Source: Balamuthia mandrillaris (taxonomy: Eukaryota). Taken from it: DNA of 64,000 nt. Below are positions 1 to 64,000 of this stretch, one piece after another. Each line of letters begins with the position of its first letter. Positions within the stretch are counted from its first letter, which is position 1. The DNA lies in assembly GCA_031835245.2 (NCBI GenBank), contig JAVKOQ020000082.1, forward strand, positions 1 to 64,000, given 5' to 3'. Both the position numbers and the translations under genes were made by a program. Below the pieces are notes generated by a model. The model ran no database searches, had not been told where the DNA came from, and was given only the letters and a program-made list of their open reading frames with translations.

Positions 1-40
1 TCCACAATATATATACATGTATGTGTTCTTGTTTCATGTT

Positions 41-400
41 TCAAGTGTGAAAGAAAGAGAAGTGATAAAGAAAGAAGGTAAAGAAGAAGAGAGACAAAAT
101 GAATAAGCAATAGTAAGAAGCTTGACTTGTAGATTGGTATTGATTTAAAGAAAGTAAGAAAGATTGTTGATGTTGGTAAGTTGGAATAGGGTGTTGTTGT
201 AAAAGATGGACCATAGCATTTGCAAAGGTCATTCCATCTTGTCTACAGTCCTTTCATACTATATCACTACTACTAATTCACCATAACAAGCGGCAAGTTG
301 TAGCAAATCTCATTAAATCCTTTGGATTTGGTATGCAAAAACAGACCTCAAGCAATGCATCTTTAGGAAGCATGTGAAGCAATGTAAAAATACCAATGTA
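41..400 (-). pseudogene. Degenerate F-box protein gene fragment
   Basis: The frame of ORF 41..232 extends upstream as MLPKDALLEVCFCIPNPKDLMRFATTCRLLW*ISSSDIV*KDC, which fits the F-box consensus. In-frame TGA codons at 280-278 and 256-254 fall where R and W are expected. Surrounding DNA is CpG-poor. Confidence 0.6.
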
Positions 401-971
401 ATGAATATCACTAAAAGTAGCAAGGAAATGCTCAGACTAATATGTAGCCCTTTTTTCCTTGCCATTTCTTACCTGCCATTTCATACCTGCTGTTTACTTA
501 TCATTCTATTACTATGAGCTTTCCATAAATAACAACCCTGACACAGGAGCAGTAGCCTTTGTCTCAGCTTGTTTGTTAAGGCACTGCACTTCGTTGGAGA
601 AGAGGTTATACTGCTTTAGTTCGTGTTTTTGGTTTGTCCTTGAACTCCTTTTCTTCCTCACACCCTATTTGCAGTATGCCAATAGTGAAGGAAAAAGGTC
701 ATTGAGGTTTTTTATCCTTTCAAACTGTAAAGCTGACATGGAAAATCATGTTGTTATGGCTGGTTTCAGGCACTCAATGTACAACCACACTAGAGGATAG
801 CTGCTGATCTTCTTGATGGCCTTCTCATCCACCTCCTCACATCAACCTCTTTTACCTCTTTACTAACCTCATGGTGAATTCCCCCTCTTCCACTTTTGTC
901 TGCACTGATGTCTCCCAGCATGCAAAATATGTTATTGTTATATTGGAGATAATACACCAGGTTGCACATTG

Positions 972-2801
972 CTATTCTTCACCTACATTCACTTCTGCAT
1001 CTTCATATATTGAATCACCATGAGAAATAGTAATTCGTGCATTACTAGCCTTTGTACCTTTATTTCGTTGAAGGCTGTGTTTGAATTATATATATATCAG
1101 TATACAGTAGAAAGTAAACCAAGCGTGTGGTTAAAAAAAATACCTTAGTGAAGTAGTACCAGACTGAGAGGGAAGGTTGATTCCAACTTGACTTAACAAG
1201 TTGGTAACACATCTTCGCCAGACTTTCCAAGTGCGCCGTGATGGAAAGAAATTCAGGAAAAGAAAAAAACCAAGAGAGGAATACCCAAAACCTTGTAACA
1301 TGACAAGGTCGTACTGTACTACTTCATTGCTGAGATTGCAGCTGCTTGCCTTTTTTGTGCCTTTTCCGAGACATAGAAAGTACTGGGAATATTCTTCCTC
1401 AACGTCCTCTTCGCGAGCAGCAAGAAAGATGTTGTAGCTGAAGATGCATATGTAGATAACGAGAAATAAAAAGATGAAGATAAGAAGACGGTAGTAGGCA
1501 AGAAACATCTGCTTCTTGTTATCGTTGCGAAAGGTGATTCTGAGGATTGCTGCCAAAGAAAGGCAGAAGAAAATCAAGCCAAGAACAATCATTATGCCCA
1601 TAGGCAGGAGCCAAAACAGGAGCTGCCATATACCGTCATCTTCTGGTGATACAAAACAACTGCCATGAAGTTAGCATCGTGGAGATATAAAGAAAAGAAG
1701 AACACGAACACAAAAAGACGTACAATGTAGCACCAGCCTGGAAGGAGACCTTACCGGCAATTGCTGGAATGATCGCCATGAGGATCGATACGCCCCATGC
1801 AATCATGTGGTAGCTAAATTGTTGCATCAACACAAACCGCGACGTCTTGGGTAAATATTCTCGCAAATAAAGCTACATTAAAGAGAACGGGAACGAGAAA
1901 GAGTGGGTGAGTGAGAGAGAGAGACATAGGTGTTAAATGTCTTATAGAAATACTAACCGCAATCAGCATGTTAAATGATAAAATGGCCCACCAACAAGTC
2001 GTTGCAATGTATCCAAACTGCAAAATAAAGCCTTGAAGAGTGCATAAACTGCTAACAGCTCCAAGATCCCCAATGGAATAATAAACAGAAAAGTCAAGAG
2101 AATTACCATCGACCACAGAGAGTGACGGAAGCAGGTATTGGTCATCAACACCGCACCAGATGACTTGGTGACCCCCAAAAGAAGGCAAAATGATCGCCCC
2201 AGCCGCTATGTGGGCAGCTATCGTCACCATGAGAACTAAGTTGGAAGGAAACTTGCGCAAGGTGGGGTCGACGGCGTAGGTGAGTGCAACAAGGAAGGAA
2301 CCCGTCCAGGATAACCATCCCATGGTCAGCTGCATAACCTTGGCGGCATTATACTCTTCGTCTGTGTAGGACGGAACAGGACATGTAAAGCCACAGCGTT
2401 GTGTCCCTGGTTTCCGTTCCAGAGGAGGAGAGCAGCTATAATCGGTATGCTGAATGCTTCGGCACTGGGTCGTCAGGGCCTGGCCATCCTCAGTGGTGAT
2501 GGTGTAGGTTGTGTTCTGAAACAACGTTGCGTTCCACAGGTCTATGTCTGTTTCGTTGCACTGCAGTGGCTGTAGGTTGTAATCATACCCTGGCGGAGCA
2601 TACACTCCGGTCCCCAGCGATATACCATAGAGAGCTGAATACTCCACACACTCCGTTACTTGTACAGTACAGCATTGTGAATATAGAGGAATGGAACACC
2701 GTTCTTTGAAGACAGAAGGGTACCGTAAATCTCACAGGCAGCGCGGCATGGTTGCACAGGTACTGCCAAAGGATATCCTGTTGTTAGATAGAATATGTGA
2801 G

Positions 2802-2845
<44 letters not shown>

Positions 2846-3363
2846 AGACAGGTGAAAGCGTGCTGCAAAGCACAAGAAAGCAAAACAGCCAACAAGAAAG
2901 ACAGCGGACGAAAAAGAGGCAAGAGGAACCGATCATCTGAAAGAGGGCCAAAAAAGCTTACCAATACCTTCAACAACTATGCAAGGTCTAAAGTTAGACG
3001 TACATGACATATTCACCACAGCGTTGCTGCACGCCTGACTGACGTCAGGAAGTGCACTAAGCACGTTCAACGTTTGCTCGACTGTGCTTTGCAGACCTCT
3101 AAAGTGTAAATGGTCTGGCACGAATACAAGTTCTCCGTCTGTTTTTTAAAGTCAGCCGACAACAAACAAACGGAGAAACAACACAAACCCCTGAGATGGG
3201 TGCAGGCCGGAACTTGCGAAGCCCATTCAACGCATTGTTCAACCCGTTTCCCACTCACCCCATTCCTAACCACACAAATGAGCAATAACAAAACAAGAGC
3301 AGAACATCGTCTGCGGTTATCCGCAAGCCCTTCTCTCCAACAGCTGCCAGTTTTGTGCGCCAT
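972..3363 (-). CDS. Frizzled/Smoothened-like GPCR (Fsl-type), multi-exon
   Basis: Signal peptide; Cys-rich CRD-like region (ACSNAVVNMSCTSNFRPC...PCRAACEIYVTEC); linker CSPPL...CGFTCPVPSYTDEEY; TM segments (KFPSNLV, CTLQGFILQFG, TCWWAILSFN, YHMIAWG). Last exon inferred to end at TAG 974-972. Confidence 0.8.
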
Positions 3364-3886
3364 GCGTTACAAGCGGTAGACTGGAAGCACAACCTTGCGC
3401 GGAGAGGATGACGGTACCAATTGATTAAAGTAGCATTACAGGTGACGCGGATACAAAAAAGGCGGCGAAAACGAGTTCCGTTGGTTCGCCGATTTTGCGC
3501 TTTTATCGTCTGGCCAGGACGACACGAAATGTCAGCTTTCTGGCATTCCCAAAGGAAAGAATAAACCAATAAAAAAAGAAAAGGTAAGTTGCGGAGTTGC
3601 CGACGCTCGTCGCAGGAAACTCGACAAAACGTCAGCGAGCGCCACGTACGCACCCACCACCGCTACAGGTTGTTGTTCTGTCATTTCGGCAGCAGCAGTT
3701 GTAAGCATTGCTATAGCCACTTTGTATTTTTTTTTTTTTTTGCTATAGCGACAAATTTCTCGGCAGGAAGACTGAAGTTTGTTGGAAAACGGAAGGAAAC
3801 AGAACCAGAGTTCACGAAGCTTTCTTTTTCTTTTATTCTTTCTTCGTCTTTTTTGACATTTCGTTCGAACCGTAAAACCGCACGCC

Positions 3887-5335
3887 ATGGGCGGAGAAAC
3901 ATCTTCCTCCACCAGTTCGTCCCTCTCGCTTTCCTCTTCTGCCTCATTTGGAGAGGAATCGTGGTGCCCACGACTTAACGACTTGCAGCAGACCTTCTCC
4001 ACGTTGCCACCGCCGTCACCGCTGGTCGACGAAGAAGAAGGAGGAGAAGAAGGAGGAGGAGGAGGAGGAGAAGAAGCGCAGGACTCGTTTTCCTCTCTGG
4101 ACGACACCAATTGGGACTTTATGAGTCGTGACAGCAGCTCAGATGAGGAGGAGCCCTTTGAAGCGGAATGGCAACGGGAAGCAACGCAAGAGGACCCCCG
4201 TCCACCTTCACTACAGCAGGAACAAGAGGGGCTAAGGAGGAGAAAAATTAGGCTGTTCAATGACAACGCCAACGCCAACGCCAACAACAGTGGTTACAAC
4301 AGCCAGACCTCCACTGGTGACCTCAACACTTGGGCCTATCCTTTGTTGTTTTCCGAAGGGTCGTTGACAAGCGAGGAGGACCAATGGTCTGAAGACGAAA
4401 CGCGCCCCTTGCTTATGTCAAGGTATGATGATGAAGAACAAGAAATAGAGGAGGACACTGTTCCGTGTAAATACTTCGAATATGGCTGCAGTGGCAACGT
4501 ATGTCTTCTCCTCTCTTCAAAGCCTATGTATTCCGTGTTCCTTCTATTTCCTCTCTTGTGCCTCTATCTTTTTCCTCTCACTTCATTCTCCCTACTTACG
4601 CTGAGGTTCGTGTGTTGGTTGAACAGGTTCCAAGCAAGGACTACGAGAATCATCTAAGGGAGTGGCAAGAACACCATCTGCTGCTGCTTGAGGAAGCGGT
4701 AGCACTTCAAGCAGAGACCATTCAAGATCTTATGTCAGAGCGCCTCCCGTTGAAGTCTCAATCTTATAAGGAGCTACAAGGTGTGAGTCCAGACGAAGGT
4801 TTTAGTGCTCAAGACATCCCTCAACAGGCTCCGCGCGGACTGTGGTCCTTGCGACCTATGATGCTGGACGCTTTGCGCTATGATCTGGCTCGTCTGCCGA
4901 CTCTTCTCACCATGGAGAACCTTTCCCGCTTTGGCATTTGGCTTGTGGAGCCAAGCGTGAACGACAGACAGCGCACCGGTGTTCGACCCTGGCATGTGGT
5001 GTACGCTGTAGTGTTGGTGTTCATCCTTATGTGCTATGCGTTTTATTTTGGTATGCATCACCCTCACTTCTTTGTTCATTGAGCTGTCGTTGTCCTTTTC
5101 TTCTCTCTCTTCTCCCTCTCTCTTCTTGTTCTTTCCTAACTGTAATCTCTGTACAGGAGCTAAAGGATTCTTCCTACGCGCAGAGCAGCTGTTACCCTTG
5201 TTGATATTTTTAATGTTCTCTACGTTCCATATACTGCATGCAAAGCTTGTGTCCTCGCTTGCCAACGTATTCATCACATTCTATCTGTTGGTGTTGTGGA
5301 TGCTACTTAACATTTTATTATTGCCGGTTTTCTGA
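3887..5335 (+). CDS. Membrane protein with acidic N-terminus, TRAF-type zinc-finger-like motif and C-terminal TM helices
   Basis: Spliced from ORFs 3887..4657, 4501..5082 and 5036..5335. VPCKYFEYGCSGN/VPSKDYENHLREWQEHHLLLL resembles a TRAF Zn finger plus helix; three hydrophobic C-terminal segments. Confidence 0.6.
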
Positions 5336-5421
5336 AGCCGGTGATGTCTCCTCTGTTATCTTGTAACTTCCTTCCTGGACAGCTCTTTGTTGTATCTTTA
5401 GAATGTTTATAACACCTCACA

Positions 5422-5462
<41 letters not shown>

Positions 5463-5698
5463 TCTATAACTCTCTCTCTTTCTTTCTCTCTCTACCCCCC
5501 TCCCTCCTTGCTCTCCCTCTCTCCTTGTAGAAATTCCGAAGAAAGTTTGCAGAAAGTGTAGAAATAAGGAACCCCCTTAAAAACCAACGACACGTCATTC
5601 GAAGAAATTCATTACCCCTCAGACACTTTTTGCCAGTTTATTTGGTTTTTCTTTGTTGCCGAAAAAAGAGAAAGCACTACACACGAACGCTAGACAAA

Positions 5699-6435
5699 AT
5701 GGGAAGACGCTCGGGCTTTGGTTCATCTAGAAGGACTACCACTACGCGGACAGCTACGCCCTCACGCTCTGCCCCTGCTCCGGCTCCCCGGAAGCAGGCT
5801 GCCCCTCCTGCCCCTACGCCTACACCAACCCCAACCGCCGCCGCGACGCCCATGGCTCCGCAACGCGGAGGCTTTTTAAGGAACGTGGTACGTGTATCCC
5901 CTTTGCTACACTTTCACAAGAGGGTTTTATCAAAATCAAAGAGAGATTAACTTTCATCTTCGACCTAGGCTGAATTGGGCACAGGTATCGCTGTGGGCCA
6001 TGTGGCTGGTCACGCCCTCGAAAATCTTTTCTTTGGAGGCCGACACGCCTCTCCAGAACAAATCCAGGAGGTGCAGAGGGAAGTTAAGAGCGGACCCTGC
6101 AGTGTTCAATATGAAGCCTTTGAACGCTGCCTCAAAGCCTCTGAGGATGATGCTAGCAAATGTGATTGGGCCTTTGATATGTTCAAGACTTGTCAATTTG
6201 GTAAGTACCCCTCCTCTTCTGCTTTCCATCTCTTGTCTTCTCTATCTCTCTCTCTTTGTCATGATGATAAAATTCAAAGGTCTTGTTCGTCGGAACACGA
6301 ATGACGATACTATACGGAATTTACCTGATCCAAACTCTTCTTTCACTTCTTTCTTTCTCTTTTTACACCGGAGCAACTAACTTTGTGATCACAGATGCTC
6401 GGGAAAAGGCCTCCTTTGATGAAATGAGACACTAA
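5699..6435 (+). CDS. CHCHD2/CHCHD10 (Mix17)-like mitochondrial twin CX9C protein
   Basis: Arg/Ala/Pro-rich N-terminus, GIAVGHVAGHAL helix, twin CX9C (CSVQYEAFERC...CDWAFDMFKTC); two introns inferred. Confidence 0.88.
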
Positions 6436-6729
6436 ACTTAAGAGATAGTACTCGATAGTTTGTTTTTGTTTGTTTCGCTTGAAAAAAATGGTTTTCTGGC
6501 GTTTGTGAACATCTTATTGCGCCATTAACCTTCCTCAAACCTCTTTTTTCTTTCATTCTCCTTCGCTGAGTTGCTTTCTTGCTTTCTTTTTAAAAAAAGT
6601 CTCAGAAACGTTGGGAGAAGTATTTTTGCTTCTATCTCAATTTTTCGTGATGTGTTCGCTTTTGCACCCGTCCCCCGTTGGCTAAAGAACTATATATATT
6701 GCCACGTAGGCATCTTGTCGGTTTAGAAG

Positions 6730-6863
6730 AAAACGTGCAAGATGGGCATTGACGCCAGTAAGCGGTGCCGTAGGTATTCTACCTACGAGGTTGAGCGGCC
6801 CAGCCCACTAGATAGCCAATAAACTATTTCCCAAAAAAAAAAAAAAAAAAAAAACGTGCAAGA
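6730..6863 (+). mobile_element. Short poly(A)-tailed non-LTR retro-insertion (SINE or 5'-truncated LINE) with 13-bp TSD
   Basis: Direct repeat AAAACGTGCAAGA at 6730-6742 and 6851-6863 flanks a ~90-bp body with AATAAA (6818-6823) and an A-run (6833-6854). Confidence 0.8.
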
Positions 6864-6889
6864 AGGGAAAGCTCGTTCGAGCGAAGGGG

Positions 6890-8588
6890 ATGGCTGCCAA
6901 CGAGATCAGTAGGGATGAGCTGTTGAAGCTGGGCAGAAAGGTTTGTGTGAGTGTTTGATGAAAATGAAACCCAATCGCTGATCTGAATTCACAAAGTTGT
7001 TAGAGGAGGGGAGAGAACGATACAAGAAGAAGGTTCAAGCAACTGACCTGAAAGCTCCCGCAGCTGAGATCAGTCCCAACAAGCCGTTCTTCAGGTGCTA
7101 TTGCCTTAGTATGAACACACCATCTCGTAATAGCCGAACTGACCGAGCTTTCCTTTCCTTTCCTTTCCTTTCAGCCAGCTAGCTGCTCTACAGCGTGAAG
7201 GTTCATCAACGGGAGGTTGTTTGTCTCCTCCATTGGCGAACAGGTTGGCTCTAAAAGGCAATGGTTCCCCTATTCACAGCGATGAAAGACGGGAGGTGCC
7301 CGAGCAAGGGCTGCGGTTCAAAGTGGCAGCACAGGACAGGCGAATTGCCGCGTTGCTTGCCCGAGTGACACAACTGGAGACCAAAGTTAAGGAGGTTGAG
7401 GCGGAGAAAGAGGAGGCGGTTACAAAGGAGGTGATGAAGAGAAAGGAGGAAGTGGCGCAACTTCAAGAAGAAATGGTGGAGCGCAAACAAAACTTAGCTC
7501 AAGTAGTTGCTAAGTTGCAATTAGAGCTAGCAGATGCTAGACGACAGCACACCAAAGCTACACAAGAGACGCAACAGACAATGGAAGAGTTGGCAGAGAG
7601 AGAAAAGCAGCTAACGAAGATGAAGGAAGAGACGGAATTGAACAGCCAACATATAAAACGTGTAGTTATGTTGGAACAGGCGATAGAGGTGCGTGATAGA
7701 GAGATTGGGAAACTGAAAGAGGCGACGCAAGAAGCCTGGGCTAAGAACGAAGCGACAAAGACAGAACTGACCACGAAAACGGAAGAACTTGTCCAGGTTC
7801 AGCAACGCAACAACGAATGCGAAGCTCAGATCAAAACGATGGCTGAACTTCTTGCCAAAGAAATACAGAGGAACAAGAAACTTATGGAAGAAATGAAAGG
7901 CAGCAAAGGGCAGAATGCATCCAAGGTGGGGGAGCTACAACACACTGTTGGGCAGCTTCAAAAGAAACTGGAGGAAGTGTTGGCGACAAAAGAACAAGCA
8001 GAAAAGAAGCTTCAACTGCTCACTGACGAGAACTTGGACTTGAAAGAACATACCGCCGCTTTAAACGAAACGAAAGTGAACGAGGTTGGCCTAGTCGAAC
8101 AAGAAACAGAAGGGGAACGGAAACCTGAAAATCGTATGCAGATGACGCTGACCGTGACAAACGACCAAGAGAAAGTAAAGACGTTGGAACAAAGCAACGA
8201 ACGGTTGATGGAACAACTGAGAGAGCAACGCAAGCAGATCGTGGTTCTTATGCAAAGCAAAAACGAGGCGATGAGTCAGTTATCAGCTGAAGTCGGCAGG
8301 TCTGGCGCACTGATCAGAGAAAACCAACGACTGCAGGCAGCTCTTCTCGCCTACAAGAACCAACCTCACCGCAGCTCCGAGATGGGATGTGGATCTGAGG
8401 AGAAGACTTCCTCCCAAAGCAGCAATCACGCGGAAACCCGTGCACCAGCGAACGAGGCTCCTCAAGTTCCACCTGCCCCTCCTTCTCCATTGACCGAAGG
8501 AACTGCAATGCAAGGCGACACCCCAGTACAACCAACAGATGCTCGTGTTGGATGGATGTCTTGGCTTTGGGGTTCTCCCGAAAGCTAA
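6890..8588 (+). CDS. Long coiled-coil protein (golgin/BLISTER-like)
   Basis: Exon 1 MAANEISRDELLKLGRK spliced to LLEEGRERYKKK; long heptad-rich E/K/Q ORF 7221..8588; C-terminal GWMSWLWG. Confidence 0.65.
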
Positions 8589-8848
8589 GTGCTTCTGTGG
8601 GATAGCTGATCTCTTTTAATAAGGAGTGAGCTCCTACCTCGTCTACACGAACTAAGACAAGCTTCCATCCACCACACACGATGGCAACGCTCAACCTGCA
8701 GGCCGACTGAATGTCCTTGTTCAAACATGGATGACAAATGCCGCCACAAAGATACATGTGGGACCAGGCGTTTCAATTTCCGATTAAATAAACAAATAAA
8801 TAAGCAAATGTGAGCAAATAATTATTTTAAAAACCGAACAACACAGCC

Positions 8849-9961
8849 ATGGAAGAAGAAGAAGAAGAAGGCGTTTCCCTCCCAGAAGAATGTTTTTTCT
8901 TTCAAGATAAGGAAGAAGCTAAACGACTAGCGCCGCATTATTGGGACGGGGAGCGCTGGAGCCCTGTCAAGACTCCACGGCAGCTAGTTTGCGACCCTCT
9001 AGGAGGACTAAAGAGAATACAAGAAGAACACAATGCGGGGTCAGTTGTTGGGTTGGTCACGTATAACGTTTGGTTTGGAAAGTTTCATGTGGAAGAGAGG
9101 ATGAAGGCTATTGGTGAGCTCATAAGCAGCCTGCAGCCTCAGCTTGTTGCACTTCAGGAGGTGAACCCCCATATCAACGAACTGTTGCTGGCCCAACCGT
9201 GGACGCACGAATACTACGTTTCGGACCCGTTGGGCAAAGAGCTGAACGGCTACGGCGTGATGTTACTCTCCAAGCTTCCTTTTCACGAGCTCATCGTCCA
9301 AGACTTTCCCACGCGACTCGGTAGGAGAGCCCTTCTGGGGACGGTACTCTTGCCTTCTTCCTCTCCCTCGTTGCAAGCACCGAAACAACGTGCCTTGGTT
9401 TTGGGGACGTTCCACCTCGAAAGCTACAAGCCGGACGTCGAGTGGCGACGACAACAGGTGAGTATGTTACACGACTTGACCAAAGACTGTCCTCGTGTGT
9501 TGCTCTGTGGAGACACCAACTTTGCGTCTCACCGCGAAGCTGTTGGATTCGGACCTCGGTACCTCTCTCTGAACTTGAGCAAGGCTTTTTTCTTGCTGAT
9601 AGTGTTGTTGACTGTACTTTTTTTTTCTTCATGTCCAAGGTTCAAAGACGCTTGGCACACATTGCATCCGAATGACCCCGGAGTTACGGTTGGTGAGGCG
9701 AATTCGTTCATGGGGCAGCCTACCCAGAAGCCGGCAGATGAACCACAACCAACCACCAACAAGGGGTTTTGGGTCTCTCTCAAAGAAACAATTTTCCCTC
9801 CACCAAAACAGCCGGTGTTCAACCGCCGTTTGGATCGTGTAGTCTACACACATGCCACCATAGAACCTTGCTCAGCGCAGGTCATAGGCAAAGAACCTTT
9901 CGCAGAGGGTGTATGGCCGTCAGACCACTACGGTCTGCACACGACGATAAAGATGGTGTGA
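8849..9961 (+). CDS. TDP2-like endonuclease/exonuclease/phosphatase (EEP), paralog A
   Basis: Motifs TYNVWF, LQEV, HLES, GDTN, RLDRV, PSDH; one in-frame intron at ~9559-9639. Confidence 0.85.
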   Translation: MEEEEEEGVSLPEECFFFQDKEEAKRLAPHYWDGERWSPVKTPRQLVCDPLGGLKRIQEEHNAGSVVGLVTYNVWFGKFHVEERMKAIGELISSLQPQLVALQEVNPHINELLLAQPWTHEYYVSDPLGKELNGYGVMLLSKLPFHELIVQDFPTRLGRRALLGTVLLPSSSPSLQAPKQRALVLGTFHLESYKPDVEWRRQQVSMLHDLTKDCPRVLLCGDTNFASHREAVGFGPRYLSLNLSKAFFLLIVLLTVLFFSSCPRFKDAWHTLHPNDPGVTVGEANSFMGQPTQKPADEPQPTTNKGFWVSLKETIFPPPKQPVFNRRLDRVVYTHATIEPCSAQVIGKEPFAEGVWPSDHYGLHTTIKMV

Positions 9962-10370
9962 AAAGCCATGCCTCCGCATCTTTGTCACAACAACGGACAA
10001 ATTTGACAAATTAGCATTTGTATTACTGAAAAGTAACTGGAATTCCTGACGTTCCGCAGTTATGATCATTTTTGGACTTTGGCGGTGGATCCCCTGTTTG
10101 CCAAGCTTACATTTGGTACCCATTAAGATCGCACGGAATTAATAACAAACTTCTTCATAGGAAAAAGTTTACTTTTACAGTAATCTCGTGAGATAGTGCA
10201 TCGGTTAGATTCTGCCAATCAGATCAGACAGGATTATCTCCTCCATTGCTTGTCAAGCAACACGGAAGAAAGGTGCCAAACAGACAGAAATAAACGCAAA
10301 AACGTAGCATAGGGGTAGCACGGAAGCAGAAGGGTGAACCTGGAACAAAGACCAGAAGGACACAGAGCCA

Positions 10371-11777
10371 ATGCTTCCTGCATCTACCCAGGCCAACGGC
10401 GTCACGCCCAAGACGAAAGCCAAGCAAAGATCAGAGGAAGACAGCGCCACTACCATTACTCCACCGGATGTGCCTCCTCCTGCGGTGCCTCCAAGCTTTC
10501 CCTCGGAAGACCTGGCAAAGTTGGATCAGGTAGCGAGCGACTGGGCTTGTCCCCATGACCGAAAGATGGTTGTTAACGTTCCTTCCTGAAACAGCACTCC
10601 AGAGCTCAGATAGAACACATCAAGGTATTGAGTAGTTGCCTGGATGAATTTTATACGAAGTTGGACACCGAGAAAGCACGCAACGAAACTCTGATAGCAG
10701 AAAACGGGCGCCTGCATCGCCAGCTGAAACTGCAAGAAGAAGCCTCAAAACAGGTCTTCAACTTTCTCAAGAAGGTACAGTGGAGTCCTTTTTTTTATTT
10801 AAGCAGCACAAGGAAAAACAGGCTAACACTTATCAGAACGATGAACTGCAAACCCATTTGGATGTCTTACACAAAAACGCAGCTGAGCTCAGGGTGGTAG
10901 GTTTTTTTTGCCACAACCTTCAAAGTTTGTCACTGACATCTACCATCGATGGCCCTTTAAAGAAACACGAGTTCCAGTTGACATCATGCGAAGAGAAATT
11001 ACAGAAAACGATGGGGGCGTTATCTCGCCAGGTATCCGAAGGTTTTTATAAATATCTCCATTCAGCTGAACGTTGAAAACTATTCAAAATCTTAACTTCA
11101 CTCATAAATACCCAGGTCTAGAAAGAGAGCGAGAGTTACAGTTGGCACAAGATGAAGAAAGTACCAGAGTGAACTCGAGCTTGCAACATAAAGACGCTGA
11201 AATCACTCAACTGAAAGAAGAGCTGTCAACGCTTCAAAGCTTCCGAAAGCAAGAAGAGCAACGAACGTTAGATCGGCTGGTTAGCGTGGAGAAGCAGCTG
11301 GAAGAGAAGAATTTGGAACTACAACGCCTACGCAGGGAGCTCTCAGATGCAACAATGGCTCATGAGCGGCAATTACAACAAGCAAGAATGAAAGTATGTT
11401 GCTCTCCTCCTTCAATTTTTTTCCTCTGCTCCGCACTAATACCCTTTTTTATTTCGGCTTTTTCCGTGTTTATGAAGTACGAGGAGCATTTGTTGCAGAT
11501 CTCGGCCGAGGGAAGAGCGGGCGGTTCCACCAGAAATGGAGATGAGTATTGGCGACAAAAACTGATGACTCAAAAGGTACATTTTTAGTGTGTCCTCTTC
11601 CCGGCAGAATGCCACCATTCTCGCTCTTACCAGCTACCTATCTTTATCGTCAATGCACATCAACAGCGCGAGCATGAGGCAGAGCTGGCAGCCCTCCGAC
11701 AACAGCTGGAAGAGAAAACCAACAACCGACGGCCCACTAAACGGACTAAGCGGCCCCAATCTGATGATGCCACATAG
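10371..11777 (+). CDS. Coiled-coil protein (CCDC152-like), multi-exon
   Basis: Chain of short + strand coiled-coil exons separated by GT-AG introns; C-terminus DEYWRQKLMTQK...EHEAELAALRQQLEE with a basic tail. Family assignment is tentative. Confidence 0.5.
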
Positions 11778-11942
11778 CGGTTATCCTGCTTCATCGCTGT
11801 GCGCTTACGTTCGCAGCTTCTCTGTAAAGACCCTATCTTTTGACACATAACTTATTTTCGCTCTCCTGTTCTTTCTTTTACAGACGCTTTGCTTTGCTTT
11901 GAATTTTTTTCTCTCAAACAAAACGGAAGAAACAGGAATTAT

Positions 11943-12652
11943 TTAGTTGCTGCTAGACGAAGACTGTTTGAAAGAAACCTGGATGATGATTGCACGGCCA
12001 GGCAAGTTCGGATCCACGATGGACAGTTGGCTGCCATGTTGTACAAACTTCTCCAACGGCTCCACAAGATTGGGTCTGGTTTTCTTTTCTAGGGCAGGAG
12101 GGGCTTGCAGGTACAAGTTCACTCCAGTGTCAGCACAACGCACGCTGGGCCTCGTAAGCTGCAAAGTGCTGTCCGCTTTGAGAGCGTCCAAGAACTCCTC
12201 CACCTTCTGCTCAGGGTCCACAGGCCACACGATGGTGTTTTCCACGTTGCTGCAACCCAAACAGTTCTCCTTCCTTTCGTACTCAAAAGTAAATGTATAC
12301 ACTCCTGCATTTTGGTACCTTTTTAGTTAGCTTGTCGACACGAGAGAAGAGAGAGCGAGAGAGAGACAAACCTGTGCTGCCAGTGTACATCATGTAGTTG
12401 TTGAGGTAGCCGCTAGCGTTGGTGGCAAACTTGAGAGCTTCGTTGGCGCAGACAGCAGCAATGACAGCGTTGGTGGAGGCGATGGCGGGAATGATGTTCT
12501 TAACGACACCCTTGGTCAGCCTTGTCGTCACTCCCTTGATATCAAATTCATGAGCCCTCTTCTGGGCGACCTCGTACATCCATTTCAAGTGCAGGGAGTC
12601 ATCCATATCGGGTTTTGTGTCTATTGTTGAAAGCCCGTTAGGCAACAGGCAA

Positions 12653-12696
<44 letters not shown>

Positions 12697-13722
12697 CAGG
12701 GCCGAAAGGTTTATCCTGAGGCCATTTGATGATGCGAGCATACTCAATGCAATGCTCAGGGCGACGAGGAGTGTTGGCAATAGTACAAATCTGGAAGGTG
12801 TTGCGAGGAGGAAAGAGGGAGAGCGAACATTCGAAGCAGGCGGTGATGCCTGGCAATATGATCCTGGCTTGTCCCTTGAAGCCTTCGGTACCGCCATCGA
12901 TCATGGGAATAATAGTATCAGGGTCGATGTTGCCCTCGTCGTCGATGTTGACCATGCCCACCAACACCGAGTTCATGTACCTACGTGCCTCGATGGAGTC
13001 CAACCCGCAGATGACCAGGTTGAATTGGGCATAAAAGTCATCGTCTTTGTCTTGGATCTTGCAAAAGTGTCTAAAGGACAGAACCAAGCGAGTGAGTAAC
13101 TTAAGCAGATAAAGGTATAAGGGGAGAAGGAAAAAGACGGTACGGTGTAACATGACAACCAGGAATCCTTTCGTTGATGAAACGGGCAGCAACTTCAGCC
13201 TTTGGTTTGCCAACGTCGTCTTGCCTATTTGTTTGTGAAGCAACATGTTGGTGGGAGATGACCAATACAAAACAAAAAGTACCAAACCGGGAAACCAACC
13301 TGAACAAGAATTGACGGTTGAGGTTAGAAATGTCGATGGTGTCCATGTCGATCACCTCAATGTCACGGAAACCGGACAAGGCCAAGTCCTTCAACAACTC
13401 GCAGCCCAGACCGCCGGCACCGATCACCAGGAGCTTGCAGTTAGGGTCTCCACGATCATTTTCGAGCGCCCTCAAGTAGTTTTTCAGCTGAAAGGCAACA
13501 AGACACCAAATTAAACAAGAGGGCAAACAAAGACAACAAAGAAAGAAAAACGATCCAAAGAGAAACGCTATCGTAATCAGCCGCTCAGAACCAGGAAAAG
13601 TAAAAAAATACCTTTGGGGATTCGGCGGTGTCTGGTTCGAAGCCCTCGCCAGCGTAGGGACCGTCCCTTTCCAACAGCTTGTACACGTGATCCCACCTTC
13701 CTTCGGGTTCTACAATGTCCAT
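11943..13722 (-). CDS. UBA3: NEDD8-activating enzyme E1 catalytic subunit
   Basis: [44 protein letters not shown], catalytic [32 protein letters not shown]-terminal LEKKTRPNL. Confidence 0.95.
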
Positions 13723-14065
13723 CGTTGTTTATCTTCTTCTTTTTGTGGCTAACGAAAAACAAAAAGTAAAGGTCTTCCCACCAACGCACGCAGCGCTTTC
13801 CACTACTCTTTTTTTTTCTGTTAATCGGAGGGGGTGAGGTTGATCCCGCGAGGTTCTTTGATTTCGTGACGACGCGGGTTGTCTTAGCAGGAGGCCTGCA
13901 CCAAACGACCAGTTTTCGTTGTCACCGAGCATTTTTTCGAGTTTTATTCAAACATTTATTTATTTTTTTGTTGTTGGTGGTAACGCAGCAACGGAGATAA
14001 CCACACTTGGTGGAGACACCCTTTTTCTTGTTGCCCCCTCCCCGTTTTTTGCAAACAGAAGAGAG

Positions 14066-14163
14066 ATGAGTCGTTTTGGTCTTGGGTAAGTCTTGTTGGT
14101 GGCAAAGGATATATTTGCACAACACCAAAAACAAAATTATGTAATGCATAATGTTTTTTTTTT

Positions 14164-14197
<34 letters not shown>

Positions 14198-15180
14198 TTC
14201 TGGCATACAACACGCAGTAAGGCAAGCCGTACCTTTAAACCGATCAAGAAGATCCCCAAAGGAACCAAGCAGTATGAGCTCTCTCAGCAGGCCTTGATGA
14301 CCCTTGGAACTGGCAACCTCCATCTTGCCGTCCGTTTGCCCGAAGGCGTTGACCTCAACGAATGGCTCCTTGTCAACAGTTTGTTTTTCTTGTTCCATTT
14401 TCTTTTTTTCTGCTCCTCTCTCTCTCTCTCTCCTTCTCTCGTAGTTCTTGTTCTAAAACTGTTCCTTCCGCATGAAACCACTCCAGCGGTTGACTTTTAC
14501 AACCAGATTAGCATGCTGTATGGGGCTCTCGAGGAAAGCTGTACTGCCACCTCATGTCCCGTCATGTCCGCCGGTCCCAAGTACCGTCTTTGCTCCGCTC
14601 TCCTTCTTTCTCTGAGTCTTCTCCGTTTGCCTCTTCTCCGCTTTTCTTGTTTCTCTCTATGTTCTCTCTCTGCTCTCTCTATCTCTCCGCATTCTTCCCT
14701 TCTTTTTTCTTCTCCTCTTATTCTCTTTTCCTCTTCTCTCCTGCTCTCTTCTTTTGCTGCTCTCTTACTCCTTCTCTTCCCACGCTTCTCTTGAAAAGAG
14801 CGGAGTATTACTGGGCAGACGGAAAGGATGTGAAGAAAGCCATCCGCTGCTCCGCAAAGGAATATGCCGACTACCTCCTAACATGGGTCAAGAGCCTCAT
14901 CGATGACGAACAGGTCTTTCCCTCGAGCGTCGGTCAATCCTTTCCCAAAAACTTTAAAACGTTGATAGCCACCATCTTCAAGCGCCTCTTCCGGATCTAC
15001 GCTCACATCTATCATTCTCACTTTCCAACCATTCAAGAACTTCAATTCCAGACACATCTCAACACTTCTTTTAAGGTTTGCTTTTCTCTCTCTTTGTTTG
15101 TTTGGTTTTCTCTCGGCTCTGTGTCTTCTTTTCCTTCTCTCTGCTCTCGCTCTCTCTTCCGTCTCGCTCTCTCTTCTTTG

Positions 15181-15223
<43 letters not shown>

Positions 15224-15465
15224 GTTCTCTTTTCTGTTCAATTCTGCATGCACTAACCAACGAGCAGCACTTCATCTACTTTGTGGACGAGTTTAAGCTT
15301 GTAAAGAAAAAGGAATTAAGTCCGATGGGAGAACTGGTGGAGGCTCTTCTCAAAAAGAAGATTGCAGCCTCCGGAGGAAGCGCCGGTTCTTCCTCTTCTA
15401 CTTCCTCTGCTGCTCACGACGATGACGAGGAGGAAGAAGAGGAGGATGAGGAAGAAGAGGCCTGA
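14066..15465 (+). CDS. MOB1: MOB kinase activator (MOB1 family)
   Basis: TFKP...TLGTGNLHLAVRLPEGVDLNEWL, VDFYNQISMLYG, CPVMSAGP, IFKRLFRIYAHIYHSHF, HLNTSFKHF. Confidence 0.92.
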
Positions 15466-15610
15466 AGAAAACACTTGGCTTCTCAGGTTTCACTCTGTTA
15501 GTAGTTTGTTGTGTTTGTGGATAACTCGAGTTTCTTTTCGCTGCATTTGTTTGTTATGAAGAAAGTAAAACTAAGAAGAACAATCAGAAAGAAGACGAAA
15601 GAAAAGACTT

Positions 15611-16846
15611 TCAGCCCCTGTTCTTGCCTTTCTTTCCTTTGCCCCCACGAGGATTTCCTCTTCTTGCCGCGTTCTGTTTCTGTTCCTTGGCAATGGCCAA
15701 GTTGGCCGCCTTCTTCGTATCCACAACAGCCGTCTCCTTGCCCAACACCTGGTTCAACAAACCAAGGTTTCGTTTCTTCTCGTTCGAGCCTCCTTCTCCT
15801 TTTGTCTTTTGTTTGGTTGGCTCTACCACCGCATCAAACCTGCGTTTACCTCTTTGCACGGTGCCCGTCTTCTCGCTGGGGAGCCGCTCGTTGAACTTGC
15901 CCACGGAGGCAGTGGACTGATCCGCCAGCTCGATCTGTTTCTTCAGCAGGTTGACCTTCTCCTTGGAGTTGCCCTGTGTGGGCATGCTCTTGTTCTTGCT
16001 GGAGGGAACGGAACCAATGCCCATTTTCTTGGCCTCGAGTTGCATGGCCTCCAGGCGGTTCCGCTGCTCCCTCTTTTGTTGCTTCTGGAGGCGCTCCTTC
16101 TTCTCCTGCCGCATCTTCTGGAAGGGGTCCTCGTAGGGGTCGTCCATCTTCTCGGCCTCCACCACCCAGGTGTCGGCCAGCTTGTCGTTGGCTCGTTTGT
16201 AGCCGTGGGCGCGCCTCCATTCCTGGTGCGTCTCGTCCCACACCAACTTGTCCTTCTTCTTCTTCTGGATGCCCTTTGCCTCTGCGAACTTCTCCCACCG
16301 TGTTTGCGGTTTTGGCTCTGGAATCTAATCGAGGGACGGTTTCGGGTTTAAAAAAAAGTGCAGCCCAGAAGAGAGGAGAAAATGGAGGAAAGAGAGAAGA
16401 GAAGAGAAGAGAAGAGAAGAGAGAAGAAAAGAGAAGGCTAGAAGAGAGAATACGGGAGGAGGGAACGAACGTGTTTCTCACGAGGAATGGCAGTGGTGCC
16501 GCGGGGAAGCTGCGCCAGGACCTCTCCTGATTGCTGTCGCTCGGTGGGGAGTGATAGTATTTTGTTCAACAACAATTGCACACAGTCACGGCCTTCCTCC
16601 GCACAAAACGTGCTCGGGCCTTTCGACCTAACGCATAAAGAATCAATCATTGATGAAAATCCTTTTCTTTGGAAGATGGAAAAAAAAAATAAAGCGAAGA
16701 AAAATGCGGTACCGCAATTCGGAGAGATCGATCGGTTGGTAAGCAAAGGCTGTGAGGTTTCCCAGGTCATACTCCAACCCCGGATCTCTGTCCAACATCA
16801 AGGCAGGATCAGCCTTGGGCAGCTCGATTTTGGTGGGCTCTTCCAT
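15611..16846 (-). CDS. RRS1: Ribosome biogenesis regulatory protein
   Basis: EYDLGNLTAF, GRDCVQLLLNKILSLP, LPRGTTAIPREK, TRWEKFAEAKGIQKKKK, WRRAHGYKRAN, STASVGKF. Confidence 0.93.
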
Positions 16847-17285
16847 TCTGTGTGCCCCGCTGTTTGTTCTTTTCTCCTTCTTTTCTGCTTTCGGTCTTTC
16901 TTCCTCTCTCCTGTCTTCTCTCCTGTCCTTTCCTTCTTTTTTCTCCTGCATCGTTTCCAAGGTAGCCACTCCCCCCCTGTCCTCCAGCCGTGCAGCAATG
17001 CTTCTCCAAGCATGGTCATCTGCTGCTCCAACCGTGCAACCCTAACGCCGTTTTGCCCGAACGCTAAAAAGGAAACAAGACACCGAAAAAAGAGAAAAGC
17101 CGAGAAAATCAACGGCCAACACGCGGAAACCTTCGTTGGGTGTTGTGTGTGTGTGTGTGTGCTCGATGGTGAGCCTCTGCGTTTGTGGCAAACACAACGG
17201 CCAGTGGTGTTGTTGGTAAGGGGCAGGGTGTAAGAAGAAGAGAAGCGAAGCGCGGCAAACCGTTTGGACGAAGAAAAAATAAACC

Positions 17286-17866
17286 ATGATGATGAGGCGG
17301 ATGAGCGGCTGCTGGGTTGCTGCTCTGATGTTGGCCCTCCTTGGGGGCTGCTTGGCGGTTGGCGTTGACGTGGACCCCTGTCGGAAAGCTCGTTCCTGCG
17401 ACTCTTGTGTACGTTGCGCTCTCGCTTCTCCTCCTCCTCTCTTGCATTCTCCTTCCATCTCCTCCAACTTGCCCACCACATGGCCTCTTTCATTCATCGT
17501 TGTTGCTACCAACAGGTGACAATATCACAGCGAAACCATTCGGTGGTGTGTGGTTGGTGTGGCAGCGCAGGCGATGAGGGCAAGTGCATCCCTTGCGTTA
17601 ACAACACCTCTCCTTGCCCAAAGCCCGCTGAGTGCAAGAGCTCCTGGCACTGCAGCAACTGCCCCCCTGATAGCGCGGCCTGGCTGTTCTCCGTGGGGGC
17701 CATCATTGGCTTTGCTGCTGGCGGGGTGGTGCTGGGTGGGCTGCTGACGGCAGCGGGCGTTGCCCTTTGCTTGTGCTTCTGCACGCGGCGCAAGCGACGC
17801 ACCATCTACGTGCCGGACTATCATCACACCGACACCGGCTACAGCAGGCTGCAGCAGTTTGAGTAG
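17286..17866 (+). CDS. Small single-pass membrane protein with PSI-like Cys-rich ectodomain
   Basis: Signal peptide; C..ARSCDSC and CGWC...C motifs; TM helix followed by CLCFCTRRKRR; YSRL tail; one intron. Confidence 0.7.
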
Positions 17867-18011
17867 CAGCTTCAAGCTCGAAACGAGAGCGTTTCGAGTT
17901 CCTCCCCCTTCTCCTCTTTCTTTGTGTAAATGAATAGGCGCTCTCTTTCAAAGAACAAGATCAAGTTAAAAACCAGAAGGAACGATAACAAACTGCACCA
18001 AAAAAAAAAAT

Positions 18012-18117
18012 AGAAAAAAACAAGGCAAGGTCAGTTTTCAACCCTAGCCCACAAAGACAAACGCTTTGCTTAGGGTGGCTATTTAGGTAGAGAACTTCAT
18101 GAGGCCCGATTTTTCCT
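18012..18117 (-). promoter_or_regulatory. SECIS element (type II) in the 3' UTR of the selenoprotein gene
   Basis: Minus strand reads AUGAA (from 18100) - GUUCUCUACCU - AAA - UAGCC...GGCUA - GGGUUGAAAAC - UGAC (18033-18030): non-Watson-Crick core, 11-bp helix II with two mismatches, unpaired AAA, apical mini-stem; GGGC/GCCU forms helix I. Confidence 0.85.
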
Positions 18118-18217
18118 TCAGCGTAGCTTGCGTTCCTCCCAGTTTTAGGCTCTTGCCAACAGATTACTTGTGAACGGTCTGCGGCCGTTGCTTACACTCT
18201 CGAAGAGATAAATCCTT

Positions 18218-18588
18218 TTAGGCCACGCCCGCCTCTTTCAGGAGCTTGACAAGGTTCGCAGGATCAGGGAAGCCCTTGCCAGCAAGTTTGCTCCAAACGA
18301 CGGTGCCGTCCTCAGTGGTAACCTCAAAGGCTCCAACTCTATAGTATAGGATCAGGCAATGAAACGAAAGAGGTGTGAGAAAGAAAAGCAAAAAAGAAAA
18401 GCAACAAGACGCGGTGAAATATAATTTTTTTTTAAAAAGATGTTGTAGCGGGGTACAAACCTGGGTCTGCCTTTTTCGTTACCCTGAACTTCCACAGAGG
18501 GGAAGGCCTTTTCGATGGCCTGCGCGCATCTGCGGAAGGAGGAGGCGTAACCTCAGCTAGTACAGTATTCTATGTGCACGATCGGCAT
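18218..18588 (-). CDS. Selenoprotein W-like Rdx-family protein (CxxU), 2 exons (18588-18461, 18338-18218)
   Basis: MPIVHIEYCTSUGYASSFRRCAQAIEKAFPSVEVQGNEKGRPRVGAFEVTTEDGTVVWSKLAGKGFPDPANLVKLLKEAGVA. In-frame TGA at 18555-18553 in a CxxUG motif; Rdx motifs GAFEV and WSK...GFP; downstream SECIS. Confidence 0.92.
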
Positions 18589-19081
18589 GGATGATGATGA
18601 TGGTGGGAGGGTTCGTTGGGTAAGAGTCAACAGCAATCGAGTGCTACGCGTTTTTGTGTTGGTTGTTTTGGGTGTACCCTTGTTTTTTTTGCTGCTTTGT
18701 GTTACACAAAAATAGCGTGGGCATCCTCAAAGGGTTGAGGTGATTAAGGGGACCTAATTCAGTCCCATAATATAAAGATGTTTTTCAGTTGCTCAGTTTC
18801 TGCACAAACACATCACACTAAGCTTTCTTCCGGCTGCGGCAAAAATTCAGGACGACACGATATACCACGTCAGCGCCACGTCATTAAGGAAAAGGGGAGC
18901 TGACGTGTGAAATTCAGACGACCGAATATTTTTTTTGGTGAATTTCGATTTTTATTTGAAAAAAGTTTTCTGTTGGGGATCTGTGAAAAAAAGAGAACAA
19001 CAAGGAATAAAAACCAGATAAGATAAGGAATAAAAACCAGATAGATGAAAGGCTTGCTCAAGTCATTCGACAGAAACAACC

Positions 19082-19885
19082 ATGCAGACCTATGCTCTCG
19101 ACACATTCGACGACCACATGATCATCACGCTGCCTGGCGATGATGATGCGGCCACGGCTGGGGGCAACCTGCGTGCCCTCATCGACACTGGCTGGGATCA
19201 AACCTTGGGACAAACGGGACACCCCAGCTTGAACCTCCTCAACCACACGTACCGAGTGAAGCCCACCTACGCCGGTCGTTCCGTCTCGGAACTGAACAAG
19301 CTGGTCGGAACCAACTTTCACTACCTCATTGGCACCAACGTCCTCTGCAAGCATACTTTCTACGTGGATTGGGAGGCCAAGCAGTTTCACCTCCTGAAGG
19401 GCTCTCAGGCTCTTCCTCCGCTTTCTTCCAAAGACGTTTGCCTTCGGTTAAGCAAGCAAGGGCTCTCAACCCCACTGATCGACTTTGACCTCCTTCTCCC
19501 AGGCGGAGACACGGAGGAACGGCAGCGGCACACCTGCTTCATCGACACTGGAGCCAAGGTATCGTACATCGTATCCAAGGCAGTGCCCAAAGACCAAGAA
19601 AGGGCTGTGGACAAGGCAGAGGACTTTTTTCCAAGTTTTGGGGTTTGGGAGACGAACCTCTTCTCCCTGCCTGTCGCATTGGTGAGTGATGAGGAGGCGG
19701 ACGGCACGGTGACAACAGATGTCACGTCATTGGATGTAAAGTTTGGGATGTTGCCCTCTCTCTTGGAGAATGCGATGCTCGGAGGGACATGTTCTGCTAT
19801 TCTTGGAAGTGACCTGTTCAAGCATTACCGGCGAGTCGGCATCGACCTCGCTGGTGGACTCTTGTATCTATCCCCGTTTTCATAA
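19082..19885 (+). CDS. Intronless two-lobed clan AA (retropepsin-like) aspartyl protease
   Basis: Two catalytic motifs LIDTG and FIDTG, each followed by a psi-loop motif (YLIGTNVL, AILGSDLF); no signal peptide. Confidence 0.8.
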   Translation: MQTYALDTFDDHMIITLPGDDDAATAGGNLRALIDTGWDQTLGQTGHPSLNLLNHTYRVKPTYAGRSVSELNKLVGTNFHYLIGTNVLCKHTFYVDWEAKQFHLLKGSQALPPLSSKDVCLRLSKQGLSTPLIDFDLLLPGGDTEERQRHTCFIDTGAKVSYIVSKAVPKDQERAVDKAEDFFPSFGVWETNLFSLPVALVSDEEADGTVTTDVTSLDVKFGMLPSLLENAMLGGTCSAILGSDLFKHYRRVGIDLAGGLLYLSPFS

Positions 19886-19964
19886 ATGGAACTTGTATAA
19901 CCGGGTGGCTCTGTTATATATTTACAGCGACAATAGAGACGAGCTGTGTACTGAACAAACCTCT

Positions 19965-20010
<46 letters not shown>

Positions 20011-20605
20011 GAGGAGCAAAGGTGTGACATTAGACAACCTGTGCAAAACACGTGCGAAGCTGTGGGGAGGAAAAGGAGCAATTAAAAAATTGATCATATT
20101 TATCGGAGTTGACCAGAAATATCAGACTTTTCAGCAAATTTTCCCTTACAACGATAACTGTTGAAAAAAAATCTGTTTACAACGAATCACAGCAACAATG
20201 AATCAGCCGACCGAAAAGAAACGGCAAGGGGAAAAAGGGCAGCAAAGAAAGTCTCCCCGCTGTCCGAGCTCCCTCTGGCAGGGAAAATCAGCGTCGGCGC
20301 GGACCACTCCCGAACCAAACCGTCGCGCGTTGCTCAAGCTGATGCGGATGGAATTTCACGCTTGCAGCAGGACGGCAAACACCCAAACCTCTTTGAAGAG
20401 TTAGCGAGCGAGAAGACGCCAAACAAAAAAAAAAAAAAAAAAAAAACAATAGGTATTGGTAGTGTGCTGGCAGGGGAGAGGTTTCTTCTTTGTTCTCCTC
20501 TGTTGACTTTGAAAGTCTCCACTATTTTTCTTTTTTTTTTTTTAAAAAAAAAAACAACCAAAACAGAACCCTTGCTTTCCATCCAGCCAAAGGCGAGACA
20601 GAGAG

Positions 20606-22104
20606 ATGCAATTGACGCTGGTCGTTGATGTGTACTACTTGCTGGCCTTCGTCGTGGGCTTTGTGGTCTGTCTCCTCTTCTTCAGAGCCACCAAACGAGC
20701 CAAGTCGAAGAAGAACAAGAACACCGCCACTACCGCCCTGCCAAACACGAACCTCTCTTCTTCTGCATCTTCTTCGTCTTCTTCTTCATCTTCTTCTTCA
20801 TCCGCCTCGACAGTCCCTCAGATCAAAACGACTCCTCCCCAAGACTCCTCCTCAACCTCGCTTACCGTCATCCCAGAGGAAGAGCCTCAAGGTCCCACTA
20901 CGCCTGCTGCTGGCAGCACCACGCTAAGGCAAAGAAAAGTGTCGGACAGCGCCGATGCAACCCCAACCAGACGTGTCCCCTCCTATCCAGGCCTGAGTGG
21001 CGCTGAAGGGAGAGGAACCTCTGCTGCTTTAGCTTCGTCTTCATCTTCTTCTTCTTCGGGTGTTGCTGTCCGTCCCATCAAGACGAAAAAAACTGGCGTC
21101 CTTCTGTCTTCCTCTGACTCTGAGGAGAAAGCGCCCAAATCGGCAGGTGCTGGCACTGGAGGCAGCAGTTTGAAGGGTGCTCACCTTCTCCAGGCACACC
21201 AGCAACAAACCAGGAGACCCCACAGCACTGGACACCCTTATACCAAGGGACGCAAGCGCTTCTCAGTGGACCCCAGAGGAGATCTCTCCCTCGCTGAACT
21301 ACAGGAGCTGAAACGTGCGTTTGCTGACCCTCTCTCTGGCATTCCAAGGCGCAACAAGCGGGTGCGACAAAAGACGTACAAGCAATGTTTCGTTGGTAAG
21401 CTTTCTTTGTGCTTCCATTCTTTTTTTCTCACTCTTACGCTATTCTCTTTCTTCCTCCTTTTTCTTCTCATTCCTTACGCTTCGTTGTGTTTGACGTCTT
21501 ATTTACAGGATCGCAGGCTGTTGATTGGTTGGTGGACAATGTTGCTGGACTGAGCAGAGAGAAGGCGGTGGACATTGGTGTGGTATTTTGGGCCAGTGGA
21601 CTCTTTCGTCATGTAAAGTCTCCATACCGTCCATTTAGTGATGGACCCTATCTGTTTAGGTTCAAGGGTACAAAGGACATTGAGCGAGATAGAAAGAAAG
21701 CACAAAAAATCCAGGCAAAGCGCAAACTGGTACCCATGGCTAGCAATGTAGATAACGTTTTGGGTATTTCAGGTATGTAATGAAAACCATTTCTTTTTTT
21801 TGTCCAACAGTTTCTGACTTCGCTGTCTCCATATTCCTTTCCTTTTGCGTTGTATCAAAGCCGAGGATACTCGTCAGGTGGAGAAACTCAAAAGCCAAGA
21901 AGGGTGGTTGGACGTGCAGGACGCGGGTGGATGGGTTAAACGCTGGTGTATAATGAAGACCAATCGGGAGTTGAATACCTTGGCATCTCCTGGTGAAGAT
22001 CACACCGATTTGGGATGGTCACTATTGGTCTATGAAGAGTTAGTTGATTCCACTCTTAGCAGTCTCGTTAAAGAGATGATTGCTCCAAAGAGTGGATTAA
22101 AGGT

Positions 22105-22141
<37 letters not shown>

Positions 22142-24055
22142 TGCTGAAGGTTCAATGAACAGATTAAGACAAGAGTGCAAAAACACTTGCTGAAGGGTCA
22201 TAAGAAAGTGTTTAGAGGAAAAAAAGCAATCGACTGGTTGCTAGCCAATAATAAGTGCGATAGCAAAGCTCAGGCCCTTGCTATCATGAATTCTCTGCTG
22301 CTTAAAGGACTTGTTCGTGCTGTTACCACTGACGAGAAGTATTTTAGAGGTACGACCAACATACGGCCGCCTCCTCCCCATGCTTCTCTCATGGTGAAAG
22401 ACAAGCTGACAATCCTCTCTTAAACTTCCCAGACGGAAGTGACTTGTATAGATTCCAAATTCACGCAGACGAGTGTAAAGAGGGTGATAGTGATAAAGAG
22501 GACCATGAAGTCAACAACTCTGCCAATAAGGAAAGTCTAAGGAAGAAGATGCAGGGGCAACCTACTGAAACCAAAGGTAAGCTGATTTCCCACAGACAAG
22601 ACCGCGTAAATCTTTCTGATTGCATGCTACGGCTCGAGCGAGGAGGTAATAAGTTACCTTTGCTTTTTTCTACTGCGTCCTTTTTCTGCTCTCTTCTTTG
22701 CGTTGATTCCTTCATTTTTACACACAAACGCGTTTGAATATAGGTGGCCATATCCAGATAGTTATTTATCGACTGGACAATAAACCAATATTATACAAAC
22801 TTGAACAGCCCCAGTCACAACATCCAGGGCTCATGTGGTTGCCCGTCAGGGACGAAAGTGCCTTTGCCCTTCCCAACGACTTCATCATTCGCGTTCCGGA
22901 GAAGGACGATGCCAAAGTCAAAGGGTGGATTTTTGCTTTGGAATATGCCATAGCACTGGGCAGTGCCACTGCAACTCCTACCGTGATAAAGGTGCCACAA
23001 GAAGAATTCGATTCTCAGTACGAGGGAGAGGAGGAAGAAGAAAGCGAACCACTCTCCGTGGAAGAAGAGAAAGACAGTTTGGAAGAACATGAGGAGGCCA
23101 CAATGGAGGACGAATTGTTAGATAAAACGCCGTCAGAGGAGGAGGAAATCCCTAAAGACCTCATTGATTCTGGTGAACGGGCAGTGCTTGCCCAGATGAA
23201 GAAAGAATTGCAAGCAGGTATGTGTCTCTCTTCCTCTCTCTGTCTTTTTATCGTGTCACTATGGCGTTATTTTGTCTGTCGTCTCATGTTAGCCCAACTC
23301 AATACAGAAAAGGAGAAAGATTCCTCTGCAAGTTCGCCGGTGGACTGGACGGCAGTTCCAGACGAACAGAAGCTGCTGTTTCTACGAGCACGAAAGTTGG
23401 AAGTGAGACCTGCCATTGAACTTATGAAGAGTTCCATCGTTTTCCGGAAAGAAAACAAATTGTTGGACATCAAAATATCCGATGTTGGCCCGGTGTGCCA
23501 TTTTTTGCTCTCTTTCTTTCATTCTATTCTTTATCTCATTCATCTCTCTTTTGATCCCTTCCCATTAAAGGCTGTGACGAGCGGAATGCTGCGACTGATA
23601 CCAGATGCAACAGATAAGCAAGGAAGGGTGTTGTTATACATAATGCCACAATATTATAACCCTTCCAAAATAGCACCAATGGACATCGTCCGTGGCGTTA
23701 TGTATTTGCTTGACACGTAATGCTGCCTCTTCTTTTTTGTTATTTATGTTTCATTTTATATTTGTACTGACGATTTATTGTGTTTAGTGCGATGTTGCAT
23801 AATCCACAGGTGCAACGGTCTGGCTTTAGCATCATTGTTGGGTGTAAGAATTCCAAGTATTCTAACTTTGACCCAAAAATGCCCAAACCCGTCATCGACG
23901 GCATTGTCAGCAAATATCCAGGTTTTTTTTTGCTTCTCTCTCTCTCTGAGCCTGTCTCTCTGTCTCACCAAAGTGTTGTACAGGACGAGTTGGTCATATC
24001 ATAATCACTGATATTCCTTGGTTCTTCCGCTTTATATGGATAGGTATATTTTTCA

Positions 24056-24097
<42 letters not shown>

Positions 24098-24401
24098 TCT
24101 CCCCCTCCTGCCTTCGCTATCCACTCTGTTTTGTAATTTTTCTGAATTCGTTTATTTTGTTCTTTTGTCTGTTTTTTAAAAAGTGATTCGACCACTGTTG
24201 TCGGAGGCATTGGCCTCCAAGTTCCACATAGTGGCCAAAGAAGCACTGACCGAGTTTGTGGATGCCTCCTCTTTGTTGGCGCAATACGGCGGGAGCAAAG
24301 AGTTTGACCCAGAGGAATGGATAGCAATGCGACACCGCATCGAGGGCATTCCTTACTCTGCCTCATCCTCTGATTCTCACAAGAAACACAAGCACAAATA
24401 G
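20606..24401 (+). CDS. Membrane-anchored DEP-PH(split)-DEP-CRAL/TRIO (Sec14) protein, multi-exon
   Basis: N-terminal TM; DEP1 (TYKQCFVG/SQAVDWLV...FSDGPYLFRF); PH start (EGWLDVQDAGGWVKRWCIM); DEP2 (VFRGKKAIDWL...DLYRF); PH end (VKGWIFALEYAI); Sec14 motifs (LLFLRARK, DKQGRVLL, LLAQYGGS). Confidence 0.8.
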
Positions 24402-24504
24402 ATACAAGAGTTTTTTTTCACATCGCAACAAAGAAGAGACCTTTGTTATGTATAGAACGGTTTATTTATTTTATTTTTGGATACTCTTGTTTCTTTTTAA
24501 GTTT

Positions 24505-25534
24505 TTATTTAGCATAAAGATGAAGACCGGCCATTATCTCCCTATCCGAAAACTTGCGCGCCAAGTCTTCCTCCTCTTCTCCATCCTCTTTTGCTCTCTC
24601 CACTTCCTCTTTTTGCCGAAACGTCAGATTGAATCGACCGCAGCGAAACACGTTTGGCATTCTTTCCTCCTCCAACACAGAAAGTAACACGGGAGGAATA
24701 GTTCCAACGTGGATCTTTGGCACGCTATGATAAAGCATCCGCATAGGTCCACCAAACAGCAACACATCTCCCGAACGAAGTATCAACGAAGAGATCTGCT
24801 CTGCTTCATCTTCCTCTTTCTCTTCTTCTTCATCTATTGAGGCTTCGTTCTTGTTGATTTTCATCCTTTGGCGATAGAGAAAAGTAGCGTCGTTACCGAG
24901 CGATAAGGAGATAATGGGAGCTGTAAGTTGCAAATGGTTCTTTCGCGAGAGACCTGGAACCGTGTCTGCGTGCCATCCTATTCGTCCTTCTGGAGGATAA
25001 TAGTTGAGACGAGTGATACTGGAAGAAGAGGAAGGAGAAGGAAAGAATGGAGGCAAGGAAGGGGAGAGCTCAGAAGCGACAGAGGTCCAGTCGTAGAGCA
25101 GATCTTGGAGGTATGAAGCAGAGGAGAGAAGCTCGTCGCAGAGAATGTTTACGCGGGAGTGGCTTTGAGCAAAGAACTTGTTGAGTTTAGTAGTTGGTCT
25201 TCCGGCCGCCTTTCTAAGATGACGAAAAAAAGGGTTTTATTTCGTCAAACGCGGAGGCAAAGAAGCAGAGTGTTAAAGAGAGAGAGAGAGAGAGAGAGAG
25301 AGGAAGAGAGGGAGAAAGAGAGGGAGAGATGAAAGAGAAACGATGATAGAAGACTTACTGCATGCCGATGTGGACAGAGGCGGTGTCTTGCACCTCCCCA
25401 AACTTTATGATGTCCTTCAAGAGCAAGACCTGTGTCGGTAAGTCAAGAGCGCCTTCGAGCAGGACCAACCCGTCTAGCAGCACGCGCCCATGTTGCTTCA
25501 GCCGGTATAACCTGTCTTCTCTAGTGTCGGCCAT
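24505..25534 (-). CDS. AlkB-like Fe(II)/2-oxoglutarate dioxygenase
   Basis: LNYY..., HAD (HxD), PIISLSLG, LRSGDVLLFGG, YHSV, RFNLTFR; upstream exon MADTREDRLY...GLVLLEGALD. Confidence 0.88.
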
Positions 25535-25690
25535 GGTCTTTCGTCTGCCGCTTTTATTCTATTCTGGTCCCGTTCTGTTGTTCAATTTCACCGAATAATT
25601 AGTTAAGTGTATGCAGCCAATGAACTTCGAGTGTCGCTTCGAGGAAACAACCACATGAACAAAAAAAAAACAAAAAAAAAAGACGGGTTT

Positions 25691-27316
25691 ATGCCGGAAT
25701 CAAGCTCGTCCGCTTTTCGACCGGTTCCTCGTCATGGATCGCGCTGGCTGTTGTGGGGGGTGACTCTGTTGGCTCTGGCGGTGATACAAGCGACTCTGCT
25801 CCGTTCCTTTGTTTCCTCCAGCACCGCCGCTGTTATTTCTTCTCCAAGTTCTCCGGCAACTTCTCTTTCTTCTCCTGTTGTCACTTCCGCTTCTCTTCCG
25901 CTAGTATCTTCTCCTTCGCCTTTCCTTCCGAAACGTGACACATCCACAGTGACGTTCACATCCTTTGCAAAAGACAAAGCAAAAGAGACCTGCGCCTTAG
26001 CCAGCTCCCTCGATGCCTCCGCCTTCAAAAAGGCAGAGAAACTGTTTCAACAGGGCTTCAAAAACGACAAGCTAACGGTTCTCAAGCTGCACAAAGGTAC
26101 CCTCTACGCGAACCTCGTGACGAACTACACCCCAAAGATCGTGACGCTGCTTGGTCTTTTGTGCTCCGCCCTTCCTCTCCTCTCTCACCACGCTCACCGC
26201 GAGCATGAATACTTGCTCATCAACTGTTGTTCGATGCCCTTTCCCGAACACGTTAAGGACAAATCTCGCCCCTTCCCTATTCCCACGTTTTCCGACCAGT
26301 TCTTCACCACCAACGCGACTGCCCTCTCCCAAGTGGAAACAGATACGGTCGTGGTCAACAAAGCGACTCTCATCTTTCCTTCCAAGACGAGAGGAATGTG
26401 GCTGCCTGTGCGCAGAGAAGACACCATTACAAGAAAGAAAGCAACCAGGGAGTCAGAGGAGAGTCAAACCTACTTCCAAGTCTTGAGGGAGCAGTTGCTG
26501 GAGGAGGCCAACGCCGCGCCTTGGAAGGAACGCAGCGACCTGCCCTTTTGGCAGGGACATCTTCCTTTCGTCCAAGCGTTCACCTATCCCACCGATCATC
26601 CTCGCGTGCATCTTGTGCGTTTCAGCAAAGACCATCCAACGTGTGTCCACGCGCGATTTACTCCACGGCTCGACCGGCATGACGACTATGAATCGGCCCC
26701 ACCGGCAGACCTGGCAGATATGGTGGTGGCTAACCCTTCTCCGCTTCGGTACGCCGACCACAAGTACCTCGTGAACGTCGGCAACATAGGCTATGGCGAG
26801 CGCTTCTGGGAAATGCTTCTCTCCGGCAGCACCGTCCTCTGGATGCAGGAAGGTTGGAATGAGTGGTGGTATCTCTATCTTCAGCCGTACGTGCACTATG
26901 TCCCGGTCCTCAGCAACGCCTCGGACCTCTGCGACAAAGTCCAGTGGTTAAAGGCTCACCCGGAGGAGGCGGAACGCATTGCGAACAACGGACAGCGTTT
27001 GGTGGAGCAGCTGCTGACTTGGGAGAACGTGCTGAGCTACACCGCGCAAACCATGGATGGTTACCTGGAGGGCTGCTCCGAGTTGATGGGCACTCTGCGG
27101 CGATCATCCAAGACCTTTCAGTGGTTGGAGGGCCGGAAAGGAGCAGTTCCTCTTTGTTCCGTCGATGGGCTCAGCGGTGGAGAGGAAGAAGAAGGCCTGA
27201 TGTTCAGAAAGCTGTGGGAGCAAGTGGGCGGCGGTGAGCCGACGTTGGAAGGAGCTCTAGCCGCTGTTCACACCGCCCTTGTCGATGCCTTGGCCGAAGC
27301 AAACAAACCAAGTTAA
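25691..27316 (+). CDS. Glycosyltransferase family 90 (CAP10/POGLUT-like), type II membrane, intronless
   Basis: N-terminal TM; PWKERSDLPFWQG; KYLVNVGN; EWWYLYLQPYVHYVPV; DLCDKVQWLKAHPEEAERIANNG. Start could instead be the Met at 25655. Confidence 0.85.
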   Translation: MPESSSSAFRPVPRHGSRWLLWGVTLLALAVIQATLLRSFVSSSTAAVISSPSSPATSLSSPVVTSASLPLVSSPSPFLPKRDTSTVTFTSFAKDKAKETCALASSLDASAFKKAEKLFQQGFKNDKLTVLKLHKGTLYANLVTNYTPKIVTLLGLLCSALPLLSHHAHREHEYLLINCCSMPFPEHVKDKSRPFPIPTFSDQFFTTNATALSQVETDTVVVNKATLIFPSKTRGMWLPVRREDTITRKKATRESEESQTYFQVLREQLLEEANAAPWKERSDLPFWQGHLPFVQAFTYPTDHPRVHLVRFSKDHPTCVHARFTPRLDRHDDYESAPPADLADMVVANPSPLRYADHKYLVNVGNIGYGERFWEMLLSGSTVLWMQEGWNEWWYLYLQPYVHYVPVLSNASDLCDKVQWLKAHPEEAERIANNGQRLVEQLLTWENVLSYTAQTMDGYLEGCSELMGTLRRSSKTFQWLEGRKGAVPLCSVDGLSGGEEEEGLMFRKLWEQVGGGEPTLEGALAAVHTALVDALAEANKPS

Positions 27317-27394
27317 AACCAGAAAAAAAACAAAAAAAAAAACAAAAAAGCTCAAGCGATGGTGGTGGAGGAGTGGGAACGAGAAAGAACGGAA

Positions 27395-27484
27395 AGAGGA
27401 AGAGGAAGAGGAAGAGGAAGAGGAAGAGGAAGAGGAAGAGGAAGAGGAAGAGGAAGAGGAAGAGGAAGAGGAAGAGGAAGAGGA
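27395..27484. repeat. (GAAGAG)n hexanucleotide microsatellite
   Basis: About 15 perfect copies in intergenic DNA. Confidence 0.95.
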
Positions 27485-27743
27485 GCTGGAGGGAGTGGAG
27501 AAAGAGGAGGACGAAGCAGGGTCAATGAAAGCGGCGAGCAGCAAGAGAGAGAAAGAAAAAAAGAAACAGAGGAGAAGGAGAAGCGAGAAGAAGAAGTACT
27601 ACTTACCTTGTGTTCTTTCTGCACGCCTTTTTTTTTTTGTTTTTGTTGCTACATTTGTGCTACATTTTTGCTACATTGTTTTTTGAAAAGAAAAAAAAGA
27701 ACGTAGCAGAATCGTTTGCTTTGCAACTGGAGAGAGAAGGGAA

Positions 27744-29234
27744 ATGGAAACACGACGTTCGTCCTCATCCTCAGCATCAGCATCCGCCAGAAGCAACCGC
27801 AGGTTCCTCCCGCCAGTGCCGCCGCCCAGAGACCGAGAGCTGAGCAAGCGAGCCCGATGGGTGGCTTCGTTTTCAAAGCCGGGAGGGCGCGAGGCTTGTG
27901 CCAACGGCAATGGCTATGCACAGGGAGCCAAAGGGAGCAACAAGAGAGGCAGGCGGGACGTGCCCTGTCCCATGAGGTTGCAGGAGAAGGAGTACCTTCG
28001 CTATCGCCATCTCCAGCTTCTTCAACACAGGGAGCAGACCAGAAGAGAAGAGCAGCAAGCGATGACAGAGGCTGAAGAAAGAGCAAAAAACGTAGCAGCT
28101 CAGTATCAGCAGGAGGAGGAGAGGAGAGGAAGAGGCATGGAGACCAGGAGTCAAAAGAGACAGCGACTCCGTCAGCAGTTTCAAAGTGCGGAGGAAAAGA
28201 CCTCTGGAGCCGCTTTGGATGCTCGAGGAAGAGGAGAAAGAAGAGGAGAGAAGCGTGGAAGAGAATTATCGGCAAGAGAAGAGGCGAACGAACGAGCAAA
28301 GAGAAGTGATGAAGTAGCGGATAAGCAGGTGGAGCGACAGAGAGTTGATAGCCGTCGAAGAGGAGTGGAGACGAGGAGTAGGAGACAGAATAGGCTTGAG
28401 CACCACCAGAGCATGAGCATTGGGCTTCGTGTGCACGAACGCCATGCGGCTTCGAAGAAAGGGAGAGAGGAAACAAAAATAAACGGAGGCGTAGAGACAA
28501 GAAGTCAAAAGAAAGCAAGACTAGAGCAAGAAAACAAGCAACAACAGATAGGGGAAACGGAGAAAGCGAAAAACGAGAAAAAGGAACATTCAACAACAAA
28601 CGAGAAGAAGAAGAAGCGCACCTCACATCAACTTTTACCTTTCCGAACTGTCGTAAATACCGAAACTCAGCTTTCGCCAACCGACAACAAAGTTCAAGCA
28701 TCCTCCACCACTGCGAATATTAAGGACAACACTGCACCAAGACTGAGCACTTCTGCTTTCGTTCGTTGTATGTTGCACAACCTCTCCAATGACCTTCCCT
28801 CCTCCACTAGCAACTGCCTCGAAAGCGAACCAGCGTCATCGCCTACACTTTCTTTGCCCCCAACACCATCCACTCCTTCAACAACTTCATCCGCCGTTAC
28901 ATCTCTCCAGATCGAAAGAACTTCAGAAGAAAAAGGAAGAGTTGAAGAAACAACCGCAGAGAGCTTTGACGCCCAGAGAGTTGAGGAAGTGGAATGGGAA
29001 GGATGTTTGGACCTTTCTTCCTCCCCGCTGTTGTCGGATGATGATGGTGACGAGCAGGAAGGCGACTGTGGCGGCATCCACGAGCCCACGCAGTGGGTCT
29101 CTGCCGTTGACTCGTGGATTGTCATCGCTGACGATCCGCAAGAAGGGCGCGAGTTGGGCGCAGGTTTCAAGAAGCCGGCTGGGGCAACCACAAAGAAGCC
29201 ACGAACAAAGTCTTCTCCTGGCATGGAGGAGTAG
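27744..29234 (+). CDS. Hypothetical low-complexity charged protein with repeated (M/V)ETR(S/R) motifs
   Basis: 496-aa uninterrupted ORF; basic helical N-half, acidic Ser/Thr-rich C-half; no recognisable domain. Confidence 0.55.
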   Translation: METRRSSSSSASASARSNRRFLPPVPPPRDRELSKRARWVASFSKPGGREACANGNGYAQGAKGSNKRGRRDVPCPMRLQEKEYLRYRHLQLLQHREQTRREEQQAMTEAEERAKNVAAQYQQEEERRGRGMETRSQKRQRLRQQFQSAEEKTSGAALDARGRGERRGEKRGRELSAREEANERAKRSDEVADKQVERQRVDSRRRGVETRSRRQNRLEHHQSMSIGLRVHERHAASKKGREETKINGGVETRSQKKARLEQENKQQQIGETEKAKNEKKEHSTTNEKKKKRTSHQLLPFRTVVNTETQLSPTDNKVQASSTTANIKDNTAPRLSTSAFVRCMLHNLSNDLPSSTSNCLESEPASSPTLSLPPTPSTPSTTSSAVTSLQIERTSEEKGRVEETTAESFDAQRVEEVEWEGCLDLSSSPLLSDDDGDEQEGDCGGIHEPTQWVSAVDSWIVIADDPQEGRELGAGFKKPAGATTKKPRTKSSPGMEE

Positions 29235-29399
29235 AAGAGAGAGAGGGAAGGAAAGATAACGCGTAAGTTTCTTTTTATTTTATTATCATAGCATTTAATT
29301 AATTAATATAAATAATAGAGAATGCCAACATAATAGTTTGTTAGCCCCGAAACTCCTTTAAAGGAGATTTTCACTAACGGAAAGCAACGAAAGGAAGCA

Positions 29400-30919
29400 A
29401 TGCAAGGAGAAAACAACGAAGCACCCTCCGGCCAGCAAACACAACCGCAACAGCAGAACAAACAGGGCACAAAGAGAGGGATGGGAAACAGCCACCATGG
29501 CAGCAGAGGGCAGCACCAGCCACCAACCAACAAAAGACAGAGACCGCCCCCGTCGCCACGGCAGCTTGACGAAACGCGCAGCCATAAAATAGAAATCAAC
29601 GCTTTAAAGTTTGATTGTGAAAACAAGTGTTGGGTTGAGTGTCCTTCTTCTTCGGAAGACAACCAAGAGCGGATTTCGAGGCTCAGAGTGGTTACGTACA
29701 ACGTCTGGTTTGCGTCCTTCTTCATGAGACAGCGTTACCGCCACCTCCTGGCTCTGTTGCAGGAACTTGACCCTCATGTTGTCTGTCTTCAGGAAGGTTC
29801 TTTTGCTCTCCTTCCCTTCTTTCTCTTTTCTCCTATGTACTCTGTTCTCTTTGCTGCTTATGCTCTACTCTCTGTCTCTGTTCTTTCTTCTTTCTTCCAT
29901 CTTTCTTCGTTTGTTTTCATGCTTCTTCTCTTCTCGCGTCTTTTTTTTTCTCTCTCTCCTTTGTTGAGTAAAGACAGGTACATGCTGAATATATAAAACA
30001 GTAACGATAGATTTCTTGAAAGAGATGAGACAAACAAAATGGGTGCAAGACAACTTTTACGTGTCCGATGTGGCTGGTCGCACTCTGAACGGCTATGGCG
30101 TAGTCATCATGTCCCGGTTACCGATGATAAAGTTGGAGAAATGGAGTTTGCCATCGATGATGGGACGGCGGCTGATACTCGCTCGGTTCAACTTGAATGG
30201 AGAAGAAGTCGCCATCGCAACGGTACATTTGGAGAGTTTGGACAGTGAACCTGTGCGAAGGAAGCAGCTCGCCGTCATTGCAGGTATTTCTTTCTTCTTT
30301 CTTGGTCTTTCTTTCATGCCATTTCCTTTCTTGCTTTCTTTCTTATAGCACAACAAACAATGGGATAGATGTCCTACGCAGAAACAAACACGCCGCTCTG
30401 ATGGGCGACTTCAACTTTGACTCCACCCGTCACTTTCATCCCGAGCGAGAAGGCAGATACCCTCTTGAAAACCGCGTTCTCAACGAGCTTCTTGGTGAGT
30501 TTATCGATGTGTGGCCTTTTCTTCACGACGAGACCACGGAGAAAGGATACACGTTTGACACGGACGCAAATGCCATGCTAAACCATCAAAAGCATCGTCC
30601 TGAGCGGATGCGTTACGATCGAGTGATGTGGAAGAGGAGTTCATGTTGGAAACCTGTTCGCATTGAACTTGTTGGAACGGATGCGCTGTCGATGGACGAA
30701 GAAGGAGCAAAAGATTTTGATGGCCCGGTTTTACCATCGGATCATTTTGGATTGTTTGCTGAAGTTGCTTTTGTGGAAAAAGAAGAAGAAGAAGAAGAAG
30801 AAGAAGAAGAAGAAGAAGAAAAAGAAGAAGAAAAAGAAGAAGAAACTGAGAAAGAAAAAGAAAGTGAACGAGAGAAAGATGCAGACACAGCAAAAGAAAA
30901 AGATTTTATATTTGTTTAA
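29400..30919 (+). CDS. TDP2-like EEP nuclease/phosphodiesterase, paralog B
   Basis: TYNVWF, CLQE, HLES, GDFN, RYDRV, PSDH; two introns; (GAA)n-encoded poly-Glu tail. Confidence 0.87.
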
Positions 30920-31020
30920 AAATATAAAATGACTGTAAGAGAAAACAGTAAGCTTGCCCCTCCCCTCTCTTGTCGTATTGGTAGGCGACTACGGCTGCCT
31001 CCTGGGCAAGCATGATAACA

Positions 31021-32739
31021 TCATCCCAATTGCTTGGTTGCTCTGCAGTGCAAAGCCAAGTCGGTTGGAGAGGGCACGTTGTACTGCTTCAGCCAACGTT
31101 GAATCGTTTGAAAGGTGAGCCGACGTGCCTCTTTCACCTGCGGTGGATCCGCCAGCTCCCTCTCTGCAAACATGTCGTAAGTGTGGGCCATCCTCTCCAC
31201 ATCGATCGCCTGCAGCTCTCTCTTCTTCATCTCCTCATCCCCGTCCATTTCCTTTGCCCTTGGAGAGAAAGCTCGGACGGGGTCGTAACCTCCGTTCACC
31301 CACAAGATACGACTTGCTCCTTGCGTTGTTGTGGCGTCGAAGTCAAGTATAGGCGAGACGTAACCGCGCCACCAGGAAAGAGGATCGAAGGAGGCCTTCA
31401 CGCCTGGCCATTCCCTCTTGCAGTACTCCACCATGAGAGAGTAGTTATAGGGAGAGGGAATGGCGAAGATGCCCGTCCCCGCGATGGGCTGAACGAACTG
31501 TTGGCAACAGAGGTAAGACCATGGTTTCCGTTCGATGGGCAACGGATCCTTCCTTGCGTCTTGAGGCGAAAAGAGTCGTGAAGAAGACGAAGATGATGGT
31601 TGTGATGAAAGCAGAGAAGACGATGAAGATGATGGAAGAAACGTAAGACAAGGCAAGTCTTTGGTGGCATTATAGTACATGTCCAGCGCTAACCCAATAA
31701 GCCCTCTTTCTGATGCTTCGTTTCGTTGTTGACAGAGAACTTGTAAGGGATTGGCAAGGTGGAAGGGCGGATTGGCGATCGGGTAGTTGAACTCAGCGAC
31801 GGATGCGAAGGCGTTTCTCGCCGTCAGCAACAACCTAAAGACGTCCGAAGAGGAGCTCACCTCCTCGCAAAGCCGATACCTCTTCTTCAGCTCTTTTCTC
31901 AGCGTCCCATTGAATCGCTGCTGATAGACCTGCTCAAACTCTCCTCTCACCGCTTCTCCGCAGCTCTTCTCCGTTGGGAGAAAGGGCACAGAGTTGAACG
32001 TTTGACTGACGTGGTCGAACCAGGTGGAGTTGGAGACTTCGCCGACGGTGTAGAGAGCGGCCGCGCTGGCTATGGCGCCTCCGTTCACCACCGTGGGATG
32101 CTTGGCCCTCATCAGCATTGCAAGAAACCCGCCATAACTTCCTCCAAAGGTGAATACTTTGCCGCCTTGTTCTCTTTCTCTTCCTCTGGTGTTGCTTGAA
32201 GACAACGAAGAAGAAGAAGAAGAAGAAGAAGAAGAAGAAGAAGAAGAAGAAGAAGAAGAAGAAGAAGAAGAAGAAGGCATGTATTGCTGCTGGACGTGTT
32301 GGATGATGGCCACGTAATCCGCCAAAGTTTGTTCCACCGTCAAGAAGACGACGTTCTCCGGGGTGAAGCTCAGCTCCGGTCCGAAGGGCAAGCTCTCCCC
32401 AAAGTAACGATGCTCGGCGGAGACCAGGAGGGCGTTCAAGCGGGCTGCATAGGCGGCGAACGCGATGACGCCGTCCATCACGCTGGCGGGGGAGAGGCCC
32501 GCCTCCGGGCCGCAGTAGAAGAGGAGCGGTCCGCCGGGCTTGTAGTGAGCGTCGTTGACAAAGTACTTTTGAAGAAAGAAAGAGGAGGAGGAGGAGTGGG
32601 AAGGAGCGTTGAAGTGGTCAACGGGCTGTTTGAAGTATTTGGGCGAAGGAACGTCCTTGGAAGCAGAAGGAACAGAAGCAGAGGAGGAGGAGGATTGCAG
32701 CACGAAGAGAAGGAAGAGGAAGCAGAGAGGGTGTTTCAT
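31021..32739 (-). CDS. Serine carboxypeptidase S28 family (PRCP/DPP7-like), secreted/lysosomal, intronless
   Basis: Signal peptide MKHPLCFLFLL; QPVDHF; EHRYFGES.P; catalytic GGSYGG; YDP (Asp); AHTYD (His). Confidence 0.92.
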   Translation of the reverse strand: MKHPLCFLFLLFVLQSSSSSASVPSASKDVPSPKYFKQPVDHFNAPSHSSSSSFFLQKYFVNDAHYKPGGPLLFYCGPEAGLSPASVMDGVIAFAAYAARLNALLVSAEHRYFGESLPFGPELSFTPENVVFLTVEQTLADYVAIIQHVQQQYMPSSSSSSSSSSSSSSSSSSSSSSSLSSSNTRGREREQGGKVFTFGGSYGGFLAMLMRAKHPTVVNGGAIASAAALYTVGEVSNSTWFDHVSQTFNSVPFLPTEKSCGEAVRGEFEQVYQQRFNGTLRKELKKRYRLCEEVSSSSDVFRLLLTARNAFASVAEFNYPIANPPFHLANPLQVLCQQRNEASERGLIGLALDMYYNATKDLPCLTFLPSSSSSSLLSSQPSSSSSSRLFSPQDARKDPLPIERKPWSYLCCQQFVQPIAGTGIFAIPSPYNYSLMVEYCKREWPGVKASFDPLSWWRGYVSPILDFDATTTQGASRILWVNGGYDPVRAFSPRAKEMDGDEEMKKRELQAIDVERMAHTYDMFAERELADPPQVKEARRLTFQTIQRWLKQYNVPSPTDLALHCRATKQLG

Positions 32740-33232
32740 GGTGTACACGTTTCGTGGAACTCGCCCTTCTTCAACAAAATGAATTTGGAGCTCTTTCCCT
32801 TCCCGAAAGAAATGGGCGAGCGCAAGGAATTGGGGTTGCGAGCGCCTGCCACCCGAAAGAAGACGAGGTGGGGGAGGGGGGGTTGGGGGCGGCCTCATAC
32901 CTTGCTTTTTTTTTTTGTCGTCTGTCCGGCTTCGAACTTGCGGCAAGGTGCTTGCCACAGCGCACCCTTTCGAGGTATTTTCTAACGTTTGCAAAAGCTG
33001 AAAAAGGTAGCGAACGGTAGCTCTTGGTGACTCAGTTATTTATGACTCCATTTTTTTTTTTTTCGGTTATTTCGCACCGAAACTTTTTTTTTTCTTCTTT
33101 TTTTTTTCCCACTCCCTCTCGGCTTGTGCTTTTTCAGGAAACCAGGTAAAGTCAGGTATATAAAGTCTGTTTTGTTTTTTTTTTTAAAAAAAAAATTGTC
33201 TGCACACGCGAACACACATTTCAAAGGGACGC

Positions 33233-35947
33233 ATGGAAGCAACAACGGAAGGGAGCAAACGACGGAGGAGGAGGAGAAGAAGACCACGATGGGAGAAGGT
33301 GGAGAAGGAGGAGGAAGAGGAGGAGGAAGCCCTTCCCTACCTTCCCGCCATGTTCCACCGCTTCGCACACTCGACCACCTGCGACCTCTCCAAGAGCTAC
33401 CTGACCGCCTTGCCGAGAGAGGTTGGCTGGCTGACCGCCCTCACTGTATTTAACCTCATGGGCAACCAGCTGAGCTCCTTGCCGAGCGAGTTTGGCAAGC
33501 TCACCGCTCTCACTGCCTGCGACCTCTCCAACAACCAGCTGGCCTCCTTGCCGAGAGAGTTTGGCCAGCTCACCGCTCTCACTTGCTGCAACCTCTCCTA
33601 CAACCAGCTGACCTCCTTGCCAAGAACGTTTGGCCAACTCCGTGCCCTTACCGACTGCAACCTCGCCAACAACAGGCTGACCTCCTTGCCGAGAGAGTTT
33701 GGCCAGCTCACCGCTCTCACTTGCTGCAACCTCTCCTACAACCAGCTGAGCTCCTTGCCGAGAGAGTTTGGCCAGCTCACCGCTCTCACCCGCTGCGACC
33801 TCCACCGCAACCAACTTACCTCCTTGCCAAGGGAGTTGGACCAGCTCACCGCTCTCACCTTCTGCGACCTCCGCCACAACAGGCTGAGCTCCTTGTCGGC
33901 AGAGTTTGTCCAGCTCACCGCTCTCATCCTCTCCGACCTCGGCCACAACGCTCTCACCCTCTGCGACCTCAGCCAGAACTCTGTCACCCGCTGCGACCTC
34001 TCCAGAAACCAGCTGTTATCCTTGCCGAGAGAGTTTGGCCAGCTGAGCGCTCTCACTGCCTGCGACCTCGCCAACAACAGGCTGAGCTCCTTGCCGAGAG
34101 AATTTGGCCAGCTGAGCGCTCTCACTGCCTGCGACCTCTCCAACAACAGGCTGAGCTCCTTGCCGAGAGAATTTGGCCAGCTGAGCGCTCTCACTGCCTG
34201 CGACCTCTCCAGAAACCAGCTGAGCTCCTTGCCGAGAGAGTTTGGCCAGCTCACCGCTCTCACTGACTGCGACCTCTCCAACGACAGGCTGACCTCCTTG
34301 CCGAGAGAGTTTGGCCAGCTCACCGCTCTCACTTGCTGCAACCTCTCCAACAACCAGCTGACCTCCTTGCCAAGAACGTTTGGCCAACTCCGTGCTCTTA
34401 CCGACTGCAACCTCTCCAACAACCAGCTGAGCTCCTTGCCGACAGAGTTTGGCCAGCTCACCGCTCTCACCCACTGCTCGCTCTTCTGCAACCAGCTGAG
34501 CTCCTTGCCGAGAGAGTTTGGCCAGCTCCGTGCTCTCACCCACTGCAGGCTCTTCTGCAACCAGCTGAGCTCCTTGCCGAGGGAGTTTTGCCAGCTCACC
34601 GCTCTCACCGATTGCGAACTTCCCAACAACAGGCTGAGCTCCTTGCCAAGAGAGTTTGGCCAGCTCACCGCTCTCACTTGCTGCTGTCTCTCAAATAACA
34701 TGCTAACCTCCTTGCCGAGAGAGTTTGGCCAGCTCACCGCTCTCACTGACTGCAACCTCTCCAACAACCAGCTGAGCTCCTTGCCGGGAGAGTTTGGCCA
34801 GCTCTCCGCTCTCACCCGCTGCTACCTCTCCAACAACAGGCTGACCTCCTTGCCGAGAGAGTTTGGCCGGCTCACCGCTCTCACTGCCTGCTGTCTCTCA
34901 AACAACATGCTAACCTCCTTGCCGAGAGAGTTTGGTCAGCTCACTGCTCTCACGGAGTGCTGGCTGTGCAGCACCCAGCTGAGCTCCTTGCCGAGAGAGT
35001 TTGGCCAGCTCACCGCTCTCACCCGCTGCGACCTCTCCAACAACCAGCTGACCTCCTTGCCAAGAGAGTTTGGCCAGCTCACCGCTCTCACCCACTGCGA
35101 CCTCTCCAACAACCAGCTGACCTCCTTGCCAAGAGAGTTTGGCCAGCTCTGCGCTCTCACCCGCCGCCTTCGCTCCAACAACCAGCTGACCTCCTTATCG
35201 AGAGGGTTTGGCCAGCTTCCCGCTCGCAAATACTGCAACCTGGAGGAAAACCCATTGGCAGCACTGCCCTCCTCTGTGATTCGTCTTCTTCCATGCATGC
35301 GAACACAGTCCTCTCAACTCCTTCACCTACAAGAAGCACAGCTTAAACAAGCGGAGGAGAATGATGAAGAGCAAGAGGAGGATAACAGAGCGAAGCCCAA
35401 GGAATCACCGCTCAGGAACAACCACACCACAGTGAAAAGTTTGTGGCATTCGAGTGGAGAGGCGGTGCTGAGGAACAAGCTTTTGCCCACTGACCTGTTG
35501 ACCCTTGTTCCAGACCTTCCCTTTGCTTGGTTTGGTTCTTCTTCTTCTTCTTCTTCTTCTTCTTCTTCTTCTTCTTCTTCTTCTTTGCTTGCACAACGCC
35601 TCAAAGAAAATGTGGAGGGTGCGGCGGTGGTGCTGCCAGAAGAAGTGAAGGACCGGCTGGAAAGGTTGCAAAGGAGATGTGATGTTTGTGCGCAGCTGTT
35701 TTTGGAAGCAGACGAAGATGAAGCTGAAGACGAGGCGGAGGAAGAAGCGGAAGAGAAAGGGCAAGCAAGGCAAGTGGTGAGAAGGTTTTGGGACGAGGAA
35801 AGGGAATTGTGGTGGGAGTTGTTGTGTTGCAGCCAGCGCTGCTTCCACCGCCCCTTGCTGGATGTTTCCTTGCAGTGCTTGCCTCTCGCAGAGGAGTCCA
35901 AAGTCCGTGTCGTCACGGTTAATATCCGTGACGACACGAAAATGTGA
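33233..35947 (+). CDS. Intronless LRR protein (~26 x 23-aa repeats) with C-terminal BC-box-like helix and Cys4 Zn motif
   Basis: Repeat consensus LxSLPREFGQLTALTxCxLxxNx; C-terminal VKSLWHSSGEAVL...LPEEVKDRL...CDVC...CCSQRC. Confidence 0.9.
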   Translation: MEATTEGSKRRRRRRRRPRWEKVEKEEEEEEEALPYLPAMFHRFAHSTTCDLSKSYLTALPREVGWLTALTVFNLMGNQLSSLPSEFGKLTALTACDLSNNQLASLPREFGQLTALTCCNLSYNQLTSLPRTFGQLRALTDCNLANNRLTSLPREFGQLTALTCCNLSYNQLSSLPREFGQLTALTRCDLHRNQLTSLPRELDQLTALTFCDLRHNRLSSLSAEFVQLTALILSDLGHNALTLCDLSQNSVTRCDLSRNQLLSLPREFGQLSALTACDLANNRLSSLPREFGQLSALTACDLSNNRLSSLPREFGQLSALTACDLSRNQLSSLPREFGQLTALTDCDLSNDRLTSLPREFGQLTALTCCNLSNNQLTSLPRTFGQLRALTDCNLSNNQLSSLPTEFGQLTALTHCSLFCNQLSSLPREFGQLRALTHCRLFCNQLSSLPREFCQLTALTDCELPNNRLSSLPREFGQLTALTCCCLSNNMLTSLPREFGQLTALTDCNLSNNQLSSLPGEFGQLSALTRCYLSNNRLTSLPREFGRLTALTACCLSNNMLTSLPREFGQLTALTECWLCSTQLSSLPREFGQLTALTRCDLSNNQLTSLPREFGQLTALTHCDLSNNQLTSLPREFGQLCALTRRLRSNNQLTSLSRGFGQLPARKYCNLEENPLAALPSSVIRLLPCMRTQSSQLLHLQEAQLKQAEENDEEQEEDNRAKPKESPLRNNHTTVKSLWHSSGEAVLRNKLLPTDLLTLVPDLPFAWFGSSSSSSSSSSSSSSSSLLAQRLKENVEGAAVVLPEEVKDRLERLQRRCDVCAQLFLEADEDEAEDEAEEEAEEKGQARQVVRRFWDEERELWWELLCCSQRCFHRPLLDVSLQCLPLAEESKVRVVTVNIRDDTKM
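33401..35254 (+). repeat. Tandem array of near-identical 69-bp coding repeats
   Basis: The unit core CTCCTTGCCGAGAGAGTTTGGCCAGCTCACCGCTCTCAC recurs at 69-bp period; one 60-bp irregularity near 33950-34009. Confidence 0.95.
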
Positions 35948-36015
35948 CGGAAACTTCGAAAAATTGTTTAACCAAAAAATAATAAAATTTTAACAGGAAA
36001 AAGTAGCGGAGGGAG

Positions 36016-36654
36016 ATGATGTTAACGAGGCGGACGGTAGGGAGTGCTTCGACCGCGTGCGGAGGAGGAGGAGGAGGAGGAGGTCTTCTCCGTGCTCATC
36101 CCCCTCTTGGATGTTCTTCGCTTGACCCCTTGTTGTTCGCCCGACATGTCGAAAGAAGAAGGAATGGCGTGCGGCTGACCCCTGTCTGGTCCTCTTCTCC
36201 TTCTTCTTGTGGGTACGGCAGCCACACCCACAGGAGCCACTCCGAAGCGCCCGGAGTGTCCGAAGAACAAGAGGCGGAAGTCATCCCCCACTCTTTCATA
36301 GCAGAAACCACCACCACCTCCACTTCCTCCACGATCAAGATTGCGGCATTGGAGGGAGAGCTAAAAAGCGAGGACAAAGCTTCTTCATCATCTGCTTCTT
36401 CTTGGTGGCCACGTTGGAAAGAAGAAGCAGAAGGAGAGGTTGGGGGAAGGAGGCCAGGCTCCGCCGCTCCGCAGAAGGGCATGGTGGTGGCGGCCATGGA
36501 GAAGCTCGGCAGGGCGGTGAGGTGGATGGGGCCTGGCGGCATGTTCAATTACTTGAGGGACATTTCCTCCTTCCCCGAGGACCAAAGGCCTATCGCTCGA
36601 CGCGTGTACCTAAAGTATGCTCCCTAGTTTTCTTTCTCCTCTCTGCTCTCTCTG

Positions 36655-36708
<54 letters not shown>

Positions 36709-37658
36709 CTTTCTCTCTCTCGTCCTTTTCCTCTCTGTCTCGCCTCTCTCACCGCATCTCTCTCCGCTCTCTCCTCTCTCTCCTCTCTCTCTCTCCTCTC
36801 TCTCTCCTCTCTCTCCTCTCTCTCCTCTCTCATTATTCTCTACTTACAATGCTGTTAAACAGACGAGAGGACTATATGGTGCCTCCTAAAACGCCACTAA
36901 CACAAAGAGAAGACCACCGATGGAAGCGAAGAGCTCAAAAGGTTTTCTTTGTTTCTCCTTTCTCTCTTTCTACTTTTTGTCTTATTCATCCGCTTTTAAA
37001 ATTATAATACAGGCGAAAGAAGATGCGAACAACTATGCAAAGTCAGTGGACGCCAAGATAGAGGACTTCAAACGACCAACAAGCTTAGAGGAATGGGGAA
37101 TGGTGGTGGAGGCACGTATACGTCAATCCATGATCGATCCTGTCAATGGCATTACCTCTTTACCAAAGGAAGAAGAAACGGAACAAGATAAGAAGGACCC
37201 TTCTGGTTCATTGCTGAGGAAGCAGCAAGACGAGGAGGAAAACCCTTTTGTGGATAGAACGACCAGCATCATGCATCGTCTAATGAAGAAGAACGGGTGT
37301 CTTCCTCCTTGGATTGAACTCGACAAAGTGCGTCTGCCTCTTCCTCTTGTTCTAATTCCTCGTTTGTTTCTCTTATTTCAAAACATCCAAATAGGAGATA
37401 AGGGAAGGAGTGGAAGAGCTGGACCGACTTATCCAAATTGAACACCAAAAATGGAGAGAGGAGAACGAACGCACCAAACGAAGCGTGCTCAAGTTCCGCG
37501 ATAGCGTCGAATGGAGCAAGTTCCGTCGGGTAACCGAAGATAGGGTGAAAACGCTCAACAGCAAAATACTCCACTACAACCTCATCGTGCCGGCCATCAC
37601 CCTTCAAAAGTTCTCGTTGAACTTGGAGTGGGAACTGGACAAGCTCGAAATCCATTGA
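36016..37658 (+). CDS. DUF1992 / DNAJC28 C-terminal-like protein, probably mitochondrial
   Basis: Arg/Ser-rich presequence; VEARIRQSM; NPFVDRTTSIMHRLMKKNGCLPPWIELDK; LNSKILHYNLIVP. Confidence 0.8.
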
Positions 37659-37760
37659 CGTTTTCATTCGTTTCTCCTCTTCTTGTGTGTATAGCTTTTC
37701 TTCTTTTGCTTAAATGTTTATTTATTTCTCTCTTTTGTGTAAATGTTTGTTTTGCTTCTT

Positions 37761-40587
37761 TCATTCCCATTCGGTGGTGCCAGGAGGTTTGCTGGTCATG
37801 TCATAACAAACACGAGAGATGCCCTCCACCTCATTCAGGATCCTCTCCACCATCCTCAGCAGCACGCTCTCTTCCAACAAACAATCCTCTCCTCGTATCA
37901 CTTCCACTTCTTTCTTTACTTCTTCTTCTGTCTCTTCCAAAACTTTTTCCACTGCATCACCTTCTTTCGTGCTCTTCATCGGCACAGCTGCAACTCCCGT
38001 CATAAAGTCATTCGTGACCATCGTTCGAATCACTATCGAACGTTTGGAAGATGCTGCGCTTTCTCCTTCTCCTTCTCCTTCTTCGTCGAAAGATAACGGA
38101 ATGGAAATGACAGGCACTTGACTCAACTTTCGCATGAGTCCATTCAAGAGCAGCTCTTCGTTGACGATGGCATCAGCGGCGCGGAGTTGATCCAAAACGT
38201 CGCGAGTGAGATGAGTGGGAGTGATGCGGCGGATCACACGACGAATGGGAGGGTGGCCAAAGATGAAGCACACCCGGTTTACTGCATGCATTAGCTTTGG
38301 AATGAGACGGGCTAGCACGAAGAGATGGTCCCATCGCAGAGGAGCTCCTTCTTCCAGAGAGAGACCAGCTACTAAGCTGTACGTTCTTGCATCGCCTGTT
38401 CTCAGCAAAACAAAAACGTGGTGAGGACCAGAAGAAGAAGAGAACAAGAAGAACAAGCAGGGACAAGACAAGAAGGAACAAGAAGAAAGAGGTCTTAACC
38501 TTGAACACCAACAGACTGAATGGGAAGAATAGTGGCGTGCACTCCCTCCAGCTGCATCAAAACTTGTTCATCTTTCTCTGGATCCACAAAACAGTGACGA
38601 ATGCGTTGCTTCAAAGTCTTGTCCTCTTCTTGCTCGTCGCTCAAATCTTTGAACCGGATGATGCGTTGCAGCAGCTGATATAGTTCCTCAAAGCCGCTTG
38701 GTAGGTATGGTTGCTCTGCGCAAATCACGCGAATGGCCAAACCTGGTCCTGTGTTTTTGGCAGTGTGTTAGAAGCAAGAAGCAAGAAGAAACTATGAAGA
38801 AAGAAGAGACTATGAAGAAAGAAGAGAGCAGAACGTATAACGAGAAAGAAAAGATGGGATGGAAGAAAACCTGGAAAAGGTTGTCTCCAAACGAGCTCTT
38901 CAGGAAGACCAAGCGACTTGCCCAACATGCGCACCTCGTCCTTGTGATAGTCCTTCAACGGCTCCACCACTTTTCCCTCCGACCTCAACTTTCGCACCAG
39001 AAAAGTGTCGTTGTGGTGTGTCTTAATGACATCGGCAGTGCCGCCTTTGTTCGCCAGCGTGGAGGCACTCTCTATCAGGTCAGGACGTAACGTTCCTTTT
39101 GTTTAAACAAAGAATAAGTTTTTAAAGAGAGAGCAACAAAGAAGAGAGAGAAGAGAAAGTACCTTGAGCAAGAATGACATTATCGGGATTCAAGCCAAGA
39201 GATCGGATTTCAGACTCAGCCACTCTCATAAACATGTCTCCAATAATGTGTCTCTTCTCTTCGGGAGCCACCACCTCACTCAGCTTCTTTCCTGATCCCT
39301 CTTGGGAGTTATGATGAATGCCATTGGCGAAGAGAGCTTCGGCCTCCACCACTTTGAGAGGGATGCCAATAGCGTGCAAGGCCTCGGAGACCTTCTTGCT
39401 CTCCTCCTGTCTCATGAAGCCATGATCCACGTGCAAAGCAAACATGCGAGTGGCGGCCTCCTCTCCCAAAGCTTTGTGCAAGAGCGCAGCGCAGACTGCA
39501 GAGTCCACTCCTCCGCTCACCAGCACAAGAGCCTGTTTGTCTTTGCCCAATACTTGTTGGATCTCGCGAATAGCGATTTGTTCGCGGTCTTCCATCGTGT
39601 AGTCTGCCTTGCATCCGGCTATCTTGAAAAGGAAGTTGGAGAGAATGTGTTTGCCATTGACTGTTAGGTCCACCTATTGCCAAAAGTTTAAAAAAAAAAA
39701 AGAGTCAACAAGAGAGATCAGCTTATTAGCAGCCCTTCCTGCGAAGCAAGGCTTTGAGGAGTTTAGAGGGGCTGCTAATAATAGGGGAGGGAGGGGGAGA
39801 ATAAACCTCTGGATGGAACTGCACTCCATATAAGCCTCTTTCTTCGGATTGCAGAGCAGTAACAATTCCACCAGCACGAGCGATGACCTTGAAGCCTTCT
39901 GCAAGTCCTTCCTCATCCAAAGCATCTCCATGCGTCAGCAACACCTATTCCAAATACCGTCTTTAGCGAGAGAGAGAGAGAAGAGAAGTGAAGGAAATGA
40001 GAGTGAAGAGTGAAGAGTGAAGAATGAAGGAGTGAGAAGGACAAAGAAGAAGCTAGGAAAACACCTTCTCACTGGAACTCAAGCCCTCGAACAAAGGAGA
40101 GGCGTTGTCCAATCGAATGAGCGTCTGTCCATCCTGCCTCAAGCCTTCCTTCTTGCCAACTTTGCCGCCGTAGACATAGTTCAGCAGCTGAAAGCCGTAG
40201 CAGATGCCGAGCACGGGCGGCAGTCCCGTTCGATCCGAGGGAAAGAGGGAGCGATCAAACTTGGGTGCCTTCTCCGCATACACGCTCGCTGGACCCCCTT
40301 TTTGTTTGTTTGGTGGGTGAGAAGAAGAACAAGAACAAGAACAAGAACAAGAAGAAGAAGAAGGAGAGAGAGGGAGTGAGAGAGAGAGAGAGAGAGAGAG
40401 AAGAACCAGAAATGATGATTGCTTTGTAAGATTGGAGTTGCTCCAAGGGAGTGTTGAAAGGAAGGAGCTCCGATTCGACCTGTAGCTCTCTCACCCGACG
40501 GTCGATGACCTTGCCGTACTGCGAGCCGGCATCCAGAATGGCTACTCGCTGCGCCGTCTCCGTCGCGGTGCTGCTGCTTTGTTCCAT
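37761..40587 (-). CDS. GMPS: GMP synthase (glutamine-hydrolysing), multi-exon
   Basis: [77 protein letters not shown]. Confidence 0.96.
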
Positions 40588-40858
40588 CTTTCTCTCTTTT
40601 TTTTTACTTTGCCTAAACAAAAAAAAACAGAAAATGAAAAGAAAAAAAATCACACGGACACGAGAGAGGCGATGAGCCAGGACAGGAGATAGATCACAAG
40701 TTATGCGGGATATTTCCTTAAATGACAATTACCCGATCGAAGTTTAATTAATTTGATCTATTAATATTTTCCTATTGTGTATTAATTGACGTCATCAACA
40801 TTTCCGTTTTGCGATTGGCGGGTTTTATTGTAATTTTGTTTTTGGCGTTTGGCTTTTG

Positions 40859-43800
40859 TTAGAACTCCTGGGAGTCAGGCGCACCAACCAGCATGGGCTG
40901 CAAGAACTCGAAGAAGCTCAGCTCGCTCGTCTTCAGGCCATGGTGGTAGACGTAGTGGCTGGCCAGGAAGGCGGCAAACATGGAGCGCAGGTAGGTCTCC
41001 GGCACTCGCTCCTCCAACTTCTTCAGCCCCACCAGCTTGAGCAGGGAGGGAGGGCAGGCCTTGCGCAGCACCAAGGAGCGCAGCCTCTCGTTGGCGTAGA
41101 GGTGGTAGCTGTTGGGGCCGTTGATCTGATCCTTGATGGCGTTTATCTTGTCGCTGAGCATGTCTCCAAGGACAGCCAGAGCGCTTGTTTGCTTGTTCTT
41201 TTTGGAGGAAGAGGCAGAGGAGGCAGAGGAGATGCCATTGGAAGAAGCAGAAGAAGAACCAAACTTCTCTCGCCAGAGACATTCAAACTCCATAGCGGCG
41301 TTCTTTTCGATGGTGGCCAGCACCTCTTTGACGTATTGCTCGTAGAACTCGGGCGCTTTGCCGTCCTTGACGCACATGTGTTGCTCAAACTCTTCGTCGC
41401 TGAGAGCCAGAGCCGCAAGTACTTCAAGAGAAGAGGAGGTCACTCCTCCTTTGTTGGCACTTGAGTCCTGTTGTCATGAAGAAGGTAAAAGGAAGACAAT
41501 AAGCGGAAGAAGGAGAAAGAAGAAAGAAGATGGAAGGAGAAGAAATCGCAAACGAACTTTGAAAATGATGACACCATCTTTTTCCAATTCCATACGAGCA
41601 TCATGTGTGAAGAACAAGTTGGCGCCCTCCACGATGTACTTGTAGTAAGGCGCTTTGCCATCCTTGTTCGAAAGATAGAGAGAGGAAACGTTATTGATGT
41701 TGACAGAGTTGGGACGACCTCCACAGGGCACGAAGAGCTGAGCCTTGGCACAGAGAGGGTTCAAGTGGAACTCGTTCCTAAAGTTGAGGCCGCTCTCTAC
41801 CATGGTGCCGTTGGGCAGGGTAATGTCTCGGTCATTGATGTTCACGAGGAAGCCTTCTTTTGTTAACCTTTTTGTGGTTTGAAAGGGTCATTAAAAAACA
41901 AAGCAAGAACTGCAAAATAGGAGAAAGAGAGATGGCTTACTTGGAAGTATCAAACTCAGAGACCATCTGACGAGCATTGGCCAGCCTCAACAGCTCCTCT
42001 CTATCAATCCCCTCCGGGTCATACAGCACTCCACTGCCGTCAATCACTGCAATGGTCTTGTCCTTGGATATCTTGATCTCGTTGGAGCCCAAGTCTCCAT
42101 CGGGACCACCCGTTTGAACCTTCTTCACCTCCTCTTCCTTGAGACCAGCCTTCTTCAAGATGCCCAGCACGTACTGATGGATGCTGTGCGTGGTCATGCC
42201 GTAGAGATCGTGAGGAATGCCGCCCCTCTCTCGCGGCTTGCCGGTGGTCAACGCCTTCCAGAAGGGAACCTGTCTTTGCTTGGCATATTGCGAGGCCCAG
42301 CCCATCATGTCGGCCGTGCCCTCGTCGGGACCCAAGAAGATGATCTCGGGCTGGCCGTAGTGGTCCACTATCTTGGGGTCGTGCTCGCAGAGGAGGAGGT
42401 CCAGCAGGGCGTCGATGTACTTTTGGAAGGCCTTTTGGGCTTGCTCTGGCGATTGGGCGTCTAAGTTCAGAAGAATGGTTCCTTTGCTTCCACCTTTGTT
42501 GCGTATTTTGGTTTAGATACAAACGAAAACATAAGAATGAATGAATGAAGCAAACCTTCAGCAATGTCCTTGTTCTTCTTCTGCTGGGTGAGGGCGAGGT
42601 TGTAGTTCTCATCGAACAACAGCTTCACGTTCTGAGCATAGTTTTGGACGCCCCTGGAGCGAATGATACGCACGCCTCCTCTGGCGATATCCCTGAAGCG
42701 AACGTGAAAGCCTCTGAAGGTGCTTCCGATGATGAAGAAGATGCCGAATGGAAGGATCTTGTACTCCTGCTTCAACAGGAAGGATGGATCCAGCCGGAAG
42801 CTCAACGCCGTCGTGCCGACTTTGTAAAAGTTGGTCTTGAGGACGTGACGATTGAAGGCGAGGAACATCTCGAACACTCTCTGTTGGTTTTCCGTTGGGA
42901 GTCTCTTGATCTCGCTGGCCAGTTTCTTGCGAAAAGCGGTCTCCTGTTTGGGTTGCTTCTCTTTGGAAGTTCGAGGGGAGGGAGGCACCAGTTCAGTGGT
43001 TGCCTCGTCGATAGGGAGGTGATAGTTGGAAAAGTCTTGGTAGAGCAGCTTGACTATTTCGGGAGACTCCATGATGATGTCCAGCACCGTTTCTTCGGTG
43101 AAGGTGTCGTTGATGAGGCGAGACTTGAGAGCGGCCAACAAACCAGCATACCTCGACACTGCAAAAGGAAGCAAACGATGGGCAATGAGCAAACAAAGAA
43201 GGAATGATGAAGGAGAGATTATAGAGAATGAAGCAACAGATGAAAGAGAATAAAGCACAGTAAAGCAGAAGAAGAAGAAGAAAACATACTGTTTTCCTGG
43301 TCTGCAGGTCTGCGAAGAAGAGTTTGAAGGGTATACCACTCGGTACCACAGCGATTCAGGAACTGAACGGCAAACTTCCAGGCCACGTAGGCATAGACGC
43401 AGGCTTTGACGCTGAGCTTCTTCTCGCGAATGAGGCATTGCAGCTGGGTGGAGGGAAGGATGTAGAGCAGGTTGATCTCTTCCTTCAGACGAGCAATCCT
43501 GCTATCGATCCTCGAAAAGTCTCCGTTCATCGGCAACAGATAGATACTGTATATACGTTTCGTGTGAGTAATATAGAAACCAAAGAGAGAAACCAAGCAG
43601 GTGGAAAGAATATAGAGAAGCAGAAGAGATAGAAGAGAAAGCGAAAGAGAGGAGTAAGATACCTGACGATAACGTAGCCATTGGCCAAGTGTTCAATGTA
43701 TTTGCGTCGAGCGGAGAAGCGGTGGTAGTGGTAAAGATCGCTGAGACTGGCAAAGAAACGACCGGTCGTGCCTCTTTTGTAACAAATGATCAAACGCCTT

Positions 43801-44999
43801 TCCTTCACTTCCACGGGCTCCAAGAACTCGATCACGGGTCCTTTAGTAATAAGGGAGGTGAGAAGAAGAAGAAGAACGAAGAAGAAGAACGAAGAAGAAG
43901 AACGAAGAAGAAGAACAAGAAGAAGAACAAGAAGAACAAGAACAAGAAGAAGAACAAGAACAAGAAGAAGAACAAGAACAAGAACAAGAACAAGAACAAG
44001 AACAAGAACAAGAAGAGAGAAAGGAGCAAACCAGAACACTGGACAGCCTTATCGAGAATGCTTTGGTAGGCGTCATGAGTCCACTGGCTGGCCAGCTTGA
44101 GGAAGGACAGGTCTCCCACTTTATTGAGGTCGGTCTCGATGCTGGCCTCCATTTCCTCTCTTGGCAAGGCGTATTTGGCTCGAGAGACGACATAGATACG
44201 AAGCTGCGAGGTTGAGTCCGGAGAGATGGTTCCTTTAGAGCGATACACTAAATAAACAGAAAGAGACAGGTCAGTAAAAAGGAAGTAAGAGAGGAAAAAA
44301 GAAAAAAGAAACCTTGCACGCGATAGTTGTTGTATGTGCCCTCAGTGGCGAGGTAATGCCGTCCGATCCTATAGTGCCACAGATCAACAACAGAACAAAA
44401 AAGCATAGAAGGAGAAGAGAGAAGCAGACAAGTAGAAGAGAAGCAGAGAAGGAGAGGACGAAGAGACAAGCAAAGAAGCAGAGAGAACGAGAGAAGCGGA
44501 GCAGCGAGGAGAGAAGAGCAGCAAAGCAGCAGAGAGCGTTACTCACTTCTCTTCAATGGACATGGCGGGAGATTGAGCAGAGCCAGGAACGCTGTTGCAC
44601 ATGAAGATGGCCTCGTCCTCCGTTTCGTGCTTGATGTCGATCTTGATCTCGCCGCCGGTGACCATGGACAACATCTTGGAGGCAAAGATGGACTGAATGT
44701 GCTGCGCTATGAACGAAGCGGTGTACTGGTAGAAGTAACTCACGTCGAGTCCCAACTTCCTGCAAACGAAGAAAGAAGAAAGAAAAGGAAGAACGTTTCA
44801 TCAAAAAAAAATGATCAAAACAAAAAAAACGTTACAGCAGCCAAAAAAAAAAAAGAGGGAGAAAAAAAAAGTACTGAAAGAACCAATCGACTTCGGAGTC
44901 GACCACGGCAGCGTTGATGTAACCATCCTTGCAGATCAACCGCTTGACTTCCTCCGCGAGAGCGACAAGGTCTTTCTGCGTCGTTATAATCTGCGACAT
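40859..44999 (-). CDS. GDH2: NAD-specific glutamate dehydrogenase (large GDH2 type), multi-exon
   Basis: FRGFHVRFRDIARGGVRIIRS, ENYNLALTQQKKNKDI, FLGPDEGTA, GGIPHD.YGMT, QTGGPDGDLGSNEI, FVPCGGRP, IVEGANLF, NKGGVTSSSLEVLAAL. Confidence 0.95.
43860..44015. repeat. Intronic (AAG/AAGAAC)n compound microsatellite
   Basis: Purine-rich repeat on + (pyrimidine-rich on the sense strand) inside a GDH intron. Confidence 0.9.
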
Positions 45000-45574
45000 T
45001 GTAACTCTCCCTTTGCTCTTCTCGGAGTTTTTGTTTTGTTTTTGAGACTGTATAGAAGAACTATAGAAGAAAGAAAAGAAAGAATGAAAGTTGGGGTGAA
45101 GAAAGCAGAAAAAGAACAGCCGCTCTGGCCCTCCTGGAAGCACCTAAAAAGAAAGCACGAGAAGAGAGGTGGAACCGGGCAAATGGAAAACGGAAACGGA
45201 GAAAGCCAAGAATGGCAGGATTATGCCACTTTAGGACGTGAGAGAGGACACGAGATTATCCATCGCCACATGAATCGCGTGGTAAGGCGGATGTGAGAGA
45301 GGACGTGAGATTGGTGGCATTTCCGCCATTTTCGGACGGGAGAGCGGAGATAGATGCAACGGAAAGTACGCGTGAAAGTTCCCTCAATTCGAGTTGGAAG
45401 GTAGCTCAATTGGGGTGATAGGCCGAGTAGAAAAGAATCAGGAACCCCTGTCGGTTTGTCCTTTTGTTATCATCCCCCTAACATCCACTTTTGCTGTAAG
45501 CGCGCTCGTCTAACCCAAAAGCCATCCTTCTTTCGGTTCATTTTCGTTGTGTTTCGTTCTCGTGCTCCATTGTT

Positions 45575-47026
45575 TCAGAGACAGTCTTCCCACAGGGACA
45601 TGAAGGCAGAGCGGTCCAAACCGGAGATGATCCTGAAGGTGCAGGGGGCACCGGGCTCCACCCCTTGACCCCCGCTTCGGTACCAATCCACCACGAGCTG
45701 TCCTCGGCAAAAACGCCCGCTCAGCTCCACGGAGGCGTGATACACCTTGGCTTTGGTGATCATCTTTGGGTTGAGCGCCACGGCAACGGCTAACGTATCG
45801 CACATGGTGAACTCTTCTTCTTCCTGTTCTTGCTCTTTGTTGGTATTGTTGTTGTTGGTGCTTTTGCGATAGAGTTGTTCAAACTTGAGGGTGATGCCAC
45901 GCATGAAGGCTCTCCGTTGCTGTCTCAGTGGGTCTGCCTCCTTTTCGTCACCGTCCTTTGAACTTGGTTCGTTGTTGGTTTGAGCTTCGTCTCCTTTGAT
46001 CCAAAGGTCGTACCAGGCCCAAGGGATATTGTACTTTAGTGTTAACTCCCAACTTACCATGTTGACGGGAATGCCCTATTTTTTTCAAAAAATCAGATAA
46101 CGAACTCGAAGAGAAGAGAAGAGAACGATGAAGAGAAGAGAAGAGAAAGAGGGGGAGAGCAACTCGAAAGCTTTCAATAACGATGTGGGCGGCCTCAGGG
46201 TCGCACAGAAAGTTGTATTCAGCAGTCCAAGAGGCGTTGCCCTTGCCCTTGCTGGTGCCTCCCATGAAGATGATGCTTCGCACCTTGGTCGCTATGGATG
46301 GGTCCATACGCACCGCCAATGCCAGGTTGGTCATTGGACCCAGCATCACTATATATCAAGTGTTGAACATCAGTTCTTTGCTCTCTCACTCACTCACTCA
46401 CTCACTCACTCTCTCTCTCTCTCTGTCCAAAGCAGGAGAAGGAGAAGGAGAAGGAGAAGCAGAAGCAGAAGCAGAAGGAGAAGCAGAAGCAGAAGCAGAA
46501 GCAGAAGCAGAAGCAGAAAGAAGAAATTACATATGGTAAAACGATTTGGATGCCGGTTGATCATGTCCACCAAAGCGTTGACGGCATGAACAGGACTGGC
46601 CGTTCGAGAGGGAGGTGGAAGGCTGGAGGTGTAGTCCCCAAGTCCATCGGTGCCATGCCCTGGCCAGCTCTTGTCCTGTTCGTGACGCCCAATAATTGGC
46701 CCTTTGGGGAGAGGCTATGAGAACATGTTTTTCTTTTATTCTTGTTTTGCAAGAGAGAGTCAAAAAAAAAACGAACCCGCAGCTCCTGTGAAGAAAGGGA
46801 TGGCCTCAGGCCCTTGATTAACCTCTGGAAAGAGCTCCAACACTCGCGCTACGTTTTCCGAGGCCTGGGCGACGCGAACGTTGCCAAAGACGGTGGTGAT
46901 GGCGCGCACTCTGGCTTTGTCGCTGTGGTACAGCGCCAGCATCAACGCGGCGGCGTCGTCGATGCCCATATCCGTGTCGATGATCAGCTCCGCCCCTCCT
47001 TCATCTTTCGCTTCTTCTTTCTCCAT
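45575..47026 (-). CDS. Inosine/uridine-preferring nucleoside hydrolase
   Basis: IIDTDMGIDDA (DxDxxxDD), WHGTDGLG, LGPMTNLALA, AEYNFLCDPEAA, CDTLAVA, RGQLVVDW. Confidence 0.93.
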
Positions 47027-47139
47027 CTTTCGTTTCTGTGGTTCGATCGATCCCCAACAGCGAGCCACCAATGGAAAATCAAACAACGAGTTGCCCTGTC
47101 GACAAAAAAGGAACCGAAGAAACGGAAAGGGAAAAAAAG

Positions 47140-47367
47140 GGCAGCCAAAAAGTCCCTGCGCTTTCCCTGCTACTTTCAGCGGGGAGAATAAGTGTCGACA
47201 AGGACCAGCATCAAACCAAACCATTGCGCGTTGGTCAGGTGAACACCGTGAACGGAGAGCAAGGCTGCGCCTAGCGGAGAGCGGCAAAGGTACCTTCCCT
47301 CTCACCACGGTGTTCATCAAGGACTGCTTTGGGAGCTGCTGCTGGCCATGCACTCTAGCTAGGTTTT
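47140..47367 (+). ncRNA. Putative structured ncRNA of unknown class
   Basis: A closing helix (47141-47155 with 47321-47339) encloses three hairpins, including a 13-bp stem (47238-47250/47306-47318). G-U wobbles favour the + strand; a T4 run follows at 47364-47367. Confidence 0.4.
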
Positions 47368-47676
47368 AACAACCAGTCCAAACAGAAGGAGGTATGCGAA
47401 AATGAGGTGGTAGTGCCAATAATAAGGTTTGTTAGGCACCCGCCAATGGAAGACCGCCGTCCCCCAATTCCACGAACAGACTTCATGTTACACTGTTTTG
47501 GAGATGACCAAGATTACGTCCAAAATCTGTCCACCTCGTATCTCACTCTTTCAGCTGGGAGAAGGGTGGACGGATGTGAGCCAAGATTTGGTACTGCTCG
47601 CATCTGTCCAATTTATTGTAGGCAATAAATCCTTCGAGAGAGAATCGAAGAGAGAGATAAAACCGACTGAACGACC

Positions 47677-48110
47677 ATGGAAGAGGTGGAGAGGATCATC
47701 GCTGTCTTCAAGCAGATCGACGTTGATGGAAGTGGAGGTACCTCTTATTTTTTTTTTAAAAAAAAACGAAAACCAAAAACCACCGCTTTTTTTTGTAACG
47801 AAGGTCTAATAAAACTAATTCGAAACGGGTTGCTTTGCTTGATTATTTTTTTTTTGAAAAAAAAGTGGTGGACCGATCAGAGTTTGAACAGGCGGTGACC
47901 CAGCTGGAGAAAGACAAGGGCACCCCCGAGCACCTCATCCCCGAGATTGTGGAGAAAAAATTCAGGAAGGCCGACAGGGATGGCTCTGGCACTGTGGATA
48001 TGAGCGAGTTCCTCCGCAGCTACTACGATATTTTCGATGCCGAAAGAAAGGAAACCGCCAAAATCGTGGCTGAGTCTTCTGGTTTGGTTTCTCCCCCTCC
48101 CTTCTCTCAT

Positions 48111-48146
<36 letters not shown>

Positions 48147-50703
48147 TCATCGTTCTCTTCTCTTCCTTTCTCCTTTCTCTCCTTTTCTCTTAGTCATTCT
48201 CTCTTCTACTCTTCTCTTCACGCTCTCACATATACAAACAAAACAGGTCTGAGCGAGACAGAAGCAGAGCAACTGTTGCAAAGGTTCGAGGAATACGATC
48301 TGGACGGTGATGGCGTTATTGGTAAGAACGACAACCTCAGCCATTTCTTTCTTTTGCAGACTTCTGTTTTTTTTTCTCCTCTCATGCAACACACCGTTTT
48401 TCTGCGTTGTGTAAATCAACTTTCTTCTTTGTTTTCCACACGTTTTCTTTTTCTTTCCTTCTTTCTTTCTTTCTTTTTCTTGACACGTTATAACAAGCAA
48501 ACCTATTGTTGGTAACCTATCTTTGTTCTCACACGCAACACGAAAATATAACGAACAGATCAAGACGAGTTCTATCAGCTGAAAGCCGAATTAGCACCTC
48601 ACGTCTCCAAGTTGCTGGTAAGACAGGACAGCAACAAGCTATTCAGAAAAGCCGACAAGGACAAGACAGGCGCTCTCAGCAAGGCGGAGTTTCTTGAAGC
48701 CGTTTCTGGTCTCCTTGGTCAGTCTTCCTCTTTGGGTGACAGCAGTGGCGGTTCATCCTCTTCAGGTATGAGCGCAGACAGCGTGTGGAACGAGTTCACG
48801 GAGGCCGACAACGTGGTGGCCATCCTGCAACGCTTTGACGAGCTGAAAGAGATCTGCGGCGTTCCAGCCGGCGCCACCGCAGCGCAGCTCTACGATGCCA
48901 TCAAAGCCAAGACCCAAGCCAATTATCGCAGCAAGGTCCTGTGGAAGCTGCTTGACGTTAAGAAAGCCGAGGCCGTTTACAAACCCAAACCTGGGGACAA
49001 GGAACTTAGAGTGTTGATCGTGGGTGCGGGACCTGCTGGCCTGAGAACTGCGGTGGAGGCCCTGCTTTTGGGCGCACGTGTGACTATCTTGGAGAAGAGG
49101 CTTAAGTTCACGCGTCACAACTTGCTTCACATCTGGGACAGCTCTATTCGTGATCTTAAGAACATTGGAGCCAAATATTTCTTCCCTCAATTCTGTACTG
49201 GAGGAATCAAGTGCGTGTTTTTTTTTTCAACGCTCTCTCTCTCTCTCGCGTCCTTTCTTATTTCTCTTTCTTCAATTTATCTAACATACGTTTTGTTGGC
49301 TCAGTCACATTGCCATCAGAAGGTTGCAAACGCTGTTGTTGAAGGTGTGTTTGCTGTTGGGAGCAAGGTACTACCCTCGCGTGGACTACCAGCGCACCGT
49401 GGAGGACAGCGGCAGCGACCTCTGGAAGGCCGAAGTTACCAGCAAAGGAGCTGCCCCCAAAGATGAAGATCTTTTGTTCAACGTAATCGTTGGCGCTGAT
49501 GGACAAAACTCCAAAATAGCGGCAGACTTCCATTTTGAGCGAAAGATAACTAAAGGAGGATTGGCCATTGGCATCACTGCCAACTTTGGTATTGTTTCTT
49601 ATATTTCGTTTCTGTTTCTTTGTTTTAACTGTTGTCATAACAACGCGCAGAGAATAAGCAAACCAAGGAAGAAAACAATCTTCGTGAGTTTGGGTTGTTG
49701 GCGGTGTACAACCAAGGCTTCTTCAAAGCGCTTAACGAGAAGTACTCCATTGACCTCGAAAACTTGGTGTACTACAGAGGAGAGACACATTACTTTGTCA
49801 TGACCGTCAAAAAGCAAAGGTTAACCATCATTACTCGTTCTTCTGCTTGTTCTTTCTTTTTCTTTTCTTTTTTCATCGATTCTTGTTTTTCTTCCATTTT
49901 GTCTTTTCTTTCTTTGCTTTGTAATCTTCTATGCGAATTTTCTTCGATACTAACCCTACGTGTTGTTTTCAAAGTTTGTTGGCCAAAGGAGTGTTGAAAC
50001 AGGACAGCCAAGACACACAAGGCCTGGTGGCTCCCAACAACGTGGCCAAAGAGAACTTGGAGCAGCTCTGCCGTGAGGTCGCCCTCCATGTTGGGCTTCC
50101 CACCAGCGTTTCCTTCTCCAAGAACAGCCGTCACAACAATGATGTTGCCATTTTCGACTTTTCCAAGTAACTCTCGTCTTTTTCTTCTTCTTTTTTTCTT
50201 CATCTTCTTTCTTCTTACATATTTATATAAACAACAACTTAGCAAGCAAGTATGTACCGAACAAGCCAAATTGTTTGGAGCTGGTATGGTAGAGTTAGGC
50301 GTATCTGGTGGGCCTTCTAGCTCCTCTGCAGCCGCTGGTGGTCCCCGCCAACCACTTCTCGTTTGTCTGGCCGGCGACTCGGCCATCGAACCCTTCTGGC
50401 CTTTGGGCACTGGTTCAGTCTTTCTCCTCTTCTGCTTTCTTGTTCTCTAGAAACTAAACTCGTTCTTCTGAAACGACAGGAGCGAATCGTGCCATTTTGG
50501 CGGCGCAGGATGCTGCCTGGATGATGAAGCGCATGAAGGAGGGAGGGGAGAAAGAGGACCCTCACAAGCTCAGGGAGGAGTGGGGCAGCTATTACAAGAT
50601 CCTGATGACCGCCGAGCAGAAGGACTTGGAAAAGAACTTTGGCAAGCATACCATGGACCCCTCCACACGTTACACCAAGAACACACTCTCCCACTTCCAT
50701 TGA
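47677..50703 (+). CDS. EF-hand x4 plus MICAL-type FAD monooxygenase (F-actin methionine oxidase family)
   Basis: EF loops DVDGSGVVDRSE, DRDGSGTVDMSE, DLDGDGVIDQDE, DKDKTGALSKAE. MO motifs IVGAGPAGLRTAVE, LEKR..FTRHNLLHIW, LAIGITANF, IDLENLVYYRGETHYFVMT, DVAIFDF, GDSAIEPFWPLGTG. Confidence 0.9.
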
Positions 50704-51629
50704 AACAACCCTTTCAACGTTGCGGGACCAACCCTTCCATCTCCTTCGTTTTCTCCTTTGTACTATTTTTTAATATCTTAATTTTTCCTATAAAATATTG
50801 TCCACAAAAAATTTGCTGTGCGAAATTTTTCCACGAATGCGCGTTCTAAATTATTAAAATTCCTAAAAATAAATTCTTGCGCTGGCAATGAGGCGGTGTT
50901 TTGCCGGGACGTACAATGTCCACGAGTTTTACGGCAATTTTTCAACCTGTTAGAGGTGGACAAATTGTACCCCTAACCGTCTTCACCGTAAACAAAACGG
51001 ACCATAATAAAGTAAATACACTTTTGCATTGCGGTGACCACAAAAAAAAAGAACCACAAGAAAAAGAAGTGAAAAAAAAAACTAAAAAACAAAGAAGCTG
51101 GTACACAAAAAAAACCCAAACAGAACACGGGAACCTTGTAGGGTACAGCAACAACACCGCCGCTCTTGTTTTTTTTTGTTTGTTTGTCTCAGTTCTCAAT
51201 TTTTTTCTCCGTCATTATTCGACAGATTCCAGAAGGGGAGAGAGAGAGAGAGAAAAAAAGCATCACACACACACTCACGGACGGAGTGTGGTGCCGTTTT
51301 AGCTCATCCCTCTCGTTCTTCGCTGTTTGTTGTTTCAAGACACTGTACCGTTTTTTTTTTCATTCTTCTATCAGTTAAGGTTCGTCCCCTTACTTTTTCT
51401 TGCTGGTTTTCTTAATGATGACATATTTGACTTTGCGTCGCCTCTTCCATTCAATCTCCATTTTGCTTCTTTCTTTCTCTTTCTTTCTTCTTATTTTTTC
51501 TTTCATTGTTTGGCTAATTTTTTTTGTTCTTTTTTTTTTCCCCCTTCTTTACTGCAACAACAGTTTTTTCTTTTCTTTTTTTTTTTAAAAAAACAAAACA
51601 GAGAAGTTCGCCCTCTCTGCTTTTGAACT

Positions 51630-54600
51630 ATGTCTTTTTCGGGCTTTGGTTTTGGCGGGGGCGCGCCGGCCTTTGGGTCTGCTCGTTCTACTCCTCCGTC
51701 CGCCATCCCGCCGGTCACTACAGCCCCAACGCAGTCCGCGTTTTACCGCTCCACCACCAGCTTTGATCAAAACGCAACTGCTTCTTCCTCTGCGAACCCT
51801 TATTTAGTGGGCTCCACCGCTTCTGCTTCTTCTCCTTCGACCATTCCTTATCCTGTAATGCCCCCTTCTGCAGCTTCTTCTGCTTCAGCTTCCCCTTTGT
51901 CAGGCCTGGCTTTTGCCTCACCTCTTAGCCACGCCTCGGGAGTGCTACAGTCCATCAAAAAGAATGGACTGGCTCAGGACCCTGCCGCCTTGATCGAGCA
52001 GCTGCAGCACATCAAGGACGCCACCACCAAGATGGAGTTGAGCGCCTCGACGGTGGACTCTCTCGCCTCCACGGAGGTTGCTCTGTGGCGGCGCTATCAA
52101 AGGCAGCTGGCCCGGTTGGAGGACGCGGCCTGGCTGCAGCTCAGCGAGAAAGCCCTTCAACCCTCTCACATGACAGGCCTGCATAAGCTCCTTGGCATGG
52201 AGCAGAAAGAACTAGTCTCAGCACAAGAGAAGGCCGACGCCAAGAATAGACGCGAGACGTGCAAGCTGCTGTTGAAGGAGAAGGCCAAGTTGATAGGCAT
52301 TGTGGAGGAGCTTGGAGTGGAGGAAGCAGGCAACCCCACCAACAAGGAGGGACCAAACTTTTCTCTATCATGGAACGAAAACCAAAAGACTCTTTCTCAG
52401 CTGTTGGGTCATCTCTCTTCCTTCACCGCTAAAACGAACAGCTTGGACCTTGATGTAGAGACACACGCGAAGTTGATGCAGTACGTGAACAAATCGGTGG
52501 AAAGAGAACGGCAGCGACAAACCAAGGTTCGTCTCTCTCTGTCTCTGTCTCTCTGTCTCTCTCTGTCTCTCTCTTTCTCTGTCTCTGTCTCTCTCTCTCT
52601 CTCCCCTCCTTCTTTCTCTGTTTTTTTTTTGCGAAACTTGTTCTAAATGCCTGAATGCAGCGCCGTTGGAAGTATCGAGCTGCTACCGCTGAGCCCCAGG
52701 CGCAAAGTTACAGCAACACAACCAAAGTCCCGTTCATAGTATCGGTTTTTAACCGGACGTTTCCTCTGTTGGTGCAAACATTGCACAAATCGCAACACAC
52801 GACTACTGCGGAGAGCATTTTCAATCGATTGCGGGACGTGATCCTAGAGCAAGAAGACTTTGCAAGCGTCAAATCTGCTGCAATGCAATTCTCCGCCGCT
52901 TCATATGTTTCAAGCAACGTTCGCGCTGACAAGCCGAGTCAAACTTCGTTTGGGTCTGCTGTTGGCTCCTCAACACCGTCCACATCTCCGTTTTCGGCTC
53001 CCTCTGCTTCTGCTTCTTCCTCTCTTCTCACTTCTTCTTCTACTTCGACTACTACCCTGGCATCAGAAGAAAGCGAACCTATTCAAGAAGAGGAGCATGA
53101 GCACAACAAATATGCGAATGTTTGCTATGCCGCCAAGTTGTGGTTGGGTCAGTTGAAGACAACTTGGAGCACAACTCTTCGTGCACTTGATGCAAATGCT
53201 GTCCAAGCAAAAGTTGGCTTACTCTTTGCATTACTCGGTCAAATCTCTGGCCTCTTTGTAAGCAATTTTCTTCCTCTCTCTCTCTCTCCTCCCTTTCTTT
53301 CTTGTCGTCTCTCTCTTTCTCTCTCTCTCTCTTGCTCTCACCTTTTTTATTTGCCAATACTGACGTACCAGTTTTCACATCAGTTGTCTTATTACTTGCA
53401 TGCAACATATCCAGCGGCACCTGTTGAGAGTGCCTTCACTGCAGACTTGAGCAAAGTAACCCCTGAACTGCTTATCTTGCTTTGCCACGACATCTTGATC
53501 CCCGCTGTCTCTTCTCTGGGCGAAACAGATGATGAATTTTGCAGCACCTTTCTCAAGCTCATCATCCCGCTGTACCAACACAACATCGGAGCTGTTGGTT
53601 CGCCAGATAACAGCAATAAGGCGGCAGCGAGCACCGAACCGCAGACGTGTAAAGTTACTGATGAGGAGGGGGTTATCAAAGTCTCCCTTCCGGACCAGAA
53701 CTGCAATACCAACAATAACAGCAGCAACAGCAAGTCTTCTACTACCAATTCATCCTCTTCAGAGGATCAATTCCTCGCCCAGGATGATGCTCATAATGTG
53801 TCTCCTCTGTTCTTGGGACACAATCTTAGTGAGGAACCTGCCGAGTGGTCACAACCCCTTAAGACTTGGTTGCACACGTTGCTTCCTGCTAACTCACCCT
53901 TTGGAAGCTCTGTTGATTTTGCTGCGGAGATCGTTACTGATAAGAAAGAGAAGAAAGAGCATGCGCTACCTCCTCCGCTGCAACACTCACAAAAGCGGCC
54001 AGAGCAAGCAGTGGAAACCACAAAGAGCAAAGATACTCAGATTCAAGCTGCAACTGCTTTGACTTGTCACGTTTTGATACGGGGTTCTATGGAAGATATT
54101 CTCGCCGTTGTCAAGTCATTTGTGTTACCACAACAGGAAAGCTCTTCTTCGAAGGATGAGGACGAAGATGAACACGATAAGTTGCGTGACATTGCAAACG
54201 ACGAGGATGAGAGCCTGAGCATTGTGCCTACCACAAAAGCCAGGACTGCTACTGTTACCTCCTCTCCAGCCGATCTGATTCTTGATATAGCCCCATTCTT
54301 GTATAAGTGGGGCCAAAAGACCACTTCTACTAAACAATTAGGTTCGTTCTCCTTGCTTTGTTCCTTTTTTTTTAATTCTTTTGTCCCCTTTCTCCTTTTT
54401 ATTTGTCCTCGTTGCTTTCTTCGATCATATTTAACGCTGTTTTTTTTTTTTTAAAACAAACAACTTGAAGCGCTCCTGTGGAACTCCTTCAAATCTATGA
54501 TGACCCAGACTAAAACTACTTATGCCTACAAAGACGGTTTTCTCTACCTTCATAACACCGGGGGCCTCTTTAAAGTTGGTACCGGTCAGCATGGCACCAT

Positions 54601-57600
54601 CGCCAATCGAATCTACAATGCCGTTCAAGGCTATCGCTCCAAAGAAAAGGGTTGGCTCGCTGTCGCTGGTGATAAGCTCTATTACCGATCTAGCAATACT
54701 GGCTCTGCCTCCCTCCTCGCTCTTAACCTGGAGACATTGACGGTAGGCTGTCCTTAGCTTGCTATTTTCATATCTACCCTTTTGTTTAACATGAGTTTGT
54801 TTGGGTTTGCTTTGGTTTGATAGGAAGAAGCAGAATTTAGGTCACCAACGTTTAAAGCAGCGTTACCTCAGCTATCTGCTCCGCCAACTCCAGCTGAAGA
54901 TCAAACGAAAAGAAAGAAAATGGAAGAAGAGGAAGAAGCAAAGGAAAAAGAGCAAGCATCCCCTTCTTCGTCTACCCCCGCCGCTCCTACTGCTACTGCA
55001 CCTATCGATGCTTCGGAATCACAACAGAACAACCAAAACGACACCGAAAGTAATACAGAACAAATACCGATGAGTAAACTGAAGATCATTCAACTAGACA
55101 AATCGTCTCAGCACTTCCATCCTGAGAAAAACGAGCTCACCGAGTTTCGGTCTCCCCTTTTGTCTGATGGGAGATATCTGTACATCGTAAGCAAACTAAC
55201 CTCTCCGCAGGAGCAACAGCAACAGCAACAACAAGCCAACAAACCTGCTTCTAGCAATGATCTCTTGTCTCCCAGTGCAGCTGCTGCGAGCCTGTTTCCT
55301 CCCAAGAAATTTGGAACAGTGCCTCAAACCTCCTCTGGCTTCACGCTTTTCTCCTCTTCGTCTTCCTCCTCGTCGGACAGTTCTGCCTCTTCCCAGTCAA
55401 GTGGCTTTGGTGCATCAACACCATCCACTACTACTTCCTCCTCCTCCTCGGTTACGTTTGGTGGATTCGGAAGTGGTTCTGGATCTTTATTTGGAAGTAG
55501 CAGTAACTCTTCTTCCTCCTCTTCATCATTTGGTGGTTTTGGCTCTTCTTCACCCTCGTTGTCATCTCCTGGTTTTGGCTCGTTGGCTTCTTCTTCTTCT
55601 TCTTCTTCCCCATCGCTTGGAGGATTTGGCTCTTCTTTACCCTCGTTGTCATCTCCTGGTTTTGGTTTGTTAGGCGCCACCTCAGCTCCATCCAGTTCCT
55701 TCAGCTTTTCCAACGCCACCACTCCCTCATCTTCCTTTGGGGGCTTCGGTTCAACAACAAGTTCCTCGTCTTCTGCTTTCGGTGGTGGCTTCGGTTCGAC
55801 AACAAGTTCCTCGTCTTCTGCTTTCGGTGGTGGCTTTGGTTCAACTGGTGGAGGATTTGGCAGTACTGCTACAAGCTCGTCCTTTGGGTCAGGTTCTTCC
55901 TTTGGAGGCTTTGGTTCAACAACAAGTCCCTCTTCTACTTTTGGTGGTGGATTTGGTTCGACCGCTGGAGGATTTGGAAGTACTTCCTCCTCCTCTGCAT
56001 TTGGTGGTTTTGGTACTGCCACTACTCCTTCGTCTTCTTTTGGCGGCTTAGGAGCCCCGCAAACCTCCTCTTCATCTTCGTTTGGCGGCTTCAGCTCTGG
56101 AGGAAGCTTTGGAGGCAGCGGCTTTGGAGCGTATACCACCACTGGAGGATTTGGTTCGACACTCTCCTCCTCTCCGTTTGGAACTCCATCTTCCACTTCA
56201 GGCGCGTTTGGATCGACTACTACTCCTGCCACCTCTACTCTTGGTGGATTTGGAAGTTCTCCTTCTTCAGGTGGCTTTGGATTTGGCTCAACTCCTTTTG
56301 GCACTGAATCTCCTTCTTTTGGTAGCGGAGGTTTTGGCAGCAGCTCTTCTTCCTTTGGAGGGGGTTTTGGAAGCACTTTTGGCGGTGGCTTTGGGTCCAC
56401 CACTCCATCTTCTACTCCTGCTTTCGGTTTTGGCTCGACTGGAGCAACAATTTCTTCTTTGTCTTCTACCCCTTCTTCCGGAGGAAGTGGTGGCGGCTTA
56501 GGGAGCCGCGCTACTGGCTCTATCTCCTCTGGCGGGAGTGGCGACTTTGGTTCCTCTGCATTTGGTGGTGGAGGTTTTGGGTCGACCGCTGCTTCCCTTT
56601 CTTCGGCCTCCAGTGTTCCACTGGGAGGAATTGCAACTTCTGTTCCATCTTCTACCACCGCCACTACAAGCCCAAGTGATGGCGCACCTCAAAGAGAAAG
56701 GCTATGGATGATTGGCGTTCCTACTACTTATGATGAAGAGAGGATTAGGGAGCTGCTCGTTCCTTTTGGTCGTATTACCTTCTTCTTCATGGCCCGTGAT
56801 TCCAGCGGACAATTTACTGGCCGTGTTCTTGTGGAATACAGAGACATTACCTCTCGAGGAGAAAGCGGAACCGAGGAAGAGCGTCCCGTTGTAGATCGTG
56901 TAATCGATGCTCTGAACGGATTCCCCCTGGAGGATTCCACGCTGTCCTTCGAGAGAGTGCCAGTGCCGCAGGATCAACCTACCACCACTAGCACCCCTCT
57001 TTTCGGTTTAACATCTTCTTCTCCTTCTTCGGATAGCACTACTTCTTCCACTTCCATTTTCGGTAGCGCGACTACGCCCTCTCCTACTTCCGCGCTTCAG
57101 ACCAACCCTGCTCCATTTGGAATACCGCTGACCACTCCCCCATCCACCGGCACTTCATTGCCGATCCCTGCTGCACCAGCGCCTTCTTCTTTGTCCTCTG
57201 CTTCTTCTTCGTCTGCTTTTTCATCTTTCCTAATGAGCAGCGAGGAGAGAGCCAAGAAAGAGGCCGAAGACAAGTATATTGTTGAGATCTTTGATCCCCA
57301 ACTGGAAGGCATGCCCTTGATTCGCCGCGTGCAACTCAAGAATCCAACTGGTCTCTTCTCTTTCTTTATTCCATATTTTACTCTCTCTTCTCTCTCTCTC
57401 TCTCTCTTTGCTATATGTCTTTCTCTTTCAATTTGTACTAAGATCTCTTTGTTTGTTTGTTTTTAGGTTTGAAACTGTTCCTTAAGAACAACGGCACAAC
57501 TGTCTTCACTCCACCCGCTCCCAGGGAATGGGCCGGCTTCGACTTTCAGGTCATTACTGCCATGCCTCAGTACAGCCACTATTCCTTGGAGGAATTGCGT

Positions 57601-59966
57601 GCATTGTACTATCAACCCGGCATTGAGATTCCTCCCTTCACTTTAACCCAAAAGATCCTTCGTTCCGGCCACTTCTTCACTGATGGGCAATATCTGATGG
57701 TGGTTGTGGAGACTAACAGTAGCACCGCTCAACCACAACTGGATGACAGCCTCTCGAACAAAGACCAGTCGTACATATGCCGTTTGTTCTCATTGGCGGA
57801 TGGAGCTCACATTTGTGACTCCATCTCGGATCGAGTTCTTCCGAATTTCCATCTGGGTAAATTCTCTCTCTCTCTCTCTCTCTCTATCTTGCTCTTGCTC
57901 TTTCTTTTTTTTTTTTAATCGTCTTCAACTACAAAAAGGCTTTTCTCTGTACGACTACTTGATGTCACCTGCGAACATTCAAGAGCTACCAGAATGTGCG
58001 CTTCCCCAAAAGATCCACGACAGGGAGCGGGAATACCAAGCTAGAGAAGAACAAGAGAAAAGAAAGGCTCAAGCTAAAAAACTCGCAGCTGTTGGCATTG
58101 AAGCAGTAGGTAAAGAAGAGGAAACAGAACTAGAAGCAACATCAAAGAGTGCAGAACCAGAAGTTGCTGGCAAAGAAAAGAGGCCCGAAGAAAGCAAGGA
58201 TAAGGAGAAGGAGGAAACTGCCTCTTCTTATGCTATCGTACCGCCCAGACAACCTATCTCAGCGATGCACGCATCAATATCCATTTTGTGCTTCCTCGAC
58301 TTCTTCTCCAAGCATTTCCAGGCCACCAGAGAATTCAAGGACAAGAAGGAACAAGACAAGGACAAGTCTGACAAACCTTCAACAACACCCTCTTCTACGT
58401 TTGGCTCTAGTTGGGCATCTTTCTCTGCCAACGCGCCAACAGGTGGTTTTGGAACCTCTGTTGCATCATCAACTGATGGTGTTGCCAAAAAAGATGGTGA
58501 AGAGAAAGAAGGCAAGACAACGGAGGATGACCTTCAAAATATCTGCATCTACGACCATAGCGGCCAAAAGATCTTCACGTTGACCTCTTCGCCGCAGGTG
58601 TTTGCGCATCTTCTTTCTATCATCGAGTTCTATGGCACGCTCTTCTTCCCTGCTGTTGCTCCCAGCTCCACTTCAGCTTTCATCTTCGCGTCCTTGGCTG
58701 TTAACGACGTGCGTGCTACATGGAAAGAATGTGTACAGAAAGCCCATGTGCTATTGACCAGCATGAAGATCTTTCGACGAGCTCTCCATCACGCTCTTCA
58801 CTCGGAGCGTAAGTTTGTGTTCAGCTTATCCAGCCAAACGAATGCCGCTGAGACGGAAGAACGTTGCAAGCGACATATTCGTGACTTATTGATGCGTTTC
58901 ATCTCTGGGGTCGAGTTGGGCACAACTCTCTCTAGCTTTTCTGTGGAGCAGAAACAGATAGTTGCGGAGAGTCTTCGATTGATACAGAAAACAAGCTGCG
59001 AAATCTTGGTCTCTGCCTTTGACTACTTTTACACTTCGAAGGAGCTTTGCGAGCTACTCTGCGAGTTGTTGCAAGAGCTGGGTTCCGCTTCTTCTTCCAG
59101 CAACAACTTGATTCATGCGAGAGGCTTGCTTAGCCACATGTTAGTGGATAAACTCACCAAAGCCTACTTCTTGCCGCTCTGTCACATCAACCAGAGGACC
59201 GCACTCGCAGAACAAGTAGCGCGATTAGAGAAGTTACATAAGACCTTGGTTGAAGAAGCAGCACCAAAGCAACAAGAGAGTAAGGAGGAGCCAGAACAAC
59301 AAGTGTCACAAGAAGAGGAGAAGAACAAGAAAGAGAAGCCCATAGATGACTCGGAGAGCAACGCGAAAAAAGAAGAAACGGAAGAAGAAGCTCAACATCT
59401 ACTCAAAGAGAGCATTAGCTCTTCCGAAGAAGCGTCTTCACAGCAAGAGGCATTGATGGGCATTGTTGGACTTTTGGTCAAGATTGTTGCGCTCGAGTTC
59501 AAGAACCACTTGGAAACGGCGATGATCCCTTCTCAAAAGTTGCCATTCGTGACCGCTTCACAAAATCTCGCTATGTTGAGCAGCTTCCAGAAGAATATCT
59601 GCGAGTTGAGCACCAAAGATCTCCTTGACAACAACTCAGCTGCTAATGCAGCTCTTCTTGACAACGCTTCTCTGTTCCGAGGTCACAATGACACCAAGTC
59701 TCCTACTTCTGCTGCACCGTCTTCACACAAGGACCAAGTAGAAGCTCTTCTTACACAGCACAAAGAAAGGGCTAAGCTATTTACGCTTCGCATTTTGGCG
59801 GGGTACACGAAGATTATCACAAAACAAGCCACCATTGTTCTGGAGAGCATGTTCAAGTACCTCCAGGAACACCCATTGCCTCCTCCTGCCTCTTCTACCC
59901 GTACTATCGAGACGTACACATCTACACCCACTCCTGATGGTTCTACGCTTGGTCGTCACCTGTAAG

Positions 59967-60015
<49 letters not shown>

Positions 60016-63000
60016 CCTCCTCCGTTAGCTCTGCTCTATCTATGTTCGCTGTTCTCTGCTCTTCACTTCGCTCCTAACAAAGAACATTGTTGCAGTGCAT
60101 CAACCCGCAAAGACACAACAGACGAAACTCCAAACATTACGCATATTTTGCAAGAGTCGTTTGTTGGGGTTTTGCTACCTTCCTTGGTGGCTTCCATGAA
60201 CACGTTCGCCCAGCACACATCGCTCTCTGCCCAAATGCTTCCCATTTTTCTGCCCCTGTTGGAGGTGTTGGACAAAGTGTGTCAGCTCGTTCCAGAGGCT
60301 CAACATGCAGAAAAGGCCTTCATTTCCAGCATCTTAGGAGGCAATTATCAAACCAGTGGGCTTTTGTATGTTTTCCGCTTCCACTCCTCATTTCTGCACT
60401 TTTGCTCAATTCTTCTCTCTTTCTTATGTTTTTTTTAAAATTTATTGTCAACTCTCTTGTGCTGTGTATAGGGACTCAGTGACACCCTATTCATGGTTGA
60501 TGAAGCTCCACAAGACTCTGTCGTTCTTCTGTGGCACTGCTGCTGCTCGCCTAATTCAAGGCAATAGCACTACCGACGAGGAAAACAGGTACAAGACCTG
60601 GATAGAGTCTCGCCTCTTCAAAGGTGGTCTGGAACGTCCATCACATCAACAAGGTGGTTTGCACCTGACCCGAGCACAATTCTTGGAGTCACTCTTGTCC
60701 TTGCAGCCAGCCGACTCGCAAGCAACTCTGCTTGCCGCTTGGATGAACGAGAATATAACTGCCAAGAAGCCTCTTGGCAAGATGGGTGGAGATGAAGGTA
60801 TTCATTTCTTCTTTCTCTTTGATCCACATAGCAAATTCTCACCAAACAACAACAAAATATAATAACAGTGAGCCAAGCAGAACGTGCTTGCGTTGCCGCA
60901 CTGCTTAAGCACAATAATCTAGTAAACGAAGCAATGACATTTGCTCACTGGCTAGAGGGTCACAAGGACTCGCAATCAGAAAAAGGCGAGATTGTTGCTC
61001 CTCCCGGTTTGCAGAAAGTTTGGGAACTGGCTTACGATCTACGCGTGCATCTTATTCGAACAGGGCAACAAATGCAAATGGCCCAGGCGGAGAATGCTAA
61101 ATCTAGGTGATGTGTCGTTCTTCCTCTCCTTGTTTAATATTTGTTGTTTTAACTGACTGACTGTCATAATTGTCTTCGTTCTTGTTTAGGGCTGAGATTT
61201 ACACGGAGTTGGCAAAACCTATCGTGGAGAAGGCTCGCTTCTTGTTGAGTTTGGCTGCGCCCGCCCAGAAAAAAGTAAGACTGAATGTGTCTGCTTCTGG
61301 AGAAGAGGAGGAGAAGGATGAACTGGAACACAAAGACCGCAACGCCTCTCCCAGTTTGTCCGGCCGCGACTCTCGTCAACGTCTCACACGATCCACTTCT
61401 TCCGCATTGAGGCGTTCGGGAAGTCCTCCCAGCACCCCACGGCAGCTCTCTCGAGCTCGTTCTTCCAGCATCATGGAAAGAAAGAAGCGCAAGCAAAAGG
61501 TGGTAGATGCCTATGCCCTGGACGATAGTTCTACTCTGGAGGGAGGGACTGGTGGTTCTAGCGAGAACCAAAGAAGAGTGCAACAATCTTTCAAGATTTG
61601 GCGCTTCGTGAAAGAGATTTCCAGCGACCAAGTAGCTCAAATCACTTCTCCTGTTCGCCCTTCTTCCGCCTCGTCTGCTGCATCATCAACTTCGGCCTCT
61701 CCATCTACTCCCTCAGAGGCGAGCGGTGCTTCGAACTGGGCCGCCACTTCGCCAATTTCTGTCGCGTTCAAACAAGGAGGCGAACGCGGTAGCAACAACA
61801 ACTCTGCCGTTTCGGTTTCTAGCAGCATCACCTCCTTCCTTCAATCCAAGGATATCTCCGTGGAAAGCCTTCATCAGGTGCTGCAACAAAGGAAGGCTCG
61901 CGGCAAGCAACGCGTGCTGGGCCTCAAGTCGATGCAAACTGCTTTGGCCAATACGCAGACCATCAGTGTGAAGCATGATCTCTTCCGTTTCTTGCTATAC
62001 GGCATTCAGAACTTCAACAACACCACCCAACATCAACAACAGGACCAAGTTGCATTGTCTCCATCTGCCATTAAGTCCTCTCACTTCTTAGACAGAGTGG
62101 AAGGATGTGGTCCTCACGTAGCAGCTAAGCTTCAAGAGACGTTCTACTCCCTCTTTGACAGTCTGTTGAGCTATCTGCAGACAAACCTGGTGGAAGAGGC
62201 TCTACTGCGCTTCCTCACTGTTGAGATCTCTACCACCACCACCACCGAGAGCAACACCCTTGGAAGGGAGTTGCAACGCTTCAAGCTGCGTGCACGTAAG
62301 AGGGTTAGCCTCTTGTGCGCTAATGTTATCAAGATGTTGGTGCTGGAGCTTTGGGCTACTTCACAGTTCAGAGATACGGATCATAAGTTCTTGCAAAAGA
62401 TTCAGATCTTTTCCGTGTTGTTGACTCTGGTTCATCAAAGTAGAGAGGAAGATGAAGAAGAGAACCAACTACAGCTGCACCAGCAACAAAGCAACAACCA
62501 CGCAGGTGCACAAACAGCAAGTACTTCAACCACGCAAGACATAAAGAGCAGTACCACTACCACTTCTCCTTCCTTCTCGCAAACTTCGGGCATGTCTTCG
62601 TCTTCCTCTTCTTCATCACCATCCTCTTCGGCTCCATCCTTCATAATGCCATCCTTCTCCCTCGTTAAAGCTCAAAGAGAACAAGAAAACAAGGACAGAA
62701 GAAAAGCCCAAAAGGCATCATGGGTTACTCTCAAGCTCATGCTTACCCTCTGTTTGGGTTTGCAAAACGACAAAGAGCAAAGCGAGCTCAACGCCAGAAA
62801 TAAGAAGCTCTACGAGCAATACGTGGACCTCAAAGAAGATGAGGAACACGAGGAGGCGAAATTGCTCAAAGAAGAAATCGGAGAGTTGAACTCCTTTCAA
62901 ACCTCTCTATTTGACCTCATCTTGCAAGAGCTGGAACGTTCCATGCAACTTTTCAAGAAATACGAGAAGCAATTGCGTCAGCAACACGAACACGACAAAG

Positions 63001-64000
63001 AAGAGTCCTCGTTGTTTGCAGCCAATGCGTTCCTTCCCTGGCGCAAGTATGCAGTGGACAAGCTAGACTCTGCTGAGTTTTACAAAGCAGAGAAGAAGTG
63101 CTATGAATGGCTTTGCTTGGTCTACCCTATGACTAGCTCCAAAGTGGTTTGCAGCTACATCGCCTCCTCCTCCAGGAAGTCGATGGAGCTTATTTTCACG
63201 CTTCTTCTGTTGGGCTCTCTTCGCATCCAACGTCTCGTCTTCCGTCTTTTGAGGAGGCTTCTTCCCTTCCTAAAACCTGAGAGAGCGGATTATCTATGGA
63301 GAAACGCCACTCAAGGATTGAACCTACGTTCATCGACTTCTGCTTCCTCCGGCGCCCAGTCTGCATGGACCTCGTTGAATGCAGAGATGGCGGGCAACGA
63401 GGTGGGCATGATTGGTTTCTTGTTGGACGCCATTGGCAGCGCTTTGCTCAACGCATGTCCTCTGAATGATAATCATCTCACGCAAAGCGATATTCGAAAC
63501 TCGGCCATACGTTACTTGGCTTCACTAAAGAGCGAAAAGAAGAAAGTCGTGGACGCTGCGCAGTCTTCTTCATCTGCCTTAAGTGGTTCTACTTCCTCAT
63601 CTCCAACCTCATCGTCGGCATCATCATCAACTTCATCATCTGGGACGCTCTTTTCTTCCGCAACAACGGAGCAAGTAGGAAGCTTGTTTTCTCTACCTGC
63701 AACGACGTCTCTAGAGAACTCTACAGATGATCCTCTACGAATGACGAAACGTAAACTCGCTCTGCATCACCAATCACAACCACCTACTCCGACGTTGTCT
63801 GACCCCTTCGCCTCTCCCTCTTACGTGCCACCGGTGGTGGAGCAGCAAAGACGAGAGCAACTTGAGAGGAACTTGTCCTCCACCACTCGTGCGCAATCTT
63901 CGTTCGCGTTCCATAACGCACCCCGCATTTCGCTTTCTTCAATGCCTCCTCCTCTTCCTCCTTCGTCTTCCTCTCCGTCGGCTCCTTCCTCTCCAACTGG
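51630..64000 (+). CDS. Giant HECTD4/MYCBP2/HERC-like protein (N-terminal part; runs off window) with FG-repeat, RRM and GLEBS-like insertions
   Basis: Chain of spliced + strand exons, open from ~61190 to the window end. DGFLYLHNTGGLFKVGTGQHGTI...GWLAVAGDKLYYR is HECTD4/PHR-like; WIESRLFKGGLE, AERACVAALLKH and PIVEKARFLL are HERC-like. No catalytic domain is visible in the window. Confidence 0.7.

Follow-up and report, generated by a model that had tools for sequence, protein, structure and literature searches.

A stretch of 64,000 nucleotides from Balamuthia mandrillaris (GCA_031835245.2, contig JAVKOQ020000082.1, positions 1-64,000, forward strand; hereafter the window) carries a long array of leucine-rich repeats (LRRs) in which a recurring scaffold is combined with outward-facing residues that change from unit to unit. 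This raises two questions: what kind of protein the array belongs to, and how its variation is produced. A first-pass annotation, made from the letters of the window, had regarded the locus as a candidate recognition system in which recombination or gene conversion shuffles repeat modules into a receptor repertoire.

An intact reading frame with a variable LRR face

The array lies in a single reading frame together with a C-terminal module (Table 1). A hydropathy scan of the 904-aa ORF detected no signal peptide, membrane segment or hydrophobic N- or C-terminal stretch, the top 19-residue hydropathy (1.24) falling within an LRR. Pfam LRR_8 matches the ORF with an E of 1e-58; of the eight Pfam matches, seven are to LRR families and the remaining one is weak and unrelated, and NB-ARC, NACHT and Roc-COR domains are absent among them. 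A search with the whole protein returned generic LRR proteins only, at 28-57% identity and many of them Roco-type, and fold searches using the LRR part only returned LRR matches alone, the closest solved chains among the matches listed being Leptospira LRRs and SHOC2, with LRRC58 absent among them. An assembly artefact is unlikely because the longest exact repeat within the array is only 72 bp and both array ends are matched by independent contigs.

Table 1. Features of the locus and the basis on which each was assigned.
Feature	Position	Strand	Basis
TATA-like element 5' of the ORF	33157..33164	+	By-eye reading of the sequence
ORF, 904 aa, uninterrupted: LRR array and C-terminal module	33233..35947	+	
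Leader, basic then acidic, with Lys-Arg8 run	33233..33328	+	Translation
N-terminal cap, common to paralogs	33329..33400	+	By-eye comparison with P0121, P0125, P0127
26 LRR units, 23 aa / 69 bp each	33401..35254	+	In-frame parsing
Two extra in-frame 30-bp mini-units within unit 8	33950..34009	+	TRF period 30 at 33919-34000; parsing
LRR C-cap and acidic linker	35255..35437	+	Translation, relatives; helix predicted in structure model
BC-box consensus match, aa 736-745, predicted Elongin C binding helix	35438..35467	+	Consensus in PMC13342108
Cul2-box consensus match 1, aa 751-759	35483..35509	+	
Poly-serine spacer (TTC)n, variable loop between the two Cul2-box matches	35536..35585	+	TRF, relatives
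Cul2-box consensus match 2, aa 801-809	35633..35659	+	In register in P0132; low-confidence model helix
CxxC, half one of predicted zinc site	35678..35689	+	In 9 of 11 relatives
Predicted beta hairpin then CCSxxC, half two of predicted zinc site	35774..35842	+	Model, relatives

The roughly 26 units of 69 bp with a repeated scaffold that had been described at first pass are borne out by TRF (69-bp period, 26.9 copies, 33379-35225), by parsing in frame and by a 27-nt scaffold probe, all 21 matches of which fall within the array, compared with none in 100 shuffles. The same holds for the exposed beta-strand positions, where all eight of the variable motifs quoted are present. Variation is concentrated at unit codons 16, 18, 20 and 21. 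These correspond to the outward-pointing x residues of LxxLxLxxN and are indeed concave-face positions of the LRR fold; in units 2-24 their amino-acid entropies are 2.75, 2.32, 2.03 and 1.86 bits, respectively, against at most 1.41 bits at every remaining position. Among the 24 parsed units there are 21 distinct four-residue face words, and position 17 carries Cys where Leu is usual. Each mini-unit within unit 8 corresponds to codons 13-22 alone, the beta-strand/face third of a repeat. These mini-units and the C-terminal module had both been missed at first pass.

Units have been copied non-adjacently within the gene. Units 3 and 13 differ at 2 of 69 nt and units 4 and 14 at 4 of 69, as their reported resemblance would lead one to expect, and units 4 and 14 have six private bases in common. 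The supposed kinship of units 18 and 21 through CCLSNNM is also real, with four private bases in common, but their codons are not the same, as one Asn codon differs and the units differ at 6 nt overall. Adjacent units resemble each other no more than randomly paired ones do (p = 0.14), and a test for recombination within units was not significant (p = 0.07).

The gene belongs to a dispersed, transcribed family

All ten named relatives of the tail are B. mandrillaris proteins, encoded on at least nine contigs and, where whole, 46-63% identical to it; three annotated relatives (P0128-P0130) are truncated or without half of the tail. In the four relatives with arrays, parsing gives 5, 6, 6 and 9 units, compared with 24 here, and variation falls in the identical four columns. 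Runs of DNA-like coverage contain 23 (X6) and 28 (X8) distinct contigs with one variant base in the BC-box. Contigs matching at 85% or more number 528 in X6 and 277 in X8. In all, the DNA runs show at least 23-28 variants, and X6 includes a copy with about 7-8% divergence that may be an allele. The gene is one of a dispersed, multi-copy family in which repeat number is variable, so that the paralogs anticipated at first pass do exist.

The gene is transcribed. Runs X1 and X5, which are taken as RNA-like on coverage alone (none is on record as RNA), cover the gene and its neighbour, with a depth of 0 over 32888-33097, where X6 has about 24, and a contig of X5 continues for 131 nt 5' of 33333, reaching about 33202 provided that it is colinear. 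A raw RNA run, X18, yielded 122 family reads. None of its reads (of 122 and 18) lies on the gene at 99% or more, which says nothing about silence because the neighbour has a depth of at most 2 and the reads examined made up about 3% of the run.

Beyond this species, searches of metagenome and viral contigs for tail relatives gave 164, 19 and 78 pattern matches, none of them confirmed. A search of similar-length proteins with the tail scored 0 of 7993 candidates, which is no evidence of absence because low-complexity words may have flooded the search. We found no publication on the Balamuthia LRR-tail family in the literature within reach, which excluded subscription papers and bioRxiv supplements; terms for LRR, cullin and elongin are absent from the main text of PMC10471605, and those for Elongin B/C and a partner cullin were not found in two sets of Balamuthia supplementary data.

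The C-terminal module is a putative ubiquitin ligase docking tail

The tail contains a match to the BC-box consensus (scored as [TSP]Lxxx[CAS]xxx-phi) that is in register in 8 of 11 relatives; among the exceptions, P0128 is partial and in P0124 an N takes the place of S. A more distant relative, P0132 (32-37% identical), retains the defining residues with the canonical Cys and differs at the x positions, while its nearby Cul2-box match has lost the register. Shuffled sequences contain a BC-box match on its own in 13-29% of cases, and a BC-box with a Cul2-box following within 25 aa in 0.4-0.5% of 20000; a three-motif figure of 1 or 2 in 20000 was designed post hoc and is not counted as evidence. 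The Cul2-box matches follow the BC-box at distances of 5 and 55 residues, outside the usual gap of 8-23 (PMC3355856), although 89 residues link the boxes of PCMTD1.

In their order (BC-box, Cul-box, CxxC, hairpin, CSxxC), these predicted motifs match the layout published for LRRC58, in which N-terminal LRRs precede a BC-box, a Cul-box, a zinc loop and a two-stranded sheet (PMC13156300; bioRxiv 2025.09.23.678073); the cysteines here would form the corresponding, putative zinc site. LRRC58 is described with about nine repeats and one known substrate, CDO1. In an Atlas language-model feature search with aa 560-904, LRRC28 came first (0.94, 183/256 features), LRRC58 clusters reached 0.91, a value to be read against a calibration not made for protein parts in which shuffled proteins reach 0.9 in 4-10 of 100, and LRRC69 clusters were also listed. 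LRRC28 and LRRC58 stood ahead of other LRR families, but these matches may be LRR-driven because the tail alone gave no usable match.

On balance, we consider it probable that the gene belongs to a diversified family of Elongin BC-cullin ligase substrate receptors. The BC-box would bind Elongin C, and the Cul-box and zinc module would bind a cullin; each protein would likely bind a different target for degradation, because the binding face varies and the tail is predicted to dock on a ubiquitin ligase.

The tail could also be a lineage-specific zinc-binding or scaffolding domain on a diversified intracellular LRR binder, its boxes being chance matches in amphipathic helices, a reading that we regard as possible though rather unlikely. 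Each motif is short and degenerate, and profile searches are silent: the tail had no match to PDB sequences at E <= 10 or to NCBIfam, and no SOCS/VHL-box Pfam family was found in seven family members. The structure model of the tail is of low confidence (pLDDT mostly below 50) and a single-sequence fold was unusable (pLDDT 42). Moreover, Cul2, Cul5 and their Elongin complexes have been described as animal-specific, with a separate yeast case. Against chance matches stand the retention of the defining residues in P0132, the shared motif order with LRRC58 and the rank of LRRC28 and LRRC58 in the Atlas list.

The face is far less constrained than the scaffold

Units 1, 25 and 26 were left out of all codon statistics, and the irregular unit 8 additionally out of the later ones (selection fits and recombination tests). 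Substitution at the four outward beta-strand codons is about five times faster than in the scaffold, and a single omega for face and scaffold was rejected in 12 of 12 fits (2dL 49-133). On an all-site tree with a shared synonymous rate, omega is 2.1-3.3 for the face versus 0.36-0.48 for the scaffold; when the face is fitted with its own synonymous rate, its omega is 0.26-1.31. In simulations with a neutral face and full recombination, the observed statistic was reached in 7 of 138 cases and a tree-free statistic in 23 of 400. The excess of face over scaffold that a per-codon comparison had been expected to reveal is clear, while a face omega above 1 is borderline (p ~0.05 against the recombination null). 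The scaffold had further been described as nearly identical even at synonymous sites, which does not hold: pairwise pS is 0.205 in the scaffold versus 0.24 in the face, so the former is not especially uniform.

We propose that purifying selection would hold the scaffold, and that the face may be either free or under diversifying selection. The values of omega in the separate fits and the recombination null leave room for a birth-and-death family under drift, in which outward residues are unconstrained, repeat number changes by slippage and many of the copies may contribute little. A role for drift has been put forward for comparable expansions (PMC4209131), and the truncated or half-tailed relatives would fit it. 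We nevertheless judge it improbable: the first and second positions of face codons have a variability of 0.40-0.50 versus 0.22 at fourfold sites of the same units, an excess with p = 0.036 when five codons chosen a priori are counted and 0.002 when four are. Codon 15 also faces outward and yet shows no variation at its first two bases, the 2.7-kb reading frame is unbroken with its irregular insertion in frame, and the gene is transcribed. Drift would in any case be compatible with a ligase-adaptor origin.

Diversity fits inherited expansion within genes

Scaffolds cluster by gene, with distances of 3.77 within genes versus 5.30 between genes (0 of 2000 shuffles), while face distances are 2.99 and 3.14 (p = 0.1). 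Units 1-2 are letter-identical across runs of studies P1, P2 and P3, and units 25-26 across runs of P1, P3 and P4; this comparison of unit order covers the two end units per side, and the runs may represent one strain, one of them possibly the source. Together, gene-specific scaffolds, the lack of cassettes in the window and identical array ends fit, and lead us to favor, inherited within-gene expansion over somatic assembly of the kind known from variable lymphocyte receptors (VLRs). Over evolutionary time, unequal crossing-over, slippage or conversion would multiply and exchange units within individual genes, and the diversity would be inherited, not somatic. Of the module shuffling proposed at first pass, the non-adjacent copying of units stands and a donor-cassette or somatic mechanism is not supported; donor cassettes are missing from the window, and many related units exist genome-wide.

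Clone-specific receptors arising by somatic assembly, or by conversion from genome-wide donor cassettes, would find some footing in those related units, in the two mini-units that are exactly the face segment and in the private bases common to distant units, but we consider them very improbable given that scaffolds are gene-specific, array ends agree across studies, the rest of the window contains neither an LRR unit nor a fragment of one, and scans of 27 of the 98 long ORFs and of a set of nine proteins revealed no reverse transcriptase, recombinase or deaminase family. A diversity-generating retroelement target was likewise rejected: variation at codons 16 and 20 affects G, T and C positions and is not specific to adenines, no template repeat lies outside the gene in the window, and the 27 ORFs scanned contain no reverse transcriptase.

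Relation to known LRR systems

LRRC58, a BC-box substrate receptor of CRL2/CRL5, is single-copy and conserved, while the Balamuthia family has tens of copies, with about 5-26 young repeats and a face that varies; the Balamuthia tail linkers are long and of low complexity, and the likeness is one of motif layout. LRRC28 and LRRC69, which we take to be BC-box receptors of CRL2/CRL5, presumably carry an LRRC58-type tail. The PRAME family also comprises LRR BC-box ligase adaptors (CRL2), but it is mammalian and its boxes are N-terminal, and we know of no PRAME diversification by copying of near-identical repeat units. Expansion of the PRAME family by duplication and positive selection on it have been reported (PMC1262708, PMC3037382).

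Non-animal, non-plant repertoires produced by repeat shuffling are found in the ROCO LRRs of Ectocarpus, proposed as immune receptors, and in the 90-bp-exon LRRs of Tetrahymena (PMC3341825, PMC6564038). In both there is one exon per repeat, joined in Ectocarpus to a Roc-COR GTPase, whereas the Balamuthia ORF runs without interruption and lacks a GTPase domain. NEX1 and PEX1 of the Parachlamydiaceae are lineage-specific expansions that combine variable LRRs with a ligase-docking domain (PMC4209131); these are secreted bacterial effectors that bear an F-box, U-box or BTB at the N terminus, in contrast to a host gene with a C-terminal BC-box-like module. Agnathan VLRs and plant and animal NLRs likewise vary at the concave xxLxLxx face. 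Unlike VLRs, the Balamuthia ORF is complete, without signal peptide or anchor and with no LRR cassettes in the window, and unlike NLR and Roco receptors it is without NB-ARC, NACHT or Roc-COR.

A candidate immune repertoire

For ligase substrate receptors of this kind, likely targets would be fast-changing foreign proteins of engulfed bacteria, endosymbionts or viruses, and we infer an immune role, with the family as a candidate inherited immune repertoire. In its full form, in which tens to more than 100 co-expressed LRR adaptors, repeat-exchanged and face-selected, would act on an amoebal Elongin BC-cullin ligase as cell-autonomous immunity that degrades intracellular bacterial and viral proteins, the proposal is a tentative one. 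For the question of how free-living amoebae recognize infecting bacteria and viruses, a variable face joined to a predicted degradation tail offers a concrete, testable candidate. If true, the ligase reading would place an Elongin-cullin ligase outside animals and fungi, extending these ligases past animals and yeast. The family would then be the counterpart, on the side of the host, of the LRR-F-box expansions seen in symbionts of amoebae (PMC4209131). Face-variable LRR families are already known from protists and algae (PMC3341825, PMC6564038), which lessens the surprise.

The read comparison skipped 33080-33332, and the letters of the leader therefore stand without a read check. The Lys-Arg8 run in this leader is a possible nuclear signal; in a sequence comparison, the paralog leaders have the acidic part only, the basic part being absent.

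Repeat array and its variable face

The first-pass annotation had proposed some 26 units of 69 bp with variable exposed beta-strand positions, and both features were borne out: 26 units lie within one uninterrupted open reading frame (see table), in a window of eukaryotic character (simple repeats, housekeeping genes, GC 39-56%). The leucine-rich repeats (LRRs) are of the 23-residue class, their closest solved chains being Leptospira LRR proteins and SHOC2. Entropy peaks (1.9-2.8 bits) at unit positions 16, 18, 20 and 21, which point outward on the beta strand (the face, the remaining codons being the scaffold). Blocks also recur non-adjacently as claimed: 2 nt separate unit 3 from unit 13 and 4 nt separate unit 4 from unit 14, and units 18 and 21 have 4 private bases in common. 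Special uniformity of the scaffold at synonymous sites was not recovered: synonymous diversity is 0.205 there, close to 0.24 in the face, so the contrast between the two is one of amino-acid changes. At unit position 17, where a core leucine is usual, 22 of 23 units here have cysteine, as do 24 of 26 units of the paralogs; these cysteines build a buried cysteine ladder.

Features of the LRR gene
Feature	Position	Strand	Details
Uninterrupted ORF	33233-35947	+	904 aa
LRR array	33401-35254	+	26 units of 69 bp, inside the ORF
Unit 8 insert	33950-34009	+	60 bp, in-frame, two strand-only mini-units
Acidic linker	after last repeat	+	precedes BC-box match
BC-box match	aa 736-745	+	consensus pattern
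Cul2-box matches (two)	aa 751-759, 801-809	+	consensus pattern
CxxC	aa 816	+	sequence
Predicted beta hairpin	between CxxC and CCSxxC	+	structure model
CCSxxC	aa 865	+	sequence

Per-codon dN/dS had been suggested as a check on diversification. Measured on a fixed tree, the four face codons have a length of 15-17 per codon and the scaffold 3.2-3.3; pairwise pN/pS is 1.95 and 0.47, respectively. With a shared synonymous rate on the all-site tree, omega is 2.1-3.3 for face codons versus 0.36-0.48 for scaffold codons, and omega = 1 is rejected (p = 0.003 to 4e-6). When the face is given its own synonymous rate, its omega is 0.26-1.31. Of 138 runs of a worst-case null combining a neutral face with full recombination, 7 attained the statistic seen in the data; for the tree-free version it was 23 of 400. 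Taken together, these rate fits and recombination nulls make it firm that the face is changing much faster than the scaffold, while positive selection is likely but borderline.

A gene family with probable expansion inside each gene

Searches with the tail sequence returned 8 and 9 proteins, 12 of them distinct, 10 of which are from Balamuthia mandrillaris, on at least 9 different contigs. The first-pass annotation had suggested a search for paralogs; many, differing in length, were found. One protein, P0131, was an unrelated repeat and was dropped. Another, P0132 (37% identity, on a 621 bp ENA contig), had no locus that we could find; as the sole tail relative outside the named Balamuthia set, its sequence hints at the module in another organism. 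Donor cassettes were not seen, as no further LRR unit or tail was found elsewhere in the 64-kb window.

Arrays of 5-9 parsed units are present in four of the relatives, with variable columns identical to those of the LRR gene; their 26 units carry 25 face words, only one of them in common with the LRR gene. Scaffold distance is 3.77 within genes versus 5.30 between genes (equalled in 0 of 2000 shuffles; p = 0.04 when restricted to paralogs), and faces show no greater likeness inside genes (p = 0.1). Because scaffolds cluster by gene and faces do not, the sequences point to expansion inside each gene. Of the four array-bearing paralogs, three (P0124, P0125 and P0127) have, like this gene, irregular partial units that stay in-frame, a hint that units are exchanged imprecisely and the products then filtered for frame.

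A 414-bp stretch was matched at 85% or better by 528 and 277 contigs in two public runs of DNA-like character, in which 23 and 28 contigs were unlike the LRR gene's copy at one BC-box base. Summed depth of the repeat scaffold is ~10x that of the BC-box, itself 60-140x the depth of a single contig; since summed contig depths are not copy numbers, family size is most safely put at tens of copies. In run X6, a near-copy of similar depth (27-32 vs 29-41) differs at 11 of 132 letters at 33409-33540 and by 15 letters and a 3-base gap in 228 at 35191-35421, while a variant contig of the neighbouring S28 gene differs at only 3 of 270. Two readings fit the near-copy: a second allele that has diverged strongly, or a paralog of very recent origin.

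A candidate ligase-adaptor tail

The boxes were matched to consensus patterns given in PMC13342108 and PMC3355856. A BC-box followed within 25 residues by a Cul2-box arose in 0.4-0.5% of shuffles, and P0132 keeps the defining box residues with the canonical BC-box cysteine. PMC13156300 and bioRxiv 2025.09.23.678073 describe LRRC58 as an LRR protein that also has a BC-box, a Cul-box, a zinc loop and a two-stranded sheet, with CUL2 or CUL5 as partner. An Atlas search (language-model protein features) with the last repeats and tail placed LRRC28 clusters top (0.94) and LRRC58 and LRRC69 clusters at 0.91; the tail alone had no match in Atlas, PDB, Pfam or NCBIfam. LRRC28 and LRRC69 have the same tail layout as LRRC58. 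The structure model of the tail is of low confidence, and the spacing of its boxes is atypical. In the literature, Cul2/5 are called animal-specific and Dictyostelium cullins are matched to CUL1, CUL3 and CUL4B. Overall, the sequence tips the balance modestly towards a ligase adaptor, and that it belongs to the LRRC28/58 family, though plausible, is unproven. Other literature was consulted (PMC12590147, PMC12816148, PMC2785787, PMC9108976, PMC3515798, PMC4209131, PMC10471605); the main text of PMC9485057 and the supplement of PMC8569187 held no matches to the terms searched.

Proposed mechanism and known systems

The gene is intact and transcribed, and its product has no signal or membrane segments. 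Unequal exchange within each gene would multiply and reshuffle units over evolutionary time, and the face would diversify; the tail may recruit Elongin BC and a cullin, so that proteins bound by the LRRs would become ubiquitylated. That such targets might be foreign proteins is the most speculative step. In how it would work, the product is nearest to BC-box adaptors of the LRRC58 or PRAME type; in PRAME proteins the boxes are N-terminal. Module shuffling, as first proposed, fits the non-adjacent unit copies. Judged on the features tested, the gene is neither a VLR, an NLR or a Roco receptor nor a target of a DGR. Diversification resembles that of the Ectocarpus and Tetrahymena LRR repertoires, but their arrangement of one exon per repeat is absent here (PMC3341825, PMC6564038).

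Transcription, and array ends compared between studies

Runs X1 and X5 have contigs over the LRR gene and the divergent S28 peptidase gene with zero depth at 32888-33097, where X6 is unbroken. Judged from this coverage, X1 and X5 look like RNA runs, evidence in favour of transcription in two studies. The raw RNA run X18 held 122 reads of family members, 0 at at least 99%. In X1, the LRR gene copy has a depth of 670 at 35132-35481 and its nearest relative 13, with similar depths in the DNA-like runs; copies may differ greatly in expression, of which contig depth is a poor measure. Zero-difference contigs cover units 1-2 in studies P1, P2 and P3; in P1, P3 and P4 they also span the greater part of units 25-26. 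This identity concerns array end units only, in studies that may be of one strain (one possibly the source), and comes from contigs, which lose rare variants.

Genomic neighbourhood

The surroundings are ordinary (S28 peptidase, DnaJ-C28-like, GMP synthase and others), and no mobile or recombination enzyme and no reverse transcriptase was found among the window ORFs scanned. The uninterrupted S28 serine carboxypeptidase gene (31021-32739, -; E 6e-50) and the LRR gene are arranged head to head, their starts ~500 bp apart (32740-33232 between). An ORF of 481 aa (7143-8588, +) has no Pfam match; next after it comes an exonuclease/endonuclease/phosphatase ORF, also uninterrupted (8831-9961, +; E 6e-18). 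Three long open frames of 599 aa (52655-54454, +), 880 aa (54824-57466, +) and 755 aa (57698-59965, +) have weak or no Pfam matches, and the 880-aa frame overlaps GC-rich tandem repeats at 55738-56375.

What the first reader, a model, noticed from the sequence alone, without database searches (positions are those of the whole stretch)
47677..50703. Calmodulin-like 4xEF-hand MICAL: a putative Ca2+-gated actin oxidase
Seen: four canonical EF-hand loops are fused N-terminally to a complete MICAL monooxygenase domain, and the protein stops right after it. Known: animal MICALs oxidise actin Met44/Met47 to disassemble F-actin and are regulated by C-terminal CH, LIM and Rab-binding domains, all absent here. 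Inference: direct coupling of calcium to redox-driven actin disassembly or H2O2 production in amoeboid motility or phagocytosis, analogous to EF-hand control of NOX5. I do not know this architecture as described.
Basis: partly seen in the sequence, partly recalled or inferred. Interest (0 to 1): 0.82.

Follow-up and report, generated by a model that had tools for sequence, protein, structure and literature searches.

The report
Calcium-sensor MICAL actin oxidase of amoebae
This is a real, spliced and expressed amoeba gene that fuses four calcium-binding EF-hand loops to an intact MICAL oxidase domain, an enzyme type that reviews describe as animal-only; it likely lets calcium signals control chemical breakdown of actin filaments, though neither actin oxidation nor calcium control has been tested.

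Summary
Observation confirmed. Nine exons (47677-50703, +) splice to a 680-aa protein identical to an NCBI record labelled Balamuthia mandrillaris 'mical1'. RNA reads join 7 of 8 introns, and one spliced contig spans the coding sequence from EF1 to the stop; EF4 and the FAD motif share one exon. Four EF loops carry the calcium ligands. The monooxygenase is 40% identical to mouse MICAL1, keeps its FAD and active-site residues, and ends the protein (no CH, LIM or bMERB). The fusion is a family: 12 EF-bearing relatives, named ones from Vermamoeba, Luapelamoeba and Acanthamoeba. Some add ADF/cofilin or gelsolin+LIM domains, which points to actin as substrate. MICAL domains also occur in other amoebae and oomycetes, although a 2025 review calls MICAL Drosophila/vertebrate-only. 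Against: the actin-facing segments match mouse no better than the domain average; two long relatives lost all four loops; the module is not calmodulin proper; nothing biochemical is shown. Best reading: an F-actin oxidase switched on by calcium (0.45; about 0.6 for calcium control in either direction). Ten literature searches found no description. New variant of a known kind; interest 0.7.

The parts
47677..50703 (+). Whole gene, ATG to TGA; 9 exons, 680 aa, EF4-MICAL monooxygenase fusion
47677..47737 (+). Exon 1: entering helix and first 6 residues of EF1 loop (loop starts 47719)
   Evidence: X1 contig piece 47647-47735
47866..48081 (+). Exon 2: rest of EF1, EF2 loop (47973-48008), conserved E80-R81
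48247..48321 (+). Exon 3: entering helix and most of EF3 loop (starts 48297)
   Evidence: joints on both sides in X7, X8, X1
48559..49210 (+). Exon 4: invariant E-F-Y-Q-x-K helix after EF3, EF4 loop (48654-48689), Ser/Gly linker (about 48720-48773), MO N-terminal helical subdomain (from about 48774), GxGxxG motif (49023-49040), helix 311-320 with R315 (49137-49166)
   Evidence: EF4 and the FAD motif lie in this one exon
49305..49588 (+). Exon 5: MO domain
49651..49819 (+). Exon 6: MO small subdomain (Rossman_Mical; ENLVYYRGETHYFVM)
49975..50166 (+). Exon 7: MO domain (Rossman_Mical, second part)
50243..50412 (+). Exon 8: low-confidence Ser/Gly/Ala insert (about residues 562-587), then GD motif and EPFWPLG loop (50373-50412; W602 = mouse W400)
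50480..50703 (+). Exon 9: MO C-terminal helices, DPxTRY motif, short tail ending FH, stop

Best explanation
The gene encodes a four-EF-hand module fused to an intact MICAL monooxygenase, and it likely works as a calcium-switched actin oxidase: FAD and NADPH would be used to oxidise methionines of F-actin (Met44/Met47 in animal MICALs) and weaken filaments. Shown: gene structure, splicing, four ligand-bearing loops, MICAL fold and catalytic residues, absence of CH/LIM/bMERB, conservation of the fusion across amoebae. Inferred: FAD/NADPH chemistry (strong); F-actin as substrate (about 0.8); calcium binding by the loops (about 0.9); coupling of calcium to activity (about 0.6 overall). The mechanism I commit to: the acidic EF module replaces the animal C-terminal brake. 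Its C-lobe helix (Y123, Q124, K126) would dock on the basic face of the enzyme near helix 311-320 (R315) and restrain it at resting calcium; calcium binding would shift the module and free NADPH or filament access. The docking site and the direction are the weakest steps.
For: Catalysis: GxGxxG 273-278, E296, R298, R303, N305, H308 (mouse H126), W310, G594-D595 and P600-F-W-P-L604-G (mouse 398-403) are kept; 38 of 55 residues identical to mouse in the three FAD-surrounding segments against 189 of 484 overall. Model pLDDT 87, Foldseek top 10 all MICAL, TM by target up to 0.90. Cleft residues named in PMC11557892 and PMC11315924 (G150, E257, Y265, Q267, V285, F399, P401, L402) are identical, I264 is V. 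The fly redox domain alone suffices to oxidise actin (PMC5772675, passage); the isolated MO is fully active, so a brake is needed (PMC11315924, passage); Acanthamoeba actin responds to Mical oxidation (PMC10705957, passage). Relatives carry extra actin modules: ADF-H in P0016 (38.6 bits, cut-off 22.4), LRR+gelsolin+LIM in P0008 and P0132. EF module net charge -15, MO +8. Of 36 coding differences among the 40 shown between reads and window, 30 are synonymous where 22% would be expected. Docking hints, all weak: whole-protein pTM 0.82 against about 0.68-0.72 in my rough estimate for an unplaced module; residues 81-170 score pLDDT 73-84 in the full model but 52-75 alone; R315 is Arg in 11 of 11 EF-bearing rows, 0 of 3 EF-less close relatives and 1 of 11 other non-animal rows.
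Against: No biochemical data. The actin-protected/brake segments (mouse 148-158, 257-267, 440-453) are 14 of 36 identical to mouse, no better than the 39% domain average, while a fly Mical has 26 of 36; the basic patch is kept at 8 of 15 sites (mouse 15, that fly Mical also 8) and the N-terminal subdomain is near neutral (13 basic, 12 acidic). Loops decay in the family: none of four passes in P0132 and P0008; EF4 passes in 5 of 11. One relative (P0299) has a long Pro-rich linker of about 190 residues between module and enzyme. The Atlas's own model has pTM 0.72. The EF-less comparison may rest on one loss, not two (AU p 0.070). The EF clade has SH-aLRT 98 in a quick 56-row tree but was not recovered in a careful 25-row tree.
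Confidence: 0.45

Rival explanations
1. It is an actin oxidase, but the EF module is mainly a structural or targeting domain that works without calcium, standing in for the CH domain or binding a partner.
For: Y123, Q124, K126 (11 of 11) and E80, L103, E107 (10 of 10) are invariant although they are not loop ligands; the Acanthamoeba-type and Luapelamoeba long forms keep them with 0 of 4 loops intact, one with the EF3 loop deleted.
Against: This protein keeps four ligand-bearing loops, and EF1 passes the strict pattern in 7 of 9 relatives that cover it, EF2 and EF3 in 6 of 10 each, at about 40-50% overall identity; that retention is hard to explain without calcium binding.
Confidence: 0.2
2. 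It is a calcium-regulated actin oxidase, but calcium turns it off, as with the EF-hand headpieces that reduce actin binding of plastin/fimbrin and non-muscle alpha-actinin (recalled).
For: Same anatomy as the best explanation; nothing here fixes the direction. Calcium-loaded lobes usually open a hydrophobic pocket that could clamp onto the enzyme (general knowledge).
Against: The closest enzyme analogies (NOX5/DUOX/RBOH, plant CDPKs; recalled) are switched on, and with no other brake in the protein an off-by-calcium enzyme would be active at rest.
Confidence: 0.15
3. The enzyme is a calcium-gated NADPH oxidase making H2O2, or oxidises a protein other than actin.
For: Actin-facing segments show no excess conservation with animals and the basic patch is thinner. 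MICAL1 MO has a measurable NADPH oxidase activity without substrate (PMC3645671, passages), and other substrates such as CaMKII are reported (PMC9982024, passage). Many non-animal MICAL domains have no actin-binding Pfam domain.
Against: Within the family the domain was joined to ADF-H and to gelsolin+LIM modules; the cleft residues named in the cryo-EM papers are kept.
Confidence: 0.18
4. The fusion is a gene-model artefact or a dead gene.
For: Intron 1 has no listed raw-read joint; the DNA beyond 51200 was not covered by reads.
Against: EF4 and the FAD motif are in one exon; joints for 7 of 8 introns; one contig spans the spliced coding sequence; differences are mostly synonymous; the same fusion exists in other genera and ends at the same place.
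Confidence: 0.02

Closest known systems
Animal MICAL1/2/3 and Drosophila Mical ([F-actin]-monooxygenases; PDB 2bry, 4txi, 6ici, 8y6k, 9ewy)
   Same: MO domain about 40% identical to mouse MICAL1, same fold, FAD motifs, H126/W400 equivalents and N-terminal helical subdomain.
   Different: MO is C-terminal and ends the protein; no CH, LIM, Pro-rich or bMERB region; four EF-hands in front; branches outside the animal clade; thinner basic patch.
Undescribed amoebozoan EF-MICAL proteins in databases (Vermamoeba P0143, Luapelamoeba P0299 and P0008, Acanthamoeba ACA1_209420 P0009 and the longer P0132, environmental P0002, P0003, P0004, P0005, P0006, P0016, P0017)
   Same: Homologous two-lobe EF module directly or via a linker before the MO; 41-49% identity over the alignment.
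   Different: They vary in how many loops are intact and in added domains (ADF-H; LRR+gelsolin+coiled coil+LIM). They carry only automatic names; no paper found.
Calmodulin, calcineurin B, troponin C, centrin
   Same: Four EF-hands in two pairs; best PDB sequence hits are calcineurin B and calmodulin (E 2e-13 to 5e-8).
   Different: Longer helices and spacing (42/53/40), an extra helix between lobes; the two halves are 36% identical over 70 aa; Foldseek TM at most 0.39 for a low-confidence model (pTM 0.45). Not a calmodulin orthologue.
NOX5/DUOX/RBOH oxidases and plant CDPKs (recalled)
   Same: An EF-hand module fused to an enzyme on one chain, a design that gives direct calcium control.
   Different: Unrelated catalytic domains; no transmembrane heme domain or kinase here. 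Analogy only.

Membership tests
MICAL family (animal, classical definition) | MICAL-type flavoprotein monooxygenase domain | tested here: met
   E 7e-95 to 2bry; PF25413 139 bits, cut-off 27; Foldseek ranks 1-10 all MICAL, next family E 6e-13
MICAL family (animal, classical definition) | FAD-binding and active-site residues (GxGxxG, GD, H126, F399-W400-P401) | tested here: met
   38 of 55 identical in FAD-surrounding segments
MICAL family (animal, classical definition) | MO at the N-terminus followed by CH, LIM and coiled-coil/bMERB | tested here: not met
   No such Pfam hit at E 0.01; protein ends at residue 680
MICAL family (animal, classical definition) | Descent within the animal MICAL clade | tested here: not met
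   Outside the animal clade in both trees; an older branch of the same enzyme family
MICAL family (animal, classical definition) | Conserved F-actin-facing surface and basic patch | tested here: inconclusive
   Named cleft residues kept, but segments 14 of 36 identical and patch 8 of 15
MICAL family (animal, classical definition) | F-actin-stimulated NADPH use and Met44/Met47 oxidation | not testable with these tools
   Needs purified protein
Calcium-binding EF-hand proteins | Paired helix-loop-helix motifs with ligands at loop positions 1, 3, 5, 12 | tested here: met
   3 strict and 1 relaxed loop; helices and paired short strands in the model
Calmodulin proper | High identity and loop spacing of calmodulin | tested here: not met
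   Weak hits only; spacing 42/53/40; calmodulin spacing recalled
Calcium-gated EF-hand enzymes (NOX5/CDPK type of control) | EF module binds calcium and changes catalytic activity | not testable with these tools
   Only indirect hints of docking

The most novel reading that the evidence does not exclude
Redox disassembly of actin by MICAL enzymes is much older than animals, and amoebae wired it straight to calcium: an EF-hand module replaces the Rab/plexin-released brake, making a one-protein calcium-to-actin-oxidation switch, which some lineages further joined to cofilin-like or gelsolin domains.
Probability: 0.5. Interest if true: 0.85.

Novelty: new variant of a known kind. Interest (0 to 1): 0.7.

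Why it matters
[quoted passage not shown] Expressed, catalytically intact MICAL domains in several amoebozoan genera and in oomycetes would change that picture. No calcium-sensing MICAL turned up in the papers searched. A 680-aa soluble protein with sensor and enzyme on one chain makes the link between calcium and oxidative actin disassembly directly testable with standard assays, and, if it works as proposed, would be a compact calcium-controlled tool for actin studies.

Tried and rejected
No whole genome is held, so the organism's own actin Met44/47, MsrB/SelR and further paralogues could not be checked; one paralogue without EF-hands (P0011) came from the protein search. A second structural aligner run was not obtained. 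Read coverage stops at 51200, so splicing into the next gene was not examined; the stop codon is covered by reads and relatives end at the same place. ESM Atlas: no cluster at 0.9 or more; best three 0.85 are MICAL-domain clusters (oomycete, chordate, diatom-led), none with EF-hand families shown; a lead only. EF module folded alone was low in confidence (pTM 0.45) and matched no solved four-EF protein as a whole. 'EF module lost twice' was considered and is not established: neither a single EF-less group (AU p 0.070) nor an EF-only clade (p 0.052) is rejected; the excess of MO columns changed in EF-less rows (8.3 and 6.3 against a control mean of 2.4, maximum 6 of 55 pairs) may therefore reflect shared ancestry. 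Gene neighbours (nucleoside hydrolase upstream on the minus strand, a long unassigned gene downstream) give no functional clue. Earlier findings of this scan: nothing by sequence, words or place. Literature searches were too loose (they admitted papers without MICAL; 30 of 1,183, 20 of 22,254 and 40 of 236 listed) and add little.

Full report
GENE. The region is eukaryotic, with pyrimidine-rich introns. Nine exons with GT-AG ends (47677-47737, 47866-48081, 48247-48321, 48559-49210, 49305-49588, 49651-49819, 49975-50166, 50243-50412, 50480-50703) give an open frame of 680 aa. A protein search with exon 4 returned a 680-aa NCBI record, P0001 (KAL6065911.1), automatically named '[F-actin]-monooxygenase mical1 [Balamuthia mandrillaris]'; it is identical to my model. 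The window is therefore very likely from that amoeba.

TRANSCRIPT. Four runs were laid on 47200-51200. Raw RNA reads of X7 and X8 (one study, about 3% and 5% of each run read) cover the exons and show joints for introns 2-8, all GT-AG when read at the listed shift (intron 5 also has a variant row explained by a one-base difference). Intron 1 has no row in the joint table, but a single 2092-letter contig of X1 lies in consecutive pieces from 47647 to 50722 and skips 128 bases there. EF4 and the GxGxxG motif are in the same exon, so that part of the fusion needs no splicing at all. No joint leaves exon 9 within the stretch laid. Of the 40 differences shown (94 more were not shown), 36 are coding: 30 synonymous, 6 not, no stops, against 22% synonymous expected.

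EF MODULE. Loops start at 15, 57, 110 and 150. Three meet a strict ligand pattern, EF4 a relaxed one; Pfam counts four stretches. The halves are 36% identical over 70 aa. PDB sequence hits are calcineurin B and calmodulin at low scores, and the module folded alone (pLDDT 72, pTM 0.45) matches no four-EF structure above TM 0.39. It is a distinct two-lobe module, not calmodulin. It is acidic (net -15) and joined by a Ser/Gly linker to a basic enzyme (net +8).

ENZYME. Residues 190-673 align with mouse MICAL1 at E 7e-95, 40% identical. The AlphaFold model (65 sequences; pLDDT 87, pTM 0.82) finds only MICAL structures in the top ten. All FAD and active-site positions I checked are kept. From the two cryo-EM papers (PMC11557892: passages and section 9; PMC11315924: passages and section 7) I took the cleft where the animal brake helix and probably F-actin bind. 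The named residues are kept, but the segments as a whole are 14 of 36 identical, equal to the domain average, against 26 of 36 for a fly Mical. The basic patch listed in PMC3645671 (passages) is kept at 8 of 15 sites. So catalysis looks intact; the actin-binding face is neither confirmed nor excluded.

FAMILY. Three word-based searches and one full HMMER search gave 12 EF-bearing rows used in the tree. Named sources: Vermamoeba vermiformis (P0143, 684 aa, same architecture), Luapelamoeba hula (P0299, P0008), Acanthamoeba castellanii (P0009; the 1700-aa P0132 is unnamed, its MO nearly identical to that of P0009); the rest are environmental. P0016 adds an ADF/cofilin domain; P0008 and P0132 add LRR, gelsolin and LIM domains. 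In 11 rows scored (P0017 and near-duplicates left out), EF1 passes the strict pattern in 7 of 9 that cover it, EF2 in 6 of 10, EF3 in 6 of 10, EF4 (strict or relaxed) in 5 of 11; all four pass in P0001, P0002 and P0143, none in P0132 and P0008. Y123, Q124 and K126 on the helix after EF3 are invariant in 11 of 11. MICAL domains without EF-hands occur in Physarum, Thecamoeba, Amoeba proteus, Copromyxa, Pyxidicula, protostelids, a second Balamuthia gene and a second Vermamoeba cluster, and outside Amoebozoa in Phytophthora, Achlya, Lagenidium, Paulinella and (partial) Rhodelphis; transcriptome-only hits could be contaminants. A quick mixture-model tree of 56 MO domains puts all 12 EF-bearing rows and 3 EF-less rows in one clade (SH-aLRT 98, no bootstrap). 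A careful LG+G4 tree of 25 rows does not recover that clade with support, and AU tests do not settle one or two losses. The shared module sequence, not the tree, is the main argument for a single origin of the fusion. Both trees place these proteins outside the animal clade.

MECHANISM. The isolated animal MO is fully active and is held back by a C-terminal helix; the redox domain alone oxidises actin (PMC5772675, passage); Acanthamoeba actin is affected by Mical oxidation (PMC10705957, passage). This protein lacks the animal brake and has a calcium sensor instead. Three weak hints suggest that the module touches the enzyme: pTM 0.82 against about 0.68-0.72 estimated for an unplaced module (my rough calculation; the Atlas model has 0.72); higher confidence of residues 81-170 in the full model than alone; and four of 15 columns that are conserved in EF-bearing rows but changed in at least two of three EF-less relatives fall in helix 311-320, with R315 in 11 of 11 against 0 of 3, subject to the ancestry caveat above. 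I therefore favour a docked module that restrains the enzyme and is shifted by calcium (0.45). Rivals: calcium-independent module (0.2), H2O2 output or another substrate (0.18), calcium-off (0.15), artefact (0.02).

LITERATURE. Ten full-text searches of the open library (search listings) showed no paper on an EF-hand MICAL or a non-animal MICAL enzyme; MICAL+amoeba+calcium+'actin oxidation' gave 0 papers; 20 of 26 MICAL+Acanthamoeba and 20 of 44 MICAL+Dictyostelium papers were listed. Three searches were too loose to weigh much. PMC11853071 (passage) says MICAL genes are known only from Drosophila and vertebrates; PMC3305314 (passages) found none in its non-animal genomes, but searched by LIM domain and only close relatives of animals. 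PMC9982024, PMC3221843, PMC12050087 and PMC12954983 (passages) add no non-animal enzyme. Subscription papers and supplements were not seen; genome papers could list such genes in supplementary tables. Databases already label these proteins automatically. NOX5, CDPK, plastin and alpha-actinin comparisons are recalled.

VERDICT. A real, expressed, conserved amoebozoan variant of the MICAL enzyme with a four-EF-hand module in place of the animal regulatory tail. It works like a MICAL as far as sequence and fold can show, but fails the classical architecture test. Novelty: new variant of a known kind. Interest 0.7.

Noticed in passing
P0132 (1700 aa) and P0008 (1929 aa): Acanthamoeba-type and Luapelamoeba proteins with LRR + gelsolin repeats + long charged coiled coil + LIM + decayed EF module + MICAL MO, a flightless-I-like front joined to an actin oxidase. 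The annotated ACA1_209420 (646 aa) looks like only the last part, with an apparent gap in the MO N-terminal subdomain.
   Followed up: partly
P0016 (898 aa, environmental): ADF/cofilin-homology domain + EF module + MICAL MO on one chain; cofilin and Mical are reported to act together in animals (title seen in a reference list).
   Followed up: partly
P0011 (Balamuthia, 934 aa) and P0013 (803 aa, cluster includes a Vermamoeba member): EF-less MICAL domains preceded by a hydrophobic, possibly membrane-spanning segment (judged by eye) and a long charged coiled coil: possible membrane-anchored MICALs.
   Followed up: partly
P0193, P0235, P0259 (Phytophthora, Lagenidium, Achlya); P0248 (Paulinella); P0243; P0265 (Rhodelphis): MICAL monooxygenase domains outside Amorphea, often C-terminal; P0243 has an N-terminal LIM domain, P0248 an IQ-like stretch near its N-terminus (by eye), P0265 a long unrelated domain in front of a partial MO.
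   Followed up: partly
window 45575-47031, minus strand: Inosine-uridine-preferring nucleoside hydrolase gene, divergent from the MICAL gene (Pfam PF01156).
   Followed up: no
window 51630-about 60860, plus strand: Long ORFs (339, 599, 880, 755 aa) starting with an FG-containing N-terminus; no Pfam family above its cut-off in the ORFs scanned. Possibly one large unassigned gene.
   Followed up: no
window 1814-2731, minus strand: Frizzled/Smoothened-type membrane region (PF01534, 33.5 bits, cut-off 22.3).
   Followed up: no
window 8831-43501: Ordinary genes by Pfam: exo/endonuclease-phosphatase, ThiF, Mob1, 2OG-Fe(II) oxygenase, glycosyltransferase 90, S28 peptidase, a 919-aa LRR ORF, GMP synthase, NAD-glutamate dehydrogenase.
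   Followed up: no
window about 50275-50355: Exon 8 carries a Ser/Gly/Ala-rich insert of about 20 residues in the MO domain that close relatives lack; it is expressed and has low model confidence.
   Followed up: partly

What the first reader, a model, noticed from the sequence alone, without database searches (positions are those of the whole stretch)
55300..56600. Nucleoporin-like FG-repeat domain inside a giant HECTD4/HERC-like protein
Seen: ~430 aa of nearly charge-free Ser/Gly/Thr sequence with roughly 45-50 FG dipeptides (SSFGGFGS, AFGGGFGS), in frame between propeller-like segments (SDGRYLYIV ... KYIVEIFDP ... TDGQYLMVV). The protein also starts MSFSGFGFG. Known: such domains in Nup98/Nup214 phase-separate and bind transport receptors, and are not a known feature of HECTD4/MYCBP2/HERC proteins. 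Inference: a ligase-like scaffold that partitions into nuclear pores or FG condensates, or captures karyopherins or FG-binding viral capsids.
Basis: partly seen in the sequence, partly recalled or inferred. Interest (0 to 1): 0.85.

Follow-up and report, generated by a model that had tools for sequence, protein, structure and literature searches.

The report
Giant ligase-like protein mimics nucleoporin Nup98
A gene, likely from an amoeba, for a giant relative of the HECTD4/MYCBP2 ubiquitin ligases is spliced into an RNA that also encodes a nuclear-pore-type FG-repeat region, an RRM-type domain and a Nup98-like docking motif, so the protein likely holds the mRNA-export factor Rae1 and likely carries a predicted ligase activity to nuclear pores or similar condensates.

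Summary
Confirmed, with two additions. The FG domain (55310-56581) has 47 FG in 424 aa and 0.9% charged residues, close to Nup98 FG-domain values but Ser-rich and without GLFG. It lies in one stop-free 11-exon model of at least 3769 aa. RNA reads join its exon to the propeller exon before it and to the exon after it, cover the FG region, and show no skipping. FG+RRM (685 aa) replaces a short hairpin, and GLEBS fills the next loop, of a predicted five-bladed propeller. That propeller and three further blocks are shared, in order, with protist SPRY-HECT giants, HECTD4 and MYCBP2/Highwire. None of 109 related proteins (mostly fragments) has an FG domain. Only the MYCBP2/Highwire proteins have a GLEBS, at a different site, and PHR proteins are known to bind Rae1. 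Best reading: a ligase-type scaffold that independently gained a Nup98-like module, holding Rae1 and transport receptors. Not shown: the catalytic end (beyond 64000), binding, localisation, true orthologues.

The parts
51630..64000 (+). Giant gene, 11 coding exons in the window, one stop-free frame of 3769 aa, open at the window end. Introns 52527-52660, 53258-53383, 54342-54470, 54743-54823, 57351-57466, 57857-57938, 59962-60095, 60366-60471, 60798-60868, 61107-61189
   Evidence: GT..AG, frame kept. Introns 54743-54823 and 57351-57466 are shown by RNA; the other 8 are inferred from frame and, in part, homology
51630..52526 (+). Exon 1: FG-type start (3 FG in 16 aa), S/P/A linker, helical region
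   Evidence: Atlas lead to Nup54 (0.83) is not backed by Pfam or PDB. Weak, non-significant fit to the family's own N-terminal helices (iE 0.68). Link to exon 4 not tested with RNA
54471..55204 (+). First part of the beta-propeller shared with HECTD4/MYCBP2 (aa 825-1035; exon 4 and start of exon 5; includes a long acidic loop)
   Evidence: 91 relatives at E<=1e-3; homologue-only HMM positions 3-153, iE 1e-25; fold of homologue P0022
55205..57259 (+). 685-aa insertion in one propeller hairpin (aa 1036-1720): FG domain, RRM, S/T/P linkers
   Evidence: HMM gap between positions 153 and 156; motif-to-motif distance 699 aa against 15-18 in six homologues and 124 in a seventh
55310..56581 (+). FG domain, 47 FG in 424 aa, GGFG/SSFG type, 0.9% charged
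   Evidence: RNA coverage and frame-keeping indels in another strain
56699..56959 (+). RRM, closest to U2AF65 RRM2; RNP1 reads TGRVLVEY where U2AF65 has KGYAFCEY, so two aromatic positions are lost
   Evidence: Pfam RRM_1 26.4 bits, cut-off 20.7; PDB 2u2f E 1.5e-4; low-confidence model with beta-alpha-beta-beta-alpha-beta order; 3 of 3 listed strain changes synonymous
57260..57346 (+). Propeller resumes (KYIVEIFDP and the following strand, aa 1721-1749)
   Evidence: HMM positions 156-183, weak on its own (iE 0.4) but in register; matches the homologue motifs printed
57544..57615 (+). GLEBS-like motif FQVITAMPQYSHYSLEELRALYYQ in a 60-aa loop insert (aa 1750-1809); the glutamate pair is at 57589-57594
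   Evidence: Pfam Nup98_GLEBS 23.4 bits, E 6.3e-5, below cut-off 27, only family hit; 14 of 26 residues identical to Nup98 in PDB 3mmy/4owr/7byf/7vpg; iE 1.2e-4 with an HMM of three MYCBP2/Highwire motifs; exon joined to the FG exon in 6 RNA reads
57643..57961 (+). Last part of the propeller (FFTDGQYLMVV..., aa 1810-1888)
   Evidence: HMM positions 195-263, iE 2.2e-9; 37-38% identity to P0042 and P0022
60143..63700 (+). Scaffold blocks B, C, D (aa 2571-2855, 3043-3263, 3290-3669), in the same order as in protist SPRY-HECT giants; parts also in HECTD4 and MYCBP2
   Evidence: Homologue-only HMMs, iE 1.9e-31, 6.2e-28, 5.1e-17. The match stops at position 226 of 533 of block D; the SPRY domain of the homologues sits at about 389-533

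Best explanation
This is one spliced gene for a giant HECTD4/MYCBP2-type scaffold whose predicted propeller carries an FG domain, an RRM and a GLEBS motif; the GLEBS likely binds Rae1, the FG domain likely binds transport receptors and other FG domains, and together they would place a predicted C-terminal ubiquitin ligase at nuclear pores or Nup98-like condensates. Shown: exons 4-5-6 are joined in RNA; the FG domain matches Nup98 FG domains in count, length and charge; the flanks belong to the family; both inserts sit at defined propeller loops; the GLEBS keeps its glutamate pair. Inferred: (1) both loops point to the same propeller face (b-c and d-a loops in the model of a homologue; the face convention is recalled); (2) Rae1 docks on the GLEBS as on Nup98; (3) the FG domain lets a protein of more than 400 kDa enter or stick to the FG phase, or captures importin/exportin complexes; (4) Rae1's RNA groove, perhaps helped by the degenerate RRM, brings mRNPs or pre-ribosomes within reach; (5) a HECT domain beyond the window ubiquitinates them or their carriers. 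The module was probably gained in this lineage, independently of the Rae1-binding motif of animal MYCBP2, which lies elsewhere in the protein.
For: RNA joints on both sides of the FG exon, FG bins covered, zero raw-read depth at the four listed intron positions. FG 47 in 424 aa, 0.9% charged, FILVM 16.5% against Nup98 medians of 43 FG, 549 aa, 2.5% charged and FILVM 13-17% (PMC4283134 passages). GLEBS: only Pfam hit, E 6.3e-5; 14/26 identical to Nup98; score like the motif in MYCBP2 (22.6 bits), and PHR proteins bind RAE-1 through a small conserved motif (PMC4806438 passages). The EE pair forms the two key salt bridges to Rae1 (PMC3783196 passages). Nup98 181-224 is enough to bind RAE1 (PMC2133102 passages). 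Two independent Nup98-like features lie within 300 aa of each other. Family: four ordered blocks; 13 of 24 long homologues have HECT (12 by Pfam, 1 by its source's name), 2 RING. All 10 displayed coding indel events of another strain keep the frame, 6 of them in the FG domain. MYCBP2 is also tied to Ran and RanGAP1.
Against: No ligase domain in the window; 7 of the 24 long homologues show neither HECT nor RING at the thresholds used and 2 were not scanned. The nearest named Balamuthia paralogue, P0098, is among the 7. GLEBS is below Pfam's cut-off (23.4 against 27), and only profile positions 18-35 of 39 align. The FG domain has no GLFG, 45% Ser and 1.5% N+Q in its spacers, unlike the ten Nup98 domains tabulated (Ser 1-19%), and no Pfam family hits it. 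In the FG domain 9 of 16 listed strain substitutions change the residue, two of them an FG phenylalanine (40 of 108 rows were shown). Ser-rich tracts are common in this genome. No pore-anchoring domain was found. The RRM lacks RNP1 aromatics. Animal PHR-Rae1 complexes work at presynaptic terminals, not at pores. No orthologue carrying the inserts was found.
Confidence: 0.45

Rival explanations
1. MYCBP2-like cytoplasmic hub. The GLEBS binds Rae1 away from the pore (microtubules, spindle, cytoplasmic puncta), and the FG domain drives self-condensation or karyopherin capture in the cytoplasm.
For: PHR proteins bind RAE-1 and act with it at presynaptic terminals and on microtubules. A preprint title reports phase separation of Highwire (10.1101/2024.11.03.621782, search listing only). 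No pore anchor was found; the protein is very large.
Against: PHR proteins do this without any FG domain (at most 3 FG per 200 aa in P0062, P0100, P0101). A Nup98-sized FG domain next to the GLEBS points to the transport machinery.
Confidence: 0.22
2. Neutral low-complexity expansion. The loop tolerates insertions, the FG tract is a drifting S/G linker, and the GLEBS and RRM are relics.
For: These loops take large inserts in relatives (Kelch in P0097/P0098, RCC1-like domain in MYCBP2). Ser-rich tracts are common here. 9 of 16 listed FG-domain substitutions are non-synonymous. Three-base indels also arise by slippage, and the one intronic indel shown is 6 nt too.
Against: 47 of 52 Phe are followed by Gly, twice the maximum of 10,000 shuffles; mixed synonymous codons; no other stretch in the window comes near; a GLEBS with its EE pair follows; the RRM passes Pfam's cut-off and its 3 listed changes are silent.
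Confidence: 0.12
3. Integrated decoy. The Nup98-like module is bait for virus or symbiont proteins that attack Rae1-Nup98 or bind FG repeats, and the ligase then tags them.
For: Unrelated animal viruses target the Rae1-Nup98 GLEBS complex (PMC7604486 passages). Earlier unchecked AI notes report FG+GLEBS tails on fungal Mx-like GTPases and BTB proteins (leads only). The module looks lineage-specific and varies between strains.
Against: No amoebal virus protein that targets Rae1 turned up in the searches. Induction by infection and positive selection were not tested; the transcript is present in ordinary RNA runs of unknown condition.
Confidence: 0.1
4. The motif binds Bub3 rather than Rae1 and links the scaffold to the spindle checkpoint.
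For: Bub1, BubR1 and BuGZ bind Bub3 through GLEBS motifs with the same EE pair, and Rae1 also binds the Bub1 motif (PMC9147866 passages). The residues after EELR differ from Nup98 (ALYYQ against LEDYQ).
Against: Pfam reports only Nup98_GLEBS; all GLEBS-type PDB sequence hits are Nup98 chains, none Bub1/Mad3; the ITAM..Y half matches Nup98 and Highwire.
Confidence: 0.08
5. The FG exon belongs to a separate nucleoporin gene, is spliced out, or is a mis-assembly.
For: Reads are 150 nt and no listed contig spans the whole exon; minor isoforms below 3 reads would not be listed. The full-length protein was not found in the protein collection.
Against: Propeller strands flank the FG domain within the same exon; RNA joints on both sides; FG bins covered in two RNA runs; a second strain's contigs show the same layout with the frame kept; one propeller HMM maps in three ordered pieces around the inserts.
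Confidence: 0.03

Closest known systems
Protist giant propeller-SPRY-(PH/ZZ)-HECT proteins (Acytostelium XP_012753523 = P0042; Luapelamoeba P0097; Balamuthia KAL6073674 = P0098)
   Same: Propeller and blocks B, C, D in the same order. P0097 and P0098 are the nearest branch, with weak support (63), and also carry an insert (Kelch) in the loop that holds the GLEBS here.
   Different: None has an FG domain or a GLEBS, and Pfam reported no RRM in those scanned. Their hairpin at the FG site is short. The SPRY/HECT end of this gene lies outside the window.
Animal HECTD4 (fish P0104-P0107)
   Same: Propeller, N-terminal helices and blocks B and D detected; C-terminal HECT in the animal proteins.
   Different: No FG domain and no GLEBS; block C not detected in them; the tree does not group this protein with HECTD4.
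PHR proteins MYCBP2/Highwire/RPM-1 (P0062, P0100, P0101)
   Same: Same propeller and blocks B, C, D; a GLEBS-like motif with S.EELR; known RAE-1 binding.
   Different: Their motif lies about 2000 aa further on, inside or beside a filamin-like domain; their propeller loop holds the RCC1-like domain; they have PHR domains and a RING-type end; no FG domain. No RCC1, PHR or filamin hit in the 8 exon pieces scanned here.
Nup98/Nup116 nucleoporins
   Same: FG count, length, low charge and hydrophobic fraction; a GLEBS near the FG domain.
   Different: Internal loop instead of N-terminal domain; GLEBS lies about 280 aa after the FG domain, behind an RRM, not inside it; no GLFG; Ser-rich spacers; no autoproteolytic/Nucleoporin2 domain found in the pieces scanned.
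RanBP2/Nup358
   Same: Works-like comparison: a giant FG nucleoporin tied to ubiquitin-like conjugation at the pore (its SUMO E3 role is recalled; PMC12246119 seen as search listing only).
   Different: No homology tested or expected; SUMO pathway, Ran-binding domains, animal-specific (recalled).

Membership tests
HECTD4-like giant HECT ligases | N-terminal propeller shared with HECTD4/MYCBP2 | tested here: met
HECTD4-like giant HECT ligases | Ordered scaffold blocks between propeller and SPRY | tested here: met
HECTD4-like giant HECT ligases | SPRY and C-terminal HECT with catalytic Cys | not testable with these tools
   Lies beyond 64000; no genome held; full protein not found
HECTD4-like giant HECT ligases | One clade with animal HECTD4 | tested here: inconclusive
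   23 sequences, 471 columns, deep supports 19-63
PHR (MYCBP2/Highwire/RPM-1) | RCC1-like domain inside the propeller, and PHR domains | tested here: not met
   No RCC1/PHR Pfam hit in 8 exon pieces; that loop holds the 60-aa GLEBS insert
PHR (MYCBP2/Highwire/RPM-1) | Rae1-binding motif | tested here: met
   Sequence only: HMM of three PHR motifs hits the model at iE 1.2e-4 and no other non-PHR protein of 110 searched; different position
PHR (MYCBP2/Highwire/RPM-1) | C-terminal RING-Cys-relay ligase | not testable with these tools
   Beyond the window
Nup98/Nup116 | FG domain of 400-1000 aa, about 43 FG, about 2.5% charge | tested here: met
   47 FG, 424 aa, 0.9%
Nup98/Nup116 | Spacer make-up (G,T,S,A,N,Q,P mix; LFG motifs often dominant) | tested here: not met
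   45% Ser, 1.5% N+Q, 0 GLFG, 1 SLFG against Table 2 of PMC4283134
Nup98/Nup116 | GLEBS with the EE pair | tested here: met
   EE present; 23.4 bits, below cut-off 27; first half of the profile not aligned
Nup98/Nup116 | Autoproteolytic/Nucleoporin2 anchor domain | tested here: inconclusive
   No hit in 8 of 11 exon pieces; exons 8-10 and the unseen C-terminus were not scanned
Nup98/Nup116 | Binds Rae1 and transport receptors, phase-separates, sits at pores | not testable with these tools
   Needs experiments; no Rae1 sequence came from any search, so no complex was modelled
Canonical RNA-binding RRM | RRM fold and profile match | tested here: met
   model of low confidence (pLDDT 55.5), best Foldseek rows U2AF65 at E 0.07
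Canonical RNA-binding RRM | Aromatic RNP1 residues | tested here: not met
   TGRVLVEY against KGYAFCEY in the alignment
Nup53/Nup35-type RRM | Match to Nup35 RRM profiles | tested here: not met
   Only RRM_1 reported at E up to 10 (HMMER filters drop weak hits)

The most novel reading that the evidence does not exclude
A ubiquitin-ligase nucleoporin mimic: an ancient HECTD4/MYCBP2-type scaffold that grafted a working Nup98 module (FG phase sticker plus Rae1 dock plus RRM) onto one face of its propeller and acts as a pore-resident checkpoint or baited trap that ubiquitinates mRNPs, transport complexes or viral Rae1 antagonists. Animal MYCBP2 would then be a second, independent capture of Rae1 by the same scaffold family.
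Probability: 0.3. Interest if true: 0.88.

Novelty: new variant of a known kind. Interest (0 to 1): 0.72.

Why it matters
FG barrier domains and ubiquitin ligases are normally separate proteins. Here a Nup98-sized FG domain and a Nup98-type Rae1 dock are encoded inside an expressed ligase-family scaffold. It gives a natural test of whether an FG domain alone can address a very large enzyme to the pore. It also bears on why animal PHR ligases bind Rae1: the same scaffold family seems to have gained a GLEBS twice, at different sites. The comparison further shows that MYCBP2, HECTD4 and protist giants share a propeller whose loops accept swappable modules (RCC1-like, Kelch, GLEBS, FG+RRM). Paper searches listed nothing whose title or abstract start describes this architecture; they cover only the open-licence library.

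Tried and rejected
No genome is held, so the C-terminus was not seen. Homologue search with exon 6: 173 candidates, none significant, lengths 227-2000 only. Two alignment searches reaching 8460 aa gave 17 and 6 proteins, none the gene's own product or an orthologue with the inserts; candidates were capped near 8000, and the alignments scattered parts of the short rows. Metagenome scans: 0 of 215 stretches and 1 of 245, a MYCBP2-like locus without FG. The two best exon-4 hits (P0001, P0002) are single-exon fragments, so their inserts are unknown. Atlas: exon 4 gave only unnamed bacterial clusters; exon 1 gave a Nup54 lead at 0.83, rejected for now because Pfam and PDB show nothing. No solved structure of this propeller family by sequence. 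VIA-align was busy twice, so the fold rests on Foldseek. The tree did not resolve orthology; of the 24 long homologues, P0029 and P0056 were left out. The run search listed no holder on record as RNA; the RNA evidence comes from laying runs X1, X4, X5. Loose read ends near 57193-57227 fall on a 15-nt Ser repeat and were taken as cross-mapping. Grill et al. 2012 is not held, so whether it already calls the PHR motif GLEBS-like was not checked. No complex prediction was run. Earlier-finding look-ups by sequence, place and ligase words were empty.
Full report
Observation. The stretch 55301-56599 encodes 433 residues with 47 FG dipeptides; 47 of 52 Phe are followed by Gly, and 10,000 shuffles give 12.8 +/- 2.9, at most 24. 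From first to last FG (55310-56581, 424 aa) it has 11.1 FG per 100 aa, 0.9% charged residues, 16.5% FILVM, and spacers of 45% Ser, 18% Gly, 15% Thr and 1.5% N+Q, with no GLFG. Its ORF is the densest of 229 stop-free stretches in the window; the runner-up is an LRR gene whose FG comes from its repeat. Mixed synonymous codons and only short, imperfect DNA arrays argue that the pattern is kept at the protein level. Schmidt and Gorlich give medians of 43 FG, 549 aa and 2.5% charge for 666 Nup98 FG domains, and FILVM of 13-17% for ten tested ones (PMC4283134, passages). The domain fits in count, length, charge and hydrophobicity, and departs in spacer make-up.

Gene. Ten GT-AG introns give one stop-free frame of 3769 aa from ATG 51630 to the window end. 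I laid four runs on 54600-57375. Intron 54743-54823 is skipped in a contig of X1 and in 4 and 2 raw reads of X4 and X5, and not in X2, which behaves as DNA. Six X5 reads run from 57352 into letters identical to the first 30 of exon 6. X5 covers 30 of 30 bins and X4 29 of 30, both have zero depth at the four listed intron positions, and no joint skips the FG domain. Depth is low (3-5% of each run was read) and no single record spans the exon. X2 and part of the RNA reads differ from the window: all 10 coding indel events displayed (12 of 16 rows shown, one intronic, two adjacent rows counted as one 6-nt event) are multiples of three, and a further net 45-nt insertion keeps the frame. Of 36 coding substitutions among the 40 rows shown (108 in all), the FG domain has 9 non-synonymous and 7 silent, two of them removing an FG phenylalanine; the RRM has 3 silent of 3 and exon 4 has 4 silent of 5. 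The other eight introns rest on frame and homology.

After the FG domain lies an RRM (56699-56959): Pfam RRM_1 26.4 bits, above the cut-off, nearest U2AF65 RRM2 (E 1.5e-4), with RRM strand order in a low-confidence model. Its RNP1 has lost two aromatic positions, so RNA binding is uncertain. Exon 6 holds a GLEBS-like motif (57544-57615): Nup98_GLEBS is the only Pfam hit of the 51-aa piece (23.4 bits, E 6.3e-5, cut-off 27; E 2.4e-4 for the whole exon), and 14 of 26 residues are identical to the Nup98 chains of Rae1 complexes. It keeps the glutamate pair that in Nup98 (E201, E202) forms two conserved salt bridges to Rae1 (PMC3783196, passages). Nup98 181-224, the half that aligns, suffices for RAE1 binding (PMC2133102, passages).

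Family. Exon 4 finds 91 representatives. The long ones are protist propeller-SPRY-(PH/ZZ)-HECT giants such as Acytostelium P0042, animal MYCBP2/Highwire and fish HECTD4. HMMs built only from homologues match the model in order: propeller (iE 1e-25 and 2e-9), blocks B, C, D (2e-31, 6e-28, 5e-17). The window ends before the place of SPRY. Of 24 long homologues, 13 have HECT (one by its source's name only), 2 RING, 7 neither at the thresholds used, and 2 were not scanned. A tree of 23 sequences puts the model beside a Luapelamoeba and a Balamuthia protein with support 63 and leaves deep branches open. An amoebal source is therefore an inference, and orthology to HECTD4 is not shown.

Where the inserts sit. 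The propeller HMM maps on aa 825-1035 (positions 3-153), 1721-1749 (156-183) and 1810-1888 (195-263). FG+RRM is thus a 685-aa insert in a hairpin; the motif-to-motif distance is 699 aa here, 15-18 in six homologues and 124 in a seventh. The GLEBS fills the next loop (60 aa against 11 positions). A model of homologue P0022 (mean pLDDT 63.5, propeller strands mostly 80-95) is a beta-propeller whose best PDB matches are glutaminyl cyclases and, further down, olfactomedin (that these are five-bladed is recalled). By strand order the FG site is a b-c loop and the GLEBS site a d-a loop, which by the usual convention (recalled) share one face. The second loop holds a Kelch propeller in P0097/P0098 and, on weak evidence for the closing piece (iE 0.008 in P0100), the RCC1-like domain in MYCBP2.

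How unusual. None of 109 related proteins has more than 8 FG per 200 aa, against 29 here; most are fragments, and the two closest are single exons. An HMM of three MYCBP2/Highwire motifs hits, among 110 proteins, only four PHR proteins and this model (iE 1.2e-4). In PHR proteins the motif lies about 2000 aa downstream of the propeller, in or beside a filamin-like domain. A review states that a small conserved motif of RPM-1 and Phr1 binds RAE-1, and that Phr1 acts on Ran and binds SUMO-RanGAP1 (PMC4806438, passages); that the GLEBS-like motif I detect is that motif is my inference, as the primary paper is not held. The different positions suggest two separate gains; relocation of one ancestral motif is not excluded.

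Mechanism. Most likely (0.45) the propeller displays a Nup98-like module: the GLEBS holds Rae1, the FG domain binds transport receptors and the FG phase, and a ligase end, inferred from the family, acts on mRNPs, carriers or cargo at pores or similar condensates. Rivals: a cytoplasmic MYCBP2-like hub (0.22); neutral expansion with relic motifs (0.12); a decoy for Rae1-Nup98 antagonists, which unrelated viruses do encode (PMC7604486, passages) (0.10); Bub3 as partner (PMC9147866, passages) (0.08); separate gene or artefact (0.03). No binding, localisation or catalysis was tested.

Prior art. Seven paper searches (listings and abstract starts) showed no description of an FG or GLEBS insert in a HECTD4-like protein; 'Balamuthia' with 'nucleoporin' gave 0 papers. 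A preprint on the Entamoeba pore has no occurrence of HECT in its main text and reports a Nup98-like protein without GLEBS (10.64898/2026.09.13.750810, passages; its supplements were not seen and could list ligases). Earlier unchecked AI notes describe FG+GLEBS tails on fungal Mx-like and BTB proteins; if right, grafting of this module recurs, which makes the case less unique and the pattern more general. Verdict: real, expressed, a new variant of a known scaffold; it resembles Nup98 in one module and MYCBP2 in its likely partner, and is a member of neither family. Interest 0.72.

Noticed in passing
P0062, P0100, P0101, P0104-P0107 against P0042-type proteins: MYCBP2/Highwire and HECTD4 share N-terminal helices, the propeller and further blocks, in order, with protist giant HECT proteins: one scaffold family with different ligase ends and with different modules in the same propeller loop.
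   Followed up: partly
P0062 2238-2254, P0100 2397-2413, P0101 2594-2609: Pfam Nup98_GLEBS hits the three full-length PHR proteins scanned (E 1e-4 to 0.035), inside the filamin-like match in two of them.
   Followed up: partly
window 51927-52526: Helical region of exon 1: Atlas top hits are Nup54 clusters (0.83, lead only); Pfam and PDB do not confirm.
   Followed up: partly
window 51380-51601: Probable 5'-UTR intron before the ATG (same donor type as introns 1 and 3; no ATG in 51090-51379). Not tested with RNA.
   Followed up: partly
window 51630-58460: Scattered FG outside the domain at aa 6, 8, 15, 396, 671, 1635, 1654, 1673, 2035, 2051, mostly in S/T-rich linkers.
   Followed up: no
window 33233-35947 +: Intronless 904-aa LRR protein with many near-identical Cys-rich 23-aa repeats; its 23 FG come from the repeat; exact sequence not in the collection.
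   Followed up: partly
window 47800-50703 +: Upstream neighbour with EF-hand-like pieces and a GAGPAGL flavin-binding motif; looks like a MICAL-type monooxygenase (label recalled, not tested).
   Followed up: no
window 8849-47365: By motif, recalled and untested: two endonuclease/phosphatase-fold genes (8849, 30197), MOB1-like (14554), single-domain aspartyl protease (19082), glycosyltransferase-like (25655), S28-type peptidase (31021 -), NAD-glutamate dehydrogenase (42467-45500 -), nucleoside hydrolase (45575-47365 -).
   Followed up: no
L001 6776-8198: Metagenome locus with the same propeller followed by RCC1-like pieces, so MYCBP2/Highwire-like; no FG domain in the ORFs listed.
   Followed up: partly

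Follow-up and report, generated by a model that had tools for sequence, protein, structure and literature searches.

A Nup98-type GLEBS motif with a constant position in a family of giant eukaryotic proteins, a candidate docking element for Rae1/Gle2

The 64,000-nucleotide stretch of Balamuthia mandrillaris DNA analysed here (the window) carries a giant gene that encodes a GLEBS motif of the Nup98 type. The reading that we favour, with a confidence a little better than even, is that this motif, which keeps its place throughout a family of giant eukaryotic proteins, docks the WD40 protein Rae1/Gle2 on a scaffold that may be a ubiquitin ligase. The GLEBS carriers named in the portions of the literature at hand are Nup98/Nup116 and Bub1/BubR1, and no GLEBS in a giant non-nucleoporin or ligase-type protein is described in the titles or abstract openings among the matches listed.

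RESULTS

The motif exon belongs to a spliced, expressed gene

The host gene is spliced and expressed, and its model (Table 1), 11 exons with 3,769 codons free of stops, bears out the giant protein proposed in an earlier note on this DNA. The GLEBS core occupies residues 1777–1800 of the protein, whose modelled length is 3,769 aa or more; conserved β-strand blocks flank it on either side, and more than 1,900 further residues follow. In frame, 57544-57615 (+) translates as FQVITAMPQYSHYSLEELRALYYQ. Reads or contigs support 5/10 introns of the gene: raw reads cover introns 4 and 5, an X1 contig covers intron 6, and loose-end letters support introns 3 and 8. The other five (1, 2, 7, 9 and 10) did not appear in the reads and are placed by the model and by collinearity with orthologues.

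Removal of the intron at 57351-57466 joins the RRM exon to the motif exon in the frame of the motif. This joint is present in 17 raw reads: all three RNA runs, chosen by species label and from one study, contributed (2, 7 and 8 reads, respectively). It is also found in a contig of X1, which we guess to be RNA; a single X1 contig links the RRM to the motif exon and on to the exon that follows. Both alternative frames of the exon at 57467-57856 contain stops. In-frame use of this exon, as claimed earlier, stands on both the splice joint and the stops; the exon end given earlier (57856) is right, and the start lies one base before the 57468 that had been given. Among the 40 read differences listed, the only one within the motif is synonymous, and one at 60337, which alone would give a stop codon, was found in four reads (two starts) of X4 and in 0/9 reads of X5 and X6. 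No tRNA was found in the window.

Table 1. Features of the host gene and of the motif region, in window coordinates
Feature	Position	Strand	Remarks
Host gene model	51630..64000	+	11 exons, 10 GT..AG introns, 3,769 codons without stop; 3' end open at window edge
Host exons 1-6	51630-52526, 52661-53257, 53384-54341, 54471-54742, 54824-57350, 57467-57856	+	
Host exons 7-11	57939-59961, 60096-60365, 60472-60797, 60869-61106, 61190-64000	+	last open at 3' end
Exon 4	54471..54742	+	conserved β-rich block, 48% identity to L005; weak kelch-repeat match
FG-repeat tract	55310..56581	+	47 FG over 424 aa; GGFG and SSFG prevail, GLFG absent; 35% Ser
RRM	56699..56962	+	Pfam RRM_1 19.9 bits (cut-off 20.7); best PDB matches U2AF65 RRM2, E 6.8e-5
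Conserved strand pair directly before motif	57272..57349	+	54% identity to L002/L005 over 28 aa
Intron 5	57351..57466	+	GT..AG, phase 1, spliced in RNA; position common to L002-L005
Exon 6	57467..57856	+	motif, then conserved helix and β-strand block 57634-57855 (assigned from low-confidence structure models)
GLEBS N-terminal extension	57487..57543	+	F-x-P and family-specific invariant W-x-G; no Pfam or PDB match here
Nup98-type GLEBS core (Q-x-I-T-x-M ... S-x-EELR-x-x-x-Y)	57544..57615	+	EELR from 57589

The motif is of the Nup98 type

Scoring against the Nup98 GLEBS profile of Pfam (PF21240), the check put forward in the earlier note, gave a significant E value (1.1e-5 for the 24-mer), but the score of 25.8 bits lies under the curated cut-off of 27, as does that of the 129-aa exon (21.6 bits, E 2.4e-4). 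PF21240 is the only Pfam family that matches the motif exon at E≤1. The match covers profile positions 18–36 of 39, that is, the C-terminal half, and leaves positions 1–17 unmatched. In Nup98 the N-terminal hairpin lies over the Rae1 propeller. A conserved F-x-P stands upstream of the core here, which is suggestive only; the extension at 57487..57543 may be a shortened equivalent of the GLEBS hairpin.

Other comparisons place the motif with Nup98 as well. Aligned with P0012, a Nup98 from a fungus, a 47-aa segment shares 16/24 identities with its first repeat. A profile of 18 GLEBS-like repeats from other proteins gave 40.0 bits at the motif, compared with 6.9 for the runner-up when the window was translated in six frames (1,762 segments) and 5.0–10.2 for the best matches in 20 shuffles, a control that is biased in favour of the motif because the repeats were retrieved with the motif exon. 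When the profile of the orthologues was run against 177,635 PDB sequences, Nup98 chains took ranks 1–7 (best E 4.6e-4) over Nup98 residues 184–214. Together with the Pfam E value, this bears out the Nup98-type identity. The matched interval falls inside the Nup98 fragment 181–224, which is sufficient for RAE1 binding (PMC2133102, in excerpt). Chains of Bub1, BubR1 and Mad3 were absent at E≤10 from the best 10 PDB matches of each query (exon, 48-mer and orthologue profile), although short motifs can escape such searches. Matches to LGI1 in one of these PDB searches (E≥0.03) were dropped as spurious, as were three of the 12 matches of another search, P0004, P0006 and P0010, which are cadherin or Ig repeat proteins.

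The conserved Asp of GLEBS is Tyr in this motif, as had been noted correctly. In sequence terms this Asp appears dispensable, since only 8/18 GLEBS-like repeats of other proteins have it.

The motif is conserved in four lineages

An orthologous gene with the motif is present in three further, distant lineages, making four in all. The patterns used to search for loci were taken from the downstream strands and not from the motif, and the motif was found in 5/5 confirmed loci. Across the four lineages 12/28 motif positions are invariant, with Q, I, M, S, EELR and Y kept, and pairwise identities are 14–20/28. The EE pair is invariant in all four orthologues; it corresponds to Nup98 E201/E202, which form conserved salt bridges to Rae1 R216/R172 (PMC3783196, in excerpt). 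The closing Tyr is likewise kept in 4/4, and the Asp is found in 0/4. Nine of the 12 invariant positions, the EE pair included, are common to both repeats of the fungal Nup98. Over 36 codons, loci L002/L003 differ from L004/L005 by 4 changes that are synonymous, with 0 that are non-synonymous.

The four copies score 25.8, 21.3, 19.5 and 15.4 bits against PF21240, all under 27, and two N-truncated fragments (P0003, P0008) gave no PF21240 match at E≤0.01. An invariant W-x-G beside the motif is missing from Nup98, which suggests a contact specific to the family. With 10/23 positions invariant in the adjacent strands, the motif is no more conserved than its surroundings, as would be the case for a structural element.

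An FG tract and an RRM precede the motif

The FG tract is internal (aa 1071–1493) and lies ∼280 aa ahead of the motif, with the RRM between them. In this tract 47/52 Phe residues precede Gly (shuffle mean 13, maximum 27 of 2,000); charged residues make up <1%, FILVM 16.5% and N+Q 1%. The interval from the β-strand anchor to the RRM holds 47 FG in 513 aa here versus 1 FG in 83 aa in the orthologue L005, which has 0 FG in the 179 aa after its RRM. The RRM of the orthologue scores 37.1 bits; its RNP1 reads G-Y-A-F-F, compared to G-R-V-L-V here, such that the aromatic residues are lost in the window's species. The earlier note had joined FG, RRM and GLEBS in one module. RRM and GLEBS do occur in one protein, and the RRM is common to the orthologue, but the FG tract is not conserved.

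The remainder of the scaffold

HECT, RING, RCC1-like, PHR and RBD domains gave no Pfam match in the 11 exon segments scanned, nor did Nucleoporin2 (S59), the C-terminus of the protein lying beyond the window. We attribute the lack of a ligase domain, which is C-terminal in large HECT ligases, to the gene running off the window; the contigs of the orthologues also stop before the C-terminus. We assume a likeness of the scaffold to the large ligases of the HECTD4/HERC2/MYCBP2 type, and its N-terminal β-rich blocks are presumably like those of MYCBP2 and HECTD4. The exon 4 block may, from weak hints, be propeller-like.

The two AlphaFold2 models were of low quality, with mean pLDDT of 53.6 and 48.7; fold searches with the better one gave no match at E≤0.001 (best Z 4.8) and did not demonstrate a propeller. 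In the ESM Atlas, exon 4 led to hypothetical or DUF5050 clusters (0.89–0.91) and exon 11 to helical-repeat clusters (0.89–0.90), both of which are leads only. Exon 11 had no informative match among PDB sequences either, and no clear family emerged from the two databases. Word-indexed searches of proteins of ≤2,000 aa, a size below that of the full-length giant, found no homologues among 173, 817 and 7,998 candidates for exon 6, the exon 4 alignment and the exon 10 alignment, respectively, and 0/20 candidates in viral contigs were relatives. Of five pattern scans for a Rae1/Bub3 gene, one gave seven loci, two of which were translated and proved to be an unrelated gene of phage origin; two others matched viral contigs by chance (15 and 4 times), and the two in genome contigs gave 0 matches each.

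DISCUSSION

Our best reading of these comparisons is that a captured GLEBS of the Nup98 type sits on a giant scaffold. Core, spacing and the EE salt-bridge pair are like those of Nup98/Nup116 (PDB 3mmy_B, 4owr_B, 7byf_B, 7vpg_B), and in this species an FG tract of similar motif number lies near the GLEBS. In contrast to Nup98/Nup116, the Asp before the last Tyr is lost, there is the additional W-x-G, and the N-terminal half of the hairpin is unmatched. Folded strand blocks enclose the motif, midway along a protein of >3,700 aa, whereas that of Nup98 is embedded in an N-terminal FG domain, and neither GLFG nor, in the part within the window, Nucleoporin2 (S59) is found. The GLEBS of Bub1/BubR1/Mad3 also places an EE-containing helix on the top of a WD40 propeller (PMC3779320, in excerpt), although the motif described here has the Nup98-type ITAM-x-x-Y segment. 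GLEBS-like repeats occur in non-nucleoporins too, often without the Asp: P0002 of Tulasnella, P0009 (an AAA+ protein of Myrmecia), P0011 of Flagelloscypha, P0013 of Mycena, and P0007. These proteins are small, hypothetical or unnamed, with 2–5 repeats, whereas the present motif occurs once, at a constant position within a giant protein that is itself conserved. The PHR ligases (MYCBP2/Highwire/RPM-1) are likewise very large scaffolds with a short Rae1 motif, a small conserved element of the RAE-1 binding domain that is not termed GLEBS in the excerpt of PMC4806438; docking of Rae1 is likely here as well, but the protein has no RCC1-like, PHR or RING match within the window. The purpose of the PHR–Rae1 link is itself disputed, with Rae1 placed downstream in worms but upstream in flies (PMC4806438, in excerpt).

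Several other explanations must be weighed. The captured motif could have been repurposed, packing on the protein's own β-propeller-like domain or on another WD40 partner, with recruitment of Rae1 lost. We regard this as unlikely, though it would fit the position of the motif between conserved strand blocks, the W-x-G that Nup98 does not have, the loss of Asp in all four copies, the scores under the cut-off and a conservation equal to that of the flanking strands. Against it, 9/12 invariant residues are those of Nup98, including the EE used in the Rae1 salt bridges, and the motif has a pLDDT of <50 in both models versus 60–70 for the flanking strands, a weak point that comes from a 7-row alignment. 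A module of FG, RRM and GLEBS that mimics Nup98, enters the nuclear pore and acts in mRNA export or surveillance seems rather more doubtful still. The FG tract is no compositional accident, given the shuffle maximum, and its 47 motifs and 16.5% FILVM compare well with the median of 43 motifs and the 13–17% FILVM of Nup98 FG domains (PMC4283134, in excerpt); the RRM, motif exon and next exon are also linked in one X1 contig. However, the matching interval of L005 has 1 FG and its sequence past the RRM none, the tract itself has no GLFG, 35% Ser and 1% N+Q, and the RNP1 aromatics are lost.

Binding of Bub3 instead of Rae1, which would link the giant protein with the spindle checkpoint, is improbable. 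The Bub1-type motif is not known to have the Asp either, which counts for this explanation. Bub3 and Rae1 hold GLEBS motifs in closely related structures (PMC3779320, in excerpt); yet each PDB search gave Nup98 chains and, among its best 10 matches at E≤10, none of Bub1, BubR1 or Mad3. That the resemblance arose by chance, or that the motif is a functionless remnant in decay, we consider highly implausible. The motif is short and scores under the cut-off, but its E value was obtained against all of Pfam, the shuffles did not reproduce its score, and it has been kept in four lineages with synonymous-only changes between loci, such that conservation already largely refutes this explanation.

If the GLEBS does dock Rae1, the EELR helix would be salt-bridged to two conserved arginines atop the Rae1 propeller, in the manner of Nup98 E201/E202. 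Bound in this way, Rae1 could serve as an adaptor or tether and draw the giant protein to the sites at which Rae1 itself resides, on RNA, at the pore or on the spindle. The conserved neighbouring RRM might add a contact with RNA, and the FG tract would be a later addition confined to this lineage. Were the scaffold a ligase of the HECTD4/HERC2/MYCBP2 type, which it may resemble, it would represent an independent route to the ligase–Rae1 link of PHR proteins. A more elaborate scenario, which we offer tentatively and doubt more than we believe, is that a conserved family of giant ubiquitin ligases of protists captured a Nup98 GLEBS and a U2AF65-like RRM in loops of the N-terminal β-rich domain, and that these ligases seize Rae1-bound RNA or RNP and ubiquitinate this cargo or its proteins; one lineage would have added a ubiquitin- or RNA-binding zinc finger of the RanBP2 type, and this one an FG tract of Nup98 size for possible partitioning into the pore. 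If true, this would be an RNA-export quality-control ligase without a described counterpart, convergent with the PHR–Rae1 link.

GLEBS looks like a mobile module, given that similar repeats are found in several other proteins of no common origin, and for the same reason the surprise of finding it here is limited. A Nup98 without a GLEBS is reported for Entamoeba (bioRxiv 10.64898/2026.09.13.750810); if the same held for the present organism, the motif might have moved to the giant protein. Judged by its sequence, the copy in the giant protein is kept under selection, and these eukaryotes probably have a conserved partner of Rae1 that has so far gone undescribed. Such a partner would be a competitor of Nup98 for one surface of Rae1 and, if the scaffold is a ligase, would provide a second, simpler case of a ligase–Rae1 link.

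GLEBS identity and gene model

The motif translates as FQVITAMPQYSHYSLEELRALYYQ and corresponds to residues 1777–1800 of a modelled giant protein. The window is eukaryotic in character, with short GT..AG introns. The intron upstream of the motif exon (57351–57466) is spliced out in 17 raw reads; these come from three RNA runs, all belonging to a single study. In addition, a 3,154-nt contig from sequencing run X1, whose RNA status is guessed, spans 56694–57349, 57466–57854 and 57938–59961 with zero mismatches and connects the motif exon both to the RRM before it and to the exon that follows. Because this splicing and the contig fix the exon joints, and stops interrupt the alternative frames, use of the exon in another frame, an objection raised in the earlier note, is ruled out. 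The 'giant protein' of that note holds as a model, its codons stop-free up to the window end, which cuts the gene. Reads or contigs back five of the 10 model introns: two appear as joints in raw reads, a third as pieces of a contig, and another two through loose-end letters. The other five have no such support.

Features of the window and of one orthologous locus
Feature	Position	Strand	Remarks
GLEBS-like motif	57544–57615	+	in exon 6
Motif exon	57467–57856	+	stops present in both alternative frames
Giant gene model	51630 to window end	+	11 exons, 3,769 codons, stop-free
RRM	56699–56962		
Leucine-rich repeat frame	33188–35947	+	919-aa open frame, repeats very regular; long opposite-strand frames also open
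Upstream neighbour	47800–50700	+	presumably EF-hand-like repeats and a flavoprotein monooxygenase-like domain, MICAL-resembling
Ordinary-looking housekeeping genes	12286–16324	−, +, −	presumably ubiquitin-like activating enzyme (−), MOB1-like (+), ribosome biogenesis RRS1-like (−)
Zinc finger, RanBP2-type	L005, 2879–3655, residues 147–171	+	weak (15.5 bits, E 0.01)

Two observations concern the reads. RNA runs X4–X6 carry many differences near half frequency, along with small in-frame indels, over 54400–60400; these reflect two haplotypes or a different strain. At 60337, a poorly supported G>T difference (4 reads with 2 starts in X4, 0/9 reads in X5 and X6) would, taken alone, interrupt exon 8 with a stop. 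Either an error or membership in a multi-base change could account for it, 71 differences not being displayed.

Nup98_GLEBS was the single Pfam match, both for the 24-mer (25.8 bits, E 1.1e-5) and for the whole motif exon (21.6 bits, E 2.4e-4), with both scores below the cut-off of 27. The predicted GLEBS match is thus upheld by its E value but not by its bit score. Profile positions 18–36 of 39 were matched, and the hairpin half was unmatched. Single-sequence searches of the PDB ranked Nup98 chains weakly (E 0.036–0.044). With a profile of the orthologous segments, the top seven of 177,635 sequences were all Nup98 chains (best E 4.6e-4), the matches falling on Nup98 residues 184–214. Together, the Pfam match and this ranking identify the motif as Nup98-type. 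Human NUP98 residues 181–224 are reported to suffice for RAE1 binding (PMC2133102), and E201 and E202 to form conserved salt bridges to Rae1 (PMC3783196). A home-made GLEBS profile gave the motif exon 40.0 bits, versus 6.9 for the next best of 1,762 window segments and 5.0–10.2 for shuffles, but this is a biased control, as its training repeats were retrieved with the motif exon itself. Low-confidence structural models (motif pLDDT < 50) show the motif flanked on either side by strands, with EELR helical. Fold searches with the better of these models yielded no hit at E ≤ 0.001 (best Z 4.8).

Conservation of the motif and its surroundings

The exon query returned 12 matches from 1.84 billion representatives. 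Three are fragments of orthologues (P0003, P0005, P0008), three are repeat proteins dropped as spurious, and the other six are further proteins bearing a GLEBS, P0012 being the only Nup98 among them. A metagenome scan, seeded with strands downstream of the motif and not with the motif itself, confirmed five loci from 127 candidates, all five with the motif. One locus (L001) encodes P0003; the remaining four, L002–L005, are nearly identical to each other and stem from a single further lineage. In these loci, collinearity with the window gene covers exons 3, 4, 5, 6 and 9, exon 10 (32% identity) and, weakly, exon 11. Across the window, L001, L002 and P0005, 12/28 motif positions never vary (W-G, Q, I, M, Y-S, EELR, Y), and both repeats of P0012 share nine of these. 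In the adjoining strand block, 10/23 positions are invariant. The reported Asp-to-Tyr change was confirmed, with the Asp before the last Tyr missing in 4/4 of these sequences; that Asp is, however, present in only 8/18 GLEBS-like repeats of other proteins. Over 36 codons, L002/L003 and L004/L005 differ by 4 synonymous and 0 non-synonymous changes, and the sole listed read difference within the window motif is synonymous.

The window RRM scored 19.9 bits against a Pfam cut-off of 20.7, with U2AF65 RRM2 as top PDB match; that of L005 scored 37.1 bits, with PABP, PUF60 and U2AF65 as top chains. The RNP1 aromatics, kept in L005 and U2AF65 RRM2, are lost in the window. Along with the expansion of the FG tract, this lineage may therefore have seen RNA binding weaken or disappear. 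This tract is real in the window species (47 FG per 424 aa; Gly after 47/52 Phe versus a shuffle maximum of 27) and nearly uncharged. In motif number and hydrophobicity it comes near the FG domains of Nup98 described in PMC4283134, but it differs in lacking GLFG and in being 35% Ser. L005 has 1 FG over the matching 83 residues and none past its RRM. Since the RRM is common to both lineages and the FG tract is window-only, GLEBS plus RRM form the conserved core, with variable low-complexity inserts, in the lineages having both regions (window and L002–L005 group). Between RRM and GLEBS, L005 carries the weakly matching zinc finger, whose T-F and M residues are reminiscent of ubiquitin-binding NZF fingers; the corresponding stretch of the window consists of S/T/P-rich sequence alone.

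HECT, RING, RCC1 and Nucleoporin2 families had no match in any exon segment of the gene as cut by the window end, and homologue, Atlas and PDB searches gave no family name for the scaffold. Ligase ancestry is a possibility, and exon 4 and exons 9–11 seem to us to resemble parts of HECTD4, HERC2 and MYCBP2, a lead only.

Possible roles of the motif

We lean towards a role in docking Rae1/Gle2. The glutamate pair of the EELR helix would engage the surface otherwise occupied by Nup98, and docked Rae1 would serve the giant protein as adaptor or tether; we infer the binding, the partner and the exposure of the helix from sequence. The PHR ligases (MYCBP2/Highwire/RPM-1) are reported as a precedent for a Rae1-binding giant ligase (PMC4806438; PMC12664034). 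Several points speak against docking: the scores fall below threshold, the hairpin half is unmatched, the Asp is lost, the W-x-G is specific to this family, no ligase domain was seen, and the poorly supported read difference at 60337 would by itself be a stop.

Reuse of the motif as an intramolecular or other-partner element is conceivable, though unlikely. A complete Nup98-mimicking export module, as the earlier note proposed from FG, RRM and GLEBS together, seems less likely still: the RRM and GLEBS parts are conserved, but the FG part is not. Binding to Bub3 is improbable, as no Bub1, BubR1 or Mad3 chain was among the ten best rows of the orthologue-profile PDB search, and we regard chance resemblance as very improbable indeed.

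GLEBS-like repeats, 2–5 each, were also seen in non-nucleoporins retrieved with the motif exon: a Tulasnella protein consisting mostly of five (P0002), an unnamed 552-aa protein (P0007), a Myrmecia AAA+ protein (P0009) and proteins of Flagelloscypha (P0011) and Mycena (P0013). Because of these occurrences, the GLEBS motif is mobile. The literature, mostly screened at the level of titles and abstract beginnings, yielded no description of GLEBS in such a giant protein. The putative Rae1-docking segment would work like the GLEBS of Nup98, but in an architecture that is not that of Nup98. What is new here is one GLEBS copy at a fixed site in a conserved giant protein, joined by RNA to an RRM.
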